A stretch of DNA of 37,362 bases, from the IMG/VR virus record IMGVR_UViG_3300037408_000071, positions 1 to 37,362 of that record. One strand, 5' to 3'. This DNA comes from a virus. Lineage: Duplodnaviria > Caudoviricetes. Positions 1 through 37,362 of this stretch are shown here, in pieces; within the stretch, counting starts at the first letter, position 1, and each line of letters starts with the position of its first letter. The notes below the pieces were generated by a model. That model worked only from the letters and a program-made list of their open reading frames with translations, was not told where the DNA came from and searched no databases. The position numbers and the translations under genes are program-made.

Positions 1-1
1 T

Positions 2-3000
2 GACCGGGGCCAGCGCACGGGCGACGAGCGCCGCCTTGGCATCGGCCTCCGTTTCATAGGTGCCCGCCTCGTACCAGTGCTGGGCGCCTTCGTCGCGGAT
101 CTTCGCCTTGAACTTGCCGGTCGCCTCGTCCTTGGTGATGTCCCATTCGCCAGGCTGCCACTTGAAGGCAAGATCCCCATTCTCGTTGCGCTGCACCTGC
201 GGCACGCCCATGAAATCGGCGACGCGCGGGGATCGCTGGGCGACGACGTTGACCGGGCGGCCCGTGGCGATCTTCGGGACCGGGAAGCGACGGCCCTGCG
301 CCTCCTCCTGTCCCTTCAAGTCCTCGAGCGTGATGGTGTCGGCGAACGAGTTGTAGAGCGCCATGAGCGCCGGCAGGTTGGCGAACTTGGAGAAGCGGTT
401 GCTCTGCCGGTAGCCAACGCCCGAGGGCTTCACCTCGTAGACGTGCTCGACTTCGCCGAACTGCGCCGCCCACGCATCGAACACATGCAGATCGAGCCCC
501 TTGAGGGTCTGGTACTGCATGTACCGCTGCATGGTGTACATCTCGACCAGGGAGTTGCTGACCGGGGTGCCGGTCGCCGTCACGAGCAGCGCCTTCGGCC
601 CGAGAGTATCGGTGAGCCAGCGCAGTTTCACGAACAGATCGAACGCCTTGGCCGAGCCTGCGGGGTTGCCCATGCCGGCCGTGCGGTCCATGCGCGAGTT
701 GTAAAACAGGTTCTTGAACTCGTGCATTTCATCGATGAACACGCCGTCGATGCCGAGTTCGTCAAAGGACAGCACGTTGTCGCGGGTGCCGCGCGCGTTG
801 GCGCGCTCCTGCATCTTGGCCTGCAAGTTCTTCTTGATCCGCTCCATGTCGCGCAGGATGTGGCGGTCGCCGCGTTCGGTTTTCAGTTGCTCGATGGCGT
901 TGGAGATTTCCTCGATCTGCTCCTCGAATATCGCCTGCTCGGTGGCATCCGGCAGCGGGATCTTCTTGAGGGAGGAGTGGCCGACGACGACCGCATCCCA
1001 GTCGCCCGTGGCGATCTTGGAAAAAAACCTCTCGCGGTTGCCCTTGGAGAAGTCGTCCGGTTCGGCGACGAGAATGTATGCGCTCGGGTAGAGCTTGTAG
1101 AACTCCTGCCGCCATTGCAGCGTCAGGTGGTTCGGAACGACGAACAGGGGCTTGCGCGCGATACCTAAGCGCCGGGCCTCCATGGCAAGTGTTGCCATCT
1201 GGAACGTCTTGCCGGCGCCGACGACGTGATCGTAGAGCACCTGACGCGCTTGCAGTCCGCGCCACACACCGTTCTTCTGGTGCGCGAGCAGGGTCACGGC
1301 GGGGCTCATGCCGGGGAAGGTCATGTGCGAGCCGTCGAACTTGCGCGGCACGATGCGGTTCAACTTTTCGTTGTAGAGACGGGCAACTTCGGCCGCCCGC
1401 TCCGGGTCGCCCCACAGCCATGCCTTCCACTCGGCCTTCATCGCCGACTGCTTCTCGCGCGCGAGTTCGGTCTCGCGCTCCTTGACGAAGGTCGTGGTCG
1501 ATCCGTCGGAGTGGCGGACGGTTTCCTTCACGACGACACCGCGCCCGCTCATCGAGTGGTCGAATATCTCGACGGCCGTCATTTCGCGGATGCCGTACTT
1601 GCCCTCGTTAAGCGACGGGTCGGCATAGCCGGTCTGGTCGATGAACCACTGGCCGGCGCCGTAGCGGATCGTGAAGTCGCGCCCGCTGACGTGCTTGCCG
1701 AACGCCTCGTAGATCGCTGGCGGGAGGAAGTTCGCGCCCAACTGCACGCTGATTTCGCTCGGCCCCTTGTCGCGCGGGATGACTTTCGTCAGTGCTTCGG
1801 CGTTGCGCTGGTAGGCCGGGTCGCCCTTGGCGGCCGCCTCGGCTTCGGTGAGCTTGGTCTTCACGTCTCCGGACAGGTACTCGTCGGCCGTGACGAGCCC
1901 GGCCTGCGGATCGCGGAAGATCGTATCGCCCAACTCGGCCTCGATTTCCTCGGCCGACTTTTCGGGGAAGACGCGCGCCATGTACTCAAGATCGACCGCG
2001 CCCTTGTAGTTGAGGCTCGCGAGGAGCGCATCCTGGGCCGAGGCGACCTTGATGTTGTCGGACGGCGGAAAGAGCACGCGCCGTTGCAGGATGTCGGCTT
2101 TCTTGGCGCTCGGGTCGCGCGCATCGATGCCGTCCCGCTCGGCGATGGCCTTGGAAATGCCGCGGTCAAAGTCGAACTCGAGCGCGAGCAGAAGCGGCGC
2201 CTCGGTGTCGTGGATGAACACGCGCCGGTTGGTGGGCGAGTTGAGGTGTCCGTTCTTTTTGAGGAACGCATCGTAGCGGCCGTTCAGACGCTTGCGGTTC
2301 TCCTCGATCTGCGTCTCGGTCGCATCGGCCGATCGCTCGAGGCGAATTTGGCTGCGCAGCAGGTCGCGCAATTCAATCATGCCTTTCATGCGCTCGGCAG
2401 CCCGCGCGTTCGGCGGGTTCCAGACTTCGGCCGTGCGCTCGCCCAAATGGCCGGTGCCGCGCTGGCGCACGTTGCCCTGTCCATCCACGAAGAACGAGCC
2501 GACCTTGAGGCCGTCGGGCACTTCGTAGTTGGCCGCGCTCATTTCCTCTGTGCGGTTGATCGGCGTATAGACGGCCGGGAGCGCCTTGGCCCACTCTTTC
2601 AGTTTCCCCTGCCAGCCTTCGACCGGCTCGACCGTGTACTCGCCCGCGCGGTACATGGTGCCGCCCGCGCTCGGCGTGCCGAGCACGTTGGTGGGGTTCT
2701 CCACGAAGTAGGGGTTGACCCACGCTTTCGCCGTCTCGCCCGTCTTCGGGTCCGTCACGGACTGCTCGACCGGCGTCACCCAGGACGGCTTGCGCGGGGC
2801 TGCACCGTCGCGCCGCTGGAACACGAGGATGTCGGTGACGACTTCGGTCCCGGCGTTCTCCTTGAACGCGGTGTTTGGCAGGCGTACGGCGCTTACGAGG
2901 TCCGCCCGGTCGGCGATCCACTGCCGCGCAGTCTCGTTCTTCGCGTCCATGAAGCTGTGCGAGACGACCATCGTCAGCAGGCCGCCGGGCCGCAGCTTGT

Positions 3001-6000
3001 CGATACTCTTGGCAAAGAAGTAGTTGTGGATCGAGAAGCCGCTGTAGGGCGAGCGCGCATCGTCCACGATCGCCTCGCTGCCAAAGGGCGGGTTGCCGAT
3101 CGCAAGGTCGAAGTAGCCGCTCGGGATGTCGAACGCCTCGAAGCCGGATTGCTTGACCTTCGCGCTCGGGTAGAGCGCCGCGGCAATCTTCGCCGTCAAC
3201 GAGTCGAGTTCGACGCCGTGCAACTGCGAGTTGGTCCGCATTGACGGCGGCATGAGGCCGAAGAAGTTGCCGACGCCAACCGACGGCTCGAGCACCCGGC
3301 CCCGCTTGAAGCCCAACGCATCGAGCGCCGAGAACATCGCCTCGACCACGGTCTTCGAGGTGTAGTGCGCGTTCAAAATCGACGCGCGCGCGGCCTTCCA
3401 CTCGGCCTCCGTCAGCAGCCCCTTGAGTTCGGCGTGCTGCTTTGCCCAAGTCTTGTTGTTGGGGTCGAACACGCCCTTGAGCGCGCCCCAACCGACGTAC
3501 TTGGCAATCGCGGCCCGTTCTTCGGGCGTGGCGATGCGCTGTTCCGCCTCCATCGCGCGCAGGATGCGGATGGCCGCGATGTTGTCGCGGTACTTCTGCG
3601 TGAGGGAACCCTTGCCGAGGTCGGTATCGGCGAGGGAGTGGTCGGTCAGCCCAGCGTCGGTGGGGCCGGACTCAGGCCGTACAGTTCCGCTATCTCGTGG
3701 CGCGCGAGGTGATCGTTCCCCGGCTGGCTGTACACGTCCAGTTCCTGCTTCTCCTGCTCCCGCAGTGTCTCCAGGTACGCCCCGTCCTCGATCAGGGACG
3801 CGACCGACTTCGGCCAGCCCAGCATCCACCTGTTCGCGATCTCCGTCGCGAGCGGCGTCATCAACCGGAGTTGCTCTCGGATCTCCGGCGGGTAGCTGTT
3901 CGGTTTCAGTAGCGTTTGCATCTGCGTCTCCATTCTGCGCCGGACTTGGCTCCGCGTCCACCGCGGGCGCCTCGGACAGCAGCGCGTCAACATTCAGTGC
4001 AGCCAGTTCGCCGACCGGGGTCATTTCCGAGGCAAAGGCCTCGGCACGCGGGTCGAAAGCGAGTGCCGCGTACCATGACTTCAAGTAGGGTTTCACAATG
4101 TCGCCGAGGTCGCCGACCATCGCTTTGGCGTAGGCGGCAAAGGTCCGTGCGCCCTTCTCGACGTGGTAGCCAGCCAGTGTGATGCCGGCCTGCACCAGTT
4201 CCGGATCAAGCCCGGCATTTGCCTGGCCGAGCTTGGCCCGCAGGATCGCTCGAGCCTTTTCGGCGGCGTCCTCAGTGAAGATCGTATTGGGTGACGGAGT
4301 CGGTGCCTCGGCTGAGGTTTCGTCGGGGACTGGCGCCGCAATGTTGGCGCGGTCCCACCCTTGGAGCCATTTCTTTGCCGCTGGGCCTTTGGTCCAGTCT
4401 GGCGGCACTCGCGGCTTCCCTTCCTGGAACGCTGACCATCCGGCCGCCTCCGGCCCTGTCGCCCCCAGCGGGTCTTTCGCCTTCGGCGCCTCATCCTTCG
4501 GCTTGTTCCTCGCCGCCCATTCCTCGGGCGTCCAAGCGCGTCCGTTGTAGGTGATGTGCGCGACGATCGCCCCGGTGGAATCCTTGACCTCGAGGTTACT
4601 GCCAATCTCGCTCGCGCCCGCGGCGCTACGATCGCGGAACTCAGCCCACTTGGCTTGCGCATCTTCGACGCTGGCTACCGCATGCCGCCGCCCGTTCCAT
4701 TCGACGTACAGCGATCGGGCGGGCGGGGTTACTTCCTCGGCAGCATTGGCGGTTTCGGTTTCCGCGATTGCTTGCGTTGGTTTCGCGGTTGTAGGCGTCT
4801 GCGCTGGCTTCTTGTGGTCGCCGCTGGCCAGCCATTCCTTGAACTGCTCGGGCGTGAACTTGGCGATGCCGAGAAGGTTGTTCTCCATCTTCCGGCCGAG
4901 CTTGCCGCTAAACGACTCGCGATACGCCTTGCGTGCCGCGTCGATGTCAGCGTAACCCATGAAGGTCTTGTGCTCGTCAAACTTGCCGGAACCGGCATCA
5001 GCTTGGTTGAACACGAAGATCGGGCGCGAGGTGTCGTCGGGCGCATCGCCCAGCGTCACGTCGATGTGGTCTTTGTCCTTGCCGACCGTGCCCTTGATGT
5101 ACCCGTAGTGGCCGGGCATGACCGTGGACCACGGCTTGCCGTCCTTGCTGACGCCTTTGCGCTCGCTGCCCTTGGGGTTCTCGATGCTGATGTCGAGGCC
5201 CTGAACGCGGACCCTTCCGACCTTGTAATTCCCCGCTTCTTTCTGAGCTTGCGTCGGTTCTGGTCGATCATTCAGAGGGGATGTAGCTGCTTCATGGGCC
5301 GCCGCATCAATCCCTGTCGTAATACTCGCTCGAGGGGCGCCCCCCTGCGAATCCGCTCCCGAAGCGTCCGCACTCTGATTCCCAGGTGGCGAGCCCACTC
5401 CGGCACGGCCATCGTTACCCCGTTGTGCGTCAGGAATTTCGAGTCCCGACGATAAGGGAGTCGGCCCAGCGTCGCCGCTCGCTCCGGGTCGAGTCCCTGC
5501 CGTAACACCCGTTGTCGGAATGTCATCGGCGGCACTCCCGCCAGTCTCGCCGCCTCCTGTACGGTCATCCGCTGACCACGAAACTCCACGATCCGGCAAA
5601 ACCTCCGGTTCGCCGCTTGCTGCTGCGCGGTCGCCCACCGGCAATTCGCCGGCTCGTAGTGGCCGTTCGGGTCGATTCTGTCCAGCGACATCAGCGGCGC
5701 CGGACGCGGTCCCATATCTGTCAGGAAGTGGGCGAAGCTCTCCGTCCACCGCCGGCAGACCTTGATCCCTCTGCCCCCGTACTCCGCGTATATCCGCAGA
5801 TTTTGATCCCGGCACCGACGGATCATCCACCGATACGTTCGGTACTCGGCCGGGAACTTCCGCGTTAGGCCTGTTCGCTTGTTCATGTCCCTTATTGTAA
5901 CGGCTGCCGCCTTGCTCGGCATCCTCCAAAAGAGGCGCCGCCTCCTGCGCTGGTCCGTTGGTAGCAGCGACAGGAGACGGCGCCAAGGGGGGGGCGGTCG

Positions 6001-7954
6001 CCGGAGCGGGTTCGGGGGCGGCCGGGCCGCCGTCGAGCACGGGGCCGAGCACTTCCTCGGCCGGAATCGGGCCCTCGGGGCTCGTCGGGCCAGCCGGACG
6101 CGGACCACCGCCTGCCGGGGGCGGTGTCGGGCCGCCAGCCGGGGGCGGCGTAGCGGGTCCGGTCTGCGGGTTCGTGGGTGCCGGCGAAACGGTCGGCTGG
6201 CCGCGCAGGTTGGCCGCTGCCTGGCGCGCGCGCTCGGCATGGGCTGCGAGTGCGCCGGAGCCAGCGCCCGGAGTAGCGCCTCCTATTGCGCCCAGGACGG
6301 CGTTCGGGAAGCTGCCCGCCATGACGTCGCGCTCGGTGCCGGCGCCGACGTTGATGCCCTGTTCGGTCGCAATGCCTTCGCCGGTTTCCTGCAGGCCTTC
6401 CTCGATGGCGCTCGCCGTGCCGCGCAGCGCCATGTTACCGACGTAGGATCCGCCGACGAGGCCCGCGCCCAGGCGAACCGCTGGCGAGAGGATCGCGCCC
6501 GTGGCGGCGCCGCCGGCCGCCGAGACGGGCAGGGTGATGCGGAAGGCCCACTTGGCAGCCTCGGCCGCCGTCATCGCCTTGGCCTGCTCATGCCCGAGGC
6601 GTTCGCGCAGCTGGCGATAGTAGGACGACTCCTTGGCGAGCTCGGCCTCGTCCATGCCCTCGATCGTCTCGCGGGCCTGCTGCGCCGCTGCACCGCCGCC
6701 CTGCGCGCCACCGAGGCCGCCGGCGACCGCCACCTGGCCGGCAACCGGCAGGTTCTTGGTCAGCGCGACGCTGGCAATGATCGGCGCGAACTGGCCGAGG
6801 ATGACGGCGCCGTGCTGGATGTAGCCGCCCAGCGACGGATCCTGACCCATCGACCACGTCGCCGGGTCGCTGACGTCGCCCTCGGGCGTGGACTGCTGCT
6901 GCGCCATCTGGCTCGCGAGGCTGCGGCTGTCGAGCACGCCCTGGCTGTAGCCCTCGATGGCGTTTGCTGCCCCATCGAGCGGGTTGATCGGGGTGATTTC
7001 GGGGCCGCCCAGGGCGGCAATGCCAGCGGCGATCGGCTGCGCGCCCTCGCGCATCATTTCGCCCGCGCCGCGGACGGTCATGCCGACGCCCTGAATCGCG
7101 CCGCCGGCGATCGCCCGGCCTGCATCGCCGATGCGGCGCGCGAGGCTCGGGTTTGTGTCCTGATCGAACAGCTTGCGGGCCGCGGCCTGCTGGTCGGCGG
7201 GGATGCGCGGCGCGACCTCGTCCTGCCAGTACCGCTCGCGGATCTGCTCGCGGGTGTCGCTGTCGGCCTTGAGCCAGGCCTCATGCTGCACGACCTGATC
7301 CCACGTCATCGCCGGGCCGCCTGGCTCCGCGGTCTGCTGCGCCCGTTCCTCGACTACGGCTTTCTCGAGATCGACCGACGGCGCGGCGCGGCTCGCGTTG
7401 CGCTGCTGCTCGAGGTACTGCCACGGCGACATTGCGCCGCTCGGGGCCGTCGCGCGTGCCGGGCCCGTGACGCCCATGCGGGAAACGACCTCGTCGCCAT
7501 ACTGGCCGACGGTCGGCGCGCTCGGGTTGCGCGGGTCGCGACGGGATTCCTTACCGATCGCGCCGGGGCCGCCGTAGTAGCCCTGCGCGATCTTGCGCGG
7601 GTCGCCGCCGGTCTTCTCGGCCAGCATTTCGATGTAGGCGACGCCGGCCTCGGTGTTGTGCTCGGGGTTGTCCCAGCGATAGTTGGCCGGGATGCGCCCC
7701 TCACGCTGCATCTGCGCGAACGTCGTGTCTTTGACCTGCATGGGGCCGCGGACGTCGGACGAGTTCGGCTGCGACGTATCGGCAGCGCCGTAGCTGGATT
7801 CCTGCCCGTAGATCGAACGGGCCACGCCTGCCAGTCGCGTCGAGCCGCGGCGCTGCAGGATTCGATCGAGCGTATCGCCCGTTGTCGGCCCTTCGCCGCC
7901 CTGGTCGTTGTTGATGCCGCGCGAACGAAGGTACTCAGCGACCGTTTGGGCCAT
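2..7954 (-). CDS. Giant DarB-like polyvalent internal virion protein, >2650 aa, 3'-truncated by window edge (lytic transglycosylase, InPase-like domain, N6-adenine DNA methyltransferase, SNF2-type helicase)
   Basis: ATG at 7954 (MAQTVAEYLRSRG). The ORF track has no closed ORF in this frame below 7954, and I checked 5222-5940 by hand for stops (none). Motifs: GQESSYG...GPMQV (SLT, ~7470-7830); PTQAQKEAGNYK...HYGYIKGT.GKDKDHIDV (InPase-like, ~4810-5310); VLEPSVGVGNF (~3260-3295) and IGNPPF (~3083-3100) of an N6-MTase; DHVVGAGKT Walker A (~1205-1231); FIDEMH (~722-740); TGTPVSNS. Confidence 0.93.
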   Translation of the reverse strand, partial: MAQTVAEYLRSRGINNDQGGEGPTTGDTLDRILQRRGSTRLAGVARSIYGQESSYGAADTSQPNSSDVRGPMQVKDTTFAQMQREGRIPANYRWDNPEHNTEAGVAYIEMLAEKTGGDPRKIAQGYYGGPGAIGKESRRDPRNPSAPTVGQYGDEVVSRMGVTGPARATAPSGAMSPWQYLEQQRNASRAAPSVDLEKAVVEERAQQTAEPGGPAMTWDQVVQHEAWLKADSDTREQIRERYWQDEVAPRIPADQQAAARKLFDQDTNPSLARRIGDAGRAIAGGAIQGVGMTVRGAGEMMREGAQPIAAGIAALGGPEITPINPLDGAANAIEGYSQGVLDSRSLASQMAQQQSTPEGDVSDPATWSMGQDPSLGGYIQHGAVILGQFAPIIASVALTKNLPVAGQVAVAGGLGGAQGGGAAAQQARETIEGMDEAELAKESSYYRQLRERLGHEQAKAMTAAEAAKWAFRITLPVSAAGGAATGAILSPAVRLGAGLVGGSYVGNMALRGTASAIEEGLQETGEGIATEQGINVGAGTERDVMAGSFPNAVLGAIGGATPGAGSGALAAHAERARQAAANLRGQPTVSPAPTNPQTGPATPPPAGGPTPPPAGGGPRPAGPTSPEGPIPAEEVLGPVLDGGPAAPEPAPATAPPLAPSPVAATNGPAQEAAPLLEDAEQGGSRYNKGHEQANRPNAEVPGRVPNVSVDDPSVPGSKSADIRGVRGQRDQGLPAVDGELRPLPDRYGTASGAADVAGQNRPERPLRAGELPVGDRAAASGEPEVLPDRGVSWSADDRTGGGETGGSAADDIPTTGVTAGTRPGASGDAGPTPLSSGLEIPDAQRGNDGRAGVGSPPGNQSADASGADSQGGAPRASITTGIDAAAHEAATSPLNDRPEPTQAQKEAGNYKVGRVRVQGLDISIENPKGSERKGVSKDGKPWSTVMPGHYGYIKGTVGKDKDHIDVTLGDAPDDTSRPIFVFNQADAGSGKFDEHKTFMGYADIDAARKAYRESFSGKLGRKMENNLLGIAKFTPEQFKEWLASGDHKKPAQTPTTAKPTQAIAETETANAAEEVTPPARSLYVEWNGRRHAVASVEDAQAKWAEFRDRSAAGASEIGSNLEVKDSTGAIVAHITYNGRAWTPEEWAARNKPKDEAPKAKDPLGATGPEAAGWSAFQEGKPRVPPDWTKGPAAKKWLQGWDRANIAAPVPDETSAEAPTPSPNTIFTEDAAEKARAILRAKLGQANAGLDPELVQAGITLAGYHVEKGARTFAAYAKAMVGDLGDIVKPYLKSWYAALAFDPRAEAFASEMTPVGELAALNVDALLSEAPAVDAEPSPAQNGDADANATETEQLPAGDPRATPVDDAARDGDREQVDAGLAEVGRVPDRGRGVPGDTAGAGEAGTGRVQPAGERSPRAPRDSGTVRPESGPTDAGLTDHSLADTDLGKGSLTQKYRDNIAAIRILRAMEAEQRIATPEERAAIAKYVGWGALKGVFDPNNKTWAKQHAELKGLLTEAEWKAARASILNAHYTSKTVVEAMFSALDALGFKRGRVLEPSVGVGNFFGLMPPSMRTNSQLHGVELDSLTAKIAAALYPSAKVKQSGFEAFDIPSGYFDLAIGNPPFGSEAIVDDARSPYSGFSIHNYFFAKSIDKLRPGGLLTMVVSHSFMDAKNETARQWIADRADLVSAVRLPNTAFKENAGTEVVTDILVFQRRDGAAPRKPSWVTPVEQSVTDPKTGETAKAWVNPYFVENPTNVLGTPSAGGTMYRAGEYTVEPVEGWQGKLKEWAKALPAVYTPINRTEEMSAANYEVPDGLKVGSFFVDGQGNVRQRGTGHLGERTAEVWNPPNARAAERMKGMIELRDLLRSQIRLERSADATETQIEENRKRLNGRYDAFLKKNGHLNSPTNRRVFIHDTEAPLLLALEFDFDRGISKAIAERDGIDARDPSAKKADILQRRVLFPPSDNIKVASAQDALLASLNYKGAVDLEYMARVFPEKSAEEIEAELGDTIFRDPQAGLVTADEYLSGDVKTKLTEAEAAAKGDPAYQRNAEALTKVIPRDKGPSEISVQLGANFLPPAIYEAFGKHVSGRDFTIRYGAGQWFIDQTGYADPSLNEGKYGIREMTAVEIFDHSMSGRGVVVKETVRHSDGSTTTFVKERETELAREKQSAMKAEWKAWLWGDPERAAEVARLYNEKLNRIVPRKFDGSHMTFPGMSPAVTLLAHQKNGVWRGLQARQVLYDHVVGAGKTFQMATLAMEARRLGIARKPLFVVPNHLTLQWRQEFYKLYPSAYILVAEPDDFSKGNRERFFSKIATGDWDAVVVGHSSLKKIPLPDATEQAIFEEQIEEISNAIEQLKTERGDRHILRDMERIKKNLQAKMQERANARGTRDNVLSFDELGIDGVFIDEMHEFKNLFYNSRMDRTAGMGNPAGSAKAFDLFVKLRWLTDTLGPKALLVTATGTPVSNSLVEMYTMQRYMQYQTLKGLDLHVFDAWAAQFGEVEHVYEVKPSGVGYRQSNRFSKFANLPALMALYNSFADTITLEDLKGQEEAQGRRFPVPKIATGRPVNVVAQRSPRVADFMGVPQVQRNENGDLAFKWQPGEWDITKDEATGKFKAKIRDEGAQHWYEAGTYETEADAKAALVARALAPV
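3646..3921 (-). CDS. Small hypothetical protein (91 aa) nested in the +1 frame of the giant ORF
   Basis: GGAG upstream of ATG 3921. Product MQTLLKPNSYPPEIREQLRLMTPLATEIANRWMLGWPKSVASLIEDGAYLETLREQE... looks globular and helical, while the overlapping giant frame is a G/D/R/P/A-rich linker. Confidence 0.75.
   Translation of the reverse strand: MQTLLKPNSYPPEIREQLRLMTPLATEIANRWMLGWPKSVASLIEDGAYLETLREQEKQELDVYSQPGNDHLARHEIAELYGLSPAPPTLG
5272..5886 (-). mobile_element. HNH-type homing endonuclease gene (204 aa) nested in the +1 frame of the giant ORF
   Basis: Family motifs YGGRGIKVCRRW..F..F..DMGPRP...SLDRIDPNGHYEPANCRWAT..QQ..NRR, followed by two HTH-like repeats (MTVQEAARLAGV..., MAVPEWARHLGI...). 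Lower GC than flanks. ATG at 5886. Confidence 0.9.
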
Positions 7955-7985
7955 GGCTGCACCGCTCAGTTGAACGGTTGCAGCC
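7955..7985 (-). promoter_or_regulatory. RBS-occluding hairpin directly upstream of the giant ORF start
   Basis: Minus strand GGCTGCA-A-CCGTTC-AACT-GAGCGG-TGCAGCC-ATG: 13 bp (one G-U) with a 1-nt bulge, abutting the ATG. Confidence 0.6.
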
Positions 7986-8011
7986 TATCGACGGGCCGCG
8001 CAGTTGGAGCG
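7982..8011 (-). promoter_or_regulatory. Putative phage late promoter, copy A
   Basis: CGCTCCAACTG-N13-TAGGCT in the intergenic gap before the giant ORF; one of five copies with identical spacing. Confidence 0.75.
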
Positions 8012-8013
8012 GT

Positions 8014-9258
8014 CTACGGACGCCAGGGCAGCGGGCCGCTGTAACCGGCCGCGCCCGTCTGTTGCGTAGCGCCCTGCGCGCCACGGAATCGCTGCGCGAC
8101 CGTGTCGGCGGCCTGCAGCGGCGGCATGCCTCCGCGCACCAGCGCCTCGACCTCGGCGAGCGCCCGCGTGTAGCCGGGGCGATCCTTGATCGTGTCGGGG
8201 TCGATCATGTTGCTGACCGGGTCGCGCTTCGCGCCGAACTCCGTCGCGATGACGTCGGCGGCCTGCTTGCTCGCCGTCATCTGTTCGCTCGGCGTGCCCG
8301 CGGGGCTCCGGGGATTGCTCGCGATCTGGCGGCCGCTGGTGCGGTCGTAGGCGACTTCGCCCTCGCCGAGCTTGAGTACGTCTTCCTTCGGGTTCTCGAA
8401 AAGGTCGCGATACAGCTGTTCGGCGGCCTCGATCGGGAACTGGAACGGCTGCCCGCTCGCCATGTTGACCGGCTGCCCGCCGGCGTCAACGCCGATCAGC
8501 ATGCCGTCCTTCACGACGAGATCGGCGAGCTTCACGCCGGGCTCGATGAGGTCGGACTCGTTGAAATACTGGATGCCGAGGCCCTTGGTGGCGTCGTTGC
8601 GCGCGAGGCCGTAGAGGTAGCCGAGCATCTGCTGCTGCTGCTGCGCCGCCTGATTGACCGTGTCGCGGGCCTTCATGACGAGCTCGCGCGGCAGTTGCTT
8701 GCCCTGGTACTCGAGCAGCTGACTCTGAATCGCCTGCACTTGCGGCAGGGTCTTGGTCTTGTAGTCCGTCTCCATCGAGCGGAACTGACCGTCGATCAGC
8801 TTGTTGTACTCGCTGCGGACGCGCGCGGCTTCCTCGGGACGGCCGAGATCCATCGCCTTGCGCTCCATGGCCTCGACCTGGGCCTGATACGAGAACGCAT
8901 GCCGGTCGAGCGGCTTTTCCTGTGCGGGGGCGGCTGATTCGGTTTCACGGGGAACAGCCGGGGCTATCGGCGCCGGCGGCGCAGCGATGCCCTTCTCGGC
9001 GGCGACCTTTGCCGGCGGCGGGCCGGGCTTGCGCGCGACGACGGACGGCGGCGCCTGCCTGACGACGTGCGGCGGCTTTTCTTCGGCCTTCGGCGGCATG
9101 GCCGGCGGCGGATCGCTCGGCGGGCCGGGCCGCTTGTGCGTCATCTGCTCGGCGTTCGGCGTGCCGGCCTTGATCGGACCCGACGACCGGCTGAGCGGCG
9201 GATTGAGGCCGCGCGCGGCGGCAAGCAGTTCTTCCTCGGTCAGCTGTCGAAGCGCCAT
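8014..9258 (-). CDS. Putative internal virion / DNA ejection protein (414 aa)
   Basis: Pro/Ala-rich N-terminus and helical Gln-rich core; lies between other ejection-type genes and the giant protein. Confidence 0.7.
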   Translation of the reverse strand: MALRQLTEEELLAAARGLNPPLSRSSGPIKAGTPNAEQMTHKRPGPPSDPPPAMPPKAEEKPPHVVRQAPPSVVARKPGPPPAKVAAEKGIAAPPAPIAPAVPRETESAAPAQEKPLDRHAFSYQAQVEAMERKAMDLGRPEEAARVRSEYNKLIDGQFRSMETDYKTKTLPQVQAIQSQLLEYQGKQLPRELVMKARDTVNQAAQQQQQMLGYLYGLARNDATKGLGIQYFNESDLIEPGVKLADLVVKDGMLIGVDAGGQPVNMASGQPFQFPIEAAEQLYRDLFENPKEDVLKLGEGEVAYDRTSGRQIASNPRSPAGTPSEQMTASKQAADVIATEFGAKRDPVSNMIDPDTIKDRPGYTRALAEVEALVRGGMPPLQAADTVAQRFRGAQGATQQTGAAGYSGPLPWRP

Positions 9259-9267
9259 GTCGAGCCC

Positions 9268-9738
9268 TCAGTACAGTTGCTCGTCGCCCGGCAGGTACGG
9301 GTTGCGAGCGCCCATGACGCCCATGTTTCGCGGGATCGCGCCGGGGAACTGCGTGTTGAACGTCGGTGCCTGCACGCCCATGACGGCGGCCGGCGAATAA
9401 GTCGGCTGCAGGGACGGCGCGTAGCCTCGCTGCCCGGCCGCTGCGGCCATCGGCGACGGCGCCGGAGCCTGGGCGGGCGGCGGTGCAGCAACCAGCCCGG
9501 CCGGTGCGGCAGCCGTCGGAGCAGGAGCGGCCGGAGCGGCAGCGGGCGCAGGCCCGGCCCCCGGCATGCGCTCGGCTCCCGCCGCAGCCATCTGGCTGAA
9601 CAGCTTGTTGTCCTCGCCAGCCTGCTTGCCGGCATCGCGCACCTTCTTGCGGTCGCGCGCGCCCTTGATGCGATCGCCCGCCTCGACGCCTCGATCCAGC
9701 CCCTCGGCCACGCCGAGCAGGAAATTCCCGAAGGTCAT
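9268..9738 (-). CDS. Putative internal virion protein (156 aa)
   Basis: ATGA overlap with the upstream gene; amphipathic N-terminus FGNFLLGVAEGLDRG; Ala/Pro-rich tail. Confidence 0.7.
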   Translation of the reverse strand: MTFGNFLLGVAEGLDRGVEAGDRIKGARDRKKVRDAGKQAGEDNKLFSQMAAAGAERMPGAGPAPAAAPAAPAPTAAAPAGLVAAPPPAQAPAPSPMAAAAGQRGYAPSLQPTYSPAAVMGVQAPTFNTQFPGAIPRNMGVMGARNPYLPGDEQLY

Positions 9739-10880
9739 GCCGCCACTCCTTTCTGCTGGACTTGTTTACGCAGCGACCGGAGCTCCTTCGAGAGTTCCTT
9801 GGTCGCCGCCATGTTGACGCCGATCGCGTCGATGACGTTGATCGTCTTGCCGTTGCCGACGCCGGTTTCGCGCGCGAAGTCCTGCGCGTAGGTGCCGATG
9901 TGTTCCTCGGCGTCCGAGTACGGCTGGCCGGGCTTGTATTTCCACTTTTCGACGCGCATGCCGTCGATCGCCTTGCGGGCCTTCTTGCCGCTCGCCGGGC
10001 GCTTGTCGGTCTTCACGTTCTCGTCGGACATCATCAGCGCCATGCCGCCCAGCTGGCCGAGGCCCGCGCCGAGCGCGCCCGCCGACTGCGCCTGCGTCTG
10101 GTAGGCGTTGAGCCGCTGACCGTAGAGGTCGGTCATGATGTTGGCCGCCGACGTGTTCACGCCGGCCGCATTGCCCATCAGGCCCGAGGATCCGGCCATA
10201 TTGCCGAGGTACTGCTGGCCGAGCGCGTTGCGCTGAGCCGATCCGGCGCCCGCGAGGCCCGAGGCCTGCCCGGCTGCGTTGCCCCCGACTTGGATGCCCG
10301 TGAGAGCGGTGCCGGTCATGCCGCGCCCCATGGCGGCCGCCGACGATCGCTTGGCGTCACCGAGCAGCCGCTCGCCCTCGCGCGCCTGAGTCTGCGCGCC
10401 TGCGCGGGCCGCCGCGCCCAGGATCGCCGCGGTGCGGTTGGCACCGACAAACTTCCCCGAGTTCGGGTTGACGCCCATCGAGGTCAGGCTGCGATCCATC
10501 GTGCCGCGCTGCATGTCCAGCTGGCGCTGTACGTCGATTCCGGCCTTGCCGGCGGCCTTTTCCTGCTCGGCGACCGAGCCAGCGGACATCGCATCGGCCG
10601 CGACGCGCTGCTCGAGCGGGCGATAGGTCGTGTTGTAGTCGTTCCACGACGATTTCGTGATGTCGTTGGCGAGGTTGGTCGCCGTGATCTGGCCCTGGGC
10701 GAGGGCGTCGAGCGTCGGCCGCAACCGCTCAAGCTCGGCCAGCGAGTCCTCGTACTGGCGCTCGGAGAACGCGAGGGAGTCGCGCCCGATACCGAGCATT
10801 TCCCGTGCCGTCGCCGCGTTCTGCAGCGCGGCCTGGCCGATCATCGGGTCCGGCTTCGGGGTTTTCGGGGTACTCGCCAT
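9735..10880 (-). CDS. Ejection/pilot-type virion protein with C-terminal intramolecular chaperone (peptidase S74-like) domain (381 aa)
   Basis: Ala/Gly/Gln-rich helical body, then SDENVKTD...WKYK...HIGTYAQDF and a terminal coiled coil. Confidence 0.8.
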   Translation of the reverse strand: MASTPKTPKPDPMIGQAALQNAATAREMLGIGRDSLAFSERQYEDSLAELERLRPTLDALAQGQITATNLANDITKSSWNDYNTTYRPLEQRVAADAMSAGSVAEQEKAAGKAGIDVQRQLDMQRGTMDRSLTSMGVNPNSGKFVGANRTAAILGAAARAGAQTQAREGERLLGDAKRSSAAAMGRGMTGTALTGIQVGGNAAGQASGLAGAGSAQRNALGQQYLGNMAGSSGLMGNAAGVNTSAANIMTDLYGQRLNAYQTQAQSAGALGAGLGQLGGMALMMSDENVKTDKRPASGKKARKAIDGMRVEKWKYKPGQPYSDAEEHIGTYAQDFARETGVGNGKTINVIDAIGVNMAATKELSKELRSLRKQVQQKGVAA

Positions 10881-10883
10881 GGC

Positions 10884-11327
10884 TCAAGCCCTCTCAGCAG
10901 CGCGGAACACCTGAGCGGCCGGCTCGGTGTCGCGCCACATGACGTAGATCAGCATGTCGGCCGCCTTGGTTGCCCTGGCAAGCCGGGCCTCAAACTGCGC
11001 CCCCCATTTCTCGACAAATCGCAGGGCGCGCTCGTTGCTGGCCGCGACCAGCAGCGACACGCGCTCCAATCCGAGCTGATCGAAGACGTAGGCGTAGCAG
11101 GCCGCCAGCAGTTCGACCGGGAACCCACCCGACCGCAGGTTCACGCAATGCGCGAACACGTTGTTGTCGGTCAGGTTGTCGAACACTACGCCTGCCACCA
11201 ATTCGCCCTCGATCTCGCAGCCGATCGCCGTCTTCACGATCGACGGCCACGGCAGTCCCATCTGTTCATCGACCCACGCGCACACGCGGGCGTCGTCGTC
11301 ATAAACCAGCCGCATGACGCTCGGCAT
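10884..11327 (-). CDS. Phage GNAT-fold acetyltransferase-like protein
   Basis: YVFDQLGLERVSLLVAASNERALRFVEKWGAQFEARL is a RimJ/L-type GNAT motif; usual position before ejection genes. Start is ATG 11327 or 11315. Confidence 0.8.
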   Translation of the reverse strand: MPSVMRLVYDDDARVCAWVDEQMGLPWPSIVKTAIGCEIEGELVAGVVFDNLTDNNVFAHCVNLRSGGFPVELLAACYAYVFDQLGLERVSLLVAASNERALRFVEKWGAQFEARLARATKAADMLIYVMWRDTEPAAQVFRAAERA

Positions 11328-11511
11328 GTTCCTCGGCCCGCTTCTGCAGCACATGCATGACCGCGTGCTCCTCGGCTTCCTGTAGCGCCTGAACGAGGGC
11401 GGCATGCGCGCCGGCTACCTGTTCAAGGGGCTGCTTGCCGAGCGCCGCGATCGCCGTCAGCACGACGGAGCGCGGCAGGACGAGCATGAACGACGGGTCA
11501 GGGCCGAGCAT
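11299..11511 (-). CDS. Hypothetical protein (70 aa)
   Basis: AGGAGG RBS; first gene after promoter-motif copy D. Confidence 0.7.
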   Translation of the reverse strand: MLGPDPSFMLVLPRSVVLTAIAALGKQPLEQVAGAHAALVQALQEAEEHAVMHVLQKRAEEHAERHAAGL

Positions 11512-11531
11512 AGGCGAGCCTCCTGCGCGGG

Positions 11532-11561
11532 ATGGTCGCGCATCGCCGGGCGGTTGGAGCC
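11532..11561 (-). promoter_or_regulatory. Putative phage late promoter, copy D (box lies within a 9-bp inverted repeat, 11545-11568)
   Basis: GGCTCCAACCG-N13-GACCAT; GCCGGGCGG/CCGCCCGGC inverted repeat around CTCCAA. Confidence 0.6.
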
Positions 11562-11579
11562 GCCCGGCTGGCGCCTCGA

Positions 11580-11729
11580 TCAGGGTTCCTCGTAGTCCTT
11601 CGGGTTCGGCGACACGCCGCCGCCGCTGCCGCCGCCCTTGACGACCTTGCTGCCGGGTTTGCCGCGCATTTTGCTGACGACGAAGGCGATGCCTGCGGCG
11701 ACAACCAGAAAGACGATGACGTATTCCAT
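11580..11729 (-). CDS. Small single-pass membrane protein (49 aa; not in ORF track)
   Basis: TAAGGAG RBS; MEYVIVFLVVAAGIAFVVSKMRGKPGSKVVKGGGSGGVSPNPKDYEEP-stop. Confidence 0.75.
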   Translation of the reverse strand: MEYVIVFLVVAAGIAFVVSKMRGKPGSKVVKGGGSGGGVSPNPKDYEEP

Positions 11730-11739
11730 GCTGCTCTCC

Positions 11740-12243
11740 TTACGTTTCGGTGTTTGCCGTCAGCGTGACGGTGGTGGTCGAAAGGACGGTGTTCGGGGCT
11801 GCGGCCATGCGGATCTCGAGCGTGCCGACGACGGACTGCGTCGAGACGCCGTTGGTGGTGTTCAGCTTTTGCCAGGTGCGCGACGTGCCGAGGTTGAGCC
11901 AGGAGCCCGCGGTACCACCCGACAGGGTTCCCGATGTCGTCGTCCAGCGAGCCTCGTACTCCGACGAGGCGCCGGCCCCGCGCCAGGTTCCGCTGCTGCC
12001 GGTTTCCGATGCGGAATACGTCCCCGCGCTCGACAGCGTGAGTTGAGCGAGAGAGTCCGTCGGGCTGATTGATGTCGTCTCGGCAAAAGCCGTCGAAGGC
12101 ATCAGCGACGACAGCAGGAAGGTCAGTTGCTTCCATGTGCCGGCGACGTTCTGGTGCCAAGCGATCTTTTTCCATGTGCCGGCGACGTTCTGCCACCAGA
12201 CCAAGGATTTCCAAGTGCCGCTGACGTTTTGATGCCAAGGCAT
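11740..12243 (-). CDS. Putative tail-fibre-associated / tip protein (167 aa)
   Basis: Three N-terminal W.QNV.GTWK repeats, then a Thr/Ser/Gly-rich beta-type domain; ATG directly follows the HNH stop. Confidence 0.75.
   Translation of the reverse strand: MPWHQNVSGTWKSLVWWQNVAGTWKKIAWHQNVAGTWKQLTFLLSSLMPSTAFAETTSISPTDSLAQLTLSSAGTYSASETGSSGTWRGAGASSEYEARWTTTSGTLSGGTAGSWLNLGTSRTWQKLNTTNGVSTQSVVGTLEIRMAAAPNTVLSTTTVTLTANTET
12130..12237 (-). repeat. Three tandem ~39-bp coding repeats
   Basis: WHQNVSGTWK / WWQNVAGTWK / WHQNVAGTWK with a 13-codon period. Confidence 0.85.
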
Positions 12244-12786
12244 TTAAATCTTCGCTCGTCGTAGACCGCCACCAAGCCGCCGATTGAGCGACGCCGGCAG
12301 GATGCGCAGGTTTGATGGGTGATGAAGGCCGCCGTGCGCCAGCGGAACAATATGATCTACGTCATGCGGAACGCCCGTTGCATCGGTTAGCCGCCTCGCC
12401 TCTATGTAAATAGCCCGAATCTCGACCCGAAGCTCTCTACCAAGCATCGCCGCCTGACCGCGCGTTCTTAGCTGACGCAATCTTGTATGGTGGAGAGAAA
12501 TTGCTCTGGCGCGTTGAGTCTTTCTGGATCGCCGCCTCAGTTCTTTCCCGCGCGGCGATGAGTCGTAGGCAGCGCGAGCGGCGCGGGCCTTCTCGCTGGC
12601 GTTGTACTCCCGCATGTACTCCCGTAGAGAATCTGCCCGCTCCTGAGTTCTGAGGGCGCGCTTTTTCCCTACACAGGCCTTGCAATAAATACGATGCCCG
12701 TCAGGCTCATACTTGTCGCGACCAAACTCGTTCATGGTCTTTTCTACTCGGCAGCAGGAGCAGCGTTTGCTATGAATACTGGGCAT
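12244..12786 (-). mobile_element. Free-standing HNH endonuclease with N-terminal Cys-rich zinc motif
   Basis: KRCSCC...YCKAC and HDVDHIVPLAHGGLHHPSNLRILPASLN; lower GC; start (ATG 12786 or 12798) overlaps the end of the tail fibre gene. Confidence 0.88.
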
Positions 12787-13579
12787 AGAAATCGCCATCG
12801 TTCCCGCCGGTTGGCGGGGCCGTGCCGCGCGTGATGTTTGGCGCACCGTTGCTCGAGGTCACGACGTTCAGACTGCCGCGCGACAGGCTGCCGGTGATGT
12901 TGCCGCCGCTGAGCGGCAGGTAGCTGTGCGTGTGGCTGGTGACTGAGTAGTTGGCCGGGTTGAAGTTTCCGCTATGCCAGACACCGCTGCCGCTGACGGT
13001 CAGGCTGGTGAAAGCGCCAGACGTCCCGGCCAGGGCGCCAGTCAGGGTGCCGCCGGTCAGCGGCAGGAAGCTGTGCGAATGGCCAGCGGTCGCGTACTTG
13101 GCCGACAGCGCCGTGCCGGCCTCGTAGAAGTTCGTCGCGTACACGCCCGCATAGCGCAGGCCATCGCTGCCGATGTTCGATGCGTTGTTGACCGTCGGCA
13201 GGACGCTCAAGGTGTTCAGCTGGCCCGCCATCGTGCCGCCAGCCAGCGGCAGGTAGTTCGCAGGCGTCAGGTTGCCGGCGTGCCAGACGGCGTTTCCGCC
13301 GACCGTCAGGCTAGAAAATGCGCCGGCGGCGCCGGTCAGCGTACCCGTCAGCGTGCCGCCAGCCAGCGGCAGGAAGCCGAGCGAGAGCACGCCCCAGGCC
13401 GAGCCGTTCCACTTTTCGAAGCGGCTGTTGGCCGCCGAATAGCGGATCGCGTCGGTCGGCGTGCCGGTGAGGGTTTCGCCGTCGAACAGCTTGGCCTGGG
13501 CGGCCATGTAGTCGCGGATATAGGCGAGGACGTCCGCGCGAAGATCCGAAGTGACTGGCTTGGTGAAATTGGCGCTCAT
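12770..13579 (-). CDS. Tail fibre protein (269 aa)
   Basis: Four LPL.GG...G repeats, a duplicated VWH.GN..PANY block, HSH/HTH motifs, C-terminal PTGGNDGDFY motif. Confidence 0.8.
   Translation of the reverse strand: MSANFTKPVTSDLRADVLAYIRDYMAAQAKLFDGETLTGTPTDAIRYSAANSRFEKWNGSAWGVLSLGFLPLAGGTLTGTLTGAAGAFSSLTVGGNAVWHAGNLTPANYLPLAGGTMAGQLNTLSVLPTVNNASNIGSDGLRYAGVYATNFYEAGTALSAKYATAGHSHSFLPLTGGTLTGALAGTSGAFTSLTVSGSGVWHSGNFNPANYSVTSHTHSYLPLSGGNITGSLSRGSLNVVTSSNGAPNITRGTAPPTGGNDGDFYAQYS
12947..13375 (-). repeat. Internal 41-codon duplication in the tail fibre (13253-13375 and 12947-13069)
   Basis: FLPLAGGTLTGTLTGAAGAFSSLTVGGNAVWHAGNLTPANY vs FLPLTGGTLTGALAGTSGAFTSLTVSGSGVWHSGNFNPANY. Confidence 0.85.
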
Positions 13580-13582
13580 GAG

Positions 13583-14041
13583 CTACTCCTTAGCCCGCGC
13601 GCGCCAATATGCTGCGCTGGCTTCATCGACCGTCGAATACAAACCAAGATGCCGGCCAAACCGCGCAGCTCGGAACTTGCCAGTCCTTCGGTGAAGCGAA
13701 ACTCCGAGTGCCCCACTTGTGTTCGCCCTGCCGAGTCTTCGCTTATTCGCGAGGTTCTGCTGCTGAGTCACGCTGCGTAGGTTACCCAATCGGTTATTTG
13801 TTCTATCGCCGTCGATGTGGTCGATTTGATTTGGCTCGGTGCCGTAGATCATCAGCCAAATGGCTCGATGCAGCAAAAACCTCGTTCCACGAACGCTGCC
13901 GATGATGTAGCCATGATTGCCGATTGTTGAAAGCGGCTGTCCGGCGCGCGGCTTAGCTGGTCCGCGTGAAATGCGGCGGAACACAAGCCCGGTGTCGGGC
14001 TCATAGCGAAACTCAGCGAGCAGCGTTTTTCTATCGACCAT
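13583..14041 (-). mobile_element. Free-standing HNH endonuclease (HNH_3 type with short AP2-like tail)
   Basis: HRAIWLMIYG...IDHIDGDRTNNRLGNLR...NTSGALGV...HLGLYSTVDEASAAY; TGATG overlap with the upstream gene. Confidence 0.9.
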
Positions 14042-16107
14042 CACACACCCCTTGCGGTCCAGCTAAACGAGCAGCTGACGCGCGTACCCGACAGGTTGAA
14101 GCAAAGCACCTTGAACTCGGTCGGGTAGGGCGCGTCGGTAAAGTCCACGACCGCGATTATTGGCGTGGTCCCGACTGGTTGGATCATCGGCGGGCCGAAC
14201 AGATCCACGAAATCGTAGTTGAGGGCGACGGTCGTTCCGCCCGAGTCGGCCGAGTTCGCGTAGCCCTGGCCGGAGTCGGTTCGCTGCTTGACCGATACCT
14301 GCACATTGATGTTCGTGCAGCGGTACAGGCCGACGCCGCTGCCGCTGGTTGTCGCCGTCACGCGCACCTTGAGGTAGCGGAAGCTCGCGGCAATGAACCC
14401 GCTCGGGCCGGCGGCGATGTCGGTCCAGCTGTCGCCGATGTTCAGCTTGTGGCTGATCTGCACCTGATTGGTCGGCGTACCCGCGACGACGGCCAGCGTC
14501 GGCGTCACCGTGACGGTCGTGGACGGGATCGCGGCGCCGAGGTCGATTTCCTTCTCGATGTAGCCGGTGGTCGGTGCGGGCTGCGCATAGATCGGAAACC
14601 CGGCGGCGATCGCGTCGTCGTCGTTCGTCCAGCTGCGCGTCGAGTAGTGCGCGTCGTAGGTTTCCGTGGTGTTGATCGGCAGCACGACGCCCGTGCCGTC
14701 GTAGCTCGCGCTCGACAGGGTTGCCGTCGAAAGGTCGATGTTCTGGTCGCTGTAGAGGACGAAGTCGGGCGGTTGCTGCACGCTGACCGTGACCGGGGCG
14801 GCCGTGCCGTAATTGCCCGCCGTGTCGCGGCCCCGCACCCAGTAGGTGTAGCTGCCCGAGGCCATTTCAAAGACCGACGTGAACAGGCCTGACTTCTCGC
14901 CGACGGATACCGCGCTGCCGAAGTCCGCGCCTTTGCGGATGTCGTAGGTGGCGATCGGCAGGGTGCCGGTGGCGGGCTCCTGCCAGTACAGCAGCACGTT
15001 GTTGTCGATGACGTCGGCGCGCAGCCCTTGCACGGAGCCCGGCGCGGTGATCGTGACATCGACGGCGATCGGCGTGCCGTAGTTGCCGGCAACGTCGCGG
15101 CCCGCCACCCAAAAGCGCCGCACGCCGCCCCAGTCCACGCGCATCAGCAGCGCCGTTGCGAAGGTGCGGTTGACGAGCGTGCCGCCGGCCCAGGTGTCGC
15201 CGTAGCGGACCTCGTAGTATTCGATGAGGAACGAGCCCGCGACCGCGCTCCACGCGAGCAGGATCGAGTCGCCGCTGAGCGTGAAGCTGAGCGTCGCCGT
15301 CGTCGGGTTCACGATGATGACGTCGATCGAGCTCGCCGAGCCCGAGTAGAAACCGCTGATGTCGCGCGCCCGCACCCATATCCGGTACGTCCCGGTGGAC
15401 TGCACGCGCCACAGGTAGAAGGTGCTTTTGGTTTCGGCGAGCAGGGCGCCCGTCTCCCAGGAAGCACCGTAGCGGACCTCGTACACGTCGAGGTCGGGCG
15501 CTGTCACCGCGTTCCAGAAGACGCGCACGCCGGCTTCCTCGAGGACGTAGTTGAGCCCGGTGACGTCGCCTGGCTGGCTCTCCGAGCTCGTCCCGCTGAT
15601 CGCGTTGAACGCGCCCGTGATCCCGGCCCGGCTGACGAAGCGGATCCAGTAGAAGACTGCGCCTGTCAGGTAGCCGTCTTCCCATAGGGTGATGCTGCCG
15701 ACGACGGCGCCCACTAGCCGCGCCTCGGTCAGGTTGTCGGTGCTCGAGCGCCAGATTTCCGTCGCGTAGTGGTTCGCGTACTCCGGCGCGGTCCACGTCA
15801 GCCGCATGTTGTACGGCAGCCGCGTGACCACGAAACCAATCGGCGCCGGCGGCGGGATCTTGGAGTACGCGCCCTCGTCGGTGCCGGGCAGCACGAACTG
15901 ATCGCGCCCGGCCGGCGCGAGGATCGCGAACCCCTGGTCAATCAGCGCGCGGTAGGTGACGGCGGAATCGAGCTTGGCCTCGTCGGTCAGCGCCCGCTCG
16001 CCGGTCATCAGGCCCAACGCTTCCTGCACCGAGCGGGCCCATCGCGTCAGCCCGTTGCTCGATGTGTCAGTCAGATCGGGCAGCGTGGAGCGGCGAGTCT
16101 TTGCCAT
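14041..16107 (-). CDS. Tail protein with tandem FN3/Ig-like repeats (host-specificity type, ~688 aa)
   Basis: Repeated units W....YEVR.G..W...YWVR.RD.AGNY; TGATG overlap with the nozzle gene. Confidence 0.8.
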   Translation of the reverse strand: MAKTRRSTLPDLTDTSSNGLTRWARSVQEALGLMTGERALTDEAKLDSAVTYRALIDQGFAILAPAGRDQFVLPGTDEGAYSKIPPPAPIGFVVTRLPYNMRLTWTAPEYANHYATEIWRSSTDNLTEARLVGAVVGSITLWEDGYLTGAVFYWIRFVSRAGITGAFNAISGTSSESQPGDVTGLNYVLEEAGVRVFWNAVTAPDLDVYEVRYGASWETGALLAETKSTFYLWRVQSTGTYRIWVRARDISGFYSGSASSIDVIIVNPTTATLSFTLSGDSILLAWSAVAGSFLIEYYEVRYGDTWAGGTLVNRTFATALLMRVDWGGVRRFWVAGRDVAGNYGTPIAVDVTITAPGSVQGLRADVIDNNVLLYWQEPATGTLPIATYDIRKGADFGSAVSVGEKSGLFTSVFEMASGSYTYWVRGRDTAGNYGTAAPVTVSVQQPPDFVLYSDQNIDLSTATLSSASYDGTGVVLPINTTETYDAHYSTRSWTNDDDAIAAGFPIYAQPAPTTGYIEKEIDLGAAIPSTTVTVTPTLAVVAGTPTNQVQISHKLNIGDSWTDIAAGPSGFIAASFRYLKVRVTATTSGSGVGLYRCTNINVQVSVKQRTDSGQGYANSADSGGTTVALNYDFVDLFGPPMIQPVGTTPIIAVVDFTDAPYPTEFKVLCFNLSGTRVSCSFSWTARGV

Positions 16108-17735
16108 CACTCGGCCCGCAGTTCGTCAATGCCCTGCGCCAGATAGGCGGCCGTGACCTTATTCGTGCCGATGAGCTCGATCTCCCAGTCCTTCGCGAGG
16201 AACCCTGACGGCAGGCGGAACGGGGCGTTGCTCGCCACGATCTGCGTGTGCCGGAGCGAGCCGTCGGCGTAGACCCTCGCCGTGACCGGGTAGGTGGCGG
16301 CGAACACCTGGCCCCACCCGAACGTGACGGGGTGCGGTGTCTCATGGACCCGCGATCGCCATGTGTAGGTGTACGGGCTGCCGCCCTCGTCCCATTGCCG
16401 CACGGTGCCGCTGATGTTCAGGTACAGCGAGTCGCGGACCATGTCGGTGTAACCGGCCGTCGCATATGCCGTGAGCATCGAGAACGGCTGGTTGCCATCG
16501 GCCGGGTCGAACTGGAAGCCGCCGGGCGTGCCGTTGTCGTAGAAGCCGATGTAGCGGCCGTCGTACTGATAGGCCTCGATCGACGCTGGGTTGAGGCTCG
16601 TCCAAAACTCTTTGTCGATGATCCCTGCGGTGAGCAGCTGGCCGCCCGAGGGGCCGATGAACGCCAGCCCGTTCGGGCTCGAGTACATAACGCCGCCGTT
16701 CATGTTGACGATGCTGCGCTTGGATGTCCCGGCCTCGGGGAAATCGGAGTAGCGCACGACGACCGAGTTCGGGTCGCTGCCGAACATGATGACGGGGCGG
16801 CCGCGCGTGACGACGACGAGCGTTTCGGCGAAGGTACCAAGGCCGACGACCGGCGAATCGACCGCCTGCACATACTTCGACGGCCAGGCGAACCCGCGGT
16901 AGGGCTCGCAGAAATAGACGTCGTTCCCCAGGAATCCCGCCATCATGCCGTTCGGCAGGTTGGTGAGGCCCTTGAGCCCGGCCGGCGGCATGTCCCAGTC
17001 GAGACTCGGGATGACCTCGGCAAGATCCTGGGCGAGCTTGCTGTCGGCGTAGCTGGTCGTGGCGTCGCTGATCTGCGCGACGAACTGATAGTCGATCGGT
17101 GTCGCCGCGGTGCTGACCGTGCGATAGATGCGCTTCGACGTGATGTTGTAGTCGCCCGCCGGTGCCACCAGCAGGTTATTCAACGTCACGGTCTGGCCTT
17201 CCTGGGCATTGACCGACAGCGGCAGGGATGGCGCGCTTTCCTCGCCGTCGCCGGTGACGTAGGTGTAGACGTAGCTGCGCGTTTCGATGCTGCCGCTGCC
17301 AACACCGGTGACGCCGTTATTGGTCGGCGCGCTCGCCGGCGCCGGGACGCCAAGGCGATACGAGGCCATCGGGTACGTTGTGCCGCCAGCCAGGGCGATC
17401 GAGGCCTTGGTGACGCGCGGGTGCCCGTAGGCCGAATCGCCCGCAAAGTAGGTTCGCTCGTCGGTGTCGCCGGCAATCTGGCCGCGCGCCACGTCCACGT
17501 CATCCGTCCAATGGAACCAGTACAGCGACTCGTCGCTGATGGTCTGGCCGAATCGGTAGATCGTGCGGATCGTGCCGGGCTTGGTCAGCGCCCACACCGC
17601 CGAGGTTCCGCGCAGGGCGCGCAGCGTGCCGTTGCGAAGGTCGCAGTTCTCCGCGATCTGCGCGTTCGTCTCGCCGAGCCGCTTCGGGTCGAGGCGTGGC
17701 GCGATTCCCGAGAAGATGCGGTGAACGATCCGCAT
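16107..17735 (-). CDS. Putative podoviral tail nozzle / tubular protein (~542 aa)
   Basis: TAATG-coupled start MRIVHRIFSGIAPR; RSYVYTYVT..GEESAPS and FCEPY..FAWP..Y motifs; beta-rich; follows the adaptor genes. Confidence 0.75.
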   Translation of the reverse strand: MRIVHRIFSGIAPRLDPKRLGETNAQIAENCDLRNGTLRALRGTSAVWALTKPGTIRTIYRFGQTISDESLYWFHWTDDVDVARGQIAGDTDERTYFAGDSAYGHPRVTKASIALAGGTTYPMASYRLGVPAPASAPTNNGVTGVGSGSIETRSYVYTYVTGDGEESAPSLPLSVNAQEGQTVTLNNLLVAPAGDYNITSKRIYRTVSTAATPIDYQFVAQISDATTSYADSKLAQDLAEVIPSLDWDMPPAGLKGLTNLPNGMMAGFLGNDVYFCEPYRGFAWPSKYVQAVDSPVVGLGTFAETLVVVTRGRPVIMFGSDPNSVVVRYSDFPEAGTSKRSIVNMNGGVMYSSPNGLAFIGPSGGQLLTAGIIDKEFWTSLNPASIEAYQYDGRYIGFYDNGTPGGFQFDPADGNQPFSMLTAYATAGYTDMVRDSLYLNISGTVRQWDEGGSPYTYTWRSRVHETPHPVTFGWGQVFAATYPVTARVYADGSLRHTQIVASNAPFRLPSGFLAKDWEIELIGTNKVTAAYLAQGIDELRAE

Positions 17736-18376
17736 TAGAAGAAGTACGGCCGGGTGACGAGCGGCCGCCGTGCCGGGGTGCGGATGGCGCGCAACGTGGC
17801 GCCGTTGACGGCGGCCGTGTAGAGCATCTGGTGAGTGCCGGCCTGGTCGGGCGAGCTCCACGGCTTGCCTGCCATGAACATCAGCCGCGCCTTGGCCCCG
17901 CTCGCGATCGCGTCGCGCCACAGCACGCGCACCGAATCATCGACGCCGGTAGCCGTATCGAGCAGGCCCACGGCGACCTTGAGGCGCAGCGCGGCCGTCT
18001 GCGTCGAGGCTGGCGCCGGCACGACGTAGTAGCCGTCCACGCGCTCCATGACGATGCACTCGGGATCGCCCGTGCGGGTCTTCCAGTCCGGCCAGTCGTC
18101 TTCGACGTCCGGCGGCCCGTAGACGTCGAGCGGTTCATCGAAGTACCAGGCTTTCAGGATCGCCAGCACGGTTTCGCCCGTGCCGATGACCGGCGAGGCG
18201 AACGCGCGCGAGCCCGCGCCGCCCGTAATGTCGATCGGCGCCGCGGTGCGCTGCAGCCAATGGGTGCGCTCGAGGAAGTCGATCGCGGTCTGCTTGACGG
18301 CCTGCTCGATCGTCGGCGAGGGGCAGCCGGTGACGTCGATCGCGACGTCGGATGTCCAGTCGGACCACGGAGCCAT
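17735..18376 (-). CDS. Putative head-tail adaptor / connector protein (213 aa)
   Basis: GCP.P.I..A..Q.AIDF...T..W and IASGAKARL..M..KPWS motifs; position in operon. Confidence 0.7.
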   Translation of the reverse strand: MAPWSDWTSDVAIDVTGCPSPTIEQAVKQTAIDFLERTHWLQRTAAPIDITGGAGSRAFASPVIGTGETVLAILKAWYFDEPLDVYGPPDVEDDWPDWKTRTGDPECIVMERVDGYYVVPAPASTQTAALRLKVAVGLLDTATGVDDSVRVLWRDAIASGAKARLMFMAGKPWSSPDQAGTHQMLYTAAVNGATLRAIRTPARRPLVTRPYFF

Positions 18377-18388
18377 GCGGACCCCCTA

Positions 18389-19063
18389 TCAGCCCGCGCC
18401 TCGCGCGGGAGAGCCGTCGGTGCGTGAGGTATTCGGCGACACGCTGAGATCCCGCGCGTCGCCCCCGGTGATGGCGTTGGTGAACTGCATGTAGGCGGCC
18501 GCCGCCCGCTGCAGGTTGCCGGCAAAGGTCGCGTCCTTGGTGAACGCCCGGTAGCAGACGTAGTCCACCAGCGCGCCCGCGTAGACGCCCTCCTTTGCGA
18601 GCGCATCGGCCGTGTTGCTGATGTCCGTCGGCTCCTGGGCGTAGGCGACCTCGAGACGGGCTGCCGCGACGGCCGGTGGATAGACGTAGAAGACGCCCGG
18701 CACGCGCTCATCGAACATGAAGTGCTTGGTGGCCCCCGAGGCCTCGCTGTGCCAGTTCGGGTACTGCGCGTCGAGGATTTCCCGCTGCACGGGCCGCACG
18801 GCCGCGCCTGGCGTCACGCCATCGCTCCCCATGTTGCGGATCGCGTCGAGGAACCGCGTGCCGTCGGTCGGGACCGACTGCCGGGTGCCCGCGGCCAGCT
18901 GGATGACGGACACGGTCGAGTAAATGTCGGGCCGCAGGATCGCCATTTCCCGGCGGCCGTCGTTCAGCCAGCGCAGCAACTCAGGCGCCGACCAACGGGT
19001 GTTGGTCGCGTCCTGAATCAGGTCGTTTGCGCGGGTGAGAACTTCGGCCGCAGTCAATGGCAC
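18389..19063 (-). CDS. Putative head-tail adaptor (DUF6682-like, 224 aa)
   Basis: RWS..ELL.WLNDG.RE....RPD, FYVYPP and ALVDYV.YRAF.KD motifs; AGGAG RBS with GTG start. Confidence 0.75.
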   Translation of the reverse strand: MPLTAAEVLTRANDLIQDATNTRWSAPELLRWLNDGRREMAILRPDIYSTVSVIQLAAGTRQSVPTDGTRFLDAIRNMGSDGVTPGAAVRPVQREILDAQYPNWHSEASGATKHFMFDERVPGVFYVYPPAVAAARLEVAYAQEPTDISNTADALAKEGVYAGALVDYVCYRAFTKDATFAGNLQRAAAAYMQFTNAITGGDARDLSVSPNTSRTDGSPARGAG

Positions 19064-19069
19064 GGCCGG

Positions 19070-19471
19070 TTACTCCTGCGCGCTGGCGTCCATACGCGCC
19101 GCGGCGAGCTTCTGCAGCAGCGTGTCGTACTTGATGAGCTTCGGAGCCGCCCGGCCGAATCGGTAGTGGTACTCGGCGAGCAGTTCTTCCATGGTCATCT
19201 GCGCGAGGTCGGTGACGAGCTCCGGCTTGATGGCCTGCTCGAGCTCGGTGAGCTCGTTGTCAGCGGCGACGCTGGCCTCGGCCTCGACGGCCGCGGCGAC
19301 CCCGTAGGGCTTGTAGGTTTCGATCGCCAGCAATCGCTGGATGTGATCGAGGTTGACGACCTCGGCGACGTGATCGCCGTGCTCATTGGGCAGGAACGAA
19401 TACACGGTCCCGTCGTCGGGCATTTTCGTATGCGAGCCAAGCTTTCGCTTGATGGTGCAGACGATCAACAT
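19070..19471 (-). CDS. Hypothetical virion-associated protein (133 aa)
   Basis: Fills the gap in the operon; G-rich RBS; Y.F.P...GDHVAEV....H..RLL.I motif. Confidence 0.75.
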   Translation of the reverse strand: MLIVCTIKRKLGSHTKMPDDGTVYSFLPNEHGDHVAEVVNLDHIQRLLAIETYKPYGVAAAVEAEASVAADNELTELEQAIKPELVTDLAQMTMEELLAEYHYRFGRAAPKLIKYDTLLQKLAAARMDASAQE

Positions 19472-19493
19472 GATGCAATCCCCCGTTCAAAGA

Positions 19494-19517
19494 GGGGCCC
19501 GGCTTGCGCCGGGCCCC
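19494..19517 (-). terminator. Probable intrinsic terminator/attenuator after the capsid-decoration gene pair
   Basis: GGGGCCCGGC-GCAA-GCCGGGCCCC perfect 10-bp stem followed by a short TCTTTG tract. Confidence 0.7.
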
Positions 19518-19534
19518 GGTTCCACACTCACCGA

Positions 19535-20005
19535 TTACGGCGTGGCCCGGCAGACCACGAACGCGCGGATCGTGCCCGCGGCCTTGGTCGCCGATGCCGT
19601 CGTCACCTTGAAGCCAAGGGGACGAGCCGCCGCGGACGGCTGGACGGCATGGATGGCCGCCGTTGTCTGCCGCGCCAGCGTGCCGGCCTGGCCGATCGTG
19701 AGGCCCGTGGCCCATGCCGCGCCGCCATCGGCTGCCGCCGTCGAAATGTCGTCCTTCGCGGCGTTCAGCACGCCGAAAGAGACGGCATGCGCGGCCGCGC
19801 CGGTGTCGAGGTCGGTGGCGCTGTAGATGACATCGACCGGGACGTGCCCGGCGGGCAGGACGCCCATTTCGATGATGTCGCCGATAACCGTGCCGTCGCC
19901 CGTCGCCGGAACTGCGCACTCGAAGGGCAGGGTGACGAGGTCCGACCCCTGCGAGATCGGCGTCGGCAGGCGGCCCGACGCATAAAGAGACTGGATTCGT
20001 GCCAT
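19535..20005 (-). CDS. Putative capsid decoration/cement protein (156 aa)
   Basis: Directly after the capsid gene and before the terminator; GDIIEMGVLPAG...DLDT beta-rich motif. Confidence 0.7.
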   Translation of the reverse strand: MARIQSLYASGRLPTPISQGSDLVTLPFECAVPATGDGTVIGDIIEMGVLPAGHVPVDVIYSATDLDTGAAAHAVSFGVLNAAKDDISTAAADGGAAWATGLTIGQAGTLARQTTAAIHAVQPSAAARPLGFKVTTASATKAAGTIRAFVVCRATP

Positions 20006-20009
20006 GACT

Positions 20010-20025
20010 GATTACTCCTGTGATC
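20010..20025 (-). promoter_or_regulatory. AGGA-loop RBS hairpin of the decoration gene
   Basis: GATCAC-AGGA-GTAATC (one mismatch), with a further CAGGAT just upstream. Confidence 0.4.
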
Positions 20026-20039
20026 CTGCTGGTGTCGGG

Positions 20040-21182
20040 TTAGCCGGGGTTCGCAGCCGCGGTGTCCACGGCGACGATGCCGAAGTCCCGCGACACGCCC
20101 TCGATCGTGAAGGCGGTCTTCTTCACGCCGAAGATCGAGCTCGTCGTGATGACGGCCTGGTTGCCGTTGTCACGCGATTCCTCGGCCCAGTCGAAGCGCA
20201 GGCCCGTGCCCGGCGAACCGAACGCGACCACCGCCGCCTGCCGACCCATGAACAGCGCCCGAGCCACGGCGACCGAGCCGGCGCCGCCGTCTGTGCGACG
20301 GAGAACCGAGCGGTGCTTGTGCAGCACGACGTTGTTGTACATGCCGGTGCCACCCTTGAAGATCGGGTTGCTGCGCCCCTCGGCGCCCGACGCGGCCTTC
20401 TGGATGTCGAGCCATTGCCCGGTGCTGGTGTTCGTGCGCAGGTCGTACTCCTGCCACGGGTGCATCACCATGACGTAGTGTTCCTCGCCGTCGATCATGA
20501 TGGGCTCGATCGCCGGGATACCCGACGTGCCGCCGCCCAGCGTGCAGGCCTTCGCCACCAGCTTGTCGATGACCGACAGCGAGAGCTTGTCGCCCGAGTC
20601 GATGTTGCTGAACAGCGTGGCGTCACCACCGAAGGCCCGGTGCTCGGCATCCGGGGCGACGAACGTGTTGTTCGCGAAGCCCGCGTAGCCGCTCGGGTAG
20701 GTGTAGTCGCCATTGGCGAAGATCGACGCGCCCGTGCCGCTGTCGCGGAAGCCGCCGGACAGGTACAGGAAGAACAGTTCATCGAAAATCCGCGCCCACC
20801 ACTCGGACTGACGCGCCCGCGCGACCTTGCGCAGATCGTGGATCGTGCGCTTGCGGGTCATGCGGCCGCCCGTGTTCACACCGCCACGCGCCTGGTCGAT
20901 GTAGACGTTGTCCGTGTAGAACTTGAGGTCTTCTTCCTTGCCCTCGAGCGTGTTGTCACCTTCGACCGGCTGCATGCGAAGCTGCATGACGAGGTCGTAG
21001 CTGATCTGCTCGCCCGAGTCGCTTTCCAGCGACGTGAGCATCTGGATGGGGGTCTGCGCCTCGATGCCCTTGCCCATGAACTTCTTGTTGAAGTAGGACT
21101 TGCGGCCAACATCGACTGCGAGGAAGGCGGAATACTTCTTTACCGCCTTGGGATCATTCAAGCCCACAATTGTCTGAGCCAT
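20040..21182 (-). CDS. Major capsid protein, N4-gp56/DUF4043 family (380 aa)
   Basis: LESDSGEQISYDL, LEGKEEDLKFYTD.V.IDQ.R, GGRMTRKRT.HDLR, NPIFKG..GM.NNVVLH motifs. Confidence 0.93.
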   Translation of the reverse strand: MAQTIVGLNDPKAVKKYSAFLAVDVGRKSYFNKKFMGKGIEAQTPIQMLTSLESDSGEQISYDLVMQLRMQPVEGDNTLEGKEEDLKFYTDNVYIDQARGGVNTGGRMTRKRTIHDLRKVARARQSEWWARIFDELFFLYLSGGFRDSGTGASIFANGDYTYPSGYAGFANNTFVAPDAEHRAFGGDATLFSNIDSGDKLSLSVIDKLVAKACTLGGGTSGIPAIEPIMIDGEEHYVMVMHPWQEYDLRTNTSTGQWLDIQKAASGAEGRSNPIFKGGTGMYNNVVLHKHRSVLRRTDGGAGSVAVARALFMGRQAAVVAFGSPGTGLRFDWAEESRDNGNQAVITTSSIFGVKKTAFTIEGVSRDFGIVAVDTAAANPG

Positions 21183-21184
21183 TT

Positions 21185-21805
21185 TCAGTCTCCAAAGTTG
21201 ATGTTTGGAGCACTCTTGCGCTCAGTTGGTGATCGCCGCGCGTTTTGGTTCCCGCGCTGCGATGAACTCATTTTCGCCTTGGTGGCCGGCGACGCTTTCC
21301 GCCCCGCCATGAGCGCCGCCTGCGCCGCGCGCCATTCCAGGCTATGACCTTTCCCCTTGTTCGACTCACTAATCTTGGCGCGGGTTTCTGCGCTGACGAC
21401 GCGGCCCGTGCGTGCTTTCGCGGACGCCGACATCTTCGCGCGCGCTTCGGCCGATGGAACCCGGCCGCGGTTCTTGGCGCCGATCCTTTCCCTAGACTCG
21501 TCGCTCAGTTCGCCACGTTGCCCGCCGGCCGTGCGATTAAGGATGCCTAAGCCACGACTGGATGCCCTGCTGATCCAGTAACGCTCACCAGCGTCGCAAG
21601 CGTCACGATTCTCAAATTCTTCGAGGACCATGCAATCAGGCTGAAGTCCGGCGCCTCGCAACTCCCGAATCCATTGGTCGCGCGGCGTGTCGAAATGGGT
21701 GCAGTTGCGAACGTGCTTTTTGACGCGCGCGCCTACGTCCTGCGTCATTCCGATGTATCGGAGATCGCAAGCACGGGGGTCGAGCAGCGCGTACACGGCA
21801 AACAT
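21185..21805 (-). mobile_element. GIY-YIG homing endonuclease with NUMOD3-like repeats (206 aa)
   Basis: AVYALLDPR...RYIGMT....R...H, E.YWI, LN.T.GG, then repeats SAEARAKMS, SAETRAKIS, SPATKAKMS; GGAG RBS; stops 2 nt before the capsid ATG. Confidence 0.9.
21190..21223 (-). promoter_or_regulatory. Two overlapping hairpins in the capsid leader
   Basis: GAGCGC-AAGA-GTGCTC (21223-21208) overlaps CTCCAAA-7nt-TTTGGAG (21210-21190), which pairs the GGAG RBS. Confidence 0.55.
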
Positions 21806-21841
21806 CGGCACTCCACTTCGCCCTTTCGGGCTACGGTGGCA

Positions 21842-21871
21842 ACTCTGCCGCAATCAAAATCGGTTGGAGCG
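21842..21871 (-). promoter_or_regulatory. Putative phage late promoter, copy C
   Basis: CGCTCCAACCG-N13-CAGAGT, intergenic, upstream of the GIY-YIG and capsid genes. Confidence 0.7.
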
Positions 21872-21878
21872 GGTCGTG

Positions 21879-22079
21879 TTACGCGACGTCGAGCACGCCG
21901 CGACGGGCCAGCATGTCGGCGGCCACGCCCCGAGCCGGCGGGTCAATCCGCAGGCTCGGGGGTGCCGTGATCTTCAGCCGAGCCCGTTTGCCCGACTTTT
22001 CCTCAAGACGTACCTGCGCGCCGCCAATGGTCATGGTTTCCCCGACCCTCAAATCGACGTGCAGAGTCTTTTCGATCAT
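21879..22079 (-). CDS. CsrA/RsmA-like small protein (66 aa)
   Basis: LHVDLRVGETMTIGGAQVRLEEKSGKRARLKITAPPSLRI aligns by eye with the CsrA pattern L...R.VGETL.IG...V.V....G..VR.G..AP..V.V; ATGA overlap with the scaffold stop. Confidence 0.65.
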   Translation of the reverse strand: MIEKTLHVDLRVGETMTIGGAQVRLEEKSGKRARLKITAPPSLRIDPPARGVAADMLARRGVLDVA

Positions 22080-22957
22080 AGACGGGCCCAACGCTCCTGC
22101 TGCTCGGGCGACATGCGCGCGACGGCGTTCTCGAGATCATCGCCACCCAGGCTGTCCAGATGGGCGAACTCGGTCGCGTCGTGGCCGCTGTCGGCTGCCG
22201 CCGCCGGCAGGGCCGCCAGCGACTTCGCGCGGGTTTCCGGCGGTCGGCGGTCGCGAACAGCATCACGGACTGGATCCCGTGGGCCCTGGCCGCGCTGGGT
22301 GCGCTGGAAGCCGAGCGCCTGCGCGGTGGCCTCGACCTCGGCCAGGACGCGCCTGTGCGCCTCCCGAAGGTACCACTCGCCGTCATGCCCGGCGTTGGCC
22401 GGGTCGCTGGCAAGAGCGCGCACCTTGAGATCCCAGTTCTGCAGCAGCATCGGGTTCTTGTCGTAGTCGATGCCGTCGTTCCTGCGGATGTCGGATTTCA
22501 CGGCCGCGACGGTTTTCAGGTAGTCCTGCTCGGCTACCTGCTGGTTGAAGTTCTCGGTGAACGCCGCGTATTTCTGCTCGGCGCGAAGGTCGCTTATTTT
22601 CTCGTTGACCTCGTCCTCGAGCCGGTCTTTGTCTTCGGCGGAAAGGTCGCCGTTGCGGTACTGCTCGCGGATCGTCTTGCGCTGGTCGAGCAGCGCGGCC
22701 AGTTGTTCCTGATGGCCGTCGAGGGCCGGCGGTTCCAGCCGGATCGCGGTTGCCCCCAATTCGGGCTCGTCATCGGGCTCCGGGTCGGTGGCCGCGGCGG
22801 ACGCAGCTGGGGCGGCATCGTCGTCAGGGATCGCTTCGGCGGTCTTGGCGGCCTTCTCAGCCTCATCAAGGCTTCCGACGTCCTCGCCCTCAAGGGCTTC
22901 GCGTTCTTCGTCGGAGAGGTTGTTCAGTTCGGCTTGGTCAATAGCGGACGTGGTCAT
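22076..22957 (-). CDS. Capsid scaffolding protein (293 aa)
   Basis: Very acidic and helical; C-terminal LE.AVARMSPEQQERW; precedes the capsid gene. Confidence 0.8.
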   Translation of the reverse strand: MTTSAIDQAELNNLSDEEREALEGEDVGSLDEAEKAAKTAEAIPDDDAAPAASAAATDPEPDDEPELGATAIRLEPPALDGHQEQLAALLDQRKTIREQYRNGDLSAEDKDRLEDEVNEKISDLRAEQKYAAFTENFNQQVAEQDYLKTVAAVKSDIRRNDGIDYDKNPMLLQNWDLKVRALASDPANAGHDGEWYLREAHRRVLAEVEATAQALGFQRTQRGQGPRDPVRDAVRDRRPPETRAKSLAALPAAAADSGHDATEFAHLDSLGGDDLENAVARMSPEQQERWARL

Positions 22958-22961
22958 GGTG

Positions 22962-22975
22962 CGCCCTCCTGGGCG
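22962..22975 (-). promoter_or_regulatory. AGGA-loop RBS hairpin of the scaffold gene
   Basis: CGCCC-AGGA-GGGCG, 4 nt upstream of the ATG. Confidence 0.55.
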
Positions 22976-22993
22976 GTATGGATGACCACCGGG

Positions 22994-23023
22994 AATCTAT
23001 AGACCCGTCCGCCAGTTGGAGCG
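22994..23023 (-). promoter_or_regulatory. Putative phage late promoter, copy B
   Basis: CGCTCCAACTG-N13-TAGATT, intergenic before the scaffold gene. Confidence 0.75.
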
Positions 23024-25219
23024 TCACGCCGCATCGTCTATCGAGTCGATCATTTCGATCAACCGCACCATGTCGATCATCCGCTTGCGCTCAGCCTGGC
23101 GGGCCTCGCGGCGCTCCCAGTAGTCGCGCACCCGCGTCAAGAGCTCGTCGCCGTCGTCCAGCTTGCCGCCGCCGCCGTGATACTCAGGCGGCAGATCGCC
23201 CGTTTCGCCCACGACGGACAGGGCCGCGTCGGCTACCGCCCCGGCGATCGCGTCGCCGTCGAGCGTGAAGGACAGCACCGTAAGCTCGCCGCCGGCCAGC
23301 GTTGCAGCGATCGCGGCGCCCGAGAGCAGTTTGCTAATGTTGACCGTGGCCGAGGCATTGCCGCTGCCGATCGCCGCGCCCGACAAACGAACCGCGAGGC
23401 TCAGCGTGCCGGACGCCGAGGCCGAGCCGGCTGCAGTACCCTCTAGATCGACCTGGCCGGTGAGTGTGAGCGCGCCGGACGCCATGGCACCCGCCAGCGC
23501 GGCACCGTTGAGCGCAACGGCGAGCAGGATTTGCCCGCCGGCCGCGGCCCCGGCAATCGCGGCGCCCGCGAGGTTCACCGATACGCTCAAGTCGCCGGCC
23601 GCGACCGCGCCGCCGCTGGCAACTCCCGCAATCAGCTTTGCCAGCGCGAGCTCGGCCGCGGCCTGCGCACTTGCCTCGGCGTCACCCGCGATCGGCTTGG
23701 CAATCGACAGGTCAGCCGCGCCCGCCGCTTGGCCGAGTGCAGAGCCGAGCAGGCTGCTTGGCGGCAGATAGAACTCGCCGTCGATTACACCCGTTTCGAG
23801 GCCTGCCGATGCTGTTGCGCCAGCAACCGCAGCGCCCTGCAGCACGACGGCGACATTCAGCGCGCCGCTGGCGCTGGCCGAGGCAACCGCAGCACCGTCG
23901 AGGTCAACGGTCCCGACGATGTCGAGCGAGGCCTGTGCCGTCGCGCCGGCGACCGCCTGGCCGGCAAGCGCGACTTGGATGTTCAGCTGGCCGCTTGCCG
24001 CAGATCCGCTAATCGCAGCGCCACTCAGCGTCAGGACGACCGTGATCGGGGCGGACGCCTGAGCCGAGGCGATCGCCGCGCCGCTCAACGGCACCGACAG
24101 CGAGAGGTTTGCCGAGGCCGCCGAGCTCGCATTGGCGAGTCCAGCGAGCAGCTTTGAGACGACGAGCGCGGCCGAGGCCTGGCCGCCGGCAACCGCGGCG
24201 CCCGAGAGCAGGGTGCCGGTATCCAGCGCGCCAGACGCCAGCGCGGCAGCAAGCGCGCTGCCGGAGAGGTTGACGTTGAGGTTCAGCGCCGCCGAGGCGG
24301 ATCCGCCGCCGATCGCGCTGCCCTCAAGGTTCGCGACGCCAGCCGTTGAAAGGTCGGCCGATGCCAATGCCTGCGCGACTGCCGCGCCGCTCAGACTGAC
24401 CGCCAGCGTCAGCGCACCGTTGGCCGTGGCCCCAGCGAGCGCGGCGCCGGCAAGCCCCTTACTGACTGCGATTGCCCCGCTGGCGCTGGCCGCCGATACC
24501 GCGGCACCCGTCAGCGTGACCGTGTGAGAAATCGCGCCAGAGGCCGTCGCGCCTGCCTGTGCGGCCCCGGCGATCGGCTTAGTGATGGACAGCGCACCGC
24601 TCGCAGCGGCCCCGGCGATGGCTGCCCCGGCGATCGGCTTGCCGAGCGTGATCCCGGCCGAGGCCAATGCGCCCGCGATTGCCTGACCGGCAAGCGGCTT
24701 GGCGACCGTCAGGGCGCCGGATGCCTGCGCGGAAGCCGCTGCGGCTCCCGTGAGCAGCTTCACGACTGAGGCGGCCCCCGATGCCTGTGCAGAGGCGGCC
24801 GCGGCTCCTGCCAGCACCTTCGCAACCGCCAGCGCAGCGTCGGCTTGCGCCGAGGTCAGGGCGGCGCCCTCGAGCTCCTGCGCCGTGCCGCCGGCAGTTG
24901 CCGTCAGATCGCCGGATGCCGTGGCCCCGGCCGTCGCGGATCCGGCGAGTAGGTGGTACTCGGTGGTCTGGTTACGCGGCTGCCAGGACTCGGCGCTGCC
25001 CGTCAGCCGCGGGAACCATGCGTGAACCGGACCGCCAGCTGTCAGATCGCCAGATGCGGCGGCAGCGCCAATCGCGTCGCCGGCCAGCGGTTTCGTGACG
25101 TTGATTGCACCGCTCGCCGTAGCGCCAGCCGTCGCGGCGCCCTCAAGCGCCTGCGGTGACCCGCTTTCAAGCGTGATCCCAAACCCTGAGCCGCTATTTG
25201 CAACGACCGTGAAGGCCAT
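23024..25219 (-). CDS. Ala/Gly/Ser-rich repeat protein (731 aa), putative virion fibre/filament
   Basis: More than 20 imperfect ~26-aa repeats L.GAA.A.A.ASG.L; charged C-terminal helix after GGGG. Confidence 0.8.
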   Translation of the reverse strand: MAFTVVANSGSGFGITLESGSPQALEGAATAGATASGAINVTKPLAGDAIGAAAASGDLTAGGPVHAWFPRLTGSAESWQPRNQTTEYHLLAGSATAGATASGDLTATAGGTAQELEGAALTSAQADAALAVAKVLAGAAAASAQASGAASVVKLLTGAAAASAQASGALTVAKPLAGQAIAGALASAGITLGKPIAGAAIAGAAASGALSITKPIAGAAQAGATASGAISHTVTLTGAAVSAASASGAIAVSKGLAGAALAGATANGALTLAVSLSGAAVAQALASADLSTAGVANLEGSAIGGGSASAALNLNVNLSGSALAAALASGALDTGTLLSGAAVAGGQASAALVVSKLLAGLANASSAASANLSLSVPLSGAAIASAQASAPITVVLTLSGAAISGSAASGQLNIQVALAGQAVAGATAQASLDIVGTVDLDGAAVASASASGALNVAVVLQGAAVAGATASAGLETGVIDGEFYLPPSSLLGSALGQAAGAADLSIAKPIAGDAEASAQAAAELALAKLIAGVASGGAVAAGDLSVSVNLAGAAIAGAAAGGQILLAVALNGAALAGAMASGALTLTGQVDLEGTAAGSASASGTLSLAVRLSGAAIGSGNASATVNISKLLSGAAIAATLAGGELTVLSFTLDGDAIAGAVADAALSVVGETGDLPPEYHGGGGKLDDGDELLTRVRDYWERREARQAERKRMIDMVRLIEMIDSIDDAA

Positions 25220-25231
25220 TCTCGCGACTCC

Positions 25232-27121
25232 TTACGGGCTACCGCTGGCGAGCGTCGGCGCGGAGCGCCCTACATTGGTACCGTCATCCGCGCTGACGAA
25301 TAATTCCTCGGTGTTGTCGAACCAAGTGAAGGAAAAGGCCCCGTCTCCGCTTCGGGAAGTAGCAAGCACCTTCTCGCCGGATCCAGCGCGGTGCAGCGCG
25401 AGATTCACGGTGCCCGTAAACCCGCTGATGGAGTCGGCGGCCGTGAACGTGATCGTGTGGTAAGTGAGCAGCATGGACAGCGAGTTCCAGCCGGCCACAG
25501 CGAAGTTGAACACTCGCCAGCGCCGCGCTGTCTCGATGTCCATGCGGTCCGCGTCGGTGTCGCCGGGCCAGCGTTTGAACAGCAGTCGCATCTGCGCAAA
25601 CGCAAAATATGCGCCAATCTCGGCGTCGCTCGACACCTGATCCTGATAGACCACTTCCCAGGTAACGCCGCCCTCTGCCGCCAGCCGCTCGACTTGCACG
25701 ATGAACCCGGCTGGAACCGTGCTGGAAAGGTGGGCAAGACGAATGCCGATGGCCGTTATGTAGTAATTGGCCTCGGGAATGGTCGGAGCCAATGCGGAAA
25801 TCGCCTGCCATGTCGCCGCCGCCGCCGTGCCGTTCTGCGTGATGCCCCACTCGACGGTGTGGTTGTGCGCGCCGCTGCCCTGCGACGATTTCCCGCTGGT
25901 GTAGTTGATTAGCCAGAAACCAGAGCAATTCCAGCCGAAGTCGGCCGTATCGGTTCGGTAGGCGTCGAAGTTGAGCGAATTGCGGCCTCGCGCCAGCGTG
26001 AAGGCCGAATCGTTGCGGATCATCGCCGCATTGGTGCCGCACAGCACCGAGGCCGTGTCGGTGTACGCGACAAACGAGCCCGTGCCGATCCGCATGTTGA
26101 GGCCGCCGATCGCCGCCGCCTGCGTCCAGAACGGGAAAAACGCGATGCGCTGCCCGGTGATCGTGCCAGGTTCCTGAATGAACAGTTCTCGCGTGCCGCG
26201 CTGGTAGTCGCTCGAGGTCGTGCCGCCCATCGGCGAATCGACAGCGAGCGGCAGCATCACAGAGTTCATGATGCTGGTCGAGGTCGATTCATTGTACTCG
26301 TAGGTGACGACGAGGTAGGCCTGCGCGTGGTTGCAGCGGGCAATGGTCGCCGTCGGCTGCCAGTTTTGCGTCGCGGCTGTGCTGGGCCATGCGCTCGTCA
26401 GTTCCCATACATATCGGAAAAACCGATCCGAGGCGAGGGCGCCCTCGTAGTTGCCCGTCGTGACGGTAGCCGTGCCGACGCGCAGAGTCATCGTGTGGTC
26501 GGTGGTCGCGGCGTTGCGCGCCTCATTGCCCTGCAAAACCACATGGATGTTGCGGTAGACCTTGCTGGCCTCCGGCAGGTAGGTGTCGAGCGCCGGAATC
26601 GTGTCCCGCGTTGTCGCCGACGTGTCCATCGCTCCCGTCGGCATATTCAGCGGGATCATCACCGTCTTGACTTGCGTCGTGCTGGTGTCGTCGTACTCGT
26701 AGGTGATGTCGAGGGTCACGCAGACATTGACCATGCCCAGCGTCGTGCCGGTCGATTGGTTGATCTGCAACTGGAAGTCGCAGGTCATCGAAGTGCCGGA
26801 CCAGTTCGTATTGAAGTGCGCGGTGTAGTCCTGCGCCAAATACAGCGACAGGTTCTCGCCCGAGTTGGTCAGCGTGTTGCCATTCGCGACGCTGGTATAA
26901 CCTGCGGCTCCCAACCGCAGGTTCAGGGTCTTGGTCGTCACGGTGCCGCCCGTGGCGGTGATGATGTCATCCATCGTCACCGTCGCGACGACGCTGCGGA
27001 AGGTCTTGGTGCCCGTCTCTGGCAGGTAGATCGTGATCTGCGTGAGATTCGTGAGCGCGTTGTTCGTCAGCGACGCCAGCGCCGGAAAGGCGTACTTGAC
27101 GGTTTTCAGCCGGGTCGCCAC
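25232..27121 (-). CDS. Thr-rich beta-sandwich-type hypothetical structural protein (629 aa)
   Basis: AAGGAG RBS with GTG start; internally repeated motif TYEY..STT....VM.PL. Confidence 0.8.
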   Translation of the reverse strand: MATRLKTVKYAFPALASLTNNALTNLTQITIYLPETGTKTFRSVVATVTMDDIITATGGTVTTKTLNLRLGAAGYTSVANGNTLTNSGENLSLYLAQDYTAHFNTNWSGTSMTCDFQLQINQSTGTTLGMVNVCVTLDITYEYDDTSTTQVKTVMIPLNMPTGAMDTSATTRDTIPALDTYLPEASKVYRNIHVVLQGNEARNAATTDHTMTLRVGTATVTTGNYEGALASDRFFRYVWELTSAWPSTAATQNWQPTATIARCNHAQAYLVVTYEYNESTSTSIMNSVMLPLAVDSPMGGTTSSDYQRGTRELFIQEPGTITGQRIAFFPFWTQAAAIGGLNMRIGTGSFVAYTDTASVLCGTNAAMIRNDSAFTLARGRNSLNFDAYRTDTADFGWNCSGFWLINYTSGKSSQGSGAHNHTVEWGITQNGTAAAATWQAISALAPTIPEANYYITAIGIRLAHLSSTVPAGFIVQVERLAAEGGVTWEVVYQDQVSSDAEIGAYFAFAQMRLLFKRWPGDTDADRMDIETARRWRVFNFAVAGWNSLSMLLTYHTITFTAADSISGFTGTVNLALHRAGSGEKVLATSRSGDGAFSFTWFDNTEELFVSADDGTNVGRSAPTLASGSP

Positions 27122-27148
27122 GGGTTACTCCTTCCTGGCCGCGTCAGG

Positions 27149-27922
27149 TCACGCGCACTTCGCCACGATGACCGCGTCAGCCGGCAGCTTGGCGCCCTTC
27201 TTGCTGAGCGCAACAGACTCGCGCGGGATCGCGTACCAGTCGGCTTTCTTGCGGGCGTCCTTTACGATCGCTCCGCACGGCAGGCCGAGCGCGACCGTGC
27301 CGACTTGCTGCTGCAGGCCGTTGCGCCACAGCCGCGCTGTCGTGGCGACCGTGACGACCGGGGCCGTCGGCTTGGTGTTGATCGTGACTGCCGCGCTGCT
27401 CGAGGCGCTGGCGAGCGTCACTACCTTGGTCGGCTTGGCGCTCATGTCGGAGTCGATGCCCTGGGCGTTGCTCGCCTTGACGCCGAAATGCCATGTTCCG
27501 GCCGCGAGGCCAGTCACCATGTAGGCCCTGACCGTCGCAGCAACCGGAATCGGCGTGGCCGCGTCTACGCCGGCCGCGCTGGTGGCCGCGTACACCTTGA
27601 AACCGGCCAGGTCGGTAAACGGTGAGCCGTCGGTGTTGGTCGTCGGTGCCGTCCAAGACAGCTGCGCGCTGCCGCTGCCCTCGCTGCACGTCAGCGTGTA
27701 GGTCGCCGAGGCGCGAACGTCGGTCAGGGTTTGCGTGCCGCTGATCGCCTTGGTGCCCGACCAGCCGCCGGACGCCGCGCAGGACGAGGCGCCCGTCGAT
27801 GACCAGGTGAGCGTGACCGAGGCCGGACTGATCGCCTGGCTCGGCGTTGCGGTGATCGTGACAGTCGGAACTGCATGCGTTGAGAACGCGAGCAGCAGAA
27901 GGGCCAGCAATGAATAGCGCAT
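27149..27922 (-). CDS. Signal-peptide-bearing Ig/FN3-domain protein (257 aa)
   Basis: MRYSLLALLLLAFSTHA signal-like start; LSWTAPTTNTDGS..TDLAGFKVY...GL.AGTWHF.VKA.N..G..S FN3 signature. Confidence 0.8.
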   Translation of the reverse strand: MRYSLLALLLLAFSTHAVPTVTITATPSQAISPASVTLTWSSTGASSCAASGGWSGTKAISGTQTLTDVRASATYTLTCSEGSGSAQLSWTAPTTNTDGSPFTDLAGFKVYAATSAAGVDAATPIPVAATVRAYMVTGLAAGTWHFGVKASNAQGIDSDMSAKPTKVVTLASASSSAAVTINTKPTAPVVTVATTARLWRNGLQQQVGTVALGLPCGAIVKDARKKADWYAIPRESVALSKKGAKLPADAVIVAKCA

Positions 27923-27926
27923 GATT

Positions 27927-28874
27927 TCACTCCTCGATGATCGTGCCGGGGATGACCCCGGTGGTTAGCGTGGCGTTGCGAGCACAGACAGCGACGACCG
28001 TATCGACGGCGAGCCCGCTGCAGCCGACGTCGGCCGCAGGAACCTTGAGCACGGCGCGTTCGGCATCGCCGGTGCCTTCGGTCGCTGATTCAAAGGCCTT
28101 TCCGTTCGCAGACCCGTAGCGGGTCGTGCCGGTGATGTAGTTGCTGCCGCCTGGGGCGCTATGCACGACCACTTCGACGCCAGTTGCATTGGCGGCGCTC
28201 GGGTGAGTGAGGGCCTTTAGGAACTTGCTAAGCGCCCCCTCCGTTAGAGCCGCCGCGAACGTGTATCCGTCGTTTGACGCGCCGCCGTTTGTGATGTCTC
28301 CGGCAGCGACAGCTGATGCCGTCGTCTGGATTCGATAACACACCGCCGCGCTCATGTCCGAACCAACGGCGTTGTATTGGTACTCGGACAGCATCGTGTC
28401 GCCAGCCGGTGCAGTCGTCCAAGTACCATCGTCGTTACTAGTCAGGCCACCGCGAATCACCAAGCAGTTGTTGACGCTCGGGGTGATCCCGGCGCACCAG
28501 ATATTGCCATTGGGCGATGTTTCGGCGGCAAAAAACGTGCTCCAATTTGCCGAAAGGTTCAGTAGAGATCCGAGATTCGTGTTTCCGCCTGACCAGCGAC
28601 TAACAACTGCGCAGGCGCTTGTGGAGCCAGTAAAGGTTAGCGACAACGAATCATTGGCGCCGCCATCTGAGACTCTAGCGAAAAGCGCGATGCGCCCGCT
28701 GTTGACGATCGCTGTCCATCCGGTAGACGCGCTGACCGTGATGGCCGCTTCCCGTGAGAATCCGAACGCCAGCAATATCCCGCCGGACCCCGATGGAGTT
28801 CCTGGGGTTAAGACGCGATTCGTGCCTTCGTCTGCCGCCCAGGTGCCTACTGTAGGTGAATTACCCCATGCCAT
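27927..28874 (-). CDS. Hypothetical beta-rich structural protein (315 aa)
   Basis: TAATG coupling; Gly/Ser/Thr-rich; somewhat lower GC. Confidence 0.75.
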   Translation of the reverse strand: MAWGNSPTVGTWAADEGTNRVLTPGTPSGSGGILLAFGFSREAAITVSASTGWTAIVNSGRIALFARVSDGGANDSLSLTFTGSTSACAVVSRWSGGNTNLGSLLNLSANWSTFFAAETSPNGNIWCAGITPSVNNCLVIRGGLTSNDDGTWTTAPAGDTMLSEYQYNAVGSDMSAAVCYRIQTTASAVAAGDITNGGASNDGYTFAAALTEGALSKFLKALTHPSAANATGVEVVVHSAPGGSNYITGTTRYGSANGKAFESATEGTGDAERAVLKVPAADVGCSGLAVDTVVAVCARNATLTTGVIPGTIIEE

Positions 28875-31621
28875 TACGGATTCCCTCCCGGCGCAACATC
28901 GTTGAACGAGCCGCCGTTGCGAATGATCTTCATGTTGTCGTACTCGATGTGCCGAGTCGTGACGTTGCTGGCGCCGATCTCCCAGCCGCGCTTGTAGATG
29001 CCGAATTTGTAGTACGGGATCGCGCCTTGCAGAAGGGGCGCTGACTGGTAGTCGTTCGATCCAACCGGACCGACGTAGTTAAGCCTCTGCGTGTAAACAG
29101 ATTCTCCAGCCCGCTTCGTCCATAGCTGGACGAGGCCCGTGCCGCCGCTGTTGGATGCATCCATCCAGTTCGACGGGTACTGAATAAGCGGGTTCTGCGC
29201 CGCCCCCCGCTGCCGCCAGTCCCACACGACGCGCCACACCCAGTCAGACCAGATGCCCGCGTAATCGGACAGCGCGCCGATGGTGCAGCGCCATTCGTAC
29301 CCGGCACCGTAATACTCGGAACCCATTGACGGCCGGCTGCTGTTCGCCGGGATCAGGTCGCACCAGCGTCCGATCAACCGGAGGTTGCCGTTCGTCCACG
29401 TCCACAGCGCCAGCACAGGGGAGCTGTCCCAGCGGGATATCCCGCCGGCCCACGTTCCCTGCACGGTGTTGCCGTTGTGCCATTGACCGATGACCTCGCT
29501 GTGCGTCGTATCCGTTGGGTACGGACTCACCAGCCGCATCGAATAGCCGACCCATTGCTCGATCGGCTGCGGGACTACCGCCGATGTGCAGAACGGGACG
29601 GTGTCACCGACGCCAGATGAGTATTCGTTGCGCCAATCCGCCGATGAGTTACGCGTCAGGGTGAAGCGCATCGACTTCGTGCCGGTGCGCGGCGTAGTCG
29701 TCTGGAACGAGCGCGTGTCGCCCGTGCCGCCCGTGTTCGATAGTGACCAACCAGCGGGAGCCACGTCGGCAGAAGTCGGGTCGGTTTCCCAGGTCGTGTT
29801 GTGCATCACGATGCCGGCCGACGGTGGCGGAGCGGCCCACGCACTAGGCAGGGTAGTATTCGTGACCGCATTCGCAGAGTTGTTGATGTACTGCCGCACA
29901 CCCGTCGCTGATTCCCAGCGGAACTCAGGGCACGGCGCATAGGGAGGCCCGTATTCGGGCGGATCAAACCCGTTGTATATCGTCCAGACCGTGAAGTTGT
30001 TTTTGCGCTCGTTGTTCGCGAGGTTGTTGATCTCAGACTTCGTTCTGGATGTCCCACGGATGACTTGCATCTCAAACATTTGCCCGACGACGGCCCGCGA
30101 GTCAGTCGTGCCAAAGTCCCCGCCACGTCCACGGATGCACGACGCGCCCCATGACTCGTTGTCCGGGCTGTCGTAGGTGTAAATGTCCGGCCCGTTCATC
30201 CCGATGCCGTGCAGCACCATGCGGTCAGTCAGCGTCTTTGTGTCCGCCCGACTGTTGAGGTAGTTGTTGGCGATGAAAAACGGTGTCGTCGGCCATGCCG
30301 CTCGCGCCAACTGCGGCACCCTCAGCCATTGCGCCAAGCCATTGCTGGTGTTGTACCCGGTGAGATTGCTTGATGTCTCGCCGATCGTGACTGCAGCTAC
30401 TCGGGGGTCGCCGTTGTAAGCCGCTCCGAGGTGCTGGATCAGCGCGATGTACCGATCCATGCACCCGGCAATGTCCAGTCTTGCGCCCCAGCCTGCGTAT
30501 CCGTTCTGGTTGCCAGCCCAACCGTTCTGGATCACATAGTCCGGCGTACAGCGTTGCAGCGTCTCAGCGGTGCCCTGCGGCGCGGCGGGAACGCTGCCGC
30601 TGAAATTGAGGTGCCCGATGTTGATGATGGCTTTCTTGCCAAGCGAGGCGATGTAGGCAATCTCGCGCTCGAGGTAGGTCAGGTCGTAGCTTCCCTGCGT
30701 TGTCCGCTCAAGCCAGCCCCATTTGATCTCGAAAGCGACCCCGACGATATTGCTGTAGCCCGCGGTCGTCGCGTATTCGGTCTGACGCGCCGCATAGACG
30801 GAGGGCGTCGTTTGCTGGTTTGTCCTTGCGTAATGGCCTGGGTGCCACTTCACCTGTGACACGCTTGAAATCGTGACCGTCACCGGCCAGTCCGAGCTCA
30901 AGCCGCCAGCGTCGGTGACGCGCACGATCAGGTTGCGAACAGCCGCGGAGGCTGTCGTCTCAACACTCAAGACGCCGCTGGTCGGATTGATGCTGATGCC
31001 GACGTATGGCGTGCCGACAAGCGAATAAGCGATCGCGCCGCCGTCTGGATCGCTTGCGAAGCCGCTGAAATTGTAGGTCCCGCCGACGCCTTCCGTGAAC
31101 GTCAGGGCGCTGGCTGCGCCGACGAGTGACGGCGCGGAACCCGACGGCACGCCGATCGTGACCGTGCCGATCGTACCGTTCTGACCGGCTTCCCATGTCG
31201 GAAGCGACCAAGTGCAGGCGGCCAGGCTGCCAACGAGGCCGAAGCTGCCGCGTACCCATCGCGTTCCTGACTCAAAGCGCAGATACCAGCTGGCCGGATC
31301 CGGCGTGCCGCTCTGCGTAACGACGAACTGCGTGACCTCGCCGAGAGTGATGACACCGCCTGCCGTCGTGGCCCACGGCGTTCGCATGGTGCCCTGGCCC
31401 ATGATCGTGCCGTCGCCGTCGTAGACACGGACTGTAACGGGATCGACAAGCGCATCGAGGACCGCTTGAGCGCGGGCGGTTGGCGTTCCTTCTGCAAGGT
31501 ATTCGCCGAGTGTCGCGCTGTCGAGCAGGCCCTCGGTAAGGGCTGCTTCGATCGCTGCATAACGCTCGGTCCAATTTGGAGCGGTGTCGCGGAGCCGCAG
31601 GAACCAGGCCGGGCCGCTCAT
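28874..31621 (-). CDS. Multidomain putative depolymerase (915 aa): anchor domain, Ig/cadherin-like domain, clan-A-like glycoside hydrolase barrel, polysaccharide-lyase-like domain
   Basis: ASDPDG..I.YSL...GISINPTSGVL...VRVTDAGGLS (Ig); KWHPGHY...W..LE....G.YD...GET (GH-like); R.E...W.GYS...IGQWH...P.L...W.D.V....W...G.VQLW...YYKFGIYK...YDN (lyase-like). Confidence 0.75.
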   Translation of the reverse strand: MSGPAWFLRLRDTAPNWTERYAAIEAALTEGLLDSATLGEYLAEGTPTARAQAVLDALVDPVTVRVYDGDGTIMGQGTMRTPWATTAGGVITLGEVTQFVVTQSGTPDPASWYLRFESGTRWVRGSFGLVGSLAACTWSLPTWEAGQNGTIGTVTIGVPSGSAPSLVGAASALTFTEGVGGTYNFSGFASDPDGGAIAYSLVGTPYVGISINPTSGVLSVETTASAAVRNLIVRVTDAGGLSSDWPVTVTISSVSQVKWHPGHYARTNQQTTPSVYAARQTEYATTAGYSNIVGVAFEIKWGWLERTTQGSYDLTYLEREIAYIASLGKKAIINIGHLNFSGSVPAAPQGTAETLQRCTPDYVIQNGWAGNQNGYAGWGARLDIAGCMDRYIALIQHLGAAYNGDPRVAAVTIGETSSNLTGYNTSNGLAQWLRVPQLARAAWPTTPFFIANNYLNSRADTKTLTDRMVLHGIGMNGPDIYTYDSPDNESWGASCIRGRGGDFGTTDSRAVVGQMFEMQVIRGTSRTKSEINNLANNERKNNFTVWTIYNGFDPPEYGPPYAPCPEFRWESATGVRQYINNSANAVTNTTLPSAWAAPPPSAGIVMHNTTWETDPTSADVAPAGWSLSNTGGTGDTRSFQTTTPRTGTKSMRFTLTRNSSADWRNEYSSGVGDTVPFCTSAVVPQPIEQWVGYSMRLVSPYPTDTTHSEVIGQWHNGNTVQGTWAGGISRWDSSPVLALWTWTNGNLRLIGRWCDLIPANSSRPSMGSEYYGAGYEWRCTIGALSDYAGIWSDWVWRVVWDWRQRGAAQNPLIQYPSNWMDASNSGGTGLVQLWTKRAGESVYTQRLNYVGPVGSNDYQSAPLLQGAIPYYKFGIYKRGWEIGASNVTTRHIEYDNMKIIRNGGSFNDVAPGGNP

Positions 31622-31845
31622 GGCAGCCCCAAGGTGGCGTCGATCTCCCCCGCTGACTGTGCGACGGCCGACGCCGTCACGCGGATGCGGATGATCCCGC
31701 GCCGAAGCTCATAATCTCCGGGGCCCGCCGTGTTGGCGTGCCGCAGGGCGCTGGTCCATGCCTCGCGCTCTTGGCGATGACGCGATATGAGGGTCGCGCC
31801 ACGCCAGAGCTCGAGCCATCCAGCCTCGGAGACATCGACCTGCAT
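31618..31845 (-). CDS. Hypothetical protein (75 aa)
   Basis: Fills the gap; ATGA overlap with the downstream gene. Confidence 0.6.
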   Translation of the reverse strand: MQVDVSEAGWLELWRGATLISRHRQEREAWTSALRHANTAGPGDYELRRGIIRIRVTASAVAQSAGEIDATLGLP

Positions 31846-31848
31846 TGC

Positions 31849-32370
31849 TTACTGCACGGTGACGGTCAGGGCGCCGATCGCGAACGAGACGGTGTCGCCG
31901 CTATTGATCGTCTTCGGCACCGTCAGGTCGTCGCAGATCAACAGGTTGCCGGCGCTGACGGCGTCAGCCAGGAACCAATGCGTCACGTTGCCCCACGTCC
32001 CCGACGGGGTCGCGAAGTTCACCGCACCGTTGTTGCTGGTCTGGCCGCCCGTGCCGCTTGAGGCCGTCGTGCTGCCCGACGACTGCGTGCCGGCGAAGTT
32101 CGCCAGCGACGCCGTAACCGAAGCGCGCGAGTAGTTGTTGCCAGAGACTTCCGTGCCGAACGAGTTGTCGCTGCACGCCGTCGTGGACAGGCCGACGTAG
32201 ATCGTGGCGGGCGGGGTGAAGGTCTGACCGCGAACCAGAAGGTCCACGATCTTGTTTTCGACGTAATCGCTGAACGCCTGGGCCTGCGAGGCCTGCGGCG
32301 CGAGGGCGGTAAACGCAACCAGCGCGACGAGGGCAAGGGCGCGGGCGCGGTTCAGGATGGATGCGAACAT
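31849..32370 (-). CDS. Small phage structural (fibre/decoration-type) protein with N-terminal signal-like peptide (173 aa)
   Basis: AFSDYVENKIVD...YVGLST...EVSG..Y.R...F.TP..TWG.VTH..L.DA..AGNLL...L..PKTIN.GD...F..G.L motif, preceded by RARALALVALVAFTALAPQASQAQA; AGGAG RBS. Confidence 0.8.
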   Translation of the reverse strand: MFASILNRARALALVALVAFTALAPQASQAQAFSDYVENKIVDLLVRGQTFTPPATIYVGLSTTACSDNSFGTEVSGNNYSRASVTASLANFAGTQSSGSTTASSGTGGQTSNNGAVNFATPSGTWGNVTHWFLADAVSAGNLLICDDLTVPKTINSGDTVSFAIGALTVTVQ

Positions 32371-32382
32371 TGGCGGAATCTC

Positions 32383-34860
32383 CTACTGGTTGGACTCAAC
32401 GGTTGCTTCGATCAGCCGCCCCTCGGGGTCGGTGATGCGAATGACTTTGCTGCGCGGGCCGACGGGCTGCAGCTGGCGGCCGGGCTGGCCTGCCATGGCG
32501 GCGAACTGCTGCATGGCGGCGGCGATCTGCTGCATGGACTGCGCGAGCTCGGAGCGAAGCTGGGCGTTCTGCTGCATTGCCATCGCGCCCTGCTGGCGGA
32601 TGAACTCCTGCAACTGCTGCCCCTGCTCGAGCATCGCGGCCATGGCATCGAGGGTCGCTGCCTGCCCTTCGCGCGCCATCGGATCGGGGGCGGCCCCAGG
32701 CGGCGGGGCGCCGCGGGCGGCGGGGGGTCCGCTTGGCTGCGCTGATCCTTCCGCCGGGGCCATTGATTTGCTGCCGCCGGCCGGGGCCTCGCCTTGCGGG
32801 GTGCGCTCGAGGTCCACGGCGACCATGCCAGCATCGAGCATGGCGCGGATCTGGTCGGCCTCGGCGTCGGTCTTGTCGGCCTTGGCCTCGTCCACGGCGA
32901 TCTTCGCGGCGAAGGCGTGCTTCTGCAGCATCGCGGCCTCGGCTTCCTCGGCCTTCTGCTCGGGCGTCTTGGCCTCGCCGCGCGCCTCGGCGATCAGCTG
33001 CCGGATGCGCTGGATCATTTCTTCCTTGCCGGGGAAGTCGTTGGCGTCTACGACGATGTCGAGCAGGCCAATGGCGATCGCCGGCGCGACCGGGGCGACG
33101 ATCTTGAGCATTTCGAGCAGCTGCTCAAACATCGCCTGGCGCATCGTGGCGCGGTAGTCCTGCTCGTCCACCACGAAATCAGCGTGTGACTGAGTGATGT
33201 CGTTGAGGAACTTCACGGAGCCGTCGGGCTGCAGTTCGGGCTGGTTGATGTTGACCCAGTCGATTTTCGGCTGCGCCTCGCCTACCTGTGTCTCGGTGAG
33301 GCGGATGACCTTCGGCATCGAGTAGAACTTTTCGACGTTCGACAGCGATTTCTGGCCGCTCACGCTGATTGCGAGCCGGTAGTTGTCGAAGATCCCGGCC
33401 GTCGCGATCTGCCCCTGCTCCTGCCGGGCCGTGATCGCCGTGCCCGAGGTCGCGTTGGTGCGGCGGCCGAGCAGTTCGTCGGTGACGCCCGAGGCGGACT
33501 GCAGGAATTGACGGTCGAGGGCCAGGATCTCGGAGTGGCCGCGGATCTCGGCGAAGTCGCGGCGGATCTCGAACTTGGCGTCGCCGCGCTTCAGGACGAA
33601 ATAGCCCTGCGGGTTGCTGGCGTTGTCGAGCGCGTCCTGCAGCGTGTAGCCGTCCTTTTCGGTCGAGAACGTGCCTTCTTCGACAATCAGCTGGTTGACG
33701 GAGAGCAGGAACAGCGATTTCGACATGCGCTTGTTCATGTCCATCTGCGGGTCGCGCATCGGCCGGACGTGGCCGTAGGGCATGCCGTCGCGACCGCGGC
33801 GGAAGCAATACAGGGGCGTCAGCGGGAACTGGTTGTGCGCGAAAGGCGTCTCGCAGTCCTCGAGCAGTTCCGCATCGGTCATGAACGCCAGGCGGACGCG
33901 CAGCACGATCGCGCTGACCGCGTCGCAGCTGCCGCTTTGCACCGCTTTCTGGTGCGCCGGCAGCTGTTCGTTGTAAATGTCGCCATGGTAGGCGCCGCCA
34001 AAGAGCACCTTGGCTTCCTCGGGCTCGCGATACCAGCCCTCGTAGACTTTCACGCGCCTGCGGTCGTTATCGACGCTCGATCCGGTCATCGACAGGCTGC
34101 GGGTCGCGCTCGCGCGGTGCGTCTGCGGGTCGCGCAGGTTCGCCCCGAGGTACCAGAGCTCGTCGTCGGCGTCTGCCGTCAGCTGGTCGGCGCCCATCGC
34201 CATGCGCTCAAGGGCCGCGGAGTGCTTCGGCCAGAGGGCTTGGGCTACGTCGAGGTCGAGGTAGCGCCACCGGAACAGGTAGCGCATGTCCTTGCCGTCG
34301 GGCCGCTTGTGGTAGCTGTCGTGCAGGACGTTGCGCCACGACTCATGGCCCGAATAGAGCACGTCGTCGGTCGCGTCCATCGAAAGCGAGTCTTCCAGCC
34401 AGCTGAGGCCGCTGATGGCCGCCTCGGCGAAGGCCTGGGAGCGCGTGAACGGGGTGCGATTGACGTCGGAGAGGTACTTGAGCACCTTGGAGCGGATCGT
34501 CGCGCCTTCGCTGTCGCTCGCCTCGCGTGGCAGGACGCGCCAATCGACCCGGTTGCGCTTCTCCGCACCGAGGATCCAGTCGATCGACACCTTGACCTCG
34601 TTGAAAACGAGCGGTGCCTGGCCGCGCGCCTCGATCTCGCGGGCGTCTTCCTCGGACCATTGCAGGCCGTCGTAGTAATCGGCGTCGATCGCCATTTCGG
34701 CGCGGTTTTCAGCCTGCCGATCCCGCTCATGCTCGAGCCACGATCGCAGCTTGGAGAACTTCGCAGTCAGCGCGGCGTCTTCACGATCGGCGGTTTCCGG
34801 GCGATCTTCGACCTCCGGCACGTTGCCGGTCATCGTGTGTACGACGCGAAGGGAGTCCAC
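32383..34860 (-). CDS. Portal protein, P22-like, with C-terminal extension (825 aa)
   Basis: DYYDGLQWSEED...RGQAPLVFN; FPLTP...R...GMPYGHVR.MRDPQ...NKRMSK; SGVTDELLG..TNATSG.AI.ARQEQG. Confidence 0.92.
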   Translation of the reverse strand: MDSLRVVHTMTGNVPEVEDRPETADREDAALTAKFSKLRSWLEHERDRQAENRAEMAIDADYYDGLQWSEEDAREIEARGQAPLVFNEVKVSIDWILGAEKRNRVDWRVLPREASDSEGATIRSKVLKYLSDVNRTPFTRSQAFAEAAISGLSWLEDSLSMDATDDVLYSGHESWRNVLHDSYHKRPDGKDMRYLFRWRYLDLDVAQALWPKHSAALERMAMGADQLTADADDELWYLGANLRDPQTHRASATRSLSMTGSSVDNDRRRVKVYEGWYREPEEAKVLFGGAYHGDIYNEQLPAHQKAVQSGSCDAVSAIVLRVRLAFMTDAELLEDCETPFAHNQFPLTPLYCFRRGRDGMPYGHVRPMRDPQMDMNKRMSKSLFLLSVNQLIVEEGTFSTEKDGYTLQDALDNASNPQGYFVLKRGDAKFEIRRDFAEIRGHSEILALDRQFLQSASGVTDELLGRRTNATSGTAITARQEQGQIATAGIFDNYRLAISVSGQKSLSNVEKFYSMPKVIRLTETQVGEAQPKIDWVNINQPELQPDGSVKFLNDITQSHADFVVDEQDYRATMRQAMFEQLLEMLKIVAPVAPAIAIGLLDIVVDANDFPGKEEMIQRIRQLIAEARGEAKTPEQKAEEAEAAMLQKHAFAAKIAVDEAKADKTDAEADQIRAMLDAGMVAVDLERTPQGEAPAGGSKSMAPAEGSAQPSGPPAARGAPPPGAAPDPMAREGQAATLDAMAAMLEQGQQLQEFIRQQGAMAMQQNAQLRSELAQSMQQIAAAMQQFAAMAGQPGRQLQPVGPRSKVIRITDPEGRLIEATVESNQ

Positions 34861-34863
34861 CGG

Positions 34864-35298
34864 CTATGCCTCACCCTGGAAGACCGTTTCGCCGGCAACC
34901 CTAACCTCAAGTTCTCCGGTTGGAGCGGGCTCGCGCTTGGCCGCCAGCACTTCGGGCTCCGGCGGCATGTCGCAGAGATCATCGAGGCCGTTCAAGATGA
35001 CGTCGGCGACCTTCATGGCAACCTGGGCGTCGGTGCCGAACCCCATGACGCGCGTTGCCGTCGTCGCGCGGTCCCACAGGATCGCCGAATCGACCACGCT
35101 GCCGTCGGTGCCGTCCTTGACGAGCTCATGGGCTCGCGACAGGGGCAGGGCATAGGGCATGCAGCCGTTCAGCATCATGCGGCCCTTGGTCGGAAACAGG
35201 ACCATGGCGGGCTCGCCGTTGATCCAATGGAACGCAGCGGCGATCGGACCGCGGCTGTAGACCTTCCAAGCGGTGTCGCCGCCGACGGTAATGCCCAT
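34864..35298 (-). CDS. Conserved-looking hypothetical phage protein (144 aa)
   Basis: GGAG RBS; HWINGEPAMVLFP and GLDDLCDMPPEP; directly upstream of the portal. Confidence 0.8.
   Translation of the reverse strand: MGITVGGDTAWKVYSRGPIAAAFHWINGEPAMVLFPTKGRMMLNGCMPYALPLSRAHELVKDGTDGSVVDSAILWDRATTATRVMGFGTDAQVAMKVADVILNGLDDLCDMPPEPEVLAAKREPAPTGELEVRVAGETVFQGEA
34898..34927 (-). promoter_or_regulatory. Putative phage late promoter, copy E (inside the upstream CDS, before the portal)
   Basis: CGCTCCAACCG-N13-TAGGGT. Confidence 0.7.
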
Positions 35299-35308
35299 GT
35301 GGGTGCTC

Positions 35309-35521
35309 CTAGAGTGGGACTTCGTTGAACGTGGCCGAGATCGAGTAGGCGTCCGGCACTTCGGCCGCGAGACGGCTGCGGGCCTCGGCCTCGCGCAGCA
35401 CGTCGTAGGCCCGCTGGTGCGGATCGGGGTCGCCGGGCAGCCGGTAGACGAGCATCCAGCGCGGCCGGGTCGGGTAAGGCGTCGAGTTATGGGCGTGCGG
35501 AACGCCGTGGGGATTCGTCAT
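35309..35521 (-). CDS. Hypothetical protein (70 aa)
   Basis: AGGAGG RBS; ATGA overlap with the HNH stop. Confidence 0.6.
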   Translation of the reverse strand: MTNPHGVPHAHNSTPYPTRPRWMLVYRLPGDPDPHQRAYDVLREAEARSRLAAEVPDAYSISATFNEVPL

Positions 35522-35949
35522 GCGACCCTCCTTGCCGCTTCAGCGGCTTCCTCGATCGTGCGGAACGTGCCGAGGTAACGGTGAAAGCGCCTCGCCTGCC
35601 ATCCATTGCCGTTACGGCTGACGCCCACGGCACCGGATTCGCCCAGCGGACGGCGATTCGATAGGTTGATGCGACGATTCGCGAGCCGCAGGTTGCTTGG
35701 GCGGTTGTTCTGCGTGTTCCGGTCGATGTGATCGAGTTCGCTGGCGGGCCATTCGTCATGAGTCATGAGCCAAATCAGCCGGTGGACGAGCACCTGGCGG
35801 CCATCGACTGAGGTACGCAGGTAGCCGCGCCCGTTGTCGCAGCCCACAGGCTCGCCGGCCTTCACGCCGCCCTTACGGTTCACGCGCCATCGCAAAATAC
35901 CGGCAGCATCGAGCGCGAAAAGCTCGCGAGCCCTTTCCAGAGTCACCAT
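35518..35949 (-). mobile_element. Free-standing HNH endonuclease (HNH_3 type with short AP2-like tail, 143 aa)
   Basis: HRLIWLM....WP...LDHIDRNTQNNRPSNLR...SGAVGV...YLGTFRTIEEAAEA; TAATG overlap with the terminase stop. Confidence 0.9.
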
Positions 35950-36707
35950 TACGACACTCTCCAATTTGGTTTCACTTTGACGGCGAGCTTTCTCGTAGGC
36001 CTGCACCGCGCATATCTCCTCATCATTAGTCCATACCGACTGGCGCTGATGACGTCGTCGCGGATCTTCTGGATCAGGCCCTCTTTGCGGTGGTAAAGGC
36101 GAAATTCCTCAAGCCACAGCGCGCACGTCGAAAAGACCTTCCAGCGGCCGGTCATCATGCGGTCGAGCATTTCGCTGATGCCCGCCTCGAGCCCGTTGGA
36201 CCCGTCGAGGAACGTGGCGCGCTCCGGCAGCATGTCGAACCCGGCGGCCCCGTACTGCTCGGCCAGCTGCTCGCCGCTGCCCTTGTCGTGCTGCAGGCCA
36301 TCGTGGGGCCATGCATAGGGCAGCCACTTGTCCCAGGTGTGCAGGGCGACCTTCGCCATCACGGGCGTCATCTGCGACTGGCGGAAGTCGGCGATGACGT
36401 ACAGGCAGTCGATGTCGCGGTTCCACGCGAGGCGGGCGACGGCAAACGGGTGATCCCAGCCGAAGTCCATGCCGCCGATCTGCGGCCAGTTGTCGGGAAT
36501 CGGGATCGGGTCGATCAGGATGTCGTCCTCGTTCACCGGGAACACGGCACCGCTGCCCAGCACGGGGATGCCCATTTCGCGGGCCTTGAGTTCGTGGGGG
36601 CGCGCGGCGAACGCCCGGCGCAGTTCGATCTTGTCCTGCTCGCCCAGGTGCGGGCAGTCATTCCAGCCAGCAAGCACCAGATACTTTGATGGATTGATCT
36701 CAGGCAT
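35949..36707 (-). CDS. terL: Terminase large subunit, C-terminal fragment (end of ATPase region plus nuclease domain, 252 aa)
   Basis: AREMGIPVLGSGAVFP, GGMDFGWDHPFA, WPHDG and DDVISASRY motifs of the P22 gp2 type; ATG 36707 with AAGGGG RBS, overlapping the HNH stop. Confidence 0.92.
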   Translation of the reverse strand: MPEINPSKYLVLAGWNDCPHLGEQDKIELRRAFAARPHELKAREMGIPVLGSGAVFPVNEDDILIDPIPIPDNWPQIGGMDFGWDHPFAVARLAWNRDIDCLYVIADFRQSQMTPVMAKVALHTWDKWLPYAWPHDGLQHDKGSGEQLAEQYGAAGFDMLPERATFLDGSNGLEAGISEMLDRMMTGRWKVFSTCALWLEEFRLYHRKEGLIQKIRDDVISASRYGLMMRRYARCRPTRKLAVKVKPNWRVS

Positions 36708-37260
36708 GACGCGCCCCTTTCCGCAGATTCTCGCGAGCGCTGACGATCCGAAGATTCGACGGAACGTGTCGGCCGCCTCTTGAGAGCGGAACGATGTGAT
36801 CGACATGCATAGCCATTTCCAGCGGGTCGTCGCACTCGACGCAGGCGGCTAACTTGGCCTCCATGGCCTTGGCATTGGCATAGATCGACAGAATCTCGGG
36901 GTCGTTGCGTCCGCGCCCCAAGCCGGAGCGCATCCTGGCTTTGCGAGCACGCTGATAGGCAGCCTTTGCTGGCCTGAACAACGGATCGGTGGCTCGTTTC
37001 GTCTTTTGGTGAGATGCCAGCCGGTCACGATTGGCCCGCTTCCATTCCATCGAAGCGACACGATCCTTTTCCCTCTTGGATGGGTCTGCCCGCCTACAGC
37101 GGACTCGTTCACGGGAGCAAGCGCGGCAGCGCGAGTCATAGCGCACGCTCGGCTTTCCCTGCCGCGTGATGTATGGATAAGCCGGAAACTCGGCAACAGG
37201 GAGCGTTAAGCCGCACGCAATGCAGGGTCGCATCCCGTCACGAACCCGGTTAAACCCCAC
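36700..37260 (-). mobile_element. HNH endonuclease with zinc motif, interrupting terL
   Basis: CIAC...CRAC and MHVDHIVPLSRGGRHVPSNLRIVSAREN; overlaps both terL fragments. Start is GTG 37260 or ATG 37233. Confidence 0.9.
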
Positions 37261-37362
37261 GGCGAAACTGCTCCATGATCTCGTTGAGCATCTTGGCCGG
37301 CATGAACGACTGCACGACCTCGGTAGCCCCCTCGAGCGGGGTGAACGTGATGTAGACGATCC
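37250..37362 (-). CDS. terL: Terminase large subunit, end of N-terminal ATPase fragment (5'-truncated by window)
   Basis: Manual translation IVYITFTPLEGATEVVQSFMPAKMLNEIMEQFRRGV-TAA; TFTP is the coupling motif of P22-like terminases. Confidence 0.85.
   Translation of the reverse strand, partial: IVYITFTPLEGATEVVQSFMPAKMLNEIMEQFRRGV

Follow-up and report, generated by a model that had tools for sequence, protein, structure and literature searches.

The window analysed here is the whole 37,362-base contig of a tailed phage, in which the genes for terminase, portal and major capsid protein are on the minus strand, followed by a giant open reading frame (ORF) (Table 1). The methylase region of this giant shares 66% identity with that of Pseudomonas phage 8P, and 39-48% with records that carry the name DarB-like antirestriction protein. 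With an adenine methylase and an SNF2-like helicase joined in one giant gene among the late genes, the product belongs to the DarB-like polyvalent proteins. The SLT/InPase/methylase/SNF2 architecture of such virion-borne proteins is described in the available portion of PMC5512222, and the DarB-like homolog of JC1 is given as virion-associated in that of PMC9144972.

Table 1. Coordinates of the giant gene and of the genes nested in it (window positions, except where residues are given)
Feature	Position	Strand	Remarks
Host gene, DarB-like polyvalent giant	2..7954	-	SLT, InPase, adenine methylase, SNF2-like helicase; gene cut by contig end
Domains of the giant, by residue	SLT 46-141; InPase 902-1042; adenine methylase ~1448-1800; SNF2-like helicase from ~2235	-	Pfam
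Methylase region of the giant	2555..3613	-	residue ~1448 onward
Nested +1-frame gene	3921-3646	-	91 aa + TGA; predicted five-helix acidic protein, putatively remote TnpV-like
Shine-Dalgarno GGAG	3931-3928	-	6 nt ahead of nested ATG
Second nested +1 gene, HNH endonuclease with HTH repeats (204 aa)	5272..5886	-	phrog_3377, E 3e-53

The smaller of the two nested genes overlies a low-complexity stretch of the giant (residues ~1345-1436) in the +1 frame relative to the giant frame 7954-2, and its stop codon falls ~30 nt ahead of the conserved methylase region. The first-pass annotation had pointed to a 91-codon +1 ORF with a GGAG ribosome-binding site just before the methylase, and this is borne out by the coordinates, by the spacing between the Shine-Dalgarno sequence and the ATG and by the homologs described below; both peptides that it quoted are present in the translation. 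An ORF finder calls the ORF from an upstream ATG at 3993 (115 aa), which has no Shine-Dalgarno sequence, and the methionine at 3921 is where the homologs start. GC3 is 0.87 in the small frame (measured on the 115-codon ORF), and in the giant frame it drops to 0.55 in block 1301-1400 versus 0.82-0.92 in the methylase-helicase, indicating that the nested ORF goes beyond what chance would give. Contigs of runs X1 and X2 cover positions 2800-6400 unbroken and with 0 differences; these contigs may themselves be the source of this DNA. We consider 3921-3646 on the minus strand to be almost certainly a real gene.

The nested HNH gene (5886-5272) has the same frame offset as the 91-codon gene, as had been noted earlier. 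Its ATG follows a TACAAT hexamer at a distance of 7 nt, a spacing like that of leaderless transcripts, and an alternative in-frame ATG is present at 5922. A similar nested HNH gene was found in only one other of 157 loci (L103), where it lies downstream of the InPase domain and not upstream as in the window. It is a lineage-specific insert of a different kind, and resembles the out-of-frame homing inserts of the ShiLan type. Five more homing-endonuclease-like ORFs, all on the minus strand (12244-12846, 13583-14044, 21185-21853, 35518-36006 and 36700-37260), were assigned to the HNH or GIY-YIG type by eye; the phage is rich in such inserts. Among the structural genes, the minus-strand region 23024-31621 encodes a long protein of 731 aa with Ala/Gly-rich repeats and another of 915 aa whose domains look carbohydrate-active; both are likely to be tail or head fibres.

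Homologs of the 91-aa protein are plentiful: 68 were confirmed among 73 candidates, at 47-81% identity, and the profile of the family matches 133 clusters. Nesting at the same offset was seen in 29 of 29 phage and plasmid loci (26/26 viral loci, phage 8P and two plasmids), with the host frame free of stops and the third frame interrupted by 1-9 of them, although the related loci behind these and the following selection counts are not fully independent. When 14 non-redundant loci were kept of the 29 (91 pairs), the amino-acid identity was 50% in the small frame versus 33% in the host frame, which was the lower in 91/91 pairs. The median pN/pS, uncorrected and taken from 66 pairs of 12 phage loci, was 0.59 for the small frame, 1.35 for the host frame and 0.98 for the third frame. 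The small-frame protein sequence is under purifying selection, and there is none on the host-frame amino acids over the same bases.

The host frame, for its part, is selectively kept stop-free. A third-position T that would create a host-frame stop occurs at 0 of 273 sites, compared with T at 77 of 651 sites elsewhere (14 loci), a contrast whose joint probability is overstated because the loci are related; for the window alone the open host frame is non-significant (P ~0.4). Since no stop-making T is tolerated while pN/pS is so high, selection on the host frame acts on read-through and not on its amino-acid sequence. The locus therefore has the properties of an embedded out-of-frame gene of the Rz1/Rz type: a whole ORF with its own start and Shine-Dalgarno sequence lies inside another ORF, and both frames are under selection, the small one by its pN/pS and the host one by stop avoidance.

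These results bear on several statements of the first-pass annotation. A lack of homologs, or conservation in the giant frame only, had been set down in advance as the contrary pattern, and neither was seen; homologs exist both nested in DarB-like genes and free-standing. It had further suggested that the apparent linkers of the giant are by-products of hidden genes. The giant-frame text does behave in that way here, as the identities above show, but the statement fails in general, because only two low-complexity stretches hide genes (the 91-codon gene and the HNH gene) and these differ in kind. Even here the giant frame is no mere by-product, since it is selectively free of stops. In five loci (L020, L021, L023, L024 and L042) the nested gene is duplicated in tandem, the second copy being 300-370 nt away and both copies lying +1 in one open giant frame.

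A reverse search, in which the best 80 of 151 viral loci were fetched by their methylase region, avoided choosing loci by the small protein. Of these best 80, 78 carry a +1 nested gene upstream, of the window's or a TnpV-like type; in 73 it lies within 1 kb of the methylase (23 with the window's subfamily and 50 with a different-looking +1 ORF) and in 5 it lies 1.6-3.1 kb upstream, leaving L110 and L134 without a nested-gene match. The count for the second type is partly circular, because its profile was built from 33 of those ORFs. Independently of that profile, 22 of the 33 match Pfam TnpV with E values no higher than 0.5 (best 7e-9), and three far-upstream nested ORFs are clear TnpV (126-149 bits versus the cut-off of 27). 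In the methylase tree, the nine entries that have the window's subfamily group together as a single clade (100/100), and the 91-codon gene is old and co-inherited with the methylase.

Standard gene callers had been expected to drop such an ORF, which is indeed what annotated phage records show. The hidden ORF is unannotated in VvAW1 and PEp14, and weaker-scoring unannotated nested ORFs were found in Bcep22 (~52337-52660, 107 aa, AAGGAGG, E 6e-4), JC1 (E 3e-4) and Gerry (E 0.04). Besides the nested gene, L099, L100, L101 and L124 have another TnpV-like gene immediately after the methylase-helicase. In the PBC5 record (L149:84-6428) the N-terminal half of the giant ends in a TnpV-like domain read in the same frame, with the methylase in another frame; this fusion could reflect a mutation, an error in sequencing or a natural split.

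The 91-aa protein is predicted to form five helices (pLDDT 90) and has a pI of 4.9. Foldseek with this model gave nothing in the PDB (best E 4.6) or BFVD (best E 3.6), and no match was obtained in Pfam, PHROGs or NCBIfam; the ESM Atlas matches are unnamed hypothetical clusters, and a dynein heavy chain profile match (E 0.0075) was dismissed as chance. The window's subfamily is marked by an RWxxGWP and HLAxHE signature, distinct from TnpV. Against PF14198 (TnpV; Pfam gathering cut-off 27 bits) there was no match for the 91-aa protein at E 0.1, for any of 66 alignment members at E 1, or for any of 25 distant relatives, so the window protein is not filed as a TnpV member. The profile of TnpV-matching nested ORFs, on the other hand, gave scores of at least 8 bits to 75 of the 198 family members (top 31.9) versus 0 of 179 reversed sequences (top 4.8); the other direction of the comparison gave 4/33 versus 0/33 reversed. 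The link to a TnpV-like superfamily is thus obtained via intermediate profiles only, and hhalign supports it weakly (probability 9%, E 0.0035). From the profile cross-scores, together with the common position and frame, we assign the window protein to a putative, remote TnpV-like subfamily.

The expression signals agree with a separate start. A Shine-Dalgarno sequence of at least 4 bases precedes 10 of the 14 starts of the window's subfamily, which are fixed by homology, versus 139 of 1717 background ATGs; the corresponding 45 of 51 for all nested starts is inflated, because the second-type ATG was chosen for its best site. Promoter-like sites (p < 0.05) occur in 13 of 51 loci, Bcep22 included, and in the window no promoter of the nested gene's own was found (p 0.25). 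The small frame is open for just 15-18 nt upstream of the ATG in L011, L013 and L016, and a slippery-like motif is absent in 24 of 30 loci, the window among them. We also discarded the idea that translation of a short methylase isoform is coupled to the nested stop, as the host codon there is CTG, CTA, GTA or TTA and never ATG, GTG or TTG (14/14 loci).

Copies outside phages are arranged more variably. Among 35 bacterial-genome loci, 15 have the copy nested in a methylase frame and 2 have it in a long frame but show no methylase in the DNA fetched; at 1 locus it stands ahead of a methylase read in another frame, and at the other 17 the fetched DNA, which for some is a short contig, contains no methylase. 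Several of these 17 adjoin genes for a relaxase, an Rv2179c-like exonuclease, a HAD protein or a phosphoesterase. Free-standing copies in L056, L057, L060, L061, L045 and L063 are clustered with genes for an Rv2179c-like exonuclease, a HAD protein of the RNA-repair type and a phosphoesterase, with a relaxase-type gene directly ahead in L056, L057 and L060. Homologs are also present at nine loci where the host frame has stops.

In seven plasmid or integrated loci without a giant, the methylase frame opens ~80-450 nt upstream of the small gene, so nesting is not merely a product of fusion to virion proteins. Most of these seven frames begin with a QLDLF-like peptide, which the window's giant does not have. 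Peptides of this kind, which we take to resemble the sliding-clamp binding motif, stand at the start of or within the long frame in L028, L029, L046, L047, L050, L052, L055 and L154. In three plasmids (L028, L029 and L154) the RefSeq annotation includes the homolog as a protein and places the start of the methylase downstream of it, so that the N-terminal leader is lost. In the 3907-aa giant of L032:2885-14608 the nested gene and the first helix of the methylase are retained, and the rest of the methylase-helicase is gone; its relative L034 has the methylase. No homolog was found in or near P1 darB or in 5 of 6 sampled plasmid methylase-helicases, meaning that the enzyme family does not always need the small protein.

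Taken together, the explanation we favour, with about an even chance of being right, is that this dual-coding stretch yields a small helical product that serves as a dedicated partner, either a chaperone or an activity damper, of the methylase-helicase. The broader role of chaperone, inhibitor or regulator is one that we infer from context. The small gene would be the older coding frame, and the enzyme would have been extended at its N-terminus by out-of-frame read-through of that gene, thereby creating a disordered tether. This extension would amount to a short leader in several plasmids and integrated elements, and to a virion-protein block of 900-2200 residues in phages. An internal ribosome start on one mRNA would make the small protein alongside the enzyme, and the small protein might then hold the methylase-translocase in a folded or idle state within the producing cell until packaging or transfer, by analogy with the P1 helpers Ulx and DdrB. 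The methylase-less bacterial copies, the retention of the gene in L032 after loss of the enzyme and the lack of a homolog at P1 darB speak against a partner role. A complex prediction with giant residues 1448-2200 gave "no answer" (score 0.00) and bears neither way on the partnership. A more specific proposal, which we offer as speculative and somewhat unlikely, is that a TnpV-like cofactor hidden in the DarB-like methylase-helicases of numerous phages and conjugative elements gates or loads the enzyme, and that enzyme-less mobilisable elements keep copies to borrow or tame a helper's enzyme. If true, it would give TnpV its first real function, and a widespread anti-restriction machine its missing subunit.

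The small gene could also be real and independent of the enzyme, that is, a mobile-element factor (an excision or transfer helper, a regulator or an anti-defence protein) that became nested only through read-through trapping, and this we hold to be possible, though not probable. The same methylase-less copies beside relaxase, exonuclease, HAD and phosphoesterase genes argue for it, as does L032; the promoter-like sites suggest that its timing may differ from that of the late giant gene, and a role of TnpV in Tn4451 excision has been postulated from its likeness to lambda Xis (PMC3158075, available portion). Such independence fits poorly with the occupancy of the methylase-selected loci, which extends across very different phage hosts and Firmicutes-type elements, since a trapped unrelated gene could disappear at no cost to the host frame. 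The all-helical model is not Xis-like either, the fold of Xis being a different one.

The remaining explanations concern how, or whether, the protein is made. That it is the C-terminal domain of a shortened giant, produced by a programmed +1 frameshift and not from its own start, would suit the in-frame fusion in PBC5, but that is a single record, perhaps a mutation or sequencing error; the conserved ATG and Shine-Dalgarno sequence, the short open stretch ahead of the ATG and the general lack of slippery-like motifs make a frameshift improbable. Even less probable is that the gene inserted itself selfishly without breaking the frame, in the manner of the out-of-frame HNH gene in the ShiLan domain; phage methylases offer a precedent for this (PMC11855218, available portion), and the neighbouring HNH gene fits it. 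No nuclease domain was detected in the 91-aa protein, and its near-universal distribution (again, 78 of the best 80 loci) tracks the methylase tree and is not patchy, so that co-inheritance largely refutes this explanation. The least credible is an untranslated shadow ORF, a by-product of the codon usage of the giant. Although the giant gene, being GC-rich, has many +1 ORFs that are 60-190 codons long, a shadow would not explain purifying selection in the small frame with none in the host frame, homologs at nine loci despite host-frame stops, or the protein annotated in three plasmids.

Few conserved genes of bacteria and phages lie wholly within another gene on the same strand. The present one is common to very different phages and elements, yet missing from phage records, and knock-outs and proteomics of Bcep22-like DarB proteins may therefore have overlooked a further product. 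The nested gene connects the orphan TnpV family with the methylase-helicase, and indicates that one growth route of polyvalent giants is reading through a neighbouring gene. Since the small gene can be silenced without altering the giant protein, a clean test is at hand. Embedded genes, TnpV and DarB-like proteins are each already known; for their combination, a gene nested in DarB-like genes, no published account was found in the open full-text literature searched.

In the phage spanin genes, the products of Rz1 and Rz are partners. Rz1 likewise lies complete and out of frame within another gene (PMC9144972, available portion), but the proteins are unrelated to ours, and in the window the host is a giant nucleic-acid enzyme whose overlapping part is a tether without amino-acid constraint. 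The HNH gene of the ShiLan domain is also hidden, with a host-frame reading that is a stop-free disordered loop (PMC11855218, available portion); being a patchy homing nuclease, it differs from the co-inherited 91-codon gene, which has no nuclease domain, and is matched more closely by the window's nested HNH gene. TnpV of Tn4451/Tn4453 and kindred elements is similarly a small helical mobile-element protein, and positional equivalents of the window protein in related giants match PF14198; unlike the nested gene, tnpV is described as free-standing in the portions of the literature available, and it is carried by mobilisable cargoes inserted in streptococcal ICE snf2 genes (PMC9815147, available portion). 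DUF1896 (PF08989) gave neither a profile match nor a profile link to the nested family; it is likewise a small gene directly upstream of methylase-helicases, in Bacteroides, and overlaps the methylase start by 11 nt, but is free-standing. The host protein itself shares its SLT, InPase, methylase and SNF2 architecture with P1 DarB and its Bcep22-like homologs; the available portion of PMC5512222 mentions neither TnpV nor overlaps, and its supplements might list such small genes. P1 uses helpers to load DarB (PMC9024508, available portion), and, in contrast to the gene nested in the window, its Ulx and DdrB are encoded by separate genes.

Follow-up and report, generated by a model that had tools for sequence, protein, structure and literature searches.

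Small CsrA-like proteins have already been annotated in Bcep22-like phages, and members of the family concerned (phrog_8397) are encoded by Bcep22 (gp54), JC1 (gp47), CSP3 (orf23), GP4, Itty13, PEp14, SopranoGao, and F116 (p47). In the passages of the papers that deal with them, such genes are classed as morons or possible anti-CRISPR factors and no target is named. A precedent for CsrA acting on a closed leader is ymdA, where, according to excerpts of PMC7652899, CsrA opens the hairpin that hides the Shine-Dalgarno (SD) sequence. We found no published account of the capsid-leader switch proposed below; the Bcep22 paper (Gill et al. 2011) may treat the gene.

In the window, that is, the whole 37,362-nt stretch of the Caudoviricetes record IMGVR_UViG_3300037408_000071 analysed here, all features of the capsid-leader/CsrA-like system lie on the minus strand (Table 1). 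An earlier note, made from the letters alone, had described a 66-aa CsrA-like ORF tied to the scaffold gene and had proposed hairpins in the scaffold, capsid, and decoration leaders as its targets. The tie holds (ATGA overlap, 22079-21879 versus 22957-22076), and all three leader strings that it quoted are present where it placed them. The capsid protein is 45-50% identical to the Bcep22-like, Itty13, and PBC5 capsids. The 293-aa gene is presumably scaffold-like, a role read from its gene position rather than from a named family; its product gives a mere hint of a coiled coil, it occupies the same position as JC1 gp46, which according to excerpts of the JC1 work was detected in virions, and a query with it against viral contigs returned no close loci. 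The decoration role of the 156-aa gene is a label of the earlier note, and we regard the gene as a candidate.

Table 1. Features of the capsid-leader/CsrA-like locus in the window.
Feature	Position	Strand	Basis or remark
Scaffold-like gene, 293 aa	22076..22957	-	phrog_8246 (unknown function), E 3.8e-30
CsrA-fold protein, 66 aa	21879..22079	-	ATGA overlap with scaffold stop
GIY-YIG/NUMOD3 homing endonuclease gene, 206 aa	21185..21805	-	PF07460 E 9.8e-13, PF01541 E 8.9e-5
Major capsid protein, 380 aa	20040..21182	-	PF13252 E 8.5e-60; phrog_334 E 4.6e-108
Virion structural gene, 156 aa	19535..20005	-	phrog_8455 virion structural protein, E 9e-19
Putative late promoter CTCCAA-N16-TAGATT, before scaffold gene	22994..23021	-	inferred
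Putative late promoter CTCCAA-N16-CAGAGT, after CsrA-like gene	21842..21869	-	seen in window, L001, L002, L005, L188
Scaffold leader	22950..22989	-	inner hairpin CGCCC-AGGA-GGGCG (22975-22962), SD in loop; candidate site for repression
Scaffold leader outer stem GUGGUCAU/AUGACCAC over start codon	within 22950..22989	-	part of scaffold leader
Hairpin A, GAGCGC-AAGA-GUGCUC	21208..21223	-	predicted protein-binding (ON) state
Helix B, AGU-G-CUCCAAA (21214-21204) pairs with UUUGGAG-ACU (21196-21187)	21187..21214	-	predicted to cover SD GGAG
Decoration leader string GATCAC-AGGA-GTAATC	20010..20025	-	C-A mismatch; ordinary SD context

Between the CsrA-like and capsid genes sits a GIY-YIG/NUMOD3 gene that the earlier note had overlooked. 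It is a mobile insertion: the related locus L188 lacks it, in a contig of run X5, 21182 and 21813 are linked through 53 letters, and the gene occurs at the same site in L030 and L042. The capsid leader of the window lies inside the 3' end of this gene, and ribosomes completing the endonuclease ORF may pass through the capsid switch, making a bypass possible. The putative late promoter pattern (CTCCAA-N16-YAnnnT) occurs in four copies, every one on the coding strand of the window and 55-65 nt ahead of a start, with the portal, scaffold, GIY-YIG, and giant virion protein genes behind them. In L188 both boxes of the scaffold promoter are kept and the spacer is changed, and in relatives without the endonuclease a putative promoter of the CTCCAA-N16-CAGAGT type stands 104-112 nt ahead of the capsid start. 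A scan for sigma-70 promoters and terminators gave one weak site and no terminator. In four RNA runs the matching pieces were short, and none of them spanned the leaders.

According to its predicted model, the 66-aa protein has a divergent form of the CsrA beta-strand fold. Its profile match (E 2.6e-16) and its position in the head module both place it in the CsrA-like regulator family phrog_8397; against the Pfam CsrA family (PF02599) it stays below the cut-off (14.1 bits versus 27), and 30 of 61 family members match PF02599 with E up to 0.01. The family profile matches RsmE (2jpp) with E 3.3e-9, and Foldseek ranks 1-13 for the predicted model (pLDDT 80.8) are all CsrA/RsmA/RsmE (best E 3.4e-3), with 0.8 A rmsd to 5z38_E over 37 columns, so that both profile and structure comparison bear out the CsrA-like assignment. 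Of the residues with RNA-contact roles in CsrA (T5, R6, Q29, R31, and R44; PMC4005645), whose equivalents in the window are D9, L10, R32, R34, and P47, only R31 is retained. This position is R or K in 51/54 relatives, while that of R44, a proline here, is R or K in only 27/54; the T5 equivalent is Asp or Glu in 48/54, and that of R6 is hydrophobic. H43-R44-E45 is not conserved in the family, and the earlier caveat that the canonical HR residues are not evident was justified (D46-P47 in the window). The equivalents of G9, G27, and A36 are retained alongside R31. We abandoned a supposed tie of R44 loss to the missing first G of GGA in view of the contacts in PMC4005645, where R44 touches the backbone or stacks on A.

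The capsid leader may adopt two folds that are predicted to be mutually exclusive. Helix B, the minimum free energy (MFE) structure of the window leader (z -3.9), is the predicted OFF state; it is conserved, scores -10.7 with its own partner versus -8.1 with swapped partners (sd 0.34), and exceeds composition-matched shuffles (p = 6e-6). Opening the capsid RBS costs 11.2 kcal/mol in the window and 4.0 when hairpin A is forced, and the median opening cost is 12.3 kcal/mol for capsid leaders as compared to 5.1 for scaffold and 5.3 for decoration leaders. With hairpin A forced, the cost falls by 2 kcal/mol or more in 51/60 leaders (with a change below 2 in the other 9/60) and in 40/47 out-of-sample leaders, a drop that is partly built in by construction. 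Hairpin A itself follows the motif GCGC-ANGA(X)-GUGC, found in its strict form in 45/64 leaders (versus 0 in 50 shuffle sets), in a generic form in 52/64 (versus 1.3 in shuffles), and in 37 of 44 clusters of capsids clustered at 85% identity. Covariation is seen in its outer pairs (4-6; p no higher than 0.001 by shuffling) and likewise in helix B, and the covariation check suggested earlier is thus positive for the capsid leader. The loop is closed by C-G in 37/37 cases, a G-U stem pair is present in 36/37, and the loop reads A-N-G-A(-X) in 34/37.

A single match to hairpin A in the window alone is not beyond chance (33 of 100 shuffles have one), and its predicted pair probability in the window context is 0.00 because the competing SD-hiding helix wins. 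We rejected start-codon pairing as the sole reason for conservation of the motif, since A, G, and U are similarly common at the second loop position and the outer pairs covary. A motif match 350 nt inside the capsid gene, seen at about ten loci, was taken as probable coding constraint. Rfam covariance models gave no match above the gathering score in the window and 14 loci except one tRNA in L001, and between 19900 and 23100 a chance match (E 0.56) was the only one.

The reading that we consider probable is that the phage CsrA-fold protein binds hairpin A, breaks the SD-hiding helix, and turns capsid translation on. The protein, presumably as a dimer, would bind the conserved hairpin of the capsid leader, whereupon helix B would be broken and the SD exposed; here dimerisation, binding to the RNA, and the sign of the effect are our inference. 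As the regulator is made together with the scaffold, capsid would build up only after translation of the scaffold operon has begun. Capsid activation, the tentative part of the earlier proposal, is the part that the comparative data favour most, the conserved leader with its two predicted states co-occurring with the gene. A single peptide of the JC1 homologue, found in virions according to excerpts of that work, counts against this reading.

Both folds could serve a protein-free kinetic timer, in which transcription first yields hairpin A and ribosomes load until helix B (more stable by a median of 6.6 kcal/mol) takes over, the gene being merely linked; locus L121, with the hairpin and no CsrA-like gene in the genome, would suit such a timer. 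We nevertheless think it improbable, as a timer needs stem strength, not the fixed loop and the invariant G-U pair, and as gene and motif travel together: both are present in Atu_ph08 though 28 kb apart, and in F116 both have been relocated to other genes. The activator reading is supported by a separate, independent collection of 79 prophage loci, of which 46 have both gene and hairpin and 31 have neither, with one locus each for gene only and hairpin only; this co-occurrence reflects few independent events (five changes on the tree). A nested deltaproteobacterial prophage group lacks gene, hairpin, and SD occlusion together, L100 carries the gene but no hairpin, and 933W has neither gene nor motif. 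A CsrA-like profile match lies upstream of the capsid gene in 69/80 viral loci. Across the whole genomes of five named phages, 12 of 15 motif matches fall within 50 nt of a start, suggesting that the motif marks other late leaders in trans.

Alternatively, the protein might bind hairpin A and yet repress capsid or guard the end of the transcript against nucleases, the role of CsrA on flhDC. According to the source excerpts, CsrA sites mostly repress and flhDC is stabilised, and hairpins with the SD in the loop do exist, at the window scaffold and at F116 p49. The capsid loop, however, lies about 30-50 nt ahead of the AUG, away from the SD, and the SD is predicted to become accessible once hairpin A is held, so that we hold this alternative to be quite unlikely for capsid. 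For the scaffold, repression may apply in part. The window leader (MFE -20.9 kcal/mol, z -2.5 to -2.7) forms its hairpin with a pair probability of 0.95-0.98 in context, and L188 shares the inner 14 nt exactly, its flanks having diverged and its outer stem measuring 6 bp. A hairpin over the scaffold start region, counting those with the AUG in the loop, was found in 20/112 relatives (18/98) versus 5/331 control starts, in several lineages including the closest relative; the other 92/112 scaffold starts have none, and the positives are grouped by clade. The scaffold repression proposed earlier would thus stand for the window and a minority of relatives, about one fifth, where binding to a like hairpin on the SD or AUG would turn down both scaffold and the regulator, resulting in negative feedback.

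It has also been put forward, in parts of PMC9144972, PMC10269572, and PMC8450108, that such genes are morons that rewire host mRNAs or suppress CRISPR-Cas like cellular RsmA, in which case leader control would fall to host CsrA; GGA in 14/37 capsid loops would allow this. The remaining 23/37 loops, including AAGA in the window (the scaffold loop is AGGA), lack the GGA required by RsmE (PMC4005645), and the capsid-leader site seems to differ from the canonical one, as the earlier caveat on this loop had noted. Moreover, the gene position is fixed within the head module, and Burkholderia hosts are described in part of PMC7366521 as lacking chromosomal csrA, yet the Bcep22 and JC1 genomes carry the leader. 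We therefore judge the moron reading very unlikely, while a side effect of the CsrA-like protein on host RNAs, beside leader control, is possible. That one regulator jointly tunes scaffold, capsid, and decoration, the full circuit of the earlier note, is hardly credible despite the three strings and the comparative support for scaffold and capsid sites, as the mismatched decoration hairpin was rejected (pair probability 0.00-0.01, fold z +1.2, 1/102 homologous starts) and the decoration gene is not regarded as a target.

Returning to the hairpin-binding activator, a broader and more tentative proposal, which we rate somewhat below even, is that Bcep22/PBC5/F116-type phages have converted CsrA into a late-gene controller for their private use, with an RNA code of its own. 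A single protein, made alongside scaffold, would toggle two-state leaders, switching capsid on, in some phages also lysis and large virion genes, and switching scaffold and itself off wherever this hairpin lies over the SD or AUG. If so, head-protein stoichiometry and late timing would be set at translation, independent of host CsrA, with capsid linked to scaffold output. In any case, a gene family listed as role-unknown moron or candidate anti-CRISPR gains a concrete candidate target, and a protein of 66 aa whose 12-nt site is distinct from that of host CsrA might make a compact translational switch.

Compared with the described phrog_8397 genes, the window gene belongs to the same family (39-60% identity) and, like most of them, lies between scaffold-like and capsid genes in a genome with the same leader motif; the window adds the endonuclease insertion and the scaffold hairpin with the SD in its loop. 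With CsrA/RsmA/RsmE (PF02599; 2jpp) it shares the fold and a C-G-closed loop with A first and GA inside, but their sites read A(N)GGAX where the phage loop reads A-N-G-A(-X), and its predicted targets are few and phage-internal. Upstream CsrA binding that frees a hairpin-hidden SD, as predicted here, is described in excerpts of PMC7652899 for E. coli ymdA and moaA and P. aeruginosa phz2; these involve a host global regulator and GGA sites, whereas the window would use a dedicated phage protein and a binding hairpin predicted to exclude the closed fold. If true, the system would add to the few translational activators of phages, with a precedent in Com-mom of phage Mu, where, according to part of PMC6483171, translation is likewise activated by a small phage protein bound to its cognate leader; Com is a zinc-finger protein whose target is a DNA-modification gene, whereas here a CsrA fold would act on capsid and sometimes lysis genes.

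The leader of the major capsid gene is, judged from its sequence, a real and well-conserved candidate translational switch with two conserved, mutually exclusive predicted folds: hairpin A (GAGCGC-AAGA-GUGCUC), the putative protein-binding ON state, and helix B, the putative OFF state that hides the Shine–Dalgarno (SD) sequence. The hairpin, which the earlier note had proposed, is present and conserved, but it is not the predicted ground state in the window (pair probability 0.00), where its 3′ arm instead pairs with the SD and helix B (z −3.9) wins. A strict motif (GCGCA-N-G[AG]-N0-2-G[TC]GC), present once in the whole window, occurs in 45 of the 64 distinct capsid leaders on which it was also defined, as compared to 0 in 50 shuffle sets; the generic C-ANGA-G hairpin occurs in 52 of the 64, and hairpin A is present in 37 of 44 leaders after clustering at 85 % capsid identity. 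Among these 37, the loop reads A-N-G-A(-X) in 34 and contains GGA in 14. The three inner pairs hardly vary and are thus uninformative on structure, while pairs 4–6 covary (37, 29, and 25 of 37 paired vs. 33, 16, and 15 in shuffles; p at most 0.001, with shuffles that ignore relatedness) and no covariation was found at pairs 7–8 in the 37 leaders. Two tandem ANGA hairpins, 20–35 nt apart, occur in the capsid leaders of L004, L008, L015, L026, L046, L048, L055, and L056, an arrangement as expected for a two-site dimer. Another hairpin, GGCC-AGGA(N)-GGCC, lies about 70 nt upstream in L036, L037, and L038; the CsrA-like gene is very divergent in L036 and L038, where protein and site possibly co-vary, and the L037 locus ends short.

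The own partner strands of helix B reach −10.7 vs. −8.1 (sd 0.34) with permuted partners, and the helix beats composition-matched shuffles in 28 of 37 leaders (p 6e-6, kinship ignored). Opening the ribosome site is predicted to cost 11.2 kcal/mol in the window and 4.0 kcal/mol with hairpin A forced, median costs being 12.3 kcal/mol at 44 capsid, 5.1 at 27 scaffold, and 5.3 at 29 decoration starts. Hairpin A is missing in 13 of the 73 folded capsid leaders; forcing it in the other 60 lowers the median from 12.3 to 5.6, with a drop of at least 2 kcal/mol in 51, a fall that is partly built in, since hairpin A takes the strand required by helix B.

Minus-strand head module of the window and predicted folds of the capsid leader
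Feature	Position	Strand	Remark
Scaffold-like gene	22957–22076	−	
66-aa CsrA-like ORF	22079–21879	−	ATGA overlap with scaffold-like gene
GIY-YIG/NUMOD3 endonuclease	21805–21185	−	
Hairpin A	21208–21223	−	predicted ON state
Helix B	21187–21214	−	predicted OFF state
Major capsid gene	21182–20040	−	PF13252
Virion protein gene (decoration-like)	20005–19535	−	

The CsrA-like label given to the 66-aa product in the earlier note proved apt as to fold, as borne out by phrog_8397 ('CsrA-like regulator', E 2.6e-16), by a profile of 61 family members against RsmE (2jpp, E 3.3e-9), and by Foldseek, in which ranks 1–13 of the monomer model (pLDDT 80.8) are all CsrA/RsmA/RsmE, none at E < 0.001. The protein is divergent: its Pfam CsrA score of 14.1 bits lies below the cut-off of 27, and, taken one by one, 30 of the 61 members match this Pfam family at an E of 0.01 or better. 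Among 54 aligned rows, G13, K28, G30, and the R31 equivalent are conserved, 48 carry Asp or Glu at the T5 position, and every row has a hydrophobic residue in place of R6; at R44, a less reliably aligned column, 27 rows have Arg or Lys, and the window protein has Pro. The model and alignment point to a CsrA-fold protein with an altered predicted RNA-contact surface. In 69 of 80 viral loci, the profile finds a CsrA-like match ahead of the capsid gene; of the remaining 11, five have less than 400 nt of upstream DNA, four a divergent copy, and two insertions with no CsrA-like copy seen. Across the whole library, 360 clusters matched at an E of 1e-10 or better; the top match, P0023 (1622 aa, 17 stretches matching part of the profile), is probably a repeat artefact.

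Gene and hairpin co-occur. In an independent set of 80 loci from bacterial genomes, 79 with a usable start and a few of them repeating viral-set loci, 46 have both, 31 neither, one the hairpin only, and one the gene only; the median opening cost is 14.0 with and 6.8 without the gene (L140 still counted as hairpin only). A quick tree of 87 capsids requires only 5 label changes, and 26 "neither" rows form a single distant clade. A deltaproteobacterial "neither" group (4 tree rows, 5 loci with L142) is nested among carriers with moderate support; here, the scaffold adjoins a short spacer, the ribosome site is open (1.9–5.1 kcal/mol), and no CsrA-like gene was found in the three genomes searched, which may be incomplete. 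Locus L121, with the hairpin and no CsrA-like gene found in its genome, counts against the pairing.

In five named phages, 12 of 15 motif matches lie within 50 nt upstream of a same-strand start. These include all five in Atu_ph08 (endolysin, DarB-like, a virion gene, gp71, and capsid, whose start was set by homology 33 nt downstream of its annotated position), three of three in F116, two of three in Itty13 (capsid, endolysin), and two of four in Bcep22; 933W has no match. Most of these leaders that were folded give the same two predicted states, and in five viral relatives all six matches are in leaders, five of them capsid. The CsrA-like gene lies 28 kb away from the capsid gene in Atu_ph08 and at another site in F116, where the motif is found ahead of p48, p49, and p53 rather than of the capsid gene. 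933W, Vibrio K250, and AP1 lack the gene, and their capsid leaders lack the motif.

Activation of the capsid gene by the CsrA-like protein seems to us a reasonably probable mechanism: the dimer would bind the ANGA loop and trap hairpin A, which would free the SD and turn capsid translation on, so that capsid output would follow that of scaffold. If it bound over the SD or AUG of the scaffold gene, the result would be negative feedback. A C-ANGA(X)-G hairpin over the initiation region, start codon included, is found at 20 of 112 scaffold, 1 of 102 decoration, and 3 of 148 capsid starts (upstream of the start only, at 3 of 49 scaffold and 1 of 61 decoration starts) and, like for like, at 18 of 98 scaffold vs. 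5 of 331 other starts; starts were called automatically, and positives cluster by clade. Either the SD (window, L188, L036, L038, L130) or the AUG occupies the loop, the latter as exact GCGC-AUGA-GUGC in 8 loci, mostly Burkholderiales. The 14-nt hairpin of the window is identical in L188, the closest relative, despite diverged flanks, and its stem is unlike the capsid consensus. On this evidence, scaffold repression is plausible, not general. The proposed scaffold, capsid, and decoration circuit is thus retained for capsid and in part for scaffold, whereas the decoration string, with a hairpin at 1 of 102 starts, was rejected as an ordinary SD and decoration control finds no support. UCC-AAGA-GGA over the SD of the gene after the decoration-like gene (L049:2973, L055:4695, L056:2360) is a possible further site; a strong, terminator-like GC hairpin with a weak U run lies between these two genes in the window (19492–19515).

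The endonuclease gene between CsrA-like and capsid genes, unmentioned in the earlier layout, is by comparison of loci a mobile insertion, since it is absent from L188 (93 % capsid identity), is bridged by a contig of run X5, and has a homologue at the same place in 2 of 80 viral loci. Its stop lies 2 nt upstream of the capsid AUG, and its translation could bypass the predicted switch in the window. Further homing-type genes in this partial genome are two HNH (Pfam) and one HNH-like (by eye; 35518–36006, 36700–37260, and 13583–14044 in all). The record is linear (37 kb, completeness estimate 59 %), and its capsid shares 45–50 % identity with the capsids of Bcep22-like, Itty13, PBC5, and Ralstonia phages. 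Portal and scaffold adjoin in Bcep22-like phages; here, about 9.4 kb of extra genes (32412–23024) separate them, among them those of a 915-aa polysaccharide lyase, an fn3 protein, and a 731-aa Ala/Gly-rich repeat protein. The last of these extra genes is also present in L188. CTCCAA-N16-YAnnnT, likely a late promoter by sequence, occurs four times on the minus, coding strand (34925–34898, 23021–22994, 21869–21842, and 8009–7982), 55–65 nt upstream of the genes for portal, scaffold, endonuclease/capsid, and the giant virion protein; Bcep22-type phages have TTGCAW-N17-[GT]AnAAT at the equivalent place. CCAAGCATGG, probably a promoter element of the L066–L074/L080 clade, recurs upstream in the capsid leaders of L066–L074 and L080 and the scaffold leaders of L068, L072, and L080. 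The leader of the giant gene, whose product (>2650 aa) has transglycosylase and pyrophosphatase-like domains, folds over the start region of that gene (7940–8012, minus strand, z −2.9), and no ANGA hairpin was found in this leader.

CsrA-like genes are already known: in the JC1 and CSP3 papers they are moron genes upstream of capsid, with one peptide of the JC1 homologue found in virions (PMC9144972, PMC10269572), and surveys suggest that they manipulate the host or act against CRISPR (PMC7366521, PMC8450108). We found no open-access paper naming the capsid leader or a target of these genes, and no Rfam match for the leader. RsmE recognizes an A(N)GGAX loop closed by C-G through backbone contacts, its C-terminal helix holding N (PMC4005645); unlike in this canonical case, loops in the phages have no such N and their proteins vary in the region holding it, a difference that fits but proves nothing. 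Activation by CsrA via an SD-hiding hairpin is described for ymdA (PMC7652899), and Mu Com is a phage translational activator (PMC6483171).
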